IMG/VR virus record: IMGVR_UViG_3300009132_000002
Strand: one strand, 5' to 3'
Source of the DNA: a virus
Lineage: Duplodnaviria > Heunggongvirae > Uroviricota > Caudoviricetes
Length of the DNA stretch: 32,936 bases
Part shown: in pieces, positions 1 to 32,936 of the stretch
How the letters are laid out: each line of letters opens with the position of its first letter
How positions within the stretch are numbered: the stretch's first letter is position 1
Translations under genes and position numbers: made by a program
The notes under the pieces: model-generated
What the model was told of the DNA's origin: nothing
What the model saw: only the letters and a program-made list of their open reading frames with translations
Databases searched by the model: none

Positions 1-55
1 ACGCCACCCACAAAATCACTAGAAGGTTAAAAATAGAGAGGAATAATTTTTTAAA

Positions 56-538
56 ATGATTGATCCGATTACAGCAATTAGTGCTGCAACGGCTGCTTTC
101 AATGGAGTGAAAAAACTTGTCGCGGCAGGACGAGAAATAGAGGATGTAGTTGGTCAATTAGGAAAGTGGTATGGAGCCGCAGCAGATTTAAATAGAGCAG
201 AGTCTCAAAGAAAGAATCCACCTATTTTTACTAAATTATTTAGTGGTGGTTCTGTTGAGCAAGAAGCTCTTGAAATTCTTATTCATAAAAAGAAACTTGA
301 AGAACAAGAAAAGCAACTTCAAGATTTATTAAATATTCGCTTTGGCTTTGGTACTTGGAAAGAGATGGTTGAATTAAGACGTTCAATTAAAAAAGAACGT
401 GAAGAAACCATTTATAGACAGCAGGAAAAAAGAGCGGCGTTTTTTGAGGGTTTACTTCTTATATTTTTAGTTATAGTAGGATTTGCTACCGTTGTTGGTG
501 GTATATTTTTAACCGGTCTTGGCGCTGGTTGGTGGTAA
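56..538 (+). CDS. Hypothetical membrane protein (coiled-coil middle, C-terminal TM helix)
   Basis: 160-aa ORF with GAGG upstream; hydrophobic C-terminal stretch LLLIFLVIVGFATVVGGIFL. Confidence 0.8.
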   Translation: MIDPITAISAATAAFNGVKKLVAAGREIEDVVGQLGKWYGAAADLNRAESQRKNPPIFTKLFSGGSVEQEALEILIHKKKLEEQEKQLQDLLNIRFGFGTWKEMVELRRSIKKEREETIYRQQEKRAAFFEGLLLIFLVIVGFATVVGGIFLTGLGAGWW

Positions 539-705
539 TCTGGCCTCTGGTTTTTACTACGCTTACAATGATTTATATTGATAATCAACCACCATCAACC
601 TTAGTACGAATATGTGTGTATCAACATCCAGAGAAATCATGGATGAAAGAGCAGTATTGGATATGGGATTGGGAAACTTGTCCGATAGGCGTAATTAGAG
701 ATTAA
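532..705 (+). CDS. Small hypothetical protein (57 aa), missed by ORF track
   Basis: GTG at 532 overlapping the upstream stop; reads (M)VIWPLVFTTLTMIYIDNQPPSTLVRICVYQHPEKSWMKEQYWIWDWETCPIGVIRD; TAA at 703-705 overlaps the convergent gene stop. Confidence 0.6.
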   Translation: MVIWPLVFTTLTMIYIDNQPPSTLVRICVYQHPEKSWMKEQYWIWDWETCPIGVIRD

Positions 706-1034
706 GACATATTAACTATTGTATTATGATCTTCTTCTGTTTTACTTGCTTCTATTATTATATTAGCGTATTCAATAAAATTGTCATTATCAATTTGATC
801 TTTAATCCAGCCTAACATAATTTCTTCAGTTACATTTTCTTCTAGCACATAATCACCGGTATTACGTATTTGAAGTTTATAAACTTTTGTGAAATTGGCT
901 ATTTCGGGTCCGCCGTCTAATTCTCGTATCGTGAATAATACCCATATGTGACTTATGGCGTTTGAAAGGGTTTCAAACCCTGTATACCATTCAAGTTCTT
1001 TTCTATACTTTACTACACTTTTCTCAATAATCAT
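702..1034 (-). CDS. Hypothetical protein, probably tail/tail-fibre associated
   Basis: ORF track 702..1040 (TTG); ATG at 1034 overlaps the upstream stop (TAATG), so it is the preferred start; last gene of the tail-fibre-like operon. Confidence 0.65.
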   Translation of the reverse strand: MIIEKSVVKYRKELEWYTGFETLSNAISHIWVLFTIRELDGGPEIANFTKVYKLQIRNTGDYVLEENVTEEIMLGWIKDQIDNDNFIEYANIIIEASKTEEDHNTIVNMS

Positions 1035-1204
1035 TACCAACTTTCTCCTTTTTTGACACCATCCTTATATTCTCCTAGCCATGCATCTAATATTGGATGA
1101 TTATCTGCAGTTTTTGATTGGAGAATGTCTAGTTGAGCAGAATCTTGATGAACAAAGAATACGTTTGCGAAAGGTGATCCAGCACTATCATTTAACTCTA
1201 CCAT
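1034..1204 (-). CDS. Small hypothetical protein, paralog of 1198..1401
   Basis: ATG at 1204 overlapping the upstream TAG; MVELNDSAGSPFANVF...LGEY...W. Confidence 0.7.
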   Translation of the reverse strand: MVELNDSAGSPFANVFFVHQDSAQLDILQSKTADNHPILDAWLGEYKDGVKKGESW

Positions 1205-1392
1205 GGTCGACCCCAAGTGTCTTTTATATTATATTCCCCAAGATTTCCAATTTGTCCTGAAGCTAAGGGTGTTGGCTCAACTACTGTTACAGCATCCGGC
1301 TGTATATCATCCACTTCAATTATATTAGTATAAGCCGAATCCATAGTTGCAATAAATACATTTGCGAAAGGTGATCCAGCACTATCATTTAA
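1164..1392. repeat. 32-bp exact direct repeat (1164-1195 and 1361-1392)
   Basis: tttgcgaaaggtgatccagcactatcatttaa occurs twice, 197 bp apart, encoding the shared N-termini of two small ORFs. Confidence 0.95.
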
Positions 1393-1401
1393 TTCTGCCA
1401 C
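1198..1401 (-). CDS. Small hypothetical protein, paralog of 1034..1204
   Basis: GTG start overlapping the upstream TAG (TAGTG); MAELNDSAGSPFANVF...LGEY...W. Confidence 0.7.
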   Translation of the reverse strand: MAELNDSAGSPFANVFIATMDSAYTNIIEVDDIQPDAVTVVEPTPLASGQIGNLGEYNIKDTWGRPW

Positions 1402-2630
1402 TATTCAACCTTCATAAAAAATGATATAGGAGCCTTTGTAGAAGTACTTGTTGACCATCCCAAGTAAATATATTTATCAGATCCGATAGTCATCGTATCT
1501 CCAAAATTGCCTTGCATAGGTAGTGTATAATAAATAGGACAATATTTTGAAAGGTTATATAGGGTTCCTGGTACATAAAAACTTGCATCCAGTAAAAGAG
1601 GAAATAGTGGAATGTGTTTTGTTCCTGCAGCATCCAAATAATAGTTAGATGATGCCATATATGGATTTCCACTTATATCTGTGCCCCAGTCATGGAATGT
1701 TCTTACATCCATCCAAGCGGTGTGATTATAAAAACCGCGATAATTTGTCGCAAAGTGTGAACCGGGCCAGTCATAGTTCGCCGATGAGCCTGTCGTGGTC
1801 CCAGTAGATGTTCCATCGTCAGCCATTGCTTTGCCATTAAATTCATTGTTTTCATAGGACCAAGAAACACTTTTATATGCTTTATTATACATACCATTGT
1901 ACATCATTTCTGGCATAGTAGTGATACTAAAATCACTGTTAGATTGGCCGCTACTATAACCATAGTAGGGATCAGCTTGAGGCGTTGTATGACCAGCAGC
2001 AATTCTAAAGTATATAGCTGATGGTGATGTTCTTCCGGTAATTGCTTCCCATTTATGATGCATGCCAGTTTTATCTACTTCAATATACCCTTGTATTGTA
2101 GGTGTATTTTCATAACTATATCCGGCTTGAACAATGTACTTTTGAGATGCAAAAACATGTAATGTTGTATCAGAACCACTGGTCCCAGGATTATATGTAT
2201 TATACGGTTTATAGGATGAACTAGTACCATTATACCCATGGCATTCTAATTCTTCTGTGCTTTCATATGCCATTAAAGGGAATATTCCTAAACCCCCTGA
2301 AGCATTGGTTCTAAGATCAGAATTGTATATCCCGGAGTTTGTATGATTACCGTTCTGTTTTAATGAAACAGCCTTTTTCACTCCACTGACAGCCGTAGTA
2401 TTATAGATTCTATATTTTTGATCATTTTGACCAGGCGTTGCATCACTAGAAATTGTATCTCTTGAATCTAATGTCCAACCCGTAGATGTATTACCTTCAA
2501 TAGTATTATTATTTGAAATTCCATCACTAAATTCGTGACTGGAAATACTACCAGAGGTGATTGCTCTTGTTATGTCTCTAACAACTCCATTGGATCTAAT
2601 GCTAGACGCTGGCGTATATTTTATATACAT
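1401..2630 (-). CDS. Putative virion structural / receptor-binding protein
   Basis: 409 aa, rich in S/T/G/Y/N, beta-strand-like; in an operon with a tail-fibre-like gene downstream of a TATAAATA box. Confidence 0.55.
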   Translation of the reverse strand: MYIKYTPASSIRSNGVVRDITRAITSGSISSHEFSDGISNNNTIEGNTSTGWTLDSRDTISSDATPGQNDQKYRIYNTTAVSGVKKAVSLKQNGNHTNSGIYNSDLRTNASGGLGIFPLMAYESTEELECHGYNGTSSSYKPYNTYNPGTSGSDTTLHVFASQKYIVQAGYSYENTPTIQGYIEVDKTGMHHKWEAITGRTSPSAIYFRIAAGHTTPQADPYYGYSSGQSNSDFSITTMPEMMYNGMYNKAYKSVSWSYENNEFNGKAMADDGTSTGTTTGSSANYDWPGSHFATNYRGFYNHTAWMDVRTFHDWGTDISGNPYMASSNYYLDAAGTKHIPLFPLLLDASFYVPGTLYNLSKYCPIYYTLPMQGNFGDTMTIGSDKYIYLGWSTSTSTKAPISFFMKVE

Positions 2631-2640
2631 TTATATTTTC

Positions 2641-3195
2641 CTAACTAAATTTTAATATCATATGGAGATTAGCTCCAGCTGTGGTTCCACCAACAGAAGT
2701 TATATCTACTGTAATATAGTCTCCGGATACAAAAGATACACTTGGTGTAGTAGTTGCACTAGTTGTGCCATCAGTAATAGTAACAGTGGTAGCGGATGAA
2801 CCGTTTTTATTTATTCTAAGACCTAAATCATTTCCAACTGGACCGACTTCAATATTAGCAACTATTTCATTTAATGTTGTCGCTGATGACATATACAATT
2901 TTGCAGATCCATTTTGCGGATATAAAATTCCATTATATCTGTAATCTTTTTCAATTCCGCCGCCAGCCGCAAATGCAGAAGTTCCAGCAGAATCTTCAAA
3001 TTTAATTTTTCCGGGATTAGTAGCATCTTCCTTAATTACGACACCACCGATATGTAAAGTGCCGCCTGAAAGATACATATCTTTCCATTTATGTGTAGGA
3101 CTTCCTAAATTATACGAACTGTCTGCACTTGGAATAATATTTTGATCAACTGCAGTTAGATCAATTGCTGATCTAATTGACGAATAAGTTGCCAT
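2641..3195 (-). CDS. Tail-fibre-like structural protein
   Basis: Motif NIIPSADSSYNLGSPTHKWKDMYLSGGT is typical of marine T4-like tail fibres; C-terminal beta domain ending YITVDITSVGGTTAGANL. Confidence 0.65.
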   Translation of the reverse strand: MATYSSIRSAIDLTAVDQNIIPSADSSYNLGSPTHKWKDMYLSGGTLHIGGVVIKEDATNPGKIKFEDSAGTSAFAAGGGIEKDYRYNGILYPQNGSAKLYMSSATTLNEIVANIEVGPVGNDLGLRINKNGSSATTVTITDGTTSATTTPSVSFVSGDYITVDITSVGGTTAGANLHMILKFS

Positions 3196-3226
3196 TCTAA
3201 ACCCTTTGTTTCTTAATTATTTTATA

Positions 3227-3234
3227 TATTTATA
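3227..3234 (-). promoter_or_regulatory. T4-type late promoter TATAAATA
   Basis: Exact consensus in the intergenic gap about 32 nt upstream of the tail-fibre-like ATG at 3195. Confidence 0.7.
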
Positions 3235-3246
3235 TAGAAAAACACT

Positions 3247-3528
3247 TTAAACCCCAAAACTTTCCCCACAACCACAATTGGCTGTAGCATTGGGATTTAC
3301 AACTTTTAAGTAAGAACCGCCAATTTCTTCTACATAATCTACAGTACAACCAAAAACAAACATCTCGGCTAATGGATCTAACCACAAATTTTCTACTGTA
3401 GGTTCTTTATCTGTAGTACCCCACTCATATTGAAACCCAGCGCATCCACCACCTTTTACGGTCAAGGATACGTTGGGTTTCCCTATTCTTTTAAGATATT
3501 CTTTAGCGGTTTCCGTTACTTGGATCAT
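3247..3528 (-). CDS. iscA: A-type Fe-S cluster carrier (IscA/SufA/ErpA, HesB family)
   Basis: GGGCAGFQY and C-terminal CGCGESF motifs; begins IQVTETAK. Confidence 0.92.
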   Translation of the reverse strand: MIQVTETAKEYLKRIGKPNVSLTVKGGGCAGFQYEWGTTDKEPTVENLWLDPLAEMFVFGCTVDYVEEIGGSYLKVVNPNATANCGCGESFGV

Positions 3529-3730
3529 TAAAATACTTATCCAACATTTCTAACATATCATGATATTTTGCTACTTCTTCCATTTCGGTTTCAATAGCTT
3601 CCATAATATCTGGGTGTTCTCCTACGCCCACAGGATTATGAAGATATACTTCAACATTAGCCACATGCTTGTCAATATGACCTTGAGCATGTGATCTAAA
3701 AGCTTTAATTAAAATTGGTCTCATATTCAT
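3503..3730 (-). CDS. Conserved hypothetical protein of marine T4-like phages
   Basis: HAQGHIDKHVANVEVYLHNPVGVGEHPDI; start moved to ATG 3730 behind GGAG. Confidence 0.7.
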   Translation of the reverse strand: MNMRPILIKAFRSHAQGHIDKHVANVEVYLHNPVGVGEHPDIMEAIETEMEEVAKYHDMLEMLDKYFNDPSNGNR

Positions 3731-3777
3731 TTTACTCTCCATTATATGATTGTGCCAGTCTGGGTGAATATCGTGTA

Positions 3778-4593
3778 TCATTCTGCTAACGGATTATCTA
3801 GTGCTTCTTGTAAGGTTTCTCTAATATCTTTATCTAATATTCTCATGTCTTCATCTATTCTTGACTCGGTTTGTCTCATGGTATCACGAACATCTTTTTC
3901 AGATTCTCTTATAGTTGATTCAACTTCACGAATGCTCTTAGTAACATCTTTCTGCAGTTGATTCATCTCGTTTCTAATACCCTCAAGTACATCATCTATA
4001 CTTGACTGAGTATCTTTAATTCTATTTTCAGATAATTCTAATTGCGTATTAATATTATCACGCATACCTGCCATAACATTCTGATTTTCCTGTAAAGCAA
4101 GCCGTTGTCTTTCTTGTGAAGTATCTAGTTGAGTTGCTATATTATCACGCATAGTTGACATGGTGTTTTGATTGTCTTTTAAAGTTGTTCTTAATCTTTC
4201 TTCAAAAGTATCAAGTTTAGTGTATACGTCATTCTTTAGATTTCTGACTGTGGTATCCATAGTCGTCATTTGATCATCTACACGTATTTTCATATTATTT
4301 GTTTTAGTTTCAATAGCTGTAATTAAAACTTCAAGTCGATTAATATCAGCTTTTATATCAACTTTAATGTCCTGTGTATAGCTTATTGCGTCTTCAAGTT
4401 TTTGTAGTTGTAAAGCATTTGCAGCTAGAATTTCATCTATATCAATATTCTGAATAATTTCTTTCATATCCATATAGTCTTTATAGATTTCAAATCCACC
4501 CCATGCGGCGCCACCTAAAGTAGAAAGTGCTGTAATTACAGCAAACATTTTTCCGCCGGAAAATTTTAATCCACCAAACTCAAGTTCTGCCAT
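3778..4593 (-). CDS. Membrane-anchored long coiled-coil protein with a 29-aa internal repeat
   Basis: N-terminal hydrophobic MFAVITALSTLGGAAWGG followed by about 230 aa of heptad-like helix. Confidence 0.75.
   Translation of the reverse strand: MAELEFGGLKFSGGKMFAVITALSTLGGAAWGGFEIYKDYMDMKEIIQNIDIDEILAANALQLQKLEDAISYTQDIKVDIKADINRLEVLITAIETKTNNMKIRVDDQMTTMDTTVRNLKNDVYTKLDTFEERLRTTLKDNQNTMSTMRDNIATQLDTSQERQRLALQENQNVMAGMRDNINTQLELSENRIKDTQSSIDDVLEGIRNEMNQLQKDVTKSIREVESTIRESEKDVRDTMRQTESRIDEDMRILDKDIRETLQEALDNPLAE
4052..4153. repeat. Intragenic tandem repeat, 87-bp (29-codon) period
   Basis: atattatcacgcata at 4052-4066 and 4139-4153; peptides NQNTMSTMRDNIATQL and NQNVMAGMRDNINTQL. Confidence 0.85.
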
Positions 4594-4601
4594 TTAAATA
4601 C

Positions 4602-4787
4602 CTAATTGAACGTATCTACTAAAGTAGGACCGAACTGTGATCCAGCCCATAGTACAGCAAGCATAGCAAAAAGACCTACTACCACCCACTTCATTTTAAA
4701 ATCATCTACAACCATCTTAATAGCAACTAATTCATTTCCCAGAACACGTATTGCCATTTCAAATTTTCCTTCGGGTTCATCAACCAT
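4602..4787 (-). CDS. Small membrane protein
   Basis: 61 aa, single TM WVVVGLFAMLAVLWAG; GGAG RBS. Confidence 0.75.
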   Translation of the reverse strand: MVDEPEGKFEMAIRVLGNELVAIKMVVDDFKMKWVVVGLFAMLAVLWAGSQFGPTLVDTFN

Positions 4788-4796
4788 TTTTATCTC

Positions 4797-5198
4797 CTAA
4801 TTCTCAAACTGCAATTCTCTTAACTGTTGCAGTTCTCTTTCAAGTTTCATAACTTCTAATTTCTTTTTTCTTAACTCAAGTTCATAAAGATCATTACAAT
4901 TTATTCTTTCCTTTGGTGCACCTATTGGAATAACAATTCTTCCATATACACCTACATCTCCAGCCCTACCAGTTCCATAATCTTGACTAAACGGATTATT
5001 TTCTTTTTGTATAATACCAGTTACGCCAAACTCAAATGTAGAAGCTGATCCTATAGAATTTGTACAATCTAAATCACCAGCTTTGATTCTATCATTACCA
5101 TAACCTTGAGATGCATTAGGTATGGCTAAATTCAAAGAAGCAGAATCCGCATAAGCAACTCCACTTAAAAATAATAATATAATAAAAAATAATCTCAC
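4797..5198 (-). CDS. Secreted protein with a Cys pair, amphipathic beta-hairpin and C-terminal coiled coil
   Basis: GTG at 5198 gives signal peptide MRLFFIILLFLSGVAYA; beta-like TFEFGVTG and VGVYGRIVIPIG; C-terminal ELELRKKKLEVMKLERELQQL. Confidence 0.75.
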   Translation of the reverse strand: MRLFFIILLFLSGVAYADSASLNLAIPNASQGYGNDRIKAGDLDCTNSIGSASTFEFGVTGIIQKENNPFSQDYGTGRAGDVGVYGRIVIPIGAPKERINCNDLYELELRKKKLEVMKLERELQQLRELQFEN

Positions 5199-5200
5199 GT

Positions 5201-5578
5201 TTATTCTCTCTTTATTCTGGAACATATCCTAGAAGACACTCCAGTAGATTTCACTTCGCCTTTCACAAGTTTAGATTCAGTACAAATAAACTCGACTTTT
5301 GTTTTATCTCTATTTCTTACATAAATATCTATAGTTTTGGTTTCAAGATAATTTAAAACAACTAATTGATTTTGTGTCGCAAATTGTACTTTATTCCACT
5401 CTTTATCATATACATCTATTTTATAAAATCTAATATCATCTCGCCGATTAAATAATTTAATAGTAGTTTTAGATAAGCCTGGGATATACGATTGATTAAA
5501 AACAGGATATGTTGGAGTCATTTCATGTGAATAAACTGGGCTTACAAATAATGTAAAAAATAATATAATATATTTCAT
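5201..5578 (-). CDS. Secreted PapD/EcpB-like pilus chaperone-like protein (single Ig domain)
   Basis: Signal peptide ...SPVYS; pattern HEMTPTY...TTIKLFNRRDD...YKIDVYD resembles the N-terminal domain of fimbrial chaperones; adjacent to a fimbrial-like subunit. Confidence 0.55.
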   Translation of the reverse strand: MKYIILFFTLFVSPVYSHEMTPTYPVFNQSYIPGLSKTTIKLFNRRDDIRFYKIDVYDKEWNKVQFATQNQLVVLNYLETKTIDIYVRNRDKTKVEFICTESKLVKGEVKSTGVSSRICSRIKRE

Positions 5579-5597
5579 AATAAACTTTTCTAATCAA

Positions 5598-6098
5598 TTA
5601 TTGAGCAATGCACTCTGCAACTACGATTGCAGTATATTCACCTTGTGGCATAGATGTATCAACACCATATGTCGCAGTTGAAGACACATTAATCCAAACA
5701 GAACCAGCTACCGTTAAATCATAGTCAGTTGTATTACCATAAGTTACTTTTGCTGCTTCATATCCAGACATATCAGTAGAACTCATAGATTCTACTGAAG
5801 TAGAGCCAGTCCATTCAACATTATCACTTAAACTTGGACTTGAAGAAAAACTTGTTGGTGTCGTAATTCTTGCTAGATAGTAACTAGCCTGTGAAGTATC
5901 AAATCTAATTTTAGGTAAAACACCTCCATCACTAGGTGTTGTACTTAGTTTATATGGCTGAGGTGTACCATACACACCATCAACTTCAGTTGATACCGAA
6001 CATTTAGATTCTACGGTTCCGGTTATAGGGACGTTCTCGGCACTAACCGCAGATACAGTCCCCAATAAAGCGCTTAAAATTAAAAATTGTTTGAACAT
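5598..6098 (-). CDS. Secreted fimbrial major-subunit-like protein (Csu/spore-coat-U-like Ig fold)
   Basis: Signal peptide ...AVSA; N-terminal VPITGTVESKCSV and C-terminal GEYTAIVVAEC resemble the first and last strands of chaperone-usher pilins; 166 aa. Confidence 0.6.
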   Translation of the reverse strand: MFKQFLILSALLGTVSAVSAENVPITGTVESKCSVSTEVDGVYGTPQPYKLSTTPSDGGVLPKIRFDTSQASYYLARITTPTSFSSSPSLSDNVEWTGSTSVESMSSTDMSGYEAAKVTYGNTTDYDLTVAGSVWINVSSTATYGVDTSMPQGEYTAIVVAECIAQ

Positions 6099-6108
6099 TT
6101 TTTGTTCC

Positions 6109-6136
6109 TATTTATTATTTTCTATTAGTATTTATT
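6109..6136 (-). promoter_or_regulatory. Two AATAAATA late-promoter-like boxes (6109-6116, 6129-6136)
   Basis: In or at the edge of the short gap upstream of the pilin-like gene; AT-rich context makes chance matches possible. Confidence 0.45.
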
Positions 6137-6995
6137 CATATTGTGATCTGACTATTCTTCGATGCAAAGTGTCAGACGCAAAATTTCTTAATGCGCGTCT
6201 ATTATCTGCTAATTCATTAGGCTCAAATTCTACCGTTTCGTTGTATATTCCTCCCGGAATATCTGTAGTATAATAATCATTTAATGCTTGTTCTTGTATG
6301 CTATAAGCGTCAAGTAATCCTGCTTGACCAGCATATTGTTCAAGTATTTCGTTATTTGTATTCAGGCGATTTTCTTCTTCGTTTTCTTCTTTTACAGATT
6401 CATTACGTTCTTCTGTAAGTTTAGTTTCAGAATTTAATACTTCTTGTACTTCATCATTATCATAAGGATTATCAGGTTCAACTTGTTTATTTAAAAGTGC
6501 CTGTTCAGCTAATAATGCGGCTAAAGCTTCTGCATATCCCGGACAGCTTGGATCACTTAATACTACTGCACAAGGATCAAATTGATAACTATATACAACT
6601 GTTGGATCGGTAACGCTTCCATTACCATCAATAGCTATTTCTCCATCACCAAATCTGTTTCCAGCAATTCTATCAATTGGAACAACCTTGTTTATAGTAC
6701 CACCAGGACCACCGCTCCAATCATCAGTATTTGAAAAAATATATCCGTTCGACAAAGTATCTTCATTACGAATATGTACTTTCATATCATCTGCAATTTC
6801 TTTATTTGCGGTATATCTATAGATCATTCCATTTATAATAAGACCCGTTTCACTCGGCAAAATACTACCCATGCTCCAATTCAATCCATTGGCTGCTGCA
6901 TTATTTGTAGTACCTGATACTATATCACTAGAGTAAGAGTAAGAGCAAAAGGCCACCCAAACCACCAACGCCCCAAAGAGTCTTTTTATCAGCAT
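6132..6995 (-). CDS. Secreted protein: beta-rich N-domain, Cys motif DPC-x8-CPGY, acidic/helical C-terminus (possible adhesin-like)
   Basis: ATG 6995 gives signal peptide MLIKRLFGALVVWVAFCSYSYS; 287 aa. Confidence 0.7.
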   Translation of the reverse strand: MLIKRLFGALVVWVAFCSYSYSSDIVSGTTNNAAANGLNWSMGSILPSETGLIINGMIYRYTANKEIADDMKVHIRNEDTLSNGYIFSNTDDWSGGPGGTINKVVPIDRIAGNRFGDGEIAIDGNGSVTDPTVVYSYQFDPCAVVLSDPSCPGYAEALAALLAEQALLNKQVEPDNPYDNDEVQEVLNSETKLTEERNESVKEENEEENRLNTNNEILEQYAGQAGLLDAYSIQEQALNDYYTTDIPGGIYNETVEFEPNELADNRRALRNFASDTLHRRIVRSQYE

Positions 6996-7473
6996 CTGAC
7001 ATTTCTTTCTTATAGTTGCTTCCCGGTTGCATATCTTTATTTTCTTGCCATGCAGCTTTCGCAGATTCTCCAATCATTCCATCAAAAGGACACGGCGTAC
7101 CAGCATTCATCATAGCATCAAAAACTCGTTTATCTTGACACATTACAGATACTGCTGCAACTTTCATCCCCATATCATATAAAGTTTTCGCATTTTTTAA
7201 TTTTTCACAATTCATATCTCTTACTGTACTACCAGCTGAGATACCAAGTATCTGAGTCTGCACAGCGCCTGCAATACCTACAGTACATAAATCTGAATTT
7301 GATGTACTAATCGAAGGTGAAACCGCAGAAGGTGGTGGTGAGTTTACAGTAGTATTAGAATCAATTGTTGAATTAATTGTACTATCATTTGTAGTTTCTT
7401 GTACAATAGGATCTGCTGCAAAAGCTGCAGTGCTTATAAAAAATAACATAAAACATATTACAAAATATTTCAT
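6928..7473 (-). CDS. Secreted, C-terminally membrane-anchored Cys-rich protein
   Basis: ATG 7473 behind GGAG; signal peptide ...STAAFA; four Cys; C-terminal TM LWGVGGLGGLLLLLLL. Confidence 0.8.
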   Translation of the reverse strand: MKYFVICFMLFFISTAAFAADPIVQETTNDSTINSTIDSNTTVNSPPPSAVSPSISTSNSDLCTVGIAGAVQTQILGISAGSTVRDMNCEKLKNAKTLYDMGMKVAAVSVMCQDKRVFDAMMNAGTPCPFDGMIGESAKAAWQENKDMQPGSNYKKEMSDADKKTLWGVGGLGGLLLLLLL

Positions 7474-7506
7474 AATGTTACACTCCAAAATCATTAAATA
7501 CTTTTC

Positions 7507-7514
7507 TATTTATT
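7507..7514 (-). promoter_or_regulatory. AATAAATA late-promoter-like box
   Basis: Intergenic, about 34 nt upstream of the first gene of the secreted cassette. Confidence 0.5.
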
Positions 7515-7531
7515 AAAAATTAACGACACTA

Positions 7532-7906
7532 TTATAAATTATCTTTTTCTAAATCCCATGGTTGGTTTCCAGTAAATGGTTCAAAATCGGCACCTGGCAT
7601 TAATAAACACGCCATACCATCTTCAAACACCATAATAATACTACTTCTACCAGTATCTTGATTTACAAATGTCATAGTTTTGCCTGGGTAAAATTGACCA
7701 GTAGTAGCTTCCAAAACATACCCACGACTAGAAAATAATAATCCTTCTCTACCACTTGCAATAACCCCATACACATTTTCAACGGAATCACAGGGCAAAC
7801 TTATAATTATATTTTTACTTGTATTTTCCTGCGAATAAGCAATTGACGTAAAACAAATTATAGTCCACATAAAACATATTAAAATCCATGTTATTAGAGT
7901 TTTCAT
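7532..7906 (-). CDS. Secreted hypothetical protein
   Basis: ATG 7906 behind AAGGA; signal peptide MKTLITWILICFMWTIICFTSIAYS; Cys pair (LPCD, MACL). Confidence 0.75.
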   Translation of the reverse strand: MKTLITWILICFMWTIICFTSIAYSQENTSKNIIISLPCDSVENVYGVIASGREGLLFSSRGYVLEATTGQFYPGKTMTFVNQDTGRSSIIMVFEDGMACLLMPGADFEPFTGNQPWDLEKDNL

Positions 7907-7924
7907 ATTATCATCCTTTTCAAA

Positions 7925-7954
7925 ATAAAAAAGGAGGGTTAACCATGACCCTCC
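7925..7954 (-). terminator. Rho-independent terminator
   Basis: GGAGGGT-loop-ACCCTCC stem (7954-7933) followed by TTTTTT on the minus strand. Confidence 0.85.
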
Positions 7955-8029
7955 GCGCACCTATTAAGCAGTGAACCTTTTGAGCGGCACGTTGTGTTTG
8001 AAACTCCACCCAATTATCATAGATAATAC

Positions 8030-8037
8030 TATTTATA
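8030..8037 (-). promoter_or_regulatory. T4-type late promoter TATAAATA immediately after the porin stop
   Basis: Exact consensus abutting TAA at 8038-8040; faces a roughly 95-nt non-coding stretch ending at the terminator. Confidence 0.5.
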
Positions 8038-8814
8038 TTAGAAGTTGAAGCTAGCACCTACTGCTGGTGTCCATGCTTCATCATCAAGGTTATATGCTGT
8101 TTCAGCAAATACATTGATACCACCTAAGTCAGTAGCAACTTGACCACCAACATTTTGCGCCATTTCATCCATATCGCCATTTACAAATGCAGTAAGAGCT
8201 GAGTATGAAGCTGAAGCCTCATAAGCAAATTCTTCATTTGCATAAGTAATTACTGCGCCTACTGCAGCACCTTGAATTTCAGCACTTACATCAGCTCCAT
8301 AAGCAAATTCTTCAGTATCCATATTATAATCGAGAGCAACACCTACACCAATTGCATTTACTTCAGCTGAGTAGCCAAGCTGCAAATTTTGTAGTTCTGT
8401 CATATCTGTTTTATAATCTTTTACTGCTGCCATAAATGAAGCATCGCCTAAAGATACAATAATGCTTTCAGATGTTGATGGATCAGCAAGTGTATCATCA
8501 CCTACAACTTCAAGACCTGCACCCGGAAATAAATCTCCTTGATCTCCAACTGAAACTGACATGCCGTTTACCGCAGTTCCAAGTGACCATCCGTCAAGTG
8601 CAACTGCACCACCGTCTACCATTCCAAGATCAATTGATCCAAAAGCACCTGTTTCTAATGTAGAACCAAAGCCTAAGTCAATTGAATTTTTTCCGACCCA
8701 TTTATCGGATGAGTTTTGTGTTACATCTAGCTTTACTGAGCCAGAAATATCTGCAGCATAAGCGTTACCTGCTAAAGCAAATACTGCACAAGAAGTAAGA
8801 AGAAAATTCTTCAT
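8038..8814 (-). CDS. Outer-membrane porin (alphaproteobacterial/Rhodobacter-like beta-barrel)
   Basis: Signal peptide ...GNAYA; alternating amphipathic beta-strands; C-terminal BAM signal ...AVGASFNF; very acidic. Confidence 0.8.
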   Translation of the reverse strand: MKNFLLTSCAVFALAGNAYAADISGSVKLDVTQNSSDKWVGKNSIDLGFGSTLETGAFGSIDLGMVDGGAVALDGWSLGTAVNGMSVSVGDQGDLFPGAGLEVVGDDTLADPSTSESIIVSLGDASFMAAVKDYKTDMTELQNLQLGYSAEVNAIGVGVALDYNMDTEEFAYGADVSAEIQGAAVGAVITYANEEFAYEASASYSALTAFVNGDMDEMAQNVGGQVATDLGGINVFAETAYNLDDEAWTPAVGASFNF

Positions 8815-8946
8815 TTGTTATTTCCCTTGTTTTTTTGTTGTTTTTATGTAGACTCTTGCAGTTTCCGAACACGTCTACAGCATTCCTCATGACCCATCAG
8901 CAAGTTTGGTTCCTTTTCGTAAAAAGGACAATCTCTATTTTTATAT

Positions 8947-9150
8947 GATAGGAGGGACTTGCGATTACCCTCAACCCGGTCAACAGTCGCTCTGACAATT
9001 TCCAGGAGCCTAGCATTGGATAGTTACTTCCAATTTATACTGCATCTTCATGTCTCCACGCTCATGCAGTGCCACCACAGCTACTAGCCAAGTTCGGGGC
9101 CTGTAACCCCTCTTCCTTGCACTATCTAACATAGGTCCGTCGACCTAGCT
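8947..9150 (-). ncRNA. Candidate ~200-nt structured non-coding RNA (family unassigned)
   Basis: GC-richer non-coding stretch with five hairpins: 9132-9147, 9096-9110, 9039-9070, 9016-9033, 8952-8972; no ORF in the track. Confidence 0.6.
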
Positions 9151-9163
9151 ATTCTATTAATAC

Positions 9164-9460
9164 TGCCACTTTTCTGTTGCTAAGCAAGTGGCCAGCTCCC
9201 TGTGATTATGCCGCTAAGGCAAATCCAGATGGTGCAAAATTATCGTTTGCATTTGTAGTTTTTGACCGAATAACGTAGGTCAACACGATAAACTCCACTC
9301 AATATTCACACCTGTCGATCCTATTTCGACCCCATCATAAACACACTTTATATTGAGAGGTTCTTACGGCTTCAGTGCTGCCTCATAGTGTGTTTATGGT
9401 GGAGTCGCTGGGTACTGCCCCCAGGTCCAGTATGTGTCCACGTTGCTTCAACGTTTACAG
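9164..9460 (-). ncRNA. ssrA: Circularly permuted (two-piece) tmRNA, alphaproteobacterial type
   Basis: Acceptor piece first (T-arm CTGGG-GGCAGTA-CCCAG, then CGACTCC-A-CCA ending 9397), 63-nt intervening hairpin, then coding piece starting GGGGTCG at 9333 (G3:U70 Ala pair), AGGATCGAC, and tag frame 9250-9206 = ANDNFAPSGFALAA-stop; outer ends approximate. Confidence 0.95.
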
Positions 9461-9465
9461 ATTAT

Positions 9466-9494
9466 ATAGTATCATATAATGAGTAATAAGTAAA
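9466..9494 (-). promoter_or_regulatory. Sigma70/T4-early-type promoter for tmRNA
   Basis: TTTACT-17 nt-TACTAT with TG at the extended -10; start would fall near 9460. Confidence 0.75.
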
Positions 9495-9530
9495 CCATTT
9501 ATTAATCATTAATAAAATGTAGTAAATATG

Positions 9531-9707
9531 TTACAGTTTAATATAGTCGGAATCAATATTGTACCCAAAGGAATTAAATTCAGTTTTAAGTAAAAACGTA
9601 CCAACTTTTTTCTGATATTCTTCTTTTCGTTTCTTTCTAATAAGATCATTTCTTTTCTTATTGCGAAGAAAATTTGTACTACTATGTTTAAAAATCTTTT
9701 GTTTCAT
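9531..9707 (-). CDS. Small basic hypothetical protein
   Basis: K/R-rich ORF; ATG 9707 follows the upstream stop. Confidence 0.5.
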   Translation of the reverse strand: MKQKIFKHSSTNFLRNKKRNDLIRKKRKEEYQKKVGTFLLKTEFNSFGYNIDSDYIKL

Positions 9708-9708
9708 A

Positions 9709-10050
9709 TTAGAAAAAATCTTCCAAGGTTGCTTCTTTTTTTTCAATTTTAGTATCGGGATTAATCTTTCTTAACTCTTTTAAAGAATCTGGTATTCTAC
9801 TAGGATATTTACCTAAAAAACTGCCAGCAACTAACTCATCCTTGGTAATATATTCTTTATGGAAATGAGTAATATTATCCCAGTTTTCTAGGAGTTTTTT
9901 ACCTATATCATCAAATATAGCATCACTTAGTATAGGATCATCTTCTTTATAATAAGCATATGATGCCATAAGATACCATGGCACCATCATATTTTTATTA
10001 CCATCAAAGATCTGAGTTGCGTAATTATCCAAGTTCATTGTCATGCACAT
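9709..10050 (-). CDS. Stand-alone NAD-dependent DNA ligase domain Ia-like protein with a C-terminal TLEDFF peptide
   Basis: YAYYKEDDPILSDAIFD matches the YY-x-D-x-P-x-ISD-x-x-YD signature of LigA domain Ia; ends ATLEDFF; exact start uncertain. Confidence 0.65.
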   Translation of the reverse strand: MCMTMNLDNYATQIFDGNKNMMVPWYLMASYAYYKEDDPILSDAIFDDIGKKLLENWDNITHFHKEYITKDELVAGSFLGKYPSRIPDSLKELRKINPDTKIEKKEATLEDFF

Positions 10051-10309
10051 ATAGTTGTAATAGAGCGTAGTGTAACACTTTCATAAGGTCTTTACGAGCA
10101 TCTGCTGCAGTACCCTTCTTACCATATCTATTAGAATATTTATCCACATTGCCCATGCAGAAACCAGTACCGTGACCACGATCCATAATTACTTCAGTTG
10201 ATTGAAATTTATTCTGAGAATAGTGCTGATTATAGGTAGCATCCACATACTCTTTAAATTCCTTAATATATTTTTCTTCGTCGAAACGATAGTCAATTTT
10301 ATTTTTCAT
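10025..10309 (-). CDS. DUF3310/SaV-like conserved phage protein
   Basis: HY...GFCMGNVDKYSNRYGKKG...DLMKVLHY pattern; start moved to ATG 10309 behind GAGG. Confidence 0.7.
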   Translation of the reverse strand: MKNKIDYRFDEEKYIKEFKEYVDATYNQHYSQNKFQSTEVIMDRGHGTGFCMGNVDKYSNRYGKKGTAADARKDLMKVLHYALLQLYVHDNELG

Positions 10310-10316
10310 TCTTTCC

Positions 10317-10874
10317 TCATCTATAAAAAATATGGTCGTCAACCTTGGTCACAAGATCATATGCGGTTCTCCAATAAGGAGACACTTTAATTGAGTGGTA
10401 CATTATAGAACCGTGTGTGGGATCCTTAAATAGATAACCTGCTGTTCTATCCATTAATACTACTTGAGCAACAATGCCGGCTTGTCTCCATGCAGCTTGT
10501 GATATTTTATTAGTAGGAATACGATCAGACTTTCCATCACAATACCAACTAAAATGACACATGTTACGAATAGGTTTACCATTCTTGTCACGCTTTGCTT
10601 GTTTCACAACTCCACAAATAGTATTTGGATATAGTGAACTATCTAATCTATTAAGAGTTACCCAAGCAACAGCAACTTGCCCCTCGACTGTTTGGTTACG
10701 TGCCTCAAAGAAAATATTTTGACGTAAACAATATACATCATCGTAAGTAATTCTCTGGACAATCTGCTTTGTCCAACTATTCTCACTGGCGTATAATTGG
10801 GTGCCTGCAACAACTACAATCGCTGTTGCAGTAATACCATTGATGACACCCGATAAAAAATTACGAAGTTTCAT
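10317..10874 (-). CDS. SleB/CwlJ-like cell wall hydrolase (Hydrolase_2) with N-terminal hydrophobic segment
   Basis: CLRQNIFFEARNQ, GQVAVAWVTLNR, PNTICGVVKQ, FSWYCDGKSD, DHIFY. Confidence 0.9.
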   Translation of the reverse strand: MKLRNFLSGVINGITATAIVVVAGTQLYASENSWTKQIVQRITYDDVYCLRQNIFFEARNQTVEGQVAVAWVTLNRLDSSLYPNTICGVVKQAKRDKNGKPIRNMCHFSWYCDGKSDRIPTNKISQAAWRQAGIVAQVVLMDRTAGYLFKDPTHGSIMYHSIKVSPYWRTAYDLVTKVDDHIFYR

Positions 10875-11260
10875 TATACAGTTTCCAAATTCATTTCAAC
10901 TTCCTCAAAGCTACGCTTATTACGAGGACCGTATGTGTTAGTATAGAACCATGCTTCTCCGTCAAACAAGTAAAGATAATCTGCACCAGCATGTTTCTCG
11001 CCACACTGCAGAAAAGTTTTTACTGAGTTATAAACTATTGGTTTTTCGTTCTGATGCACAGCTGCTTTTAAATCGTGATCAAGATCAGATGTTAAACCTG
11101 AAAGATAGCCAGCATTTGCAACTTCTTTTGCAGCTTCGGGTGTGTTATATGATTGAACTAAAAGTTTACCGTTGTAAGAAAGGTAACCATCATAGTGGCA
11201 GTATGTCGCAGTAACTGAACCATCGTCATTGTAAATTCCGATCATTGATGCAGTACCCAT
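10874..11260 (-). CDS. Conserved hypothetical phage early protein
   Basis: MGTASMIG...YCHYDGY motif; GGAG RBS; directly behind an early promoter. Confidence 0.8.
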   Translation of the reverse strand: MGTASMIGIYNDDGSVTATYCHYDGYLSYNGKLLVQSYNTPEAAKEVANAGYLSGLTSDLDHDLKAAVHQNEKPIVYNSVKTFLQCGEKHAGADYLYLFDGEAWFYTNTYGPRNKRSFEEVEMNLETV

Positions 11261-11294
11261 AATATATCTCCTATCCGATTCTCTTTATACTACT

Positions 11295-11336
11295 AATATA
11301 GTATATTTCGGATGGAATGTAAACCCCTAAAATGAA
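11295..11336 (-). promoter_or_regulatory. Early promoter with conserved 16-bp upstream element (copy A)
   Basis: CATTTTAGGGGTTTACA-17 nt-TATATT. Confidence 0.8.
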
Positions 11337-11340
11337 GTTT

Positions 11341-11565
11341 TTATACTTTTTTTATCATTTTTTCTCTTGATGACTTATCGTCTTTTCCTAGTAGTTGATC
11401 TACTAAGTCTAAAATATAATCGTAGTTTTTACACTTAAATGTTAGTGATTTAAATCCATCAGGACGAAACTGATAATCAGATAATGTGCAACCATGATCC
11501 TTTGCAAATTTAGCCATAGTATTTTTTGTAGAAGCTGATTTAATTTTTAATGTTGCTTGATACAT
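11341..11565 (-). CDS. Hypothetical protein
   Basis: 74-aa ORF behind the promoter at 11596-11624. Confidence 0.65.
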   Translation of the reverse strand: MYQATLKIKSASTKNTMAKFAKDHGCTLSDYQFRPDGFKSLTFKCKNYDYILDLVDQLLGKDDKSSREKMIKKV

Positions 11566-11595
11566 TACGATATCCTTTATCTGTATTGAAAATAT

Positions 11596-11624
11596 ACTAT
11601 ATCATATTTATAATGAATTGTCTA
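11596..11624 (-). promoter_or_regulatory. Sigma70-type promoter
   Basis: TAGACA-17 nt-TATAGT with TG extension. Confidence 0.55.
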
Positions 11625-12114
11625 CCCAAAATATTTGATTAGGCGGTAAGAAGCCATATACAAACCATGCAACACCAAAGTGTGGATTTCCACTGCCAGT
11701 AAAATCTACTCTATGGTTATAAACTATTGCAGACATACCATGTTCTATAAATTGCCTACCTCTTCTGACACCTTGAAAAGAAGATACTGGTAGAAGTAAA
11801 GCAAATGGTTTTCCAAGATTATAACAGTGTTTGATAAACTTGTCTTTTTTACTGTATGGCGGATTAGTTACTATTCCATCATACACATCATCTGTAGTAC
11901 ACTCAAAAAAGTCTTTACCGTTACTAGATTTCATATTATATCCGTTCTCGGTAAAAGCTTGTACTATGTTAGATGATATACCAGATGTAGGTTCATAGTA
12001 AGTTTTATTTTTATCGAGATAGGTTAATAGAGGTTTTATCTGCTCTGCTGGAGTGTAACATTCGTCACTTTCTTCATTACGTCCAATAGTTTTTAAAACA
12101 TTAATTATTGCCAT
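11608..12114 (-). CDS. Putative orphan N6-adenine DNA methyltransferase
   Basis: SDECYTP, YEP motif-I-like segment, catalytic VTNPPYS, KPFALLLP; start moved to ATG 12114. Confidence 0.7.
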   Translation of the reverse strand: MAIINVLKTIGRNEESDECYTPAEQIKPLLTYLDKNKTYYEPTSGISSNIVQAFTENGYNMKSSNGKDFFECTTDDVYDGIVTNPPYSKKDKFIKHCYNLGKPFALLLPVSSFQGVRRGRQFIEHGMSAIVYNHRVDFTGSGNPHFGVAWFVYGFLPPNQIFWVDNSL

Positions 12115-12658
12115 TTTCATCACACGGCGTAATTTCTGGACAACAATGCATCTCATAGAAGCAGTCTATAAATTCCCAACCTAAATCTTCTACTCCATCT
12201 TCATAAGCTTCATTATATGCAGCTTCTGCATCTTCTATCCATTGTTCTTGTTGCTCTTCACCAACACCATGAAGTTCAGCGCCAATAAGAGCCCAGTCTT
12301 CCCAACAACCGTCCCAGGTTTCTAGCATTTCAGCATCTTCATAATCTTCACTTATATCAATAAAGTCGTCTGTTATTTTAGGCAAAAGATAATCTTCTAA
12401 TTTAGTTTCTTCTGTAATAATATCTTCTTCACCATGATAGTCTGCAAGATATTCCTGAATTGAATCATACTCTCCCTTATCAGAAAGAAATTCTTTAATT
12501 TCATCTTCTGTTTCTGGAATACTAATTAACCAAGAACCATGTCTCCATCCTAATTCTCTACGAAGAAATATATCATTTCCATCAGCATCTTTTCTTTTAA
12601 ATGTGTGCCATTCTATAATGGATTTTTTAACTGATGGTTCTAATCTATAGTGTTTCAT
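12101..12658 (-). CDS. Acidic hypothetical protein
   Basis: 185-aa ORF, GGAG RBS, very D/E-rich. Confidence 0.75.
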   Translation of the reverse strand: MKHYRLEPSVKKSIIEWHTFKRKDADGNDIFLRRELGWRHGSWLISIPETEDEIKEFLSDKGEYDSIQEYLADYHGEEDIITEETKLEDYLLPKITDDFIDISEDYEDAEMLETWDGCWEDWALIGAELHGVGEEQQEQWIEDAEAAYNEAYEDGVEDLGWEFIDCFYEMHCCPEITPCDENGNN

Positions 12659-12671
12659 AATATGTCTCCTA

Positions 12672-13340
12672 TTACCAGTTAGTACCGTGTCGACCCTTAT
12701 CTGGCATTGTAAATAAAGCTTTTACTCTACCTTCTGTAGGCTTTCTTGCAAATACACACCATTGTAATGTAGCAACGCCTTTATATTCTTTTTCAATAAA
12801 CTCTTTAAAACTAGTGCCCGTAGTATATACATCATCAACTATAAGAATAGGGTCATCGGGATTTCCAGTAGAATATTGATCAAGTGCTTTACCTAGTGCA
12901 ACACCACCTCTTGGAATTCCTACAGCTTTTTGCCAGACTTGTGGTTCATAATCTTTTATCATTTCCGCAAGAACATGCCACTCTTCTGGTCTTAGTGCAT
13001 CACATTCAATTTTCCAATTAAGTTTAAGCCCGGCATGGCTTATAAAGTCTCCAGATTCAAATAAACTTGCATCAGTTCTGTGTGGCATATGTAATCCTCC
13101 TGTAAAAGCATCTTTTTCTTGGAGGTATTTATTCACCAAACTTTCAAGATATTCTATATATTCAGCAGCCTGATATTCTACACTATCTAACATACCAGAT
13201 ATTTTATACTTATCACCTGCCATATTCATAAGTTCGGCGACCCATTTACTAGGTCGCCGACGTGGTTTTATATCATTATATACTTTATCTACAACATCAT
13301 GTTCGTTGTATTCTTCTTCAAATCCATGTGTACTATGCAT
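12672..13340 (-). CDS. Type I phosphoribosyltransferase (orotate PRTase-like) with in-frame N-terminal extension
   Basis: FISHAGLKLNWKIECDAL, AVGIPRGG, PRPP-binding LIVDDVYTTGTS; strong internal GGAGG-ATG at 13088. Confidence 0.8.
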   Translation of the reverse strand: MHSTHGFEEEYNEHDVVDKVYNDIKPRRRPSKWVAELMNMAGDKYKISGMLDSVEYQAAEYIEYLESLVNKYLQEKDAFTGGLHMPHRTDASLFESGDFISHAGLKLNWKIECDALRPEEWHVLAEMIKDYEPQVWQKAVGIPRGGVALGKALDQYSTGNPDDPILIVDDVYTTGTSFKEFIEKEYKGVATLQWCVFARKPTEGRVKALFTMPDKGRHGTNW

Positions 13341-13341
13341 A

Positions 13342-13509
13342 TCATTTATTCTTTATTATTTTTACACCCTGTTTTTTTCCACAAGCAGGACAATGTAATT
13401 GACCCCTATCAATCATATATTTTTCTTCCATAGTTGGAAGAGTAAAGTAAAATTTACAACAAGAACAAGTAATGTGCCAAATTATTTCTTTACTTGCTTG
13501 AAATGCCAT
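13342..13509 (-). CDS. Zinc-ribbon protein (55 aa), missed by ORF track
   Basis: MAFQASKEIIWHITCSCCKFYFTLPTMEEKYMIDRGQLHCPACGKKQGVKIIKNK; CxxC...CPxC; fills the gap between neighbours. Confidence 0.7.
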   Translation of the reverse strand: MAFQASKEIIWHITCSCCKFYFTLPTMEEKYMIDRGQLHCPACGKKQGVKIIKNK

Positions 13510-13514
13510 AAGTG

Positions 13515-13733
13515 TCAATGATATTCTGATTCAAGTAGTTTAAATCCAAGAGCCCAGTTTTCTGCAGCATCTTCTATATATTGCATTGATTTTCCTTTAT
13601 AGTCTTCAGTAAAAAATAACTTTTCATTATTATCAAAATATTTTATATAGCCGTATTCCTCTTTAAAATCGAAATGGATTTCACAGTAACCCTTTCCGTG
13701 ATCCGAATAATAAGTTGAAAGTTTTCTTCCCAT
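13515..13733 (-). CDS. Conserved hypothetical protein
   Basis: 72-aa ORF with GGAG RBS; ends EDAAENWALG. Confidence 0.7.
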   Translation of the reverse strand: MGRKLSTYYSDHGKGYCEIHFDFKEEYGYIKYFDNNEKLFFTEDYKGKSMQYIEDAAENWALGFKLLESEYH

Positions 13734-13737
13734 TCAT

Positions 13738-14442
13738 TTACTCCTTTTGAATAAAGTTTTCTACTGAAGGATAAATCTGAGCAATTGCTTTTGCAATTTC
13801 GATTGCCAGATTCATATGCTCTTGTTGAGTTCCGTTTGCTGAACGTAGCTCAATATAATGAATCCATGATCTAATGGTACCATTCGCATATAAACGAGAA
13901 ACCGTATTGCCTTCTGGTAATATGGCTCTTGCTTGTTCCTTTGCAATACCCCTTTCTCTTGCTTCTTTATAAATTCGTTTAGTATGATCAATCATAAACT
14001 GCTGTTGTGCGTGCCACCAAGCTTCAAGTGCAGCATCATCATTCTTTATACTATTTTGACGATTCTTTTCATCTTGAAGTCTAGCTTCACGAATAACAAA
14101 TGCTTCTCCCATATCATTTGGATCTGCATATCTTTGAGAAAATTCTTGGAAAGAAAATGATCTATGACGAAGAAACTGTCGAGCGATATCTCTTGTAGTT
14201 TCAATCTCCATTGTAGCTGAAGCCATTTCAAATGGTGACCAATGCTTATGTTTAATTAAATATGATAAAAGCTTTGGTGTTGTTTTAGTGTTAGCTTGAT
14301 TCCCAGGATTTGATACTCTAGCACAATATGCAATCAGATCTTGAATATTATCTAAACCCATAATCCCTGGTTCTCCAGAGTGCAAATGTCTCATCGGTTG
14401 GCTATATGCCAATAATCTAACTCTCAATGGTCTAACTTTCAA
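13738..14442 (-). CDS. thyX: Flavin-dependent thymidylate synthase
   Basis: KHKHWSPFE, RQFLRHRSFSFQEFSQRY signature, ARAILP. Confidence 0.96.
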   Translation of the reverse strand: MKVRPLRVRLLAYSQPMRHLHSGEPGIMGLDNIQDLIAYCARVSNPGNQANTKTTPKLLSYLIKHKHWSPFEMASATMEIETTRDIARQFLRHRSFSFQEFSQRYADPNDMGEAFVIREARLQDEKNRQNSIKNDDAALEAWWHAQQQFMIDHTKRIYKEARERGIAKEQARAILPEGNTVSRLYANGTIRSWIHYIELRSANGTQQEHMNLAIEIAKAIAQIYPSVENFIQKE

Positions 14443-14675
14443 TTTAAATATCCCCTATATTGGTGTTCATTAATATCATCTTTAAATTGGATCATAACTT
14501 CTAACATTTTATCATAATCATCTTCGTCTAATAAAGATTTATATAGACTTAATCCAGTGGTCGTAAGAATTGCCGCAATCATTAATGGCTCACTATTATT
14601 TTCGGATAAACTATTAACAGTTTCTATAATTTTCCTATAGCAAACTTTAAAATCATTATCATCATAATTGGTCAC
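14439..14675 (-). CDS. Hypothetical protein
   Basis: 78-aa ORF, 4-nt overlaps with both neighbours. Confidence 0.65.
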   Translation of the reverse strand: MTNYDDNDFKVCYRKIIETVNSLSENNSEPLMIAAILTTTGLSLYKSLLDEDDYDKMLEVMIQFKDDINEHQYRGYLN

Positions 14676-14956
14676 TGTACTTCTTTCATAACATATGTTT
14701 TATTTTTCATATGGTCAACATATGCTTTACCTGAAATCCGCTGTTTAATAAACGGTTTATTTGTTTCCGATTTATTAGGATTTTCAATGGTAACAACAAT
14801 ATCTTTACCTTTTTGCAAAGCTTTCTGTTGATTAATCATTCTCATTGGTGAATCAAGATATTCTCTACGCATTTCCCTGCGAATAGTTTTACTTACATTT
14901 GAGTGAACACCCTGAGAAACATTACCTTTAGATTTGCCGCCTTTACCTTTAGCCAT
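14672..14956 (-). CDS. Basic hypothetical protein
   Basis: 94 aa, K/R-rich N-terminus MAKGKGGKSK, AGGA RBS. Confidence 0.7.
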   Translation of the reverse strand: MAKGKGGKSKGNVSQGVHSNVSKTIRREMRREYLDSPMRMINQQKALQKGKDIVVTIENPNKSETNKPFIKQRISGKAYVDHMKNKTYVMKEVQ

Positions 14957-14967
14957 AATTTAATTCC

Positions 14968-16344
14968 TTATAATTTAAAATCTTCAAATTTCTTTACATT
15001 TATTCCATTACTTGTTTTATCAAATACTGGAGTGTCATCTATTAAAGTTTGCTCGCCTTCGTGAGCATCAAATAATCTCATCTTTGATCTATCTATACCA
15101 ATAACAAACCTCTTCTTGTATGTTGGGTCATTATATCTATTCTTTAGCTGTTTGACTGCGAGTTGTCCCATTCCCTCAAGTTCTTCTGTAGAGATAAGGG
15201 CGAACATGAGGTCTGCGGTAGCGGGTAATCCAAAAGACTCGGACGTATCTTCAAGCCCAATATCCGAGTTACTAAAACCAGACCGAGTCGTCTGCGTTGC
15301 AGTAACGATCGGTAAGTCAAACTCCACCGCAAGGCCCCGTAATTCTTCAGCAATTGCTTTAATGTAATTGTATGAGTTGATTGCACCACCCATTCCTTTC
15401 ATTCTACTTGAAGAACAGATATTTAGATAATCAATATAAATGATATCAGGTTCAAATGATTTTTTTAATTTTAACTCATTTAATAAAGCACGAAAATGAC
15501 CAGCATGTGCAGATCCAGTCGGATATTCTTTAATAATAAGTTTACCATTTGTTTTAGACGAAAGACCTCTAACTCGTTCTGCAAACATCTCTTTACTAAG
15601 ATGCTCTAACTGGTCAATTGGTATATCAAGTAAGTTTGCATCTATCCGTTCTGCTATTCTTTCTTCTGCCATTTCCATAGTAAGATATAAAACATTCCTA
15701 CCCTGGTTTAGATTAGCAGCAGCACAGTGACACATAAATAGAGATTTGCCAACACCAGTACCAGCAAGACAGACATTAAGACTTTTGTTTGGAATACCTC
15801 CTTTTGTAATTTTGTTAAAGTAGTCAAGATCAAAAGGTAATCTTTCCTCGTCACGGTGGTAGAACTCAAATCGTTCTTCAAAGTTTTCAATATAGTCGTG
15901 ACCGATGTTGGGGTCGAACGAGACGCCGAGCGCTTTCGTGAGAATATCCGGTAAAGCATTTTTTGTTAAACTCTGATGTTTGCCATCAATGATGGAGATT
16001 GATTCCATAACAGCATTATATAAAGCACGATCTTGACACCATTTTTCGGTAGTATCATTTAGCCAAGTTTCATCAGACTGCTCTACTTCAAATAAACTAG
16101 GTATAATTTCAATAGCGTGTCTATACTGTTCATCATTATAATTATCAGCCTGATCAATTTCAATTTTAAATGCTTCCGCTGTTGGAAGTTTATTATACTT
16201 TGCAACAAACATTCCTGCTTGCTTAAATAGCATCTTATAGACACCTTCAAAGTAATCGGGTTTTACAAAAGGAAGAACCTTTCGCATATATTTTTCATTA
16301 GTAAGAATATTTTTAAGAACAAGTTGTTCTATATTTGTGTTCAA
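14968..16344 (-). CDS. 41: T4 gp41-like replicative DnaB-family helicase
   Basis: Walker A LAGTGVGKS, LTMEMAEE, IIKEYPT, IYIDYLNI, TATQTTRSG, SESFGLPATAD, QLKNRY. Confidence 0.97.
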   Translation of the reverse strand: MNTNIEQLVLKNILTNEKYMRKVLPFVKPDYFEGVYKMLFKQAGMFVAKYNKLPTAEAFKIEIDQADNYNDEQYRHAIEIIPSLFEVEQSDETWLNDTTEKWCQDRALYNAVMESISIIDGKHQSLTKNALPDILTKALGVSFDPNIGHDYIENFEERFEFYHRDEERLPFDLDYFNKITKGGIPNKSLNVCLAGTGVGKSLFMCHCAAANLNQGRNVLYLTMEMAEERIAERIDANLLDIPIDQLEHLSKEMFAERVRGLSSKTNGKLIIKEYPTGSAHAGHFRALLNELKLKKSFEPDIIYIDYLNICSSSRMKGMGGAINSYNYIKAIAEELRGLAVEFDLPIVTATQTTRSGFSNSDIGLEDTSESFGLPATADLMFALISTEELEGMGQLAVKQLKNRYNDPTYKKRFVIGIDRSKMRLFDAHEGEQTLIDDTPVFDKTSNGINVKKFEDFKL

Positions 16345-16345
16345 A

Positions 16346-16660
16346 TTACACCTCTTTAAAATGAATTTCTTCTTTATTTTCTATGGAAGATTCCAATATA
16401 CTTGCTAATACGTCACCGGCGAATGTTTGAAGATCCTCATCTTCTGCAGTAAGATCTGCATCGGGTGTTGTAACAACAGTAAAATCAAATGTTAGTTGCA
16501 CATCATCGTCGTTTTCTACTGATTCTCCACTAACACGAATAGATCCAAAACGAAATACTACTTCATTGTATTCGCCTTCAAGTATGCGAACATTCCACAC
16601 CTCGTCAGCTAGTTCATCTGGTACTAACTCATAATCTTTATTTTCTATATATTTTGGCAT
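16346..16660 (-). CDS. Probable gp40-like head vertex assembly chaperone
   Basis: Acidic 104-aa ORF in the conserved uvsX-40-41 position; call rests mostly on synteny. Confidence 0.55.
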   Translation of the reverse strand: MPKYIENKDYELVPDELADEVWNVRILEGEYNEVVFRFGSIRVSGESVENDDDVQLTFDFTVVTTPDADLTAEDEDLQTFAGDVLASILESSIENKEEIHFKEV

Positions 16661-17706
16661 TATTCTTCAACCACAATTTCATCCATTTCAACAAGAGACT
16701 GATGGCCAATACTATATTGTTTCTTTAGGAAATCTTTAAAATCCGTTTCAGCAAAGATCGGATCCCAAAATTCTTTTTCTAATGTTGCGTCTTGCCTAAC
16801 TTTTCCACCAATTTCTCCAGTAGATTGATCAACTCGACTATACCAACCGTTAGAAGGCTTAGTAACATAACCACCAGCAAGAGCACAGTCCAGGAGACCA
16901 CTATAAGACTTGACCCCACCTTCCCAAGACACAGTAATAGGAATTTTTGACTTTTCTTTAACATATCGTGATTTCTCCACATTAATTACAAAGTGATAGC
17001 CCTGAATTTCAGTGCCTTTTTTATCTTGTTGACGACCAATAATCCAAATATTATCTGCACTATAGTATATACCAGTTCCACCAGATACAATAGCTTTAGG
17101 AAATAAACCAATCTCTTGATATGTATGATTTACTGCAATAAGTGGAATATTCTTCATAGCAAGATATGGTGTACTCATACGGAATAGACCCTTAAGTGCT
17201 TTAGCACGAGACATATCCGCAACTGACTTTTCATTCTTAGCATCTTCTAATTCTTTCTTTGATGCTAAGTTACCAATAGAATCAATAACAACCACAACTT
17301 TATCATTACGATCTAATTCTTCTAGTTGTCCAATTAAATCAAATTTTAATTCTTCAACATTAGTAATAGGCGTATGAAGAACACGAGACGTGTCAATACC
17401 AAATTGCTTAAAATAAGTTTGTGGTGAACCAAACTCTGAATCATAGAATAGCATTACAGCATCTTGATGATGTTTCATATAAGCTGCAGCCATAAGTAAA
17501 GCAAATGAAGTTTTAAAGTGTTTAGAAGGTCCGGCAAGAACTGTGAGACCTGGGGCTAACCCACCATCTACTGAACCAGATAGTGCAACATTAATCATAG
17601 GGACATCTGTTGGAACCATATCTTTTTCATTAAAAAATTTAGACTCAGAAAGAACCGATGTGTGGGATAGTTTTGAGTTCTTTTTGAGTTTGTCCATAAT
17701 TGACAT
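16660..17706 (-). CDS. uvsX: UvsX RecA-like recombinase
   Basis: LAGPSKHFKT, FYDSEFG, IDSIGNLASKKE, ADMSRAK, SGGTGIYYSAD, KSRYVKEKS. Confidence 0.97.
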   Translation of the reverse strand: MSIMDKLKKNSKLSHTSVLSESKFFNEKDMVPTDVPMINVALSGSVDGGLAPGLTVLAGPSKHFKTSFALLMAAAYMKHHQDAVMLFYDSEFGSPQTYFKQFGIDTSRVLHTPITNVEELKFDLIGQLEELDRNDKVVVVIDSIGNLASKKELEDAKNEKSVADMSRAKALKGLFRMSTPYLAMKNIPLIAVNHTYQEIGLFPKAIVSGGTGIYYSADNIWIIGRQQDKKGTEIQGYHFVINVEKSRYVKEKSKIPITVSWEGGVKSYSGLLDCALAGGYVTKPSNGWYSRVDQSTGEIGGKVRQDATLEKEFWDPIFAETDFKDFLKKQYSIGHQSLVEMDEIVVEE

Positions 17707-17751
17707 ACAATACTCCTCTGTATAGTATTAATTTATATATTATAACTCATT

Positions 17752-17934
17752 TTATGAGAAATATAAAGTAAAAATATCATATTTTTCTAAAAAATATAAT
17801 GTAGAAAAAATTATGCATATAATAATAATTGATTTAGCAACGACTAATCCTGCAAATACAATAGCTTGAAGAAACCACTTCATTAAAAATAATAAAGCAA
17901 ACAAGCCAATTGTATATGCAAAAAGTTCAAGCAT
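17752..17934 (-). CDS. Small membrane protein
   Basis: 60 aa, two hydrophobic helices. Confidence 0.55.
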   Translation of the reverse strand: MLELFAYTIGLFALLFLMKWFLQAIVFAGLVVAKSIIIICIIFSTLYFLEKYDIFTLYFS

Positions 17935-18766
17935 AGCTTACATTTTGTTCTAACTCACGTGAGTCTTTTTCATATTCTTTTCTATATTCATTATTTGCGC
18001 GGATAACCTCGTTTAAAACAGTAAACTCTTGGTCAGAGAAAGTGTTAAACGCCGACGTGTCTTTTGGGAAACAAGCGCCACCATAACCACGCTTACCATC
18101 AAAACCTGGTGCTCTAGTATGAGATGTACCAATACGTGGATCGGTACCAATAGCATTTACTATATGACCAAAATTTCCACCAAACTTTTCTACTACATCA
18201 TAAAACTGATTAAACCATAAAACTTTGGTTGCAAGAAAACAGTTAAGACCGTACTTGACAAAGCTGGCTTCTGTAGCAGACATGTGAAAAGCTGGACACG
18301 GTTTACATAAACTATATTCTTTATAGATTTCTTCTAATCGTAGAGTGGTTTCTTTATTTCCGCCAAATACGTGCATATCTGGATTTATAAAATCGGAATT
18401 AGCATTAACTTCCGTTAGAAATTCTGGATTGTAAACAACTCTTGAACTTGTGCCGGCACCTTTAGTGAGAGATTTGATAATATCAGGTGTTACTGTGGAT
18501 TTAATTACTATAATACCACTACGTCGTTGTTTAAGTTTTTTTACAGTTTCCACCACAATAGATGAATCAATCTCGCCATTTTTACCCATAGGAGTTGGAA
18601 CAGCCACAAAAGAAACATCTACATCTAGTGATTTAATACTATCGACACTATTTCCATATTTAGGATCAATAATAACTTTAGTACAATTATAATCATTAAA
18701 CCCGTGATCAATAGCTTTACCAACAAAACCATGACCAACAATTGCTATTTTTAATTTAGAACCCAT
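17927..18766 (-). CDS. UDP-glucose/GDP-mannose dehydrogenase family (lacks C-terminal domain)
   Basis: GHGFVG Rossmann motif, VAVPTP, IKSTV, YNPEFLTE, catalytic GYGGACFPKD; start moved to ATG 18766. Confidence 0.9.
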   Translation of the reverse strand: MGSKLKIAIVGHGFVGKAIDHGFNDYNCTKVIIDPKYGNSVDSIKSLDVDVSFVAVPTPMGKNGEIDSSIVVETVKKLKQRRSGIIVIKSTVTPDIIKSLTKGAGTSSRVVYNPEFLTEVNANSDFINPDMHVFGGNKETTLRLEEIYKEYSLCKPCPAFHMSATEASFVKYGLNCFLATKVLWFNQFYDVVEKFGGNFGHIVNAIGTDPRIGTSHTRAPGFDGKRGYGGACFPKDTSAFNTFSDQEFTVLNEVIRANNEYRKEYEKDSRELEQNVSYA

Positions 18767-18848
18767 CGGGATATACTTCCTTATAATATTTACTGATAAG
18801 AGGCTCGCCATTATTTACAAGCCTATTAATTAATTCTTCTACTGATAT

Positions 18849-18877
18849 ATTATAATATAATGCAACAGTTTTGTAAA
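18849..18877 (-). promoter_or_regulatory. Sigma70/early-type promoter
   Basis: TTTACA-17 nt-TATAAT. Confidence 0.7.
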
Positions 18878-18880
18878 GCA

Positions 18881-19837
18881 TTAGTTTACTCCATAATATA
18901 GTTTATACCAAGAAATAAATTTTTCGACACCTTCAGCAATTGAAACTGTAGGTTTATAACCGAGTTTTTGTAGTTTAGTTGTATCAGACCAAGTAGCTTG
19001 AGTATCGGCTGGGTGTTTTGGTACAAGTTTACGTTTAGCTTTACGATCAAGATTAGTTTCAATATGATCAACAAAGTCAACTAATTGGACTTGTTCTCCA
19101 TAACCAATATTATATATCTCATTAAATTCTTCAGTTTCAGATAAAGATTGATTTAAAACAATAACGATACCATTTACAATATCATCAACATATGTAAAGT
19201 CACGAATCATATCGCCATAGTTAAATAATTCAATTTCTTTACCTGCAACAATATTTTTGGTAAAATCAAAGAGTGCCATATCAGGGCGACCCCATGGACC
19301 ATAAACAGTAAAGAAGCGGAGCCCAACTGTTCTAATGATTGAACTAGACATAAACTGTGCTTCATTAGTAAATTTAGTGTAGCCGTACGGATTTAATTGA
19401 TAACCACATTTCTCATCTTCTTTCCATGGTAATTCATTACCAGCCATAGTACATGATGTTGATGCATATATTACGTTTTTAATATTAGCTTCTGTACAAG
19501 CTTCGATTAAATTTTGAGTACCAGTTATATTATTATCAATATATGTTTGTGGTTCTTTTAACGAGTGTCGTACACCTGCATATGCAGCTAGATGAATAAC
19601 AGCATCGGGTTTATTAGCTCCAAAGAAAAGCCTTAACATTGCTTTTTCTTTTAAATCAAGTCGAGTTACTTCAACACCAAGATTCTTTAAATTATTTGCT
19701 CTATCTTCTTTTAAAGAAACATCGTAATAATCATTAAAGTTATCAAAGGCTGACACAGTATGACCTTCATCTATTAACTTTTGAATAAGATGGTAAGCAA
19801 TAAAACCAGCGCCGCCAGTTACGGTTATATGTGACAT
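18881..19837 (-). CDS. NAD-dependent epimerase, UDP-glucuronate 4-epimerase (WcaG/CapI)-like
   Basis: TGGAGFIA, HLAAYAGVRHS, YGYTK, LRFFTVYGPWGRPDMA, RDFTYVDDIV; start moved to ATG 19837. Confidence 0.9.
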   Translation of the reverse strand: MSHITVTGGAGFIAYHLIQKLIDEGHTVSAFDNFNDYYDVSLKEDRANNLKNLGVEVTRLDLKEKAMLRLFFGANKPDAVIHLAAYAGVRHSLKEPQTYIDNNITGTQNLIEACTEANIKNVIYASTSCTMAGNELPWKEDEKCGYQLNPYGYTKFTNEAQFMSSSIIRTVGLRFFTVYGPWGRPDMALFDFTKNIVAGKEIELFNYGDMIRDFTYVDDIVNGIVIVLNQSLSETEEFNEIYNIGYGEQVQLVDFVDHIETNLDRKAKRKLVPKHPADTQATWSDTTKLQKLGYKPTVSIAEGVEKFISWYKLYYGVN

Positions 19838-19858
19838 ATTTTTCTCCTTTATACCTCT

Positions 19859-19887
19859 ATTATACACTATTATGATAACAATGTAAA
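19859..19887 (-). promoter_or_regulatory. Sigma70/early-type promoter
   Basis: TTTACA-17 nt-TATAAT. Confidence 0.7.
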
Positions 19888-20751
19888 CTAAAAAAATTCA
19901 GATAGATCATTACCATTAAAATCTATATCTGAGCCTTTGGGCATTTGAGGATATTTATCCCACACCCGAGACGGCGCTACATGCCATCTTTCATTTTTCT
20001 TTACTAATTTAAAAGCTCCAGGCCAGTATTCTTGCAATTTACGGGACCTATTTAATCTACCTTCACCGGAATGAACAGTATCAGTATTACCACCTTTATA
20101 TTGTCCTGTAGCAGCCTTATTCATTATAAGAGTATTAAATAAAATAGTACAGTAACCTTTATTCAATACTTGTAAACTATAATCGGTATCTTCAATACAA
20201 TCTTCACGATATTTTATATCCAAAGAATTATTTACTAAAACACAACTATATGCTTGTTTATTAATTGCTATATGAGTATCTTTAGTAAAAGCAAACATTA
20301 TGTGACTTAAAGAACAGATTCCAATATTATCAAAATATGATATATAATTTTCTGCTGCTGAAAATATACTTCTTGTGTTTTTTACAACATTCTTTCCGTT
20401 TTCTCTAATACGAAAATCTTTAATATTATCATCTACTTGCCAATGGTAATCAGCGCCTATAGAAATAGAATGGTCTTTACAGGCATTTCTAACATAGCCA
20501 ATTCCTTGGTCATTTTTTTCCATAACTACAATCTTATCCTCAGGATATTCTTTATAGTAATCAGCTGCATCTTGTGGTTCTACCACAACATAGAAATGCA
20601 GATTAACGTCGTCTAAGGCCTTAGTAGTAAGTTTTATTTTACTACGAGCCTTAGACGGAACATAAATTGGATACTTGACTTCTTTCTGAGAATCAAGATT
20701 ATCAATTATTTCTTGTGCTTTGTTTTCTAGCCATTCATTTGTTTTAGGCAT
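19888..20751 (-). CDS. TAGT/GREB1-like (GT-A fold) putative DNA-base glycosyltransferase, copy 2
   Basis: YPIYVPSKAR, GIGYVRN, WQVDDNI (DxD-like), EDTDYSLQVL, KGGNT; ends DLSEFF. Confidence 0.75.
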   Translation of the reverse strand: MPKTNEWLENKAQEIIDNLDSQKEVKYPIYVPSKARSKIKLTTKALDDVNLHFYVVVEPQDAADYYKEYPEDKIVVMEKNDQGIGYVRNACKDHSISIGADYHWQVDDNIKDFRIRENGKNVVKNTRSIFSAAENYISYFDNIGICSLSHIMFAFTKDTHIAINKQAYSCVLVNNSLDIKYREDCIEDTDYSLQVLNKGYCTILFNTLIMNKAATGQYKGGNTDTVHSGEGRLNRSRKLQEYWPGAFKLVKKNERWHVAPSRVWDKYPQMPKGSDIDFNGNDLSEFF

Positions 20752-20775
20752 TTTTATATACTACTTTAGCCATGA

Positions 20776-21285
20776 TTAAATCTTACACCTAACAAAAATC
20801 AGATTTTCACCTTGCTCTTCCGCTTCTGCTGTTAAAAGAGTTTCTACTTCATTATTTTGTGCAAGTTGAAGAACTTTTGTTTCATTAGTAATAGGGCAAA
20901 AATATTCTGTAGTTATACGTGGAACTGAAAATCCATAAACATGAATCTTAGTATTAAAATCAAATTCTTGTTTCATGCCCGTAATAATTTTACGGTTTGT
21001 TCTTTCATTCTTAGGATCATTTCCGTATTGTTTAAGGCGACCTTTCCATCCATTTGATGATCCAGCTTTACCAATTTTTAATAATTGATCATTTACATAC
21101 ATTCCATATACAATGTCACCCATTGCTTTAAAATCACGAGGTTCAAGTCCTTCGGCATTAGTGAACACTAATCTATTATAAGTGCGTGAAGGGTTATTAT
21201 TGGTTAAATTTGTTGTATGTTCATGGATTGTAAAATATCCAAGATAAACACCGAATTTTTTGATATTTGTAGAAACATTAGTCAT
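20776..21285 (-). CDS. GIY-YIG nuclease, T4 endonuclease II (DenA)-like
   Basis: IVYGMYVNDQLLKIGKA...KGRLKQY resembles T4 EndoII VIYAIAINDELVYIGKT...RKRINYY; start moved to ATG 21285 behind AAGGA. Confidence 0.6.
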   Translation of the reverse strand: MTNVSTNIKKFGVYLGYFTIHEHTTNLTNNNPSRTYNRLVFTNAEGLEPRDFKAMGDIVYGMYVNDQLLKIGKAGSSNGWKGRLKQYGNDPKNERTNRKIITGMKQEFDFNTKIHVYGFSVPRITTEYFCPITNETKVLQLAQNNEVETLLTAEAEEQGENLIFVRCKI

Positions 21286-21349
21286 TTTGAATTCCTTCAG
21301 ATTCTTTTCATAAGATAAACATAACACATTTTTAAGAGCTTGTAAACCC

Positions 21350-21610
21350 TTAAATTGCATATTGTCTATGATCTTTGATATACCACTTCTGTGTTACAGG
21401 CAAGCCATATTCATCTTCGTCAATACAAATTACAACCACGGTCTTTTTGACATTGCCGTAGCGGTAACCATCGCATACCCAGATTTTGTGTGGAAAGTCT
21501 TCATTAAAAGAAGTAATCGGATCATCGTTAACAGAATACTCAAAATAATTACCTACCTCTTTTTCAACAAAAACACCGATAGGGTTAGATGTGTGAGTCC
21601 AGTGTGCCAT
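21350..21610 (-). CDS. Conserved hypothetical phage protein
   Basis: 86 aa, GGAG RBS, directly behind early promoter copy B. Confidence 0.75.
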   Translation of the reverse strand: MAHWTHTSNPIGVFVEKEVGNYFEYSVNDDPITSFNEDFPHKIWVCDGYRYGNVKKTVVVICIDEDEYGLPVTQKWYIKDHRQYAI

Positions 21611-21639
21611 AAGAAGTCTCCGATTCTATTTACTCTTAC

Positions 21640-21681
21640 AATATAACATAAAACAAATAGCTTGTAAACCCCTAAAATGAA
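21640..21681 (-). promoter_or_regulatory. Early promoter with conserved 16-bp upstream element (copy B)
   Basis: CATTTTAGGGGTTTACA-17 nt-TATATT. Confidence 0.8.
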
Positions 21682-21686
21682 CTTTT

Positions 21687-22625
21687 TTAAATATTTCTGT
21701 ATGCATATTCTATAGCACGATCAGCTTCTACATTAAGAGGTCTATTCTCATATCTCTTAGCTGTATCAGCATCTAGTTGCTTGATTAGTTCTACAATCTC
21801 AAACGTATTTATAGGATATTGTCTCTTAATTGCACTACTTGCTATTGAAACCATAATCTTATAAACCATAGCATATCTTCCAGTATTATCAACATATGCT
21901 ATATTCTTAAAATCTCTGATAAGATTTTTATTCACGAATGGACAATCTTCATAGTTAGTCCAACTAACACCAGTATTCTCCATTTTATTCTTACGATATT
22001 CTATGATAGATTTTTGCATCTCTGTTGGTAATCTATCTAAGAACGTACCAGTCTTTTTTTCCTGATATGAATGACTCGCCATTAACTCTTGAGGATTTAT
22101 ATAACTACCGCCAGTATTAGTAAAAATAAAGTTGAAAGCGCCAGAGTACGAACCAGGGATATAATACATTCGTGATAGATCCTTAGTTTGCGCATCGCCA
22201 ATTGCTTGGAGTTCTGTGTTGAGTGCGTACCAAAAATGTCTGATATTATCTCCTCTAACTCTCTCTGTAAGTGGGAAGACCAAACGAAACTTTGGTAAAC
22301 TTTCTCTGCTGCTAGCAGTACTATAGCAAACAAAATAGTACTTACCATAGATACTAATAAGATCATCTTTTAAATCTCCTTTAAACTCATGGTCATCTAC
22401 ATCCATAGCTGCCCATCCTGCCCAGTCAACTACATTTTTATTTGCTCTTGTAGTATCTTCAATATAAGTTGCTGGCGATATAAGCTGAGCAGCTTTTTTA
22501 TCTTTAAGTTTTCTCTTAGACAATTTATATAGAAATTCTTCAAACTGAGGAAAGCCAGAAAAACTCATTTTCTTATGAGTTTTATTATCATATATAGATT
22601 TAAAGAATGTTGCAGAAACTTCCAT
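21687..22625 (-). CDS. AEP-superfamily primase/primase-polymerase-like protein
   Basis: ISPATY, AMDVDD (motif I), YSTAS...PKFRLVFPL, DLSRMYYIP; helical C-terminal domain. Confidence 0.7.
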   Translation of the reverse strand: MEVSATFFKSIYDNKTHKKMSFSGFPQFEEFLYKLSKRKLKDKKAAQLISPATYIEDTTRANKNVVDWAGWAAMDVDDHEFKGDLKDDLISIYGKYYFVCYSTASSRESLPKFRLVFPLTERVRGDNIRHFWYALNTELQAIGDAQTKDLSRMYYIPGSYSGAFNFIFTNTGGSYINPQELMASHSYQEKKTGTFLDRLPTEMQKSIIEYRKNKMENTGVSWTNYEDCPFVNKNLIRDFKNIAYVDNTGRYAMVYKIMVSIASSAIKRQYPINTFEIVELIKQLDADTAKRYENRPLNVEADRAIEYAYRNI

Positions 22626-22627
22626 AA

Positions 22628-22909
22628 TTAACTCGGTATCTGATCTTCATCCATCCATCGTAAAAGATTAGCTTCATTAAAATCAACTGCTGGATAAAAT
22701 GTACCACGTGATTTTCTAGTAAGATTAGGCTGACCAATCTTTTGTGCAAATTCTTTTAAATCTTGTTCTGTTCTAAATCGAATTACAATAGCAGCGTAAT
22801 CTTCACGATTTTCTTGTTCAAATTCTGGCATATCATCCCAACCCATTGCGTCGAGATCGTCTTCTTGTCCATCTAATACAAATAAGTTAGCGCCTTTAGG
22901 TTTGCTCAT
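22628..22909 (-). CDS. Small acidic protein coupled to the glycosyltransferase gene
   Basis: WDDMPEFEQE...IVIRFRTEQDLKEFAQKIGQ; overlaps the upstream GT stop; start ATG 22909. Confidence 0.7.
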   Translation of the reverse strand: MSKPKGANLFVLDGQEDDLDAMGWDDMPEFEQENREDYAAIVIRFRTEQDLKEFAQKIGQPNLTRKSRGTFYPAVDFNEANLLRWMDEDQIPS

Positions 22910-23831
22910 AATAAGGGTTCTCCGCATTTCCAAATTCTGTTGTTGCTTTTTTATATTGATCCATAGTTAATGCATGTAATTTCATACCATATTCATTAGT
23001 ACCGCCTTTAATTACATAGTCATCACGATAAATAAGTTTATTCTTTTTAAATGGGCTATAATCAACATGATGATGCCATCTATTATATCTTTGAACAACT
23101 TTAACCAAGTCTGGATGTTGTTCTACAAGTGCTTGTGCAAATTGTAAACGATTATCTCCATCCACATACACGTTATCTGTATTACCACCACCCATAACAA
23201 GAGTTGTAATTTTACCACATAAGAATGCATTAAATAGAATTGTGCACCAGTCATCTTTTAGAATATTTAAACTTAGATCAGTGTCTTCATTATATTTACC
23301 GCGCCATCTGTGTTTAATATCATTAGATAACAAAATACAGGAATAAATCCTAGTATTAAGTGTGTATGGCTTTTTCTTCTGAGAAGCTGGAGCAAAATAC
23401 TGATAGTTCATACCAGACATTTTAACATTTTTATAGCGATCTGTAAAGTCTTCACATAATCTAATTATTGTACCAGACGTCACTTTAGTTTTTCGGTTTT
23501 TATGCAATCTATAAAAGTGTTTAATATTATCATCCATAATCCAATGACGTTCGTGTCCTTCTTTTATAGAATGTTCCCAGACAAAGTTACGTGCTGGAAT
23601 AGAACCACCAATTCTACCTTTATTATCAGGGATTGCATACTTTGGGTTTTCTCTAAACCCAGGCGGTAGAGTTAGAATCTTATCGGCTGAAATGCCTTTA
23701 TTATAATCATCAAACTCGCTTTCTTCAATAACAATTTTATATGGTACTCTAATCTCATCAAGAGTTTTAGAGGTAAGCCGTGAATCGGCTCTACCCTTAG
23801 AGATAATATAAATTGGATATTTTGGTTGCAT
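22896..23831 (-). CDS. TAGT/GREB1-like putative DNA-base glycosyltransferase, copy 1
   Basis: YPIYIISKGR, GSIPARN, WIMDDNI, NTRIYSCIL, NEDTDLSL, GGGNTD; clear paralog of 19888..20751. Confidence 0.78.
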   Translation of the reverse strand: MQPKYPIYIISKGRADSRLTSKTLDEIRVPYKIVIEESEFDDYNKGISADKILTLPPGFRENPKYAIPDNKGRIGGSIPARNFVWEHSIKEGHERHWIMDDNIKHFYRLHKNRKTKVTSGTIIRLCEDFTDRYKNVKMSGMNYQYFAPASQKKKPYTLNTRIYSCILLSNDIKHRWRGKYNEDTDLSLNILKDDWCTILFNAFLCGKITTLVMGGGNTDNVYVDGDNRLQFAQALVEQHPDLVKVVQRYNRWHHHVDYSPFKKNKLIYRDDYVIKGGTNEYGMKLHALTMDQYKKATTEFGNAENPYYEQT

Positions 23832-24124
23832 TAATTATCACCTTCTTTTACAAAGACACCATCTACCATCTTACCTCTACGATCCTTAATATCGTTATAG
23901 GCTACTTCAAGACATTCTTCAAGACTGATATTATTTCTTTCCATGATATTAATAAGAACAACCATAATATCTCCGCAGTCATCTCTAATATCTTTACCCT
24001 TACAAATATTATCTGATAGTTCACCCATTTCTTGAATGAGTTTCATATACTGATCTTTATCTGTAGAACCTTCAATAAGATTTCTATCGTAGTGCCACTG
24101 AATAATTTTTTCTTCATAAATCAT
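23831..24124 (-). CDS. MazG-like nucleotide pyrophosphohydrolase
   Basis: KLIQEMGEL...DDCGDIMVVL, EVAYNDIKDRRG; start ATG 24124, since the track start lies inside the promoter. Confidence 0.85.
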   Translation of the reverse strand: MIYEEKIIQWHYDRNLIEGSTDKDQYMKLIQEMGELSDNICKGKDIRDDCGDIMVVLINIMERNNISLEECLEVAYNDIKDRRGKMVDGVFVKEGDN

Positions 24125-24130
24125 TTTTAT

Positions 24131-24159
24131 ATTATATCCTATTTTGATCAATTTGTAAA
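24131..24159 (-). promoter_or_regulatory. Sigma70/early-type promoter
   Basis: TTTACA-17 nt-TATAAT. Confidence 0.7.
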
Positions 24160-24162
24160 GTA

Positions 24163-24591
24163 TTATTTATGATTGTCACAAACACGACTTCTTAGACCAC
24201 TTGAACTAAATCTATGATCACGCTTATTAAAATATAGATCAATACCTCTATTACGGCATTCGTCCTTACCAGTAAAATTTTGTGTTCTATATTCTTCACC
24301 TAGTATTCTAACATTAATTGGATACATATTAATTATATCAAGCAGATCTGCCTCCGTACAATAAACAATAACTTCATCAACGTATTTTACTGCTTCAAGC
24401 TGTGCTTGTCTTTCGACAATAGTTTGAATAGGAGAATTTTTTTCTTTTCTATCATAACTAGGATCTACTTGTAAAGCAGCAATAAGCCAATCACACTGTG
24501 ACTTAGCTTCTCTTAACATCATCACATGACCAGCATGTAATAAATCAAATGTACTAGCTGTTAAACCTACCTTCATTTCCATGGCCCCCAA
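24163..24591 (-). CDS. Cytidylyltransferase (glycerol-3-phosphate CTase/TagD-like)
   Basis: TFDLLHAGH (HxGH), VKYVDEVI, GEEY, RFSSSGLR. Confidence 0.88.
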   Translation of the reverse strand: MGAMEMKVGLTASTFDLLHAGHVMMLREAKSQCDWLIAALQVDPSYDRKEKNSPIQTIVERQAQLEAVKYVDEVIVYCTEADLLDIINMYPINVRILGEEYRTQNFTGKDECRNRGIDLYFNKRDHRFSSSGLRSRVCDNHK

Positions 24592-24618
24592 ATATTTCCT
24601 TCTTTTAAATCATATGGA

Positions 24619-24810
24619 TTAGTCATCATCGTCGTCCTCGCATTCTTCTACTTCGCACGCTTCTGCAGTAAAATGTTCGTCACATTGGATGACGGCGCTA
24701 CTAAGATTTTTGCTTACTAACAAAATGTTACTAACCTCAGAAAGAGCTGCATCTATATCCTCGGCTTCTACTAGACAGTCAAAGGTACATCTAATTTCAT
24801 ATTTTTTCAT
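24619..24810 (-). CDS. Small acidic hypothetical protein
   Basis: ATG 24810 follows the upstream stop; ends in a poly-D tract. Confidence 0.55.
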   Translation of the reverse strand: MKKYEIRCTFDCLVEAEDIDAALSEVSNILLVSKNLSSAVIQCDEHFTAEACEVEECEDDDDD

Positions 24811-24811
24811 C

Positions 24812-25033
24812 TTACCACTCCGGCGCTGAATATTCGCTGTGCTTCTTATACAATATACTACCATCTAATCCATAAGCCGGACAGATTGAAATATATTCGG
24901 GCATACCATCCTCATCATGATCACCAGCTTCACCGCAAATAAAATATGCTCCACTCTTTTCAGGTTCAGAGTGAATTAAAATTTTCTTTAGTATCTGAAA
25001 CTGCTCATATTCCTTTTCAGTTATTTCAGGCAT
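24812..25033 (-). CDS. Hypothetical protein
   Basis: 73 aa, AAGGAG RBS, 1-nt overlap with upstream gene. Confidence 0.7.
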   Translation of the reverse strand: MPEITEKEYEQFQILKKILIHSEPEKSGAYFICGEAGDHDEDGMPEYISICPAYGLDGSILYKKHSEYSAPEW

Positions 25034-25287
25034 TACTTATTCTCCTTTTCAAACCTCAAAGTGAAACCAGCCAAGACCACTTCATTATAGGGCTTGTACA
25101 TTACCCAATTGGCCTTGGCCGAGACACCTGCAAGCGCGTGCCTTAAAGCTATAGCTGATTTATAACCTTCATCGATTGAGGAATACTCTAAAGTGTCTGG
25201 AGGACTTATATCGTGTTTCATAAAAGCCCTTCTTAAATTCATCAACGCTGTGCCTATATCGTTGATTATTTCATCTGGTTCACTCAT
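25033..25287 (-). CDS. Hypothetical protein
   Basis: 84 aa, AAGGAG RBS. Confidence 0.7.
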   Translation of the reverse strand: MSEPDEIINDIGTALMNLRRAFMKHDISPPDTLEYSSIDEGYKSAIALRHALAGVSAKANWVMYKPYNEVVLAGFTLRFEKENK

Positions 25288-25301
25288 GGGGTTGCTCCTT
25301 T

Positions 25302-25541
25302 TTAATTTGAATGTGGTTTATAACTGTATCCTACTTTTTCGAGATATTTACTGTCGTTGTCCCAATAGACCTTCCCTGCTTGCCACCAAATATTGTCGCC
25401 AACCGAAGGCATCTCTGAGGCATTGCGTACGTCCACACAGCACTCATTGACACACCAAATATCACGTGGTGTTTCAACACACCAAAGCCGCGTAACGTCA
25501 GGGCCTTTGTGCGTAATACAGATAATCCAACCACCAACCAT
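25302..25541 (-). CDS. Hypothetical protein
   Basis: 79 aa, TAATG coupling to upstream gene, Trp/Cys-rich. Confidence 0.7.
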   Translation of the reverse strand: MVGGWIICITHKGPDVTRLWCVETPRDIWCVNECCVDVRNASEMPSVGDNIWWQAGKVYWDNDSKYLEKVGYSYKPHSN

Positions 25542-25732
25542 TATTCATTTTCTTTTTTAAGCCAGTCTGAAATAGCTTCAAGCAGCTTTGGTGCAGTCAT
25601 ATAGTGAGCATCAAAATCTCCGAGTGCATTTCTCGTCTCAATAACCACTCGATCAGCACCTTCAAGAGCCTGAACAAACACGTCAAAGAAGTTACGCTGG
25701 TCTTCTTCACAATCTTCATCATATTCATTCAT
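25541..25732 (-). CDS. Hypothetical protein
   Basis: 63 aa, GGAG RBS, ends KENE. Confidence 0.65.
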   Translation of the reverse strand: MNEYDEDCEEDQRNFFDVFVQALEGADRVVIETRNALGDFDAHYMTAPKLLEAISDWLKKENE

Positions 25733-25743
25733 GGGATTTCTCC

Positions 25744-26010
25744 TTAGTCTTCATACTTGGTAACTACTTCATAATCACCGGCTTCTAATTGATCAATAAT
25801 TTTAATTTCTTGGTCAACTCTCAACAAATTCCCTAACTCAGAAGATAGATCGATCAACTTTTCTTGGATTTGCTTAATACAAAGTTGGTGATACTCATCA
25901 TCTCGTTGAAGTTGATTGATCTGCCCTTTTATTTGATTAATTCTTTCATCAGCATCGGTGAGATCTCTGAATTTCTCAACTCTTTCATGGTTAAATACAA
26001 AATCCATCAT
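25744..26010 (-). CDS. Hypothetical coiled-coil protein
   Basis: 88 aa, AAGGAG RBS inside the shared junction motif. Confidence 0.7.
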   Translation of the reverse strand: MMDFVFNHERVEKFRDLTDADERINQIKGQINQLQRDDEYHQLCIKQIQEKLIDLSSELGNLLRVDQEIKIIDQLEAGDYEVVTKYED

Positions 26011-26153
26011 TCATTCTCCTTATCGCAGTCCTTTAGAGCGGCAAGTGCTTTAGTGAAGTGCTGCCATTTGTAAACCGCATTCAACGCATCTTTATCACTA
26101 ATGCGCTTCTGATAATTTTCGATATATACCCATTCGCTTTTAATTTCATCCAT
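26007..26153 (-). CDS. Small hypothetical protein (48 aa), missed by ORF track
   Basis: MDEIKSEWVYIENYQKRISDKDALNAVYKWQHFTKALAALKDCDKENE; AAGGAG RBS; ATGA overlap with next gene. Confidence 0.65.
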   Translation of the reverse strand: MDEIKSEWVYIENYQKRISDKDALNAVYKWQHFTKALAALKDCDKENE

Positions 26154-26583
26154 TATTCATTCTCCTTTAAATCGATCTAGCACGAAGTTGAACACGCTTG
26201 GTTGTAAAAATCAGAGTTCCTCAAGCAACGACTCCAGTTCTTTGATCTGACCTTCCCATTGAATCAGTTGATATGGATGATTTTTGCCATCCTGTTTGTC
26301 TGTATATAATTCCCAATATAAATCGTCCATTTTATTAATTGTAATTATAGCGCCAGCGAGTTTTTCCTGTAGCTCTTTGATTTTAGCTTCATGGATGTCT
26401 GCGCGGATGTATTCTTTAAAGCAGTCATCTGGTGGTTCTGGGCTAGTAGAGTGGGCAATAAAACAAGCAGTGCTTACCTCATTACTCTTTAAGGCTTGGG
26501 TCCAAAGACTGTTTGGCATATCAATCATGAGATTGCTCCTTATATACCCATTCGCTTTTAATTTCATCCATTATTCATTCTCC
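26123..26583. repeat. 43-bp exact direct repeat (26123-26165 and 26541-26583)
   Basis: tatatacccattcgcttttaatttcatccattattcattctcc twice, 418 bp apart, flanking one ORF. Confidence 0.95.
26211..26528 (-). CDS. Hypothetical coiled-coil protein between the 43-bp repeats
   Basis: AAGGAG followed by ATG at 26528 (MIDMPNSL...); track start 26567 lies inside the repeat. Confidence 0.65.
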   Translation of the reverse strand: MIDMPNSLWTQALKSNEVSTACFIAHSTSPEPPDDCFKEYIRADIHEAKIKELQEKLAGAIITINKMDDLYWELYTDKQDGKNHPYQLIQWEGQIKELESLLEEL

Positions 26584-27107
26584 CTTGAGTAATTTCTACT
26601 CCATCTCGTGTAATCTCCAGAGCGTCCTATCCACTCATAAACTTGACCGCTCGGTAGACGTATTAAATCGCCAATGTGGTTCCCTTTTTTTGGAAAGTCA
26701 TCGACCAATCTTGGAGTTTTCATTTCACCTGCATCGGCGGGCTTTCCAAGACGAGCAGCTTTAACACCATCGGCATACATTCTTTTGATCGCCTCAGTAT
26801 AGTCATCAAATGCCATCCCCCATTTGGGCTCTGCGTACTTCTTAAGCTGCGCTTCGGCTTCTTCAGCCCGAGTTAGTGCCACATGATTATCAGTCACAAC
26901 TCGCAACAATCCAGCAACTTGCGCCTCTAGTTCTTTAATGCGCTCGGCGTTATACTTTGTTAGCGAGTGCGGATAATGGCCGCAGGTTGGGTGGTGTCTT
27001 TTTTCACCGCCATGAAATGATAGGCACCCAGCCTCACAAGGTCCATCATATTCATGAGCGTCTTCTGACATAGCCTTTTCATCCATTGGTTCATTCATAT
27101 CACTCAT
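26571..27107 (-). CDS. Hypothetical protein (Cys/His motif plus coiled coil)
   Basis: 178 aa; CEAGC...HHPTCGHYPH; ends RENE. Confidence 0.7.
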   Translation of the reverse strand: MSDMNEPMDEKAMSEDAHEYDGPCEAGCLSFHGGEKRHHPTCGHYPHSLTKYNAERIKELEAQVAGLLRVVTDNHVALTRAEEAEAQLKKYAEPKWGMAFDDYTEAIKRMYADGVKAARLGKPADAGEMKTPRLVDDFPKKGNHIGDLIRLPSGQVYEWIGRSGDYTRWSRNYSRENE

Positions 27108-27385
27108 AGCGTTTCCTCGTTAAGAATTTTTAATGCCCAATTAACATTTTCAAGAAGCTCAATATCTGAGGCGCTAACATCCCATCCCCGTTGCATTTCT
27201 AAAGAGACATAGTACGCTCTGTGATACCCTAGCCCAATGGCCATTGCTGCTTTTTCTCTTGTGTTAAATTTGTTTATAATTTCAATTCTTTTTTTATCAA
27301 CAGGATCTAAAGAGCGTACCTGATAGTCTTGATAGTTGTAGCCCATTATTATTCTCCCTAGCCTTATTTTCTCTTCCACATCCAT
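27104..27385 (-). CDS. Hypothetical protein
   Basis: 93 aa, ATGA overlap with next gene. Confidence 0.6.
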   Translation of the reverse strand: MDVEEKIRLGRIIMGYNYQDYQVRSLDPVDKKRIEIINKFNTREKAAMAIGLGYHRAYYVSLEMQRGWDVSASDIELLENVNWALKILNEETL

Positions 27386-27459
27386 ATGTTAAAACATATG
27401 ACGCCAAGACTAATAGTGATTGCGACTATGTTTACTATTCCTGCATCACTTTCATTCAT
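27364..27459 (-). CDS. Small single-pass membrane peptide (31 aa), missed by ORF track
   Basis: MNESDAGIVNIVAITISLGVICFNIWMWKRK; GGAG RBS; first ORF after early promoter copy C. Confidence 0.5.
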   Translation of the reverse strand: MNESDAGIVNIVAITISLGVICFNIWMWKRK

Positions 27460-27491
27460 TTTCTTCTCCGTGCCAAATTAGTTTATAGTTC

Positions 27492-27531
27492 TTTATATCA
27501 TATTTACAAGTAAAAGTAAACCCCTAAAATG
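27492..27531 (-). promoter_or_regulatory. Early promoter with conserved 16-bp upstream element (copy C)
   Basis: CATTTTAGGGGTTTACT-17 nt-TATAAA. Confidence 0.75.
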
Positions 27532-27551
27532 CACATATATCCTTTTTATTT

Positions 27552-27896
27552 TTATCTTTCATATCTGCGCTGATGTTTCATTAAATCTAATAAGTCATGA
27601 CACATTTCTTGAATTTCTGGATCGTGAGTACTAGCCAGAATGTCATGTACTATAGGCAACATATCTTTAAATAAATGTGCATGGACTGCGTCTAATGCGT
27701 GTCTTGTTTTCATTTCAAGTTGCGCATCATTTGACCAAAACTCATAGTTGAGTTTATGAGTAATAATATATTTTTCTTGAAACAATTCCTCGCCGATATA
27801 TTGGCTTATAGGATCATCTATTTTAATCCTTGTAATGTCTCGGATTTTCTGAGGTGCATATCTTCTTTCACGTGTGTTTTTACGTTCAAATTCCAT
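27552..27896 (-). CDS. Hypothetical protein
   Basis: 114-aa ORF in the operon. Confidence 0.7.
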   Translation of the reverse strand: MEFERKNTRERRYAPQKIRDITRIKIDDPISQYIGEELFQEKYIITHKLNYEFWSNDAQLEMKTRHALDAVHAHLFKDMLPIVHDILASTHDPEIQEMCHDLLDLMKHQRRYER

Positions 27897-27910
27897 GATT
27901 TATTTAATCC

Positions 27911-28375
27911 TTAATCCCAAAGTGATTCATAATATTTTCCAAATAATCTAAAACCATTTGTCATACGTTCTTGATGCTTCTTAATACCTTCATCGTCAAT
28001 CCATTCAAAATGACCACCCAATGGCTCATCATCTTTGTCTATCCAAGAACCATAATATTTGCTCGTTCCGTCATCAAAAGTCTTTTGTTCAAATGCCCAG
28101 ATCATTTCATCTAGTACCCATTTCCATCTAAGAAAGAACTGCCCATCTGGTTCACCAAGCTCCTCATACTTAACCTTTGCTTCTTCTGACATTCCCATGC
28201 CTAATGGTACGTCACATTCTTCAACCATAGGAGCACCGTGCATAGTTTCCTTTAATTGAATAAGCATAGGCAAAATGATAAGAGCAAGTGTATGATCCAT
28301 ACTCCAAGTGTCAAACGGTTCAATTTCAACACGCTTAGCACGGTTCTTTCTATATGGTCCTATGCGAACTTTCAT
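27911..28375 (-). CDS. Conserved hypothetical protein of T4-like phages
   Basis: DTWSMDHTLALIILPMLIQLK...WKWVLDEMIWAFE...GFRLFGKYYESLWD. Confidence 0.8.
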   Translation of the reverse strand: MKVRIGPYRKNRAKRVEIEPFDTWSMDHTLALIILPMLIQLKETMHGAPMVEECDVPLGMGMSEEAKVKYEELGEPDGQFFLRWKWVLDEMIWAFEQKTFDDGTSKYYGSWIDKDDEPLGGHFEWIDDEGIKKHQERMTNGFRLFGKYYESLWD

Positions 28376-28381
28376 AATTTA

Positions 28382-28663
28382 CTATTCCTTATATTTTTTC
28401 CATTTCCAACCGAAAAATATGTATTGCATATATCTATGTAAAATATTAGGTCGTTTTCCTTTTGGATGTGCTATAGACCAATGAGGGGTTATATATTGTA
28501 ACCATTCAGTTTCTGCCGGAAGCTCAAATGAGTAGTTTTCAATAGTTGTATCATTAGGAGACTTAAGCATTATCTCCTCATAGGTTTCATATTGTCTAAG
28601 TTTAAGATGATCATTAGTCATATTATTGATTACTTCCTGTTGGCATTTCAATATTCTTTTCAT
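28382..28663 (-). CDS. Hypothetical protein
   Basis: 93-aa ORF; start uncertain (may begin at MTNDHL). Confidence 0.55.
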   Translation of the reverse strand: MKRILKCQQEVINNMTNDHLKLRQYETYEEIMLKSPNDTTIENYSFELPAETEWLQYITPHWSIAHPKGKRPNILHRYMQYIFFGWKWKKYKE

Positions 28664-28958
28664 CCCATTCTAACACCGAAGCGCGCCAATCTCTAATCCA
28701 TTTTAATTTATCTTCTTTAGACCAACCAGATAGATAGGCATTATCTTTGTCAAACAAGAGTAAAAGAGTATCCTCATCATATGTTTGAACATCAACAATA
28801 TTTTCATTTAAATCTAGCTGACTAAATTCTTTTATTTCACGACATGTTACGGAATCTTCAATAAAAACTACAGGATCACAATCATCTATATCTTCTATTG
28901 GAACCACATAACGTGTTCTAAATTGCTGTACAGCTGTTAATACTACATACTCAGTCAT
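28623..28958 (-). CDS. Conserved hypothetical protein
   Basis: Start moved to ATG 28958 (MTEYVVL) behind GAGG. Confidence 0.7.
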   Translation of the reverse strand: MTEYVVLTAVQQFRTRYVVPIEDIDDCDPVVFIEDSVTCREIKEFSQLDLNENIVDVQTYDEDTLLLLFDKDNAYLSGWSKEDKLKWIRDWRASVLEWDEKNIEMPTGSNQ

Positions 28959-29127
28959 CTGATATTTCCTCATCATCATAGTGTACAAATATTTTAAGAG
29001 TTTTTCCGTCGTCTTGAAATTGTACTTCTACATCATCTACCCAATTTTTAGTATATACACGACCATTATTATCAATAACTTCTACTCTTGTCACATCCCA
29101 GAAGTTTAAGTTTTTTAAATTAGTCAT
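28951..29127 (-). CDS. Conserved small phage protein (58 aa), missed by ORF track
   Basis: MTNLKNLNFWDVTRVEVIDNNGRVYTKNWVDDVEVQFQDDGKTLKIFVHYDDEEISDD; fills the gap exactly. Confidence 0.75.
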   Translation of the reverse strand: MTNLKNLNFWDVTRVEVIDNNGRVYTKNWVDDVEVQFQDDGKTLKIFVHYDDEEISDD

Positions 29128-29132
29128 CTATA

Positions 29133-29477
29133 TTATCCATATCCTACAGTTTCACGTTCAATATCATTGTGATTAAACTCAGCCCAATACAATTCATATG
29201 CAATACCTGACTCTAAACATTCGAATTGATGATATAAGCCAGGCTTTACTTTATGATAATCGCCTTCATATAAAATAGTTTCATCAACAAGATCATAGTC
29301 TTTTTGCCAAACACGAACTAACATTACGCCCTTTTCAACAAAGAAACCATTCCATTTAAATTCATGGAGGTGTTTAGAACACACTCCGCCTTTATTCATT
29401 TGAATACGGTGAAACTCTAAAGCACCATTTGCTTCAATAAGTTCTGTCACACCCCATACTTTGCCAGCCTTAGTCAT
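29133..29477 (-). CDS. Cupin-fold protein (mannose-6-phosphate isomerase type II-like)
   Basis: KVWG, cupin motif 1 SKHLHEFKWNGFFVEKG and motif 2 VKPGLYHQF. Confidence 0.75.
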   Translation of the reverse strand: MTKAGKVWGVTELIEANGALEFHRIQMNKGGVCSKHLHEFKWNGFFVEKGVMLVRVWQKDYDLVDETILYEGDYHKVKPGLYHQFECLESGIAYELYWAEFNHNDIERETVGYG

Positions 29478-29500
29478 CTTTTACTCCGTGCTAAAATTAT

Positions 29501-29529
29501 ATTATATCACACCTACATACTTATGTAAA
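29501..29529 (-). promoter_or_regulatory. Sigma70/early-type promoter
   Basis: TTTACA-17 nt-TATAAT with TG extension. Confidence 0.75.
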
Positions 29530-30233
29530 CCACTATTTTCAATTGCAAATAATATTCTTTGCGTATCCTTCCAGTCTTTTACCTTATAATTACAAGAACC
29601 ATCGTTCCTTTGTTCAATTTCATCAGCCAAAGGATAATCGTTGCCACCATATTCCATCTTATCACCAAAAAATGAGATTGGACCTTTAATAAAATCAGCC
29701 ACCTGTCTTTTATCAGAATTTAAGCGTAAAATATCAATGCCTGTTTCACCTGCGACCTGTGCCCTATAATAGGAAAATGTTTGATTAAATCTACGAGCAA
29801 TGTCTTTTCTTTCGTTTTTATGCTGATCCCATTGTGTATATAAAAATCTTTGTTCGAAATCTGCACCTCTGCCAACAATACTAAAATTTACTAATCCGGG
29901 TCGATATTCAATATGTTGTCCAGTTCTTATATTAAACTTACTAGCAGTTAACTCTTTTTTTAGCCAATCAACAGCATCACGAGGAAGATCCCATGTATTA
30001 GTATAAATTTCTTCTCCATTTTGCCAAATGCTATTACCGCTACAATTAAAGCATTTAATAACACTTTCACATATTTTACTACCAACCTGCTGTATTGTTT
30101 TCTCGTAATCAGATCCGGTTACAAGATATACATTATACTTTTCTATAAATTTCAAAAAGAATTTTTCAAAGTCTCTATCCATTCTCATTCGGCTTGGTGT
30201 TAAAGTTCCGTCTACATCAAATACATAATTCAT
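29502..30233 (-). CDS. HAD-IIB phosphomannomutase (eukaryotic PMM-like)
   Basis: YVFDVDGTLT, LVTGSD, IEYRPGLVNFSIVGR, FFGDK...GGNDYP; ATG 30233 overlaps the gp43 stop (ATGA). Confidence 0.85.
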   Translation of the reverse strand: MNYVFDVDGTLTPSRMRMDRDFEKFFLKFIEKYNVYLVTGSDYEKTIQQVGSKICESVIKCFNCSGNSIWQNGEEIYTNTWDLPRDAVDWLKKELTASKFNIRTGQHIEYRPGLVNFSIVGRGADFEQRFLYTQWDQHKNERKDIARRFNQTFSYYRAQVAGETGIDILRLNSDKRQVADFIKGPISFFGDKMEYGGNDYPLADEIEQRNDGSCNYKVKDWKDTQRILFAIENSGLHKYVGVI

Positions 30234-32812
30234 CCAAAAAAGTCCTCCAGTGTTTGCACATCCTTGACAGACCATCCAACGGCTTCAAGAATAGGATTAA
30301 GTGGTTCAATAAAAGTTTTTTCAAATTGCATCTCATAGTCTACATATTTATGCAGATTTAATTCTTCAGGCAGATAGTCAGGAAAGGAAATTACATTCTC
30401 ACGAATAGGATTCGGAAGCTTCATATATGTAAATTTAATCTTTTCTCCGTTTTGTATCATAATATATTTCTTATCTAGTGCCTTATCTTTAACGTGATGG
30501 TTATATAAAAGTGCACCACGAACGTGAATAGGTGTGGTTTTTATTGTTGCTGTTTGATTACCCGACGACCATTGTTTAGAGTGATTTGAGTTACAATAAA
30601 TATTCTTCTTATGCGAAAACTTACTAATATCAGAAACACCACGTGGAAATGCCACGGCTTCAGGTGGTAAAGATTTAAACTTTTCTTTAAAGTCATTAAT
30701 ATATCTACGAGTTTCTGTTTCAGTACTAGTAATAATAACCTTAAATATTTCTTTAAACTTTTCTCGGACTACCTCAGGAGTTGATGATTTAATAGCCTCA
30801 ATACCCATCATCTTTAACTTAGGTTCTGCATATTGAACACCTTCATTATTGTGTACGTTAAGTATATAGCGTTTTTTTGCAGTCCATATACCACGATCAG
30901 CAATAACTTCTCTGCCCATTTCCATGCGTGGAGTATAACCATTAAGTCTATGATACAAACCGTCATACGCTTTAGCAATAATTTTCTCAAAGTGGTCTTG
31001 ACATAGTTTATCAATGGCTTTTACTGGATCTTTTGGTTTTAGTTTAGAAACAAGAGGTCCAAAATTAATATAAACTGAATCTGTATCAATAGCAATAACA
31101 TAATCAAAATCATCAGTCTTAAGGATCTTATTCATCTCTTGATTAATAGCACGCTCTGCCCACTTGATGGAAAGTTGACCAGTTAAGGTTACACTCTCAG
31201 CAAGAGCATTATCAAAGTATTTAAAATGTTTATTAGCAAGAGCGCCATAAAGAGAATTAAGTAAAATCTTAATTGACATTTGGTTATTTTCTAGCTGGTT
31301 AATTTCTGCTTCAAGATATGAAGATTTTGTTTTTTCATATTGTGATTTGGCATCCAACATCTTTTTCTTAATTACACTTCTTTCCGAATAGTAATCAACA
31401 ATAAGTTCTGGAATTACACCTTGCTTTTCTCTTGAGAAAGGAACACCACTTGCACAAACAGAATATTCGCTATCTACTTGAGTTTCACCATTTAAATAAT
31501 AATCAACACCTTGTTGGAATGTTCTCCAAGTTTTATTACGAATAATAGTCTCTGGAGATATATTAGATTGTACAATAATATTTGGATATAGAGAATTTAA
31601 ATCGAACGATACTACCCAGTCATGTGCACCGACTTGAGGATCTTTTACATATCCGCCCTCGATAATGTTAGGATTAGAATTGTTTACATAAGCAACTCTT
31701 TGTATTTGTTCTACTGGAGATACAATGTTTTTTGAAAGAAGTCTTCGATAAAGAATTGACTCCCAGATAGATGTTGTACCAAATGTTTCAGAAAGATTAG
31801 TACCCGCTCTGTAAGCCATAGTCATTGCTAAGTTAATAAGACCCATTTTTTGATCAATACGATCTACAAGTTGAACATCCTTAATATTATAATCAATAAA
31901 TTTTTGATGGTCATTCTTATATAAAGTATACAAATTACCATGTTCTTCATATGATAGTTTCTTTTCTCCAAGAACGGTATGTGCTACGTGATCTAGTTTA
32001 TACGATTCTTGAGTTCCATATGAATATCCAAACTTTTTAAATAGTTCAAGATAATCTGCTTGTTGAATACCAACAATCTCATGATTAACCTGAGGTCTGC
32101 CCATGATTGTGGTATTTCTTTCATTAACAAGTTTCCACGGGGATAGTTTATTAGCAGCTTCTTCCGTACCAATAATTTTAATACGATTAACAAGATATGG
32201 AATATCAAAAAAACGAATATGCCAGCCAGTAATAATATCAGGATAATTTTTAGTCCAATATGTTAAGAATGAAGCTAAAAGATGATTCTCAGATTCACAG
32301 TGATGATATTGTATCTGTTCACCTCTCATGTCAAGCTCAGTTTTTGCAGGATCATACTCGTCTAAACCCCAGACTTGATATATCGAAGATTTACTAGACT
32401 TGAGAGTAATAGATATAATTGGATATGCTGCTTGTTCCGGAACAGGAAATCCATCATCCGAAGCAACCTCTATATCAAAGTTTACTACATTTATACTACT
32501 TGGATTAAATTTAATATCATCAGGAAACTTATCTGCAATAAACTGATGAATATAATTACGTGTGCCGTATATCTTTACACCATCCATTTCTGAATACTGT
32601 TCAAGAAATTCTTTAGCTTCACGCATATTCTCAAATTGTACAGGAGATATATTACCCCCGTCAAATGATTTTATTTCTGTGGGATCTTTAGATGCCACCC
32701 AGAATTTTGGTTTAAATTTATAACGTTGATTTATTGGTGTACCGTTAGGGGAATATCCACGATAAAGAATAGAATTGCCATAACGGTTCACAGAAGTGTA
32801 GAATGAATTCAA
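30230..32812 (-). CDS. 43: T4 gp43-like family B DNA polymerase
   Basis: Exo FDIEV, SFDLNSLYP, KILLNSLYG, AIDTDS, KKRY; C-terminal clamp peptide TLEDFFG. Confidence 0.98.
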   Translation of the reverse strand: MNSFYTSVNRYGNSILYRGYSPNGTPINQRYKFKPKFWVASKDPTEIKSFDGGNISPVQFENMREAKEFLEQYSEMDGVKIYGTRNYIHQFIADKFPDDIKFNPSSINVVNFDIEVASDDGFPVPEQAAYPIISITLKSSKSSIYQVWGLDEYDPAKTELDMRGEQIQYHHCESENHLLASFLTYWTKNYPDIITGWHIRFFDIPYLVNRIKIIGTEEAANKLSPWKLVNERNTTIMGRPQVNHEIVGIQQADYLELFKKFGYSYGTQESYKLDHVAHTVLGEKKLSYEEHGNLYTLYKNDHQKFIDYNIKDVQLVDRIDQKMGLINLAMTMAYRAGTNLSETFGTTSIWESILYRRLLSKNIVSPVEQIQRVAYVNNSNPNIIEGGYVKDPQVGAHDWVVSFDLNSLYPNIIVQSNISPETIIRNKTWRTFQQGVDYYLNGETQVDSEYSVCASGVPFSREKQGVIPELIVDYYSERSVIKKKMLDAKSQYEKTKSSYLEAEINQLENNQMSIKILLNSLYGALANKHFKYFDNALAESVTLTGQLSIKWAERAINQEMNKILKTDDFDYVIAIDTDSVYINFGPLVSKLKPKDPVKAIDKLCQDHFEKIIAKAYDGLYHRLNGYTPRMEMGREVIADRGIWTAKKRYILNVHNNEGVQYAEPKLKMMGIEAIKSSTPEVVREKFKEIFKVIITSTETETRRYINDFKEKFKSLPPEAVAFPRGVSDISKFSHKKNIYCNSNHSKQWSSGNQTATIKTTPIHVRGALLYNHHVKDKALDKKYIMIQNGEKIKFTYMKLPNPIRENVISFPDYLPEELNLHKYVDYEMQFEKTFIEPLNPILEAVGWSVKDVQTLEDFFG

Positions 32813-32835
32813 ATTAATAACCTCCAGTTGGAATT

Positions 32836-32864
32836 ATTATATCATATTATGAGGTATTTGTAAA
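32836..32864 (-). promoter_or_regulatory. Sigma70/early-type promoter for gp43
   Basis: GTTTACA-17 nt-TATAAT with TG extension; GGAGG RBS downstream. Confidence 0.8.
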
Positions 32865-32936
32865 CTGTTTTCACCAAAAACCTAATGTTTTTGTATTACC
32901 AGCTATAATAGCAAAACACGTAACAATGTGTAAAAT

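Follow-up and report, generated by a model that had tools for sequence, protein, structure and literature searches.

A tightly conserved block of exported-protein genes in a marine T4-like phage, two of them resembling a pilus subunit and half of a periplasmic chaperone

The genes of a marine T4-like phage include a tightly conserved block that encodes exported proteins, and two of these proteins resemble a pilus subunit and half of a periplasmic chaperone. The block lies in a 32,936-nucleotide stretch of DNA (IMG/VR record IMGVR_UViG_3300009132_000002), the whole of which we call the window, and a preliminary description had read it as a chaperone/fimbrial-like cassette without an usher; the exported cassette itself is confirmed here, and that interpretation is supported in that all of its testable structural guesses held. 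The in silico support consists of export signals, conserved cysteines and gene order, two folds, and the absence of both an usher and CsgG. Since there is no usher, what is built in infected cells is probably an envelope structure not yet described, and the explanation we favor, with slightly better than even confidence, is that the phage exports a chaperone-subunit module, independent of any usher, into the envelope of its infected host.

Layout, gene order, and distribution of the cassette

Seven genes in a row on the minus strand (8814 to 4797) carry Sec-type signal peptides, and two membrane-anchored genes (4787 to 3778) follow directly (Table 1); all ORFs of the cassette are present on that strand, and neighbors overlap or nearly abut. 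A simple signal-peptide heuristic flagged 8 of the 46 ORFs in the window, seven of them consecutive: all five previously named signal-peptide genes together with 8038-8814 and 7532-7906, so that the exported run is two genes longer than first reported. The eighth flagged ORF, an endolysin-like gene at 10317-10874, lies apart from the run; only 1 of the other 37 ORFs of the window looks exported. The small transmembrane protein and the membrane-anchored coiled coil that had been placed after the exported genes were also found, the 61-aa protein having a C-terminal and the 271-aa protein an N-terminal hydrophobic segment. The paired cysteines are likewise real and conserved, the alignments revealing invariant residues C33/C163 in g166, C99/C119 in g125, C54/C110 in g142, C142/C151 in g287, and four in g181.

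Table 1. Genes of the cassette and its accessory neighbors, in order along the minus strand; g181, g287, g166, g125, and g142 are given from their likely true starts
Gene	Position	Strand	Description
g258	8038..8814	-	Exported; outer-membrane-protein-like end (C-terminal ...SFNF); accessory, outside the core
g124	7532..7906	-	Small exported protein, signal-peptide-like N-terminus; accessory
g181	6928..7473	-	First core gene; signal peptide, four-cysteine domain, hydrophobic tail
g287	6132..6995	-	Second core gene; signal peptide; start Met27 of a longer TTG frame
g166	5598..6098	-	Exported subunit of predicted Ig fold, pilin type (AF2 and Foldseek)
g125	5201..5578	-	Exported single-domain PapD-like protein ("half chaperone")
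g142	4797..5225	-	Signal peptide, beta-rich part, C-terminal coiled coil; third member of a wider trio
g61	4602..4787	-	Small, one C-terminal transmembrane segment (hydrophobicity); accessory
g271	3778..4593	-	Last core gene; conserved N-terminal membrane anchor, coiled coil

Six genes form the core, and their order g181-g287-g166-g125-g142-g271 is unchanged across about 70 different viral flanking contexts, the smallest being podophage-size contigs of 60 kb and the largest myophage contigs of 220 kb; the conservation of gene order across marine phage contigs, proposed earlier as a check, is far above chance. A shorter trio (pilin-like, half-chaperone, and g142-like) occurs in cultured Vibrio phages and on bacterial chromosomes: gp33, gp34, and gp35 of Vibrio phage 252E42.2 match profiles A1, A2, and A5 (g166, g125, and g142) in identical order, as do genes at the bacterial loci L129 and L126/L127, and some of the bacterial copies carry the g142-like part and an OmpA peptidoglycan-binding domain as one fused protein. 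Literature searches found no paper describing either the cassette or the trio, in agreement with the earlier remark that no characterized lytic-phage system of this architecture was known.

Of the six core proteins, only g166 and g125 could be assigned to a fold or family. g181 consists of a signal peptide, a Ser/Thr-rich linker, an SPPP motif, a highly conserved four-cysteine domain (residues about 55-150; 45 invariant columns in alignment A3, the four cysteines among them), and a short C-terminal hydrophobic tail (GGLLLLLLL) that probably anchors the protein in the inner membrane; it matches PHROG 20531 (E 7e-14), and the domain by itself is found in at least 8000 protein clusters, as well as in HTVC115P, HTVC023P, Mosig, and roseophage CRP-810, where the gene adjoins a lysozyme gene. 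g287, invariably located between g181 and g166, has a beta-rich N-domain, a C142-C151 loop (DPSCPGY), an acidic and probably disordered linker, and a conserved C-terminal segment, GGxYxET...LPDNxRAxRNLAxDxLHxxMVRSQY (alignment A4); it has no Pfam, PHROG, or PDB-sequence match, and is possibly an adaptor or tip-like subunit. The accessory g124 starts at Met19 of a longer GTG frame, is found in 16 loci, and has no Pfam or PHROG family match. The likewise accessory g61, found in 18 loci, often comes after a Lipase_3 gene; in other phages its neighbor is a class-3 lipase gene.

Predicted folds of g166 and g125 and their complex

No member of the cassette matches any pilin or chaperone family in Pfam at E <= 1, and the two assignments rest on predicted structure. 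The AF2 model of g166 is confident (pLDDT 88.7) and has the Ig/pilin-like fold that had been anticipated, chaperone-usher pilins heading its Foldseek PDB matches (CfaB, CS17, FimG, the PapG pilin domain, and Caf1; E about 1e-3, TM about 0.5); AFDB cluster fold matches are to DUF4402 (best), SCPU, and WxL, and the Atlas gives SCPU 0.95 and DUF4402 0.93. In the independent VIA-align comparison every Z is below 8 (best 7.9, to MSCRAMM Ig domains; 6.0 to the cannula subunit CanA), and other Ig-type adhesin domains rank equal to or above pilins, so that "pilin" denotes here a fold class and not a family assignment. We conclude that the modeled g166 is an Ig-like adhesin/pilin-type sandwich whose fold is not specific to chaperone-usher pilins. 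The family (1381 protein clusters; at least 547 IMG/VR contigs) conserves a free N-terminal extension (P24-I25-x-G27-x-V29), the C33-C163 disulfide, and a C-terminal strand motif, PxGxYTAxVxAEC.

The g125 model (pLDDT 86.3) corresponds to the N-domain of PapD-type chaperones as a single domain, as had been guessed, and two aligners agree: Foldseek ranks DraB first (3e-5), then PapD, SafB, FaeE, Caf1M, and FimC, with 59 matches at E <= 1e-3, while VIA-align gives FimC Z 10.8 (rmsd 2.5, 100 aligned), SafB 10.8, YadV 10.2, PapD 9.8, CsuC 9.4, and WxLIP 8.9. Invariant in g125 are the mature N-terminus (H18-E-x-T-P-x-Y), N44, R46, and the C99-C119 pair.

Donor-strand completion of g166 had been expected, and in the predicted complex the last strand of g125 is indeed inserted between the A and F strands of g166, with an ipSAE of 0.64 against 0.08 for the best control, a score that may come from the model having memorized solved complexes of chaperones with subunits (the mark used is reached by 51 of 78 solved complexes and by 2 of 108 mismatched pairs). 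Specifically, i) contact agreement among three runs is at least 91%, and partner pLDDT at least 84; ii) the segment 113-121 of g125 is parallel to residues 158-165 of g166 and antiparallel to residues 33-37 of g166; iii) g166 residues 21-29 remain free; and iv) the invariant N-terminus and R46 of g125 lie at the C-terminal end of g166. The predicted topology is that of donor-strand complementation.

It is quite improbable, in our judgment, that g125 and g166 form a stable heterodimer with a non-assembly role, for example a periplasmic binding module, or a metal-binding module using the invariant N-terminal histidine of g125, the likeness to pilus assembly reflecting only a shared Ig fold. Ig-like folds are indeed very common, the g166 Z scores are middling, and an N-terminal histidine such as the one that starts mature g125 is a feature of some copper-binding proteins; but that histidine is the sole invariant one in g125, the modeled N-terminus of g125 contacts the g166 C-terminus, the strand insertion predicted at the interface has a geometry specific to chaperone-subunit complexes, and the conserved free extension of g166 would be left unexplained.

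Under the chaperone-subunit reading that we prefer, the cassette products would leave the cytoplasm via Sec and form their disulfides in the periplasm, where g125 would cap g166 by donating its last beta strand to the groove between the first and last g166 strands; the unstructured PITGxV extension could then displace the chaperone strand in an adjacent subunit, and such a swap could yield a non-covalent polymer or a capped complex. The interface is model-based; polymerization, anchoring, location, and biological role are what we infer beyond it.

Absence of an usher, partner proteins, and possible roles

The usher of about 800 aa reported missing is absent: the only ORF of that size in the window is a DNA polymerase, and Pfam Usher has no match in five records of related phages, two of which have a completeness rating of 100%. 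Nor is there a CsgG in the same five records (the search recovered the HTVC008M copy as a positive control, E 1.8e-54), and the cassette is therefore not the published pelagiphage curli cluster. With no usher, its product most likely remains in the periplasm or at the cell wall.

This product would likely be held there by g142 and the inner-membrane-tethered g181 and g271. g142 is a candidate anchor, since its bacterial relatives bear an OmpA peptidoglycan-binding domain (PF00691, at the C-terminus of homologs P0209 and P0232), and a further link to the cell wall is the annotation of the CRP-810 gene with the g181-like domain as "OmpA family protein". The beta-rich part of g142 (about 85 aa) is closed by C54-C110, and the coiled coil ends in LQFEN (alignment A5); the protein has 401 representative clusters at E <= 1e-3 and matches PHROG 37374 (E 1.5e-8). 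g271, present in 77 loci, has only weak coiled-coil-type Pfam matches; its N-terminal part is 36% identical to HTVC115P gp49, and the family varies from about 150 to 271 aa in keeping with a variable coiled coil, yet ends in an invariant LQEALDNPLA. Most likely the envelope would be remodeled or blocked during infection, for example shutting out other phages or masking receptors, with a lysis scaffold as the closest alternative to that role.

Alternatively, subunits might cross the outer membrane through an oligomeric g142 pore, a g258 barrel, or a host machine, and form adhesive fibers that clump host cells ("sibling capture") or a Caf1-like coat that shields the infected cell. We think such a surface fimbria or capsule unlikely. 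The g166/g125 pair itself would suit it, as would the secreted, outer-membrane-like g258, which has a signal-peptide-like N-terminus, a terminal Phe, and no Pfam match, and whose homologs lie immediately upstream of the core in 22 of 95 loci (in other myophage loci a permuted tmRNA gene is followed directly by the g258 homolog), and smaller proteins with similar ends in other loci; curli clusters of pelagiphages occupy a comparable variable region, and their authors drew the same aggregation idea (PMC7029224, PMC9599517). Against it stand the missing usher; the absence of g258 from most loci and its own terminator-like hairpin (7933-7954); podophage-size contexts without any outer-membrane-like gene; a mature g142 too small for a monomeric barrel; and bacterial g142 relatives that suggest peptidoglycan rather than a pore.

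Lower still we would put a lysis accessory, in which the g271 inner-membrane coiled coil, g142, and partners would form a periplasm-spanning complex, a multi-part stand-in for spanins that helps to break the outer membrane or time lysis. In 25 of 94 loci an endolysin-like gene, from one of three different families, is found within 5 kb, and 11 further loci have a class-3 lipase there; the endolysin-like gene of the window has a signal or SAR-type N-terminus; the 252E42.2 trio precedes genes for a 55-aa lipoprotein, a holin-like protein, and a lysozyme-type endolysin-like protein (by sequence); and g271 has an i-spanin-like topology with an invariant extreme C-terminus. Accessory genes ("morons") commonly adjoin lysis genes, however, so that this neighborhood alone proves little; no pelagiphage core member has a lipobox, hence no o-spanin equivalent; a pilin-chaperone pair is unnecessary for lysis; bacterial chromosomal trios are distant from all lysis genes; and the g271 coiled coil varies almost two-fold in length.

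Comparison with known systems

Like chaperone-usher pili (Fim, Pap, Caf1, Saf, CFA/I, and the archaic Csu), the cassette has a Sec-exported, disulfide-bonded Ig-fold subunit with a free N-terminal extension and a C-terminal Gly-x-Tyr strand motif, an adjacent PapD-like gene, and a predicted complex that sets the last chaperone strand parallel to the last subunit strand. Unlike them, the cassette and the related complete phage genomes lack an usher, g125 has one domain rather than two, there is no Pfam Fimbrial, SCPU, PapD_N, or PapD_C match in the cassette, four extra conserved partners are present, and the carriers are lytic phages. The marine cassette also differs from the Vibrio-phage and bacterial trio in its fixed extras, g181 and g287 upstream and g271 downstream, and in having no lipoprotein gene, whereas the bacterial trio can have duplicated subunit and chaperone genes and a third protein fused to an OmpA domain.

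Pam pili of CPR bacteria and the WxL/WxLIP surface clusters of Gram-positive bacteria also combine Ig-fold subunits with PapD-like proteins in the absence of an usher, and WxL is among the AFDB matches of g166, as DUF916 and WxLIP (Z 8.9) are among the fold matches of g125; for Pam pili, donor-strand exchange and putative PapD-like chaperones are reported (PMC13278184). Both are cellular rather than viral systems, in cells without an outer membrane, and we found no sequence relationship between either and the cassette. DUF4402, the best AFDB fold match of g166, marks loci of Alphaproteobacteria in which a weakly PapD_N-like gene adjoins the DUF4402 genes (4 of 5 genomes examined), but there the chaperone-like gene encodes 285-356 aa and the protein encoded next has about 900-950 aa (two loci examined), and comparison of profile A1 with the DUF4402 alignment (hhalign, 5% probability) gives no sequence relationship with g166.

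Finally, the curli/type VIII secretion cluster of pelagiphage HTVC008M (CsgF, CsgG, a curlin-associated protein, and adenylate cyclase) is, like the cassette, a multi-gene set of exported proteins in marine SAR11-type phages, common to both myophages and podophages, and lies between the replication and structural modules (PMC7029224, PMC9599517), a variable region comparable to that of the cassette. The proteins are unrelated, and the cassette phages lack CsgG; the cassette and the curli cluster could therefore be alternatives.

Layout, extent and conservation of the cassette

The window comes from a T4-like marine myophage and has nearly all of its genes on the minus strand, among them those for a gp43-type DNA polymerase, UvsX, a gp41-type helicase, a primase and glycosyltransferases; its GC content is about 34%, and its DNA resembles that of Pelagibacter phages. 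Nine successive minus-strand genes, from 8814 down to 3778, encode envelope proteins (each named here by g and its length in aa), and the cassette genes overlap or lie no more than 33 bases apart. By a uniform heuristic, 8 of the 46 ORFs in the window are signal-peptide-like; seven of these make up the run from g258 to g142, and the eighth is endolysin-like. Within each exported core protein the invariant cysteines are even in number across the family. Signal-peptide heuristic, family alignments and gene spacing together bear out the preliminary description of a run of exported, cysteine-paired genes; the genes it named were the right ones, but it placed the start too late, as the run begins two genes earlier with g258 and g124.

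Envelope-protein genes of the run and neighboring features of the window
Feature	Coordinates	Strand	Character of product
Endolysin-like gene	10317-10874	minus	hydrophobic signal/SAR-type N-terminus
tmRNA gene	9162-9519	minus	
manA-like RNA motif	8942-9147	minus	
g258	8038-8814	minus	signal peptide
Terminator-like hairpin	7933-7954	minus	
g124	7532-7906	minus	signal peptide
g181	6928-7473	minus	signal peptide
g287	6132-6995	minus	signal peptide
g166	5598-6098	minus	signal peptide
g125	5201-5578	minus	signal peptide
g142	4797-5225	minus	signal peptide
g61	4602-4787	minus	single C-terminal membrane segment
g271	3778-4593	minus	N-terminal anchor, then coiled coil
93-aa protein gene	3247-3528	minus	protein ending CGCGESFGV

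Several features adjoin the run. A GC-rich hairpin followed by a T-run lies between g258 and g124, and, being terminator-like, suggests separate transcription of g258 and the core cassette. Directly upstream of g258 is a permuted tmRNA gene of alphaproteobacterial type (Rfam RF01849, 115 bits; RF04321, 119 bits), an order that recurs in four other myophage loci (L005, L022, L066, L080). Between the two, a match to the manA RNA motif (RF01745) could be a leader of g258; it scores 44.1 bits (E 7.8e-10), below the Rfam gathering score of 55.2, and a search of six related loci at E <= 1e-4 did not find the motif again. Right after the cassette comes a 93-aa protein that looks like an iron-sulfur cluster protein of the IscA/HesB type, and whose match in PHROG is to 17776, a family of unknown function. 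The T4 late-promoter motif TATAAATA occurs 4 times against 7.7 expected by chance, and so gives no evidence on timing; a scan for sigma-70-type promoters stayed at chance level.

Gene order across marine phage contigs, to which the preliminary description had looked for a check, proved to be conserved: g181-g287-g166-g125-g142-g271 is kept in every locus long enough to show it (95 loci), while core identities fall to 35-60% and the flanks take some 70 different arrangements. These core six genes are a mobile module, with g258, g124 and g61 as accessories in 22, 16 and 18 of the 95 loci, respectively. The smallest carrier is a complete contig of 60 kb with terminal repeats, and the large ones are contigs of 155-220 kb; a cassette that fills about 6% of a podophage-size genome of 60 kb must be under strong selection. 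The module is frequent in the ocean: the g166 family comprises 1381 protein clusters and occurs on at least 547 IMG/VR contigs, and the g181 domain comprises at least 8000 protein clusters. Homologs of g166 in bacterial assemblies were set aside as uninformative on host: all five lie on short metagenome-bin contigs with phage gene order, and are probably mis-binned phage DNA.

A predicted chaperone-subunit pair

The model of g125 (pLDDT 86.3) is PapD-like by two aligners, in keeping with the expectation of a one-domain chaperone with the fold of the PapD N-domain. Foldseek places DraB first (3e-5), then PapD, SafB, FaeE, Caf1M and FimC, with MSP domains mixed in among the 59 matches at E <= 1e-3; VIA-align gives FimC a Z of 10.8 (rmsd 2.5, 100 aligned, chain residues 1-116), followed by SafB at 10.8, YadV at 10.2, PapD at 9.8, CsuC at 9.4 and an enterococcal WxLIP at 8.9. 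Mature g125 is a single domain of 108 aa, and members of its family are about 120-135 aa long with the signal peptide; the two-domain boomerang of PapD_N plus PapD_C was not found in g125, nor any match to Pfam PapD_N (PF00345) at E <= 1, the Atlas giving a weak lead to that family (0.83). A copper-binding role is conceivable for the N-terminal histidine of g125.

For g166, an Ig or pilin-like fold had been anticipated, and the model (pLDDT 88.7) has a beta sandwich from residue 33, preceded by an unstructured stretch at residues 21-32. Its top PDB matches by Foldseek are the chaperone-usher pilins CfaB, CS17 and FimG, the PapG pilin domain, Caf1 and PsaA (E about 1e-3, TM about 0.5), which agrees with the expectation, though VIA-align ranks staphylococcal MSCRAMM Ig domains first (Z 7.9, rmsd 3.2, 105 aligned), scores other Ig adhesins at least as high as chaperone-usher pilins and gives an archaeal cannula subunit a Z of 6.0, all of these scores lying in a range that can mean merely a common arrangement. 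Matching folds among AFDB clusters are DUF4402, SCPU and WxL, and the Atlas gives SCPU 0.95 and DUF4402 0.93. The modelled fold is thus of the Ig adhesin/pilin type, but is not enough by itself to assign g166 to a family. By sequence, g166 matched no Pfam pilin family at E <= 1, and membership in DUF4402/SCPU was unsupported (hhalign probability 5% against the DUF4402 alignment, and no Pfam match); PDB sequence-profile searches with g166, g142, g287 and g181 gave nothing useful.

The N-terminal extension of g166, unstructured in the model, holds the invariant residues I25, G27 and V29, and the C-terminus reads PxGxYTAxVxAEC; we take these to resemble the donor and acceptor strands of pilins, an acceptor groove being implied only by the predicted complex with g125. 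In the complex test the mature forms of g166 and g125 pass, scoring 0.64 against 0.08 for the best control; 51 of 78 solved complexes reached the mark, as did 2 of 108 mismatched pairs. At least 91% of contacts are shared by the three runs, and partner pLDDT is at least 84. In the model, i) the strand of g125 residues 113-121 is parallel to residues 158-165 of g166 and antiparallel to its residues 33-37, which is the donor-strand complementation topology of Pap and Fim complexes; ii) the invariant N-terminus of g125 (residues 18-24) and R45/R46, of which R46 is invariant, contact the last residues of g166 (164-166); and iii) residues 21-29 of g166 stay out of the interface. The predictor may here be reproducing solved chaperone-subunit complexes that it has memorized, and the pass speaks for likeness rather than for binding. 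We consider it probable that the pair truly works by strand donation, and put polymerization of g166 at slightly short of an even chance.

Other core proteins and a shorter trio

The four remaining core proteins are without an assigned family or fold. In g181 a strongly conserved domain with four cysteines is joined by a short hydrophobic tail at the C-terminus, and the domain is also found outside the cassette, for example in HTVC115P, HTVC023P and Mosig, and in a gene of roseophage CRP-810 annotated as 'OmpA family protein' that adjoins a lysozyme gene. Along g287, a beta-rich N-domain gives way to a small loop closed by a disulfide, then to an acidic linker and, at the C-terminus, a conserved segment; g142 has a disulfide-closed beta-rich part and then a coiled coil; and g271 has a conserved anchor, a coiled coil that differs almost two-fold in length from phage to phage, and an invariant LQEALDNPLA at its C-terminal end. 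The topology of g271 is i-spanin-like, and the core proteins are without a lipobox cysteine. Internal duplication among cassette proteins was not found, pairwise hhalign comparison of the g166, g287 and g142 families having matched nothing beyond signal peptides.

An Atlas search with g142 returned unnamed viral clusters only, and a search with its profile reached 401 representative clusters; an 875-aa leucine-rich-repeat protein (P0262) with six stretches matching the profile was treated as spurious. Two longer bacterial members of the g142 family carry a C-terminal OmpA peptidoglycan-binding domain, and such OmpA fusions of g142-like and g181-like domains would, on domain composition, point to the cell wall. 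The bacterial relatives of g142 lie in ordinary bacterial operons, next to which no usher was called: in one (L129), a three-gene set adjoins suf genes; in another (L126/L127), on a 1.16-Mb contig, two subunit-like and two chaperone-like genes accompany an OmpA-fused third protein. The cultured Vibrio phage 252E42.2 has the same order in brief, its gp33 (149 aa), gp34 (132 aa) and gp35 (112 aa) matching the g166, g125 and g142 profiles with E-values of 1e-5, 1.8e-4 and 2e-11, all against that small set; downstream follow a 55-aa lipoprotein, a holin-like protein and, from the look of its sequence, a lysozyme-type endolysin. The presence of the shorter trio in cultured Vibrio phages makes the idea testable at the bench.

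A reduced variant occurs in HTVC115P (L001, 5708-8829), where the g181-like gp54 and g271-like gp49 flank unrelated genes of 466, 120, 73 and 45 aa in the place expected for the pilin, chaperone and g142 genes.

Possible roles, and comparison with known systems

The cassette is most likely an usher-free exported chaperone-subunit module from which a polymer or complex forms in the envelope of the host. The absence of an usher of about 800 aa held up on wider search: PF00577 had no match in five cassette-carrying phage records, two of them rated 100% complete, under a search whose control found the E. coli copy, and the window has no usher-size ORF besides the DNA polymerase; we accordingly reject a hidden usher in the phage genomes that were searched. 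Neither the core nor any podophage-size context has an outer-membrane component, which speaks for a product that stays in the periplasm, and a surface fibre, for which the pilin-like subunit would supply the material, seems to us unlikely. Envelope blocking or exclusion we regard as the likeliest of the roles, though still rather doubtful.

In 25 of 94 loci the cassette has, no more than 5 kb away, an endolysin-like gene, which belongs to one of three families, and such neighbors, including the export-type one in the window, suggest a link to lysis; against this, accessory genes also collect beside lysis and tail-fibre genes, and a role as a lysis aid appears improbable. The endolysin-like gene of the window (PHROG 938, E 1e-17) is about 1.5 kb upstream of the exported run. 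Other neighbors within 5 kb are a class-3 lipase (11 of the 94 loci) and an HlyC-type acyltransferase (2 loci). The lipase gene (Pfam Lipase_3, E 1e-21) is found a short way downstream in L041 (7684-8421) and 10 other loci, and is itself followed by a g61-like small membrane protein. The acyltransferase (Pfam E 1e-13 to 1e-15) adjoins the cassette in L030 (6787-9638) and in HTVC115P (gp46-gp47), whose variant has g181 and g271 only, and both podophage contexts also hold a large protein of about 700-800 aa without a family. To our knowledge, a phage-encoded acylated protein would be unusual.

Returning to the chaperone-subunit reading, we wish to raise, tentatively and at well below even odds, a broader proposal: that pilin-like subunit, half chaperone and g142-type anchor form a self-sufficient usher-free assembly system, common to bacteria and many phages, which would build a donor-strand polymer in the periplasm or on the cell wall, and which marine phages would have extended with three more parts to re-engineer the infected cell, for example to exclude rival phages or prepare lysis. 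Were this true, the product would be an envelope structure of a new class. Should the chaperone-subunit reading hold, an usher would be dispensable for donor-strand assembly in two-membrane cells, and lytic phages would build a periplasmic or surface structure of their own in the host. For SAR11-type bacteria the matter touches superinfection exclusion, cell aggregation and lysis; in the literature found, the curli cluster is the only comparable phage system there to date.

Our literature search found no paper on such a cassette in phages. Curli clusters of pelagiphages have been published (PMC7029224, PMC9599517), and identity with them was rejected: the HTVC008M cluster (7.5-13.8 kb), with CsgF, CsgG, a curlin-associated protein and adenylate cyclase, differs in its genes from the cassette, CsgG being absent from the five cassette-carrying phage records (positive control HTVC008M, E 1.8e-54), CsgF not found for the cassette, and no cassette protein matching a Pfam curli family. 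In Alphaproteobacteria, DUF4402 genes adjoin a weakly PapD_N-like gene in 4 of 5 genomes examined; two such loci (L118 and L120, in genomes G172 and G029) have tandem DUF4402 genes, then the weakly PapD_N-like gene (324-335 aa), then a protein of 899-954 aa with a C-terminal SdrD_B-like domain that Pfam Usher does not recognize, and may represent an uncharacterized bacterial fibre system. Among the systems described so far that use donor strands without an usher, the closest are the Gram-positive WxL/WxLIP clusters and the Pam pili of CPR bacteria (PMC13278184).

Follow-up and report, generated by a model that had tools for sequence, protein, structure and literature searches.

The locus described here lies in a 32,936-nt stretch of viral DNA (IMG/VR record IMGVR_UViG_3300009132_000002, Caudoviricetes), referred to throughout as the window, and comprises an early-type promoter, a circularly permuted tmRNA gene (ssrA), a manA-like RNA, a gene for an outer-membrane beta-barrel-like protein (OMP) and an intrinsic terminator (Table 1). 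The open reading frames of the window are short, tightly packed and all on the minus strand, and the GC content is around 34%. The flanking genes encode a T4-type family B DNA polymerase (PolB), UvsX, a gp41/DnaB-type helicase, ThyX and a cell-wall (endolysin-type) hydrolase, and the window also encodes glycosyltransferases and sugar-nucleotide enzymes. On this gene content the window is assigned to the replication module of a T4-like myophage, and its bearer appears to be a lytic marine phage of that type; no integrase is found among the window genes. Among isolates, the PolB comes closest to that of Phage C48C1 (Kyanoviridae), at 54% identity, and it shares about 45% identity with the cyanomyophage polymerases. 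An ENA assembly contains the same 2.3-kb stretch, with the tmRNA gene and its flanks, in a 99.9% identical copy, and a Logan assembly contains the downstream part of this stretch unchanged (100% identity). Since the locus recurs in other assemblies, a chimeric host fragment, the objection that the first-pass annotation of this DNA had raised against its own reading, is excluded.

Table 1. Features of the tmRNA locus, listed in the direction of transcription (window coordinates).
Feature	Position	Strand	Details
Early-type promoter	9466..9494	-	-35 TTTACT 9494-9489 (GTTTAC from 9495), 17-nt spacer, -10 TACTAT 9471-9466
Acceptor piece, 62 nt	9397..9458	-	P2 3'-side strands, T arm and acceptor 3' strand; Rfam alignments
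T arm CUGGG-GGCAGUA-CCCAG	stem 9424-9420 / 9412-9408; loop GGCAGUA 9419-9413	-	Sequence reading
Acceptor 3' strand, discriminator and CCA	CGACUCC 9407-9401; A 9400; encoded CCA 9399-9397	-	Sequence reading
Intervening sequence (spacer), 63 nt	9334..9396	-	ORF-less; predicted to be excised on maturation
Spacer-closing stem	AAACACAC 9395-9388 / GUGUGUUU 9346-9339	-	100% paired, 2 compensatory pairs
Coding piece	9162..9333	-	Acceptor 5' strand, D-loop-like AAAUAGGAUCGAC, P2 strands, PK1, tag ORF, 3' hairpin
Acceptor 5' strand GGGGUCG	9333-9327	-	With CGACUCC gives a 7-bp stem bearing G3:U70
Pseudoknot PK1	9262..9287	-	Hairpin CGUG / UACG, 9287-9284 / 9277-9274
Tag reading frame	9206..9250	-	Resume codon GCA 9250-9248, 14 codons = ANDNFAPSGFALAA, stop TAA 9208-9206
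3' hairpin of coding piece	9192-9165	-	Conserved GCAACAGAA loop; RF01849 match
Divergent manA RNA motif	8942..9147	-	RF01745 full-length, 44.1 bits, E 2.5e-10; directly 3' of the tmRNA
Outer-membrane beta-barrel-like protein gene, 258 aa	8038..8814	-	Signal peptide, beta-strand periodicity, C-terminal Phe
Strong intrinsic terminator	7933..7954	-	7-bp stem with 5 G-C pairs, then T-run; first convincing one downstream of the tmRNA promoter

Run over the whole window, ARAGORN makes one tmRNA call, of the permuted type, at 9115-9491 (-), and gives the tag as ANDNFAPSGFALAA followed by a stop codon. The alpha_tmRNA model of Rfam (RF01849) matches 9162-9519 (-) over its full length (model positions 1-355) with 115.2 bits and an E value of 5.6e-31, and is the top-scoring model within its Rfam clan. 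The tmRNA_permuted model (RF04321) matches 9206-9458 (-), again over its full length (model positions 1-213), with 119 bits. Both of these scores are well past the gathering thresholds of 50 bits for RF01849 and 47 bits for RF04321, and the ARAGORN and alpha_tmRNA searches that had been proposed as a check are therefore positive. The 3' boundary given by ARAGORN, 9115, overshoots into the manA-like RNA and is rejected because that stretch belongs to this separate element. The 3' end of the coding piece is placed only roughly, at about 9165-9150, and homology to relatives stops at approximately 9150-9160. The span of 9164-9494 originally given for the gene is a good fit.

The circular permutation is seen in the order of the parts, in which the acceptor piece is followed by the spacer and then by the coding piece. 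The T-loop GGCAGTA, the encoded CCA, the alanine stem GGGGTCG/CGACTCC with its G3:U70 pair and the resume codon GCA, all of which the first-pass annotation had read from the letters, are found on the minus strand as described, and the G:U pair is invariant in an alignment of seven sequences. In the pseudoknot PK1, pairing of the hairpin stem reaches 93% in the same alignment (helix 7). The partner of the loop UUGACC (9283-9278) is GGUCAA (9267-9262), just 5' of the resume codon, a pairing that was read by eye rather than counted by a tool. As judged from its sequence, it is nearly certain that the gene is a complete alphaproteobacterial-type two-piece ssrA.

The gene is conserved well beyond the window. 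In all 15 syntenic viral contigs that share the downstream gene (15/15), a permuted tmRNA precedes that gene. In the structure alignment, which consists of the window and its six closest relatives, pairing is complete (100%) in the acceptor, T and spacer-closing stems of all seven sequences, and six base pairs are changed on both sides, as in GGGGUCG/CGACUCC, GGGGCUG/CAGCUCC and GGGAGCG/CGCUUCC. The acceptor and T stems account for four of these compensatory pairs, and controls in which the partner strand was slid give far lower pairing in every case. Compared with the tags of relatives, that of the window shows four to five synonymous codon differences and one conservative change (F to Y), and this synonymous excess fits a translated sequence. 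Identity to the six relatives amounts to 97-99% over the promoter stretch (9530-9459, 72 nt), 73-95% over the mature tmRNA segments and 18-55% over the spacer interior. These substitution patterns indicate that selection keeps both the RNA structure and the tag peptide of the gene. The central claim of the earlier reading, a two-piece tmRNA that is circularly permuted, encoded by the phage and equipped with its own promoter and degradation tag, is upheld by ARAGORN, the two Rfam models, the phage flanks, the full set of syntenic relatives, the covariation and the promoter class described below.

The tag had been likened to that of Caulobacter, given in the literature as AANDNFAEEFAVAA. The likeness holds at the ends, where the window tag starts ANDNFA and finishes A-x-AA, and fails in the middle, which reads PSGFAL in the window and EEFAV in Caulobacter. 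Among the 76 tags that ARAGORN predicts over contigs L001-L121 (120 viral contigs and the locus of phage Melnitz, discussed below), most start ANDN and end ALAA. A related clade, L230-L238 (e.g., L230:3362-3722), has an unusual 20-residue tag, ANDNFKPELSFDFDGVLEAA, whose end is LEAA rather than ALAA, which might alter protease recognition. The two-piece tmRNA of Caulobacter crescentus was reportedly the subject of work by Keiler, Shapiro and Williams in 2000, and it is in Caulobacter that the processing and function of a two-piece tmRNA are proven. The window gene shares with this tmRNA the order of acceptor piece, spacer and coding piece, the T-loop type, the G3:U70 pair, PK1 and the conserved GGGGnCGAAAUAGGAUCGAC core. 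It differs in being virus-borne without SmpB, AT-rich, devoid of its own terminator in this lineage, and known from sequence alone.

The promoter TTTACT-17-TACTAT that had been proposed for the gene is present, and its predicted start at about 9459 is the first base of the P2 helix and the 5' end of the acceptor piece. It falls into the motif class (G)TTTAC[AT]-N17-TAnnAT, which occurs eight times on the minus (coding) strand against 0.6 expected. Other copies precede PolB, just upstream of it, and further genes, and no copy lies from 9466 down to the low-coordinate end of the window. The early-promoter class, written as (G)TTTACA-N17-(GA)TATAAT, is observed on the minus strand at 32864, 29529, 24159, 23447, 19887, 18877, 11324, 9494 and other positions. 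GTTTAC is the -35 box of T4 early promoters, and the window motif resembles this box. The T4 late-promoter motif TATAAATA shows no enrichment in the window, with 4 matches against 7.7 expected. A generic sigma-70 scan does not list the tmRNA promoter because only 8/12 consensus positions match, a miss that, given the strong enrichment of the phage's own motif class, is not taken as counter-evidence. With a weak -10 box, TACTAT, and a second conserved TTTACT box upstream, the predicted start is approximate.

Between the promoter (9466) and the start of the OMP gene (8814), no terminator-like site is found on the minus strand. One weak terminator-like site is located inside the OMP gene (8269-8251, -), and the strong terminator lies just beyond the stop of this gene and before the next one. 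The close relative L228 has an equivalent single terminator in which the stem carries compensatory changes. From the absence of a terminator before the OMP gene and the presence of a strong one after it, we infer a single transcription unit consisting of the promoter, the tmRNA, the manA RNA where present, the OMP gene and the terminator. This predicted promoter-to-terminator unit applies to this lineage only: in the distant phage L394 the tmRNA is also directly upstream of a homologous OMP gene, but a terminator-like hairpin stands between the two. A mechanical ORF at 7532-7960 (-, GTG start) overlaps the terminator, and the gene calls of contig L392 put the real start at 7906.

The RNA directly 3' of the tmRNA is a divergent copy of the manA motif (RF01745; Weinberg et al. 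2010, PMC2864571), a riboswitch candidate of marine T4-like cyanophages (PMC2864571, PMC9964418). Its score is below the gathering threshold of the model (44.1 vs 55.2 bits), and its fold has a z-score of -2.6. It sits in an insert of around 310 nt (about 8835-9150) that is missing from the six closest relatives, and no manA RNA is found in the scanned relatives L224-L235. A second case is provided by contig L070 (3125-3815, -), in which a tmRNA, a tRNA and an above-threshold manA RNA (65 bits) stand in a row and are followed by a gene for a 164-aa membrane-anchored protein. The manA RNAs of the window and L070 have in common the blocks GUGCAAGGAAGAG, GUGGUG and GUUGAGGGUAA..AGUCCCUCC. Between the two, P1 covaries (UAGGUC/GACCUA vs UACUCU/GGAGUA), as do the pseudoknot arms (GAUAG/CUAUC vs GUGG/CCAC), a covariation that comes from two sequences and therefore lends modest support. 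The window copy resembles RF01745 in its full-model match, its conserved blocks, its covarying stems and its 5' UTR position ahead of a gene. It departs from the family in its sub-threshold score, its place immediately 3' of a tmRNA, its lineage-specific insert and its downstream gene, whose product is an outer-membrane protein instead of one for sugar, nucleotide or photosynthesis functions. As L070 is an independent contig, manA RNAs may recur in phage stable-RNA clusters, some 25 loci having been scanned for riboswitch-type RNAs on the 3' side of the tmRNA. The window also contains a gene of the phosphomannomutase family (PF03332) at 29502-30275 (-), in the same phage as this mannose-associated RNA motif.

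The 258-aa OMP-like protein has no Pfam or PHROG match, and none of its 46 homologs has a name. A tmRNA is found directly upstream of its gene in L224-L232 and L394, and this linkage is kept where the protein is only 42-45% identical, in L230-L232 and L394 (42% in L394). The spacer of the tmRNA gene is far more variable. The spacers of the window and of L226/L227 are short, mutually unrelated and ORF-less, and those of L224, L225, L228 and L229 are 184 nt long and contain a Shine-Dalgarno sequence and a 50-codon ORF (L224:3633-3785, L229:3621-3773), which displays six synonymous versus one non-synonymous difference. Small spacer ORFs are also present in many other phage tmRNA genes (L040, L054, L088, L063, L098, L110, L023; L061, L021; L235, L237). 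They come with Shine-Dalgarno sequences and a synonymous excess. At least four families of these ORFs recur, two of which (A and B) have their stop codon 1 nt ahead of the GGGG at which the coding piece begins. On these comparisons the tmRNA spacer appears as a variable slot, of which the window represents the empty case. The window thus combines an empty spacer with a filled trailer, and its closest relatives a filled spacer, holding the 50-codon gene, with an empty trailer. A tentative extension, which we regard as possible and somewhat doubtful, is that the tmRNA heads a composite early unit and modular cargo site. One promoter would then give rise to the tmRNA pieces, a manA RNA that senses a metabolite and the OMP mRNA, the stable-RNA precursor would also be a messenger, and the spacer and 3' trailer would act as swap slots for small genes or regulatory RNAs.

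Two-piece alpha-type ssrA genes in phages are of a kind already published, and the window adds a divergent member. Buchholz et al. (2022) described them in the OM43 phage Melnitz (MZ577097) and in pelagimyophages, and found 53 two-piece tmRNAs, nearly all aquatic, among 18,146 phage genomes (PMC9004378); a tmRNA database of 2025 holds 79 phage tmRNAs (PMC11915505). In Melnitz, ssrA has an early promoter ahead of it and a glutamine riboswitch after it (PMC9004378), an arrangement confirmed here (RF01849, 106.7 bits; RF01739, 52.8 bits). The parallels with the window are close. Both concern marine T4-like myophages without SmpB. In both, an alpha-type permuted tmRNA gene stands under an early promoter within a replication/auxiliary region, close to genes for ThyX and a cell-wall hydrolase, and is followed directly on the same strand by a riboswitch-type RNA. 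The differences are equally clear. The window gene is 78% identical to that of Melnitz over just 43% of the gene, the Melnitz tag is ANDNYVPVDYALAA in place of ANDNFAPSGFALAA, and the manA motif and OMP gene of the window are replaced in Melnitz by the glutamine riboswitch and then gp33.

The first-pass annotation had also stated that the window lacks smpB, so that the tmRNA would use host SmpB. SmpB (PF01668) is indeed not found among the window ORFs, nor in any of three phage comparators, namely the close relative G404 (177 kb, 86% complete) and the complete genomes of Melnitz and C48C1; as positive controls for this search, 10/14 control genomes matched, all 10 above the cut-off. In a phage lineage without SmpB the tmRNA would have to borrow that of the host, as tmRNAs of other phages do. 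The missing dedicated SmpB has no bearing on RNA-family membership. C48C1, the nearest isolate, lacks a tmRNA, and within the Melnitz group ssrA is present in only 17/47 contigs (PMC9004378), so the gene is accessory and, at group level, dispensable.

The permuted form of the tmRNA had been taken to point to an alphaproteobacterial host. Such a host is plausible but not secure: Melnitz has an alpha-type tmRNA and infects OM43 Methylophilales, which are not Alphaproteobacteria, so the type of tmRNA does not secure the host. A BLAST search of 401 sampled alphaproteobacterial genomes finds no close counterpart of the tmRNA, the best matches being partial, 71-76% identical and mostly restricted to the T arm and acceptor. 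The sequences nearest to the window tmRNA are all on low-GC viral contigs. A comparison of tag and sequence phylogeny with candidate hosts had been suggested, and in a quick tree the window tmRNA falls within a clade of 43 tmRNAs that are all viral; the bacterial sample of this tree is small (19 sequences) and was chosen differently from the viral one, and therefore no donor is named. A search of bacterial genomes for the pattern of the tag start leads mainly to gut Alphaproteobacteria and Rickettsiales, together with a few short, low-GC MAG contigs. Two other host clues were discarded, namely a 16-mer from the P2 region, which gives only chance matches across phyla, and the homologs of the OMP-like protein, which themselves sit in phage-like contexts. 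The outer-membrane beta-barrel gene adjoining the tmRNA implies a Gram-negative host and nothing narrower. Several low-GC (0.34-0.39) MAG contigs contain phage-like alpha-type tmRNAs or parts of them, among them L127, L174 and L176, with Bacteroidota and Verrucomicrobiales labels, and L160/L359, from a Marinovum MAG. Being binned with unrelated or high-GC taxa, these contigs are probably mis-binned phage DNA.

The best explanation of the locus, and one that we consider quite probable, is that it holds a resident, intact two-piece ssrA that works on host factors and adds ribosome-rescue capacity. The mechanism would be the ordinary tmRNA mechanism, and such a function is probable. By analogy with established tmRNA biology, it would depend on the SmpB, AlaRS, EF-Tu, RNase P and proteases of the host; the details of maturation given here are drawn from established knowledge and from the reviews quoted in PMC9004378 and PMC11915505. 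The precursor would be transcribed by host RNA polymerase early in infection and, in this lineage, would read through the manA RNA and the OMP gene to the terminator. Host tRNA-processing enzymes are expected to excise the stem-closed 63-nt spacer, with RNase P acting at the GGGG 5' end and 3' trimming occurring at the CCA, to yield an acceptor piece of about 62 nt and a coding piece of about 170 nt that would remain base-paired together. Host AlaRS would charge the tmRNA by way of the G3:U70 pair, and the charged tmRNA, with host SmpB and EF-Tu, would enter stalled ribosomes and restart translation at the GCA codon. The nascent chain would gain (A)ANDNFAPSGFALAA and be directed to ClpXP-type proteases of the host. 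For the phage, the likeliest gain would presumably be extra rescue capacity while host mRNA is being shut off and degraded, as happens under a T4-like phage, with rescue freeing scarce ribosomes and recycling amino acids for phage proteins.

Other roles for the RNA can be envisaged. For Melnitz, Buchholz et al. proposed that ssrA either sustains the hijacked translation machinery or tags host proteins for recycling (PMC9004378). The second proposal corresponds to a retuning of tagging, in which tagged, mainly host, proteins are degraded rapidly for their amino acids, or in which the tag has a different protease or adaptor specificity. The wide variation of phage tmRNA tags, including the long LEAA-ending tag of L230-L238, is in keeping with such a role. 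The tag of the window, however, is a canonical alpha-type tag that ends ALAA and so gives no hint of altered specificity. We consider this role improbable as the main explanation, and it is compatible with added rescue capacity rather than exclusive of it. Somewhat less probable still is that the phage tmRNA is a spare part that offsets the cleavage or depletion of tmRNA, tRNA or mRNA by the host or its defences. Phage tRNA genes have been read as counter-defence spares of this sort, the tmRNA adjoins tRNA genes in other phage contigs such as L070 and L039, and the gene is driven by an early-type promoter; against this, there is no evidence of such a defence, and no telling sequence feature, such as altered cleavage-prone loops, was found. 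Both ClpXP retuning and counter-defence had been put forward in the first-pass annotation, where they were speculation, and speculation they remain.

It is very unlikely that the RNA is a decoy that occupies host SmpB or ribosomes unproductively and thereby suppresses host trans-translation. The precedent is the mycobacteriophage DS6A, in which, as outlined in PMC11915505, a tag-less tmRNA-like RNA inhibits the host tmRNA. The RNA of the window would resemble that of DS6A in being a phage-borne relative of tmRNA that needs host SmpB, and a phage without its own SmpB would compete for that of the host. The DS6A RNA has no tag reading frame, whereas in the window gene this frame is complete and selection acts on it, and the G3:U70 pair, the CCA, PK1, the resume codon, the coding-like tag and its ALAA end are all intact and under selection. 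The decoy is disfavored because a conserved translatable tag would be needless for it. The weakest alternative, a functionless passenger or relic derived from a host ssrA fragment through imprecise excision or assembly chimerism, draws on the fact that ssrA is a common integration site and that prophage ends can bear ssrA fragments (PMC9004378, PMC11915505), and is effectively refuted by a gene that is full length, lies between phage genes without an integrase, is the same in independent assemblies, is conserved with compensatory changes among 15 relatives and has only the distant, partial bacterial matches described above.

An intact, working two-piece ssrA thus remains the preferred reading. 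The locus adds a divergent phage lineage whose tmRNA is clearly under selection, and leaves overall knowledge of phage tmRNAs unchanged. The evidence of selection, the variation of the spacer and 3' trailer, and the defined promoter-to-terminator unit make it a usable candidate for tests of processing, charging and tagging. It also carries the warning, with Melnitz as the counterexample, that a host should not be inferred from the type of tmRNA. More broadly, phage-borne tmRNAs suggest that ribosome rescue may be a limit on viral replication in the streamlined bacteria of the ocean.

Follow-up and report, generated by a model that had tools for sequence, protein, structure and literature searches.

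The interval between uvsX and gp43 in this marine, T4-like phage is best explained as a cluster for post-replicative DNA glycosylation that would combine a uronate donor with two TAGT transferases, and we put the probability of that whole explanation at roughly 0.55. It draws on the identity of the genes, their active-site motifs, their synteny and co-occurrence, and a common tail, as found in a stretch of 32,936 nucleotides (the window) and its relatives. A compact dehydrogenase (UGDH) would convert UDP-glucose to UDP-glucuronate, and an epimerase (EPI) would carry it on to UDP-galacturonate. A second activated group may come from a phosphomannomutase-like enzyme, a cupin and a cytidylyltransferase-like enzyme. 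Both TAGT-family GT-A transferases would add sugars to DNA, the conserved TAGT1 acting together with a split-off partner domain and TAGT2, encoded directly upstream of EPI, probably being tethered to the gp45 sliding clamp by a polymerase-like C-terminal tail. A GIY-YIG nuclease would either cleave unmodified DNA, as an EndoII-like enzyme, or promote cassette exchange, as a Seg-like one.

The uvsX-gp43 interval is the spot where T4 and RB69 carry their DNA-modification genes. The order in T4 is uvsX-segA-b-gt-42-imm-43, so that the comparison drawn in the first-pass annotation holds, and in RB69 the entire arabinosylation cluster lies within the interval (PMC13326640). The dehydrogenase, epimerase, TAGT, nuclease, MazG and cytidylyltransferase genes listed in that annotation were all recovered where it had placed them, and all are on the minus strand (Table 1). 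It was silent on the primase-like gene, the TAGT1 partner and the phosphomannomutase-like and cupin genes beside gp43. The cupin, MazG, EPI and UGDH genes are each immediately preceded by a promoter-like site (TTTACA-N17-TATAAT, 11/12 matches).

Table 1. Features of the uvsX-gp43 interval and its surroundings in the window
Feature	Coordinates	Strand	Basis or remark
ThyX	13738-14442	-	
UvsX recombinase, other border of locus	16660..17706	-	phrog_97 7e-92
UGDH, compact UDP-glucose/GDP-mannose-dehydrogenase-family enzyme, 279 aa	17927..18766	-	PF03721 3.5e-17, PF00984 4.3e-16
EPI, UDP-glucuronate 4-epimerase-like SDR	18881..19837 (or to 19867)	-	PF01370 1.4e-51
TAGT2, GT-A DNA-type glycosyltransferase	19888..20751	-	PF20691 2.4e-35; C-terminal tail NDLSEFF
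GIY-YIG-like nuclease, 169 aa	20776..21285	-	Atlas 0.95-0.96 restriction endonuclease/GIY-YIG
86-aa protein, variable cassette	21350..21610	-	phrog_23785; 60% identity to G001
Primase-like protein (PriCT/BT4734-like)	21687..22625	-	phrog_9765 3.9e-53
Small TAGT1 partner	22628..22909	-	W..MPEF motif; gene overlaps TAGT1 3' end
TAGT1, GT-A DNA-type glycosyltransferase	22896..23831	-	PF20691 2.6e-42, phrog_842 2.3e-45; no clamp tail
MazG-like nucleotide pyrophosphohydrolase	23831..24151	-	phrog_1992 4.3e-38, phrog_715 4.6e-35; PF03819 below cut-off
Cytidylyltransferase-like nucleotidyltransferase	24163..24591	-	PF01467 1.8e-11; HxGH motif
Small cupin, possible sugar isomerase	29133..29477	-	PF07883 5.5e-5, below cut-off
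Eukaryotic-type phosphomannomutase-like HAD enzyme, adjoins gp43	29502..30275	-	PF03332 1.5e-20
gp43 DNA polymerase	30230..32812	-	C-terminus TLEDFFG, reference for clamp-type tail

UGDH and EPI are the candidate donor-making pair. The start of UGDH was set at 18766, where the Rossmann motif MGSKLKIAIVGHGFVG begins, and the listed open reading frame extends to 18811. The family assignment of UGDH stood up: the NAD-binding and central catalytic domains are present, no catalytic residue (Cys, Lys, Asn, Glu) has been lost, and alignment to 4a7p shows PEFLxE, K..N and GGxCFPKD. The C-terminal UDP-binding domain is absent, however, and we therefore infer the step from UDP-glucose to UDP-glucuronate. 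NCBIfam cut-offs were likewise missed (TIGR03026, 2.3e-43). The short form has a conserved length in 80 IMG/VR loci, at identities down to 37%, and some 80 related viral contigs have the EPI-UGDH pair next to uvsX. EPI, 318 amino acids when counted from the ATG common to its orthologues, has as its closest solved structures 5u4q (2e-80) and the Bacillus cereus UDP-glucuronate 4-epimerase 6zl6 (8e-44). It retains T126, S127, Y149, K153, T178 and R185 of BcUGAepi, including the carboxylate "gripper" residues of a true UDP-glucuronate 4-epimerase; loss of R185 converts such an enzyme to a decarboxylase (PMC12338863).

TAGT1 and TAGT2 are indeed paralogs, as first annotated, each matching PF20691 and sharing 33% identity. 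TAGT2 conserves the motifs SKxR, HW..DDN and EDTD. TAGT1 is 93 to 98% identical throughout the clade and shares 45 to 49% identity with the TAGT proteins found in phages of Aeromonas, Vibrio and Tenacibaculum. In cultured phages such as Aeh1, Kuja, PTm1 and POP12, TAGT carries a fused N-terminal domain, to which the small gene overlapping TAGT1 is homologous (E of 5.7e-15 with a profile of the fused N termini and 1.4e-7 by blastp against POP12). Among near-identical phages, the slot upstream of EPI holds three alternative transferases, and the new alleles retain the C-terminal tail. We conclude that the TAGT2 slot is being actively refilled by new alleles, and three interchangeable transferases at one slot suggest an arms race with host defenses.

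TAGT1 does not lie beside EPI, the primase-like gene standing between them, and phage C48C1 encodes EPI-UGDH without any TAGT. Moreover, UDP-glucose is the donor of the T6 TAGT. Together with the missing UDP-binding domain and family cut-offs of UGDH, these observations would fit a phage that glycosylates its DNA with a nonuronic sugar, taken from host UDP-glucose or from the product of the phosphomannomutase, cupin and nucleotidyltransferase genes, and that employs UGDH and EPI for another purpose or on another substrate. We think this quite unlikely. EPI always has a transferase gene as an immediate neighbor, be it TAGT2, a second TAGT2 allele, a GT-B allele or an alpha-GT-like gene, and at locus L041, in a replication module, TAGT, EPI and UGDH are neighbors with overlapping start and stop bases. 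Published subclass II transferases need a partner epimerase, and one such pair yields hexuronate-5hmC. Finally, the uronate-specific residues of EPI are retained.

That DNA is the target is suggested in part by the C terminus of TAGT2. The pattern L[ESDAQ][EDASQ]FF ends 3 of the 189 open reading frames of G001, a near-identical relative, where chance predicts 0.035. In the full set of loci, its only carriers are the polymerase, alpha-GT-like transferases, C5-methyltransferases, TAGT2 and one 113-aa protein. Similar C termini occur in the Dam (STLDAFFG) and TET (ISLEEFFV) proteins of C48C1 and in a gp55-like sigma factor (DLSDFLE), and T4 gp43 ends in ASLDFLFG. Binding to gp45 is known for the T4 alpha-GT (PMC13216743). 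The tail common to TAGT2 and the polymerase (L-E/S-x-F-F) is probably a sliding-clamp hook.

Relatives associate the same sugar genes with DNA-modifying enzymes. In a sister clade, the order is cupin, nucleotidyltransferase, gp42-like, alpha-GT-like (PF11440), EPI, UGDH, C5-methyltransferase and uvsX; of these, the dCMP hydroxymethylase of the T4 gp42 type, the transferase of the T4 alpha-GT type and the C5-methyltransferase are the additions of that lineage. Its gp42-like protein shares 50% identity with T4 gp42, and both diagnostic positions are occupied by the T4-type Asp. C48C1 in turn carries a TET/JBP dioxygenase gene (PF12851, 3.3e-17) along with EPI-UGDH. Operon coupling links EPI-UGDH to DNA-type transferases in related phages and, in a single lineage, also to a gp42-type hydroxymethylase.

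The cluster might instead consist of auxiliary metabolic genes directed at host surface glycans or proteins. GREB1, the animal relative of TAGT, glycosylates a protein, and the lineage of the window has no detected acceptor-making enzyme. This explanation is unlikely, as DNA is the substrate of the characterized phage TAGT/GT-A members, the polymerase-type tail of TAGT2 is elsewhere confined to DNA enzymes, the position is the T4/RB69 DNA-modification locus and, in sister lineages, gp42, alpha-GT, C5-methyltransferase or TET accompanies these sugar genes. The comparative evidence favors DNA glycosylation.

The first-pass annotation had reported no gp42 or TET in the window, had argued from ThyX, which is present, that cytosine was the likelier target, and had proposed a genome-wide search for an acceptor-making enzyme. 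That search was run on G001 (177.5 kb, 86% complete by CheckV, 85 to 90% identical to the window), where PF00303 (ThyA/gp42), PF12851 (TET/JBP), PF00145 (C5-methyltransferase), the further 2OG-oxygenase families PF13640, PF13759 and PF03171, and PF01702 (TGT) were all absent. The sister-clade gp42 alignment and the C48C1 TET, used as queries in maximum-sensitivity profile searches, likewise drew no match in the window, G001 or contigs extending G001, and the 10 kb past the end of G001 held nothing relevant. Aeh1, the nearest cultured TAGT carrier, gave only a thymidylate synthase match of canonical strength and seemingly has no gp42-type gene. The lineage of the window is without a known hydroxymethylase, hydroxylase or TET-type enzyme, and the preference for cytosine is baseless here. 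Uronate hypermodification as first proposed is backed in part, by the sugar-nucleotide and transferase cluster at this locus, by the EPI residues, by the coupling of EPI-UGDH to DNA-type transferases in relatives and by the tail of TAGT2.

Perhaps the cluster is a decaying remnant that lost gp42, alpha-GT and C5-methyltransferase, with leftover sugar genes that modify nothing; the missing acceptor genes are, after all, kept at the corresponding place in the sister clade. Decay is improbable, however, as the cluster proteins are 93 to 98% identical between the window and G001 while the DNA is 85 to 90% identical, no reading frame is broken, catalytic motifs are retained and the transferase slot is refilled with tail-bearing alleles.

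The nuclease gave no Pfam match, and its AF2 model is of low confidence (pLDDT 56), with Hpy188I (probability 0.99, E of 8e-3) and T4 EndoII (probability 0.95) as best Foldseek matches. It would be a GIY-YIG-like enzyme of the EndoII or the Seg type and is part of a variable cassette, being 63% identical to its G001 copy when the flanks are 93 to 98% identical. The primase-like gene (Atlas neighbors with PriCT_1/BT4734-like_N, 3253 homologues, syntenic in C48C1) is probably a replication gene outside the sugar pathway. A dCTPase-type role is possible for the MazG-like protein. The nucleotidyltransferase matches rfaE_dom_II (2e-19) and TagD (6e-17), both under cut-off, and, in the PDB, ethanolamine-phosphate cytidylyltransferase (3e-18) and TagD (4e-12); it may act on either an alcohol-phosphate or a sugar-1-phosphate. 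Copies 64 to 91% identical lie immediately upstream of the sister-clade gp42-like gene, and the cupin co-occurs with the nucleotidyltransferase in relatives. The HAD enzyme matches PDB phosphomannomutases at 1e-23.

Acidic sugars on phage DNA are already known, contrary to the initial statement that no phage DNA bearing uronic acids had been described. DNA of Bacillus phage SP-15 carries phosphoglucuronate and glucose on 5-dihydroxypentyluracil (PMC5977210), a uronic acid on native phage DNA. Like the window, SP-15 encodes a UDP-glucose dehydrogenase (a tblastn match of UGDH), a phosphomannomutase and glycosyltransferases, but it modifies a thymine derivative, links the uronate by a phosphodiester, belongs to an unrelated family and has neither TAGT nor epimerase. 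The arabinosyl-5-hydroxycytosine cluster of RB69 and DLP3 likewise occupies the uvsX-gp43 interval and encodes a sugar isomerase, a HAD enzyme, a nucleotidyltransferase and multiple transferases together (PMC13326640). RB69, however, relies on a ThyA-type 5-hydroxy-dCMP synthase, on GT-B transferases and on an arabinose pathway (PMC13326640), all three absent from the window, which combines GT-A enzymes of the TAGT family with a predicted uronate pathway. T4, T2 and T6 share the corresponding locus, and TAGT is the family of the T2/T6 second-sugar transferase. The predicted clamp-tethered transferase parallels the alpha-GT-gp45 interaction of T4 (PMC13216743), the GIY-YIG nuclease adjoins a transferase as segA does b-gt, and genuine gp42-like and alpha-GT-like genes occur in the sister clade. 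Unlike T4, the lineage of the window is without gp42, its donor would be phage made and probably acidic, and the tail is on TAGT rather than alpha-GT. Finally, work by Pyle et al. (2023) with a GT-A transferase and its partner epimerase from phage contig 57 yielded hexuronate-5hmC in a reconstituted system (bioRxiv 10.1101/2023.12.21.572611). As in their subclass II clusters from phage metaviromes, a JGT/TAGT-like GT-A transferase adjoins an SDR sugar epimerase, the R...DD(D/N)...ED motifs are retained and the predicted product is a DNA base bearing a hexuronic acid. In those clusters, 5hmC is made by a neighboring C5-methyltransferase and TET-type dioxygenase, and UDP-glucuronate is drawn from the host; the window, with neither methyltransferase nor TET, has instead its own compact dehydrogenase and two TAGTs, one of them with a clamp-type tail.

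The window, a genome fragment from a marine T4-like phage, encodes a gp43 that shares 54% identity with the polymerase of phage C48C1 (Kyanoviridae) and about 45% with cyanomyovirus polymerases. A megablast search of the window against phages gave no match. Nearly all genes lie on the minus strand, and the interval between uvsX and gp43 holds every gene that the first-pass annotation had listed there. Its comparison with T4 also stands, as the T4 order is uvsX-segA-b-gt-42-imm-43. At the uvsX side lie a compact enzyme of the UDP-glucose dehydrogenase family (UGDH) and a UDP-glucuronate 4-epimerase-like SDR (EPI), and two PF20691 GT-A transferases (TAGT1 and TAGT2) are encoded farther upstream.

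Genes of the uvsX-gp43 interval of the window, in transcription order from gp43 to uvsX
Feature	Position	Strand	Remark
gp43	30230-32812	-	interval border
Phosphomannomutase-like HAD enzyme	29502-30275	-	PF03332 1.5e-20
Small cupin	29133-29477	-	
Small ORFs, about 4 kb			between cupin and cytidylyltransferase-like gene
Cytidylyltransferase-like enzyme	24163-24591	-	
MazG	23831-24151	-	adjoins TAGT1
TAGT1	22896-23831	-	
93-aa ORF	22628-22909	-	3' neighbour of TAGT1
Primase-like gene	21687-22625	-	312 aa
86-aa ORF			between primase-like and nuclease-like genes
Nuclease-like gene	20776-21285	-	169 aa
TAGT2	19888-20751	-	
SDR epimerase (EPI)	18881-19837	-	
UGDH-family enzyme	17927-18766	-	
Membrane peptide	17752-17934	-	60 aa, strongly hydrophobic; between UGDH and uvsX; 8-base overlap with UGDH stop
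uvsX	16660-17706	-	other interval border

The 312-aa gene was considered as a transferase and rejected, being primase-like and widespread. MazG, here a neighbour of TAGT1, is a possible dCTPase of the kind that excludes cytosine, but it is common among marine T4-like phages. A PDB sequence search with the cupin returned nothing useful. Four near-identical promoter-like sites (TTTACA-N17-TATAAT, 11/12 matches; 29529-29501, 24159-24131, 19887-19859, and 18877-18849, minus strand) lie directly upstream of the cupin, MazG, EPI, and UGDH genes, respectively, and the 86-aa ORF is preceded by a fifth, weaker one. As predicted elements, they fit early, sigma-70-type expression of separate small units. 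The small ORFs occupy about 4.1 kb (24576-28686) that is missing from an otherwise collinear near relative, G001 (IMGVR_UViG_3300047369_000650), and GC content is 0.40 to 0.42 around 25 to 27 kb versus about 0.33 elsewhere. A weak match of one ORF (28623-28988) to the ribosome-inactivating-protein family (E 0.0018) lies under the threshold and is probably due to chance. Outside the interval, two minus-strand ORFs (11608-12156 and 12101-12658) overlap by 56 bases, and the downstream one matches a family of phage DNA methyltransferases (phrog_799, 1e-33) over the C-terminal half of that family, besides a weak Eco57I-type match. The split is kept in G001 and reflects either two genuine genes or a programmed frameshift. 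Beside ThyX, a 222-aa protein (12672-13340, minus strand) has only weak phosphoribosyltransferase-like matches (PF00156, 0.004; PRTase-CE, 0.01).

The assignment of EPI as a uronate 4-epimerase, though predicted, is well supported, because the residues that bind the carboxylate are kept. All of those tested (T126, S127, T178, and R185, Bacillus cereus numbering) are present in an alignment to 6zl6, as are Y149, K153, the NAD-binding GxxGxxG, and the S/T-Y-K triad, and the sole change among the residues examined is S128 to Cys. R185 holds the UDP-GalA carboxylate, and when that interaction is lost the enzyme becomes a decarboxylase (PMC12338863). The best solved relatives of EPI are 5u4q (2e-80) and 6zl6 (8e-44), the latter being the biochemically characterised B. 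cereus UDP-glucuronate 4-epimerase. The former was deposited under "dTDP-glucose 4,6-dehydratase," and we take it to be of the Klebsiella UDP-galacturonate epimerase type.

UGDH is a protein of 279 aa with a shortened Rossmann domain, its N-terminal domain being about 36 residues shorter than that of 4a7p. The NAD-binding and central domains are present, and the alignment retains PEFLxE, K..N, and the catalytic GGxCFPKD, with the catalytic Cys, Lys, Asn, and Glu all in place. The protein ends about 15 residues past the central domain, PF03720 (the C-terminal UDP-binding domain) found no match in it, and its NCBIfam equivalog scores fall far under the cut-offs. The 60-aa ORF that follows was considered as the missing C-terminal domain and ruled out, as it encodes a membrane peptide. 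Because the short form is full-length in 80 IMG/VR loci, down to 37% identity, it represents a genuine family and no truncation. UDP-glucose is its predicted substrate, and glycosylation of DNA with another sugar, weighed beside the low equivalog scores on one side and the carboxylate-binding residues of EPI on the other, seems to us quite unlikely. A further possibility is that a UGDH without a UDP-binding domain oxidises a hexose already placed on DNA. Finally, the cytidylyltransferase-like protein carries an HxGH motif, scores about equally as a heptose-1-phosphate adenylyltransferase and a glycerol-3-phosphate cytidylyltransferase, and has alcohol-phosphate cytidylyltransferases as its best solved relatives.

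Both TAGTs are predicted to transfer sugar to a modified DNA base. They score 122.8 and 145.5 bits against PF20691 (curated cut-off, 27.5 bits), a family that includes the T2/T6 enzyme adding a second glucose to glucosyl-hmC. SKGR/SKAR, HW..DDN, and (N/I)EDTD are invariant in the two proteins and eight relatives, and both retain the GT-A motifs R...DD[D/N]...ED, as in phage and trypanosome DNA GT-A enzymes. The GT-A enzymes of Pyle et al. bear R...DDD...ED, a likeness in motifs to the window TAGTs, and GT57 with its partner epimerase gave hexuronate-5hmC in Escherichia coli (bioRxiv 10.1101/2023.12.21.572611). The 93-aa ORF, which overlaps the end of TAGT1, is homologous to a domain that forms the N terminus of TAGT fusion proteins in Aeh1, Kuja, PTm1, POP12, and others (profile E 5.7e-15), so the pair resembles those two-domain proteins in split form. 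We note that Vibrio phage Kuja (NC_048827.1; Ackermannviridae) carries a tandem pair of TAGT genes, with the N-terminal partner domain, at one locus (L097) and encodes a UDP-glucose dehydrogenase elsewhere in its genome. Kuja is another cultured-phage candidate for uronate-bearing DNA.

Enzymes that could make an acceptor were sought in the window and beyond. G001 served as proxy genome (177.5 kb; CheckV completeness, 86%; collinear with the window at 85 to 90% DNA identity), and it gave no match to the ThyA/gp42 family, TET/JBP, C5-methyltransferase, three further 2OG-oxygenase families, or TGT. A PF12851 search of control genomes gave no match either and was repeated with the real C48C1 TET protein. 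That protein and a sister-clade gp42 profile, run at maximum sensitivity against the six-frame window, G001, and eight extension contigs, gave no match better than an E of about 1, and the 10 kb past the end of G001 held no relevant Pfam family. The first-pass annotation had seen no acceptor-making enzyme in the window, as the gp42 and TET searches bear out, and had proposed looking for dCMP hydroxymethylase, TET/JBP, or a C5-methyltransferase in the rest of the genome. None of the three turned up in the 86% of the genome that G001 represents, nor did gp42 or TET in the extension contigs, and across this material TAGT is not associated with TET/JBP or a pyrimidine hydroxymethylase.

The same gap links the window lineage to an open question for Aeromonas phages Aeh1 and 65. 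Aeh1, a cultured phage with a close TAGT homologue, has a sole match above the ThyA family cut-off, at canonical thymidylate-synthase strength, and seems to be without a gp42-type gene; its transferase target is listed as "unknown base" (PMC8056088). ThyA-family matches in cultured TAGT phages were considered as an acceptor route and set aside, as several are at canonical thymidylate-synthase strength and do not identify one. We speculate, with considerable doubt, that the lineage glycosylates DNA by a route other than any known hydroxylated-pyrimidine pathway. A new acceptor might come from an unrecognised enzyme among the small conserved ORFs, or TAGT1 and its partner domain might target a base or position where glycosylation has not been described. 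If so, the same question would extend to Aeromonas, Vibrio, and Tenacibaculum phages that carry TAGT, for which the target base is listed as unknown.

Related lineages combine the donor genes with known acceptor enzymes. The genes flanking the UGDH homologue were tabulated for 80 loci. In a large sister clade, with UGDH 57 to 72% identical to that of the window, the order is cupin, nucleotidyltransferase, ThyA-family gene, sometimes radical-SAM genes, a 415-aa protein of the T4 alpha-glucosyltransferase family (PF11440, 3e-32), EPI, UGDH, C5-cytosine methyltransferase, and then uvsX. The ThyA-family protein is predicted to be a dCMP hydroxymethylase because it is 50% identical to T4 gp42 (55% to Klebsiella phage gp42s) and has, in MRSND...G..ND, Asp at both diagnostic positions, like T4 gp42; in the RB69 5-hydroxy-dCMP synthase the first of these is Asn (PMC13326640). 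The sister clade is a stronger candidate than the window for uronate-modified hmC. The co-occurrence of gp42 and a C5-methyltransferase there is odd, and one of its loci (L037, 1-12000) and others (L023-L040, L051-L055, and L061) also carry PEP carboxykinase, a DAHP/KDO8P-synthase-family gene, and two radical-SAM genes. In the complete C48C1 genome, EPI-UGDH adjoin uvsX, and neither TAGT nor a ThyA-family gene was found. C48C1 encodes a 472-aa TET/JBP dioxygenase (PF12851, 3.3e-17; L117 184-1602, equal to OQ984149.1 49583-51001) annotated as hypothetical, followed by a 344-aa gene and a UDP-galactopyranose mutase (PF03275, 5.6e-52). Because no C5-methyltransferase was seen next to it, this enzyme may oxidise thymine. 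One donor module is thus paired with gp42 in the sister clade and with TET/JBP in C48C1. In another T4-like lineage (L041), TAGT, EPI, and UGDH are consecutive between ligase and gp45 and share start/stop bases.

Where UGDH identity is 91% or more, phages differ in the gene directly upstream of EPI. The slot holds the window TAGT2, unique and at most 54% identical to any other copy; a second TAGT2 allele, in G001 and L002, L005, L007-9, L012, and L014; or a 393-aa GT-B enzyme (PF00534/PF13439), in L006, L010, L011, L013, L015, L017-19, and L022. Exchange of the transferase next to an unchanging donor module is consistent with diversifying pressure by defences able to recognise modified DNA. 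Between the window and G001, UGDH, EPI, TAGT1, MazG, the nucleotidyltransferase, and the TAGT partner are 93 to 98% identical, and proteins this similar at lower DNA identity speak for purifying selection acting on the conserved genes. Identity is just 52 to 63% for TAGT2, the nuclease, and the 86-aa ORF, which form a cassette. Weighed between this conservation and the absence of acceptor genes that the sister clade keeps, the reading of the cluster as an inactive remnant is very unlikely.

The nuclease itself had been called EndoII-like, and the gene is there. Its 169-aa product has Atlas GIY-YIG scores of 0.95 to 0.96, and its top Foldseek matches are Hpy188I and T4 EndoII, at E values of only 8e-3 to 3e-2 from a model of pLDDT 56. 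VYGMY...KIGKAG...R...E is visible in its alignment, and neither a Pfam scan nor tblastn against phages gave a match. It could be EndoII-like, as the low-confidence model suggests, or by analogy a Seg-type homing nuclease that moves the cassette; in T4, segA adjoins b-gt, a parallel to the nuclease beside TAGT2. We note that short repeats of about 45 to 75 bp, 86 to 98% identical, occur in distant genome parts (G001 147727-147795 and 124949-125023; L104 2520-2594; window 11269-11341 and 26177-26221). One G001 copy sits between the primase-like gene and the 86-aa ORF, and the repeats may be regulatory or recombination elements at cassette borders.

The ending of TAGT2 resembles that of the polymerase. 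T4 gp43 ends in ASLDFLFG, its gp45-binding tail. Polymerases of this group end in (T/S)LE(D/A)FF(G/V/A), TLEDFFG in the window, and both TAGT2 alleles end in NDLSEFF. Moreover, all alpha-GT-like transferases end in QGLEEFFx, nearly all C5-methyltransferases in TLEAFF, C48C1 Dam in STLDAFFG, and C48C1 TET/JBP in ISLEEFFV, with looser forms on the GT-B allele (LHLENFMI) and a gp55-like late sigma factor (DLSDFLE). In G001, 3 of 189 ORFs show the strict pattern, where chance would give 0.035. A complex predicted for gp45 and the tail of the G001 TAGT2 allele scored 0.31, the mark being 0.34, and weighs neither for nor against binding. For T4 alpha-GT, binding to gp45 has been demonstrated experimentally (PMC13216743). 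The tail is good indirect evidence that TAGT2 would work on DNA at the clamp, and a tail common to transferases, methyltransferases, and a TET enzyme suggests general coupling of DNA modification to the replication fork. Transfer to a target other than DNA, set between this tail and the lack of association of TAGT with TET/JBP or a hydroxymethylase, we regard as unlikely but worth keeping in view. A 113-aa protein (9709-10050, minus strand) is made up of an N-terminal NAD-binding (Ia) domain like that of DNA ligases (PF22745, 5e-8), shares with gp43 its tail, here ATLEDFF, and is conserved in G001 and other relatives; this stand-alone ligase domain may be tethered to the clamp.

We conclude that the best explanation, with a probability of about 0.55, is glycosylation of DNA with a phage-made uronate donor on an acceptor not among the known kinds. 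DNA hypermodification is a main phage escape from restriction and CRISPR systems, and it yields enzymes with which modified DNA can be labelled and sequenced. The phage group is a natural experiment in which one phage-made uronate donor meets three acceptor strategies, and one conserved locus holds at least four transferase types in total, with TAGT, GT-B, and alpha-GT-like enzymes and a slot hot-swappable in near-identical phages among those listed. Of the first-pass interpretation, a sugar-donor and transferase cluster at a DNA-modification locus survives, and the novelty of uronic acids on phage DNA does not. The statement that no described phage DNA bears them is contradicted by SP-15, whose DNA carries phosphoglucuronate on dihydroxypentyluracil and which encodes a UDP-glucose dehydrogenase (PMC5977210), a tblastn match of the window UGDH, and by Pyle et al., who reconstituted hexuronate-5hmC from two metavirome clusters, one epimerase dependent (bioRxiv 10.1101/2023.12.21.572611). 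What is new is a phage-encoded compact UGDH with EPI in a marine T4-like group, at the modification locus known from T4 and RB69, the combination of this donor module with gp42, TET/JBP, and a further acceptor strategy, the putative clamp-type tails on modifiers, the slot turnover, and a lineage with transferases and without a known acceptor route. Compared with the T4-type hmC system, the window and G001 lack gp42, whereas the sister clade has it.
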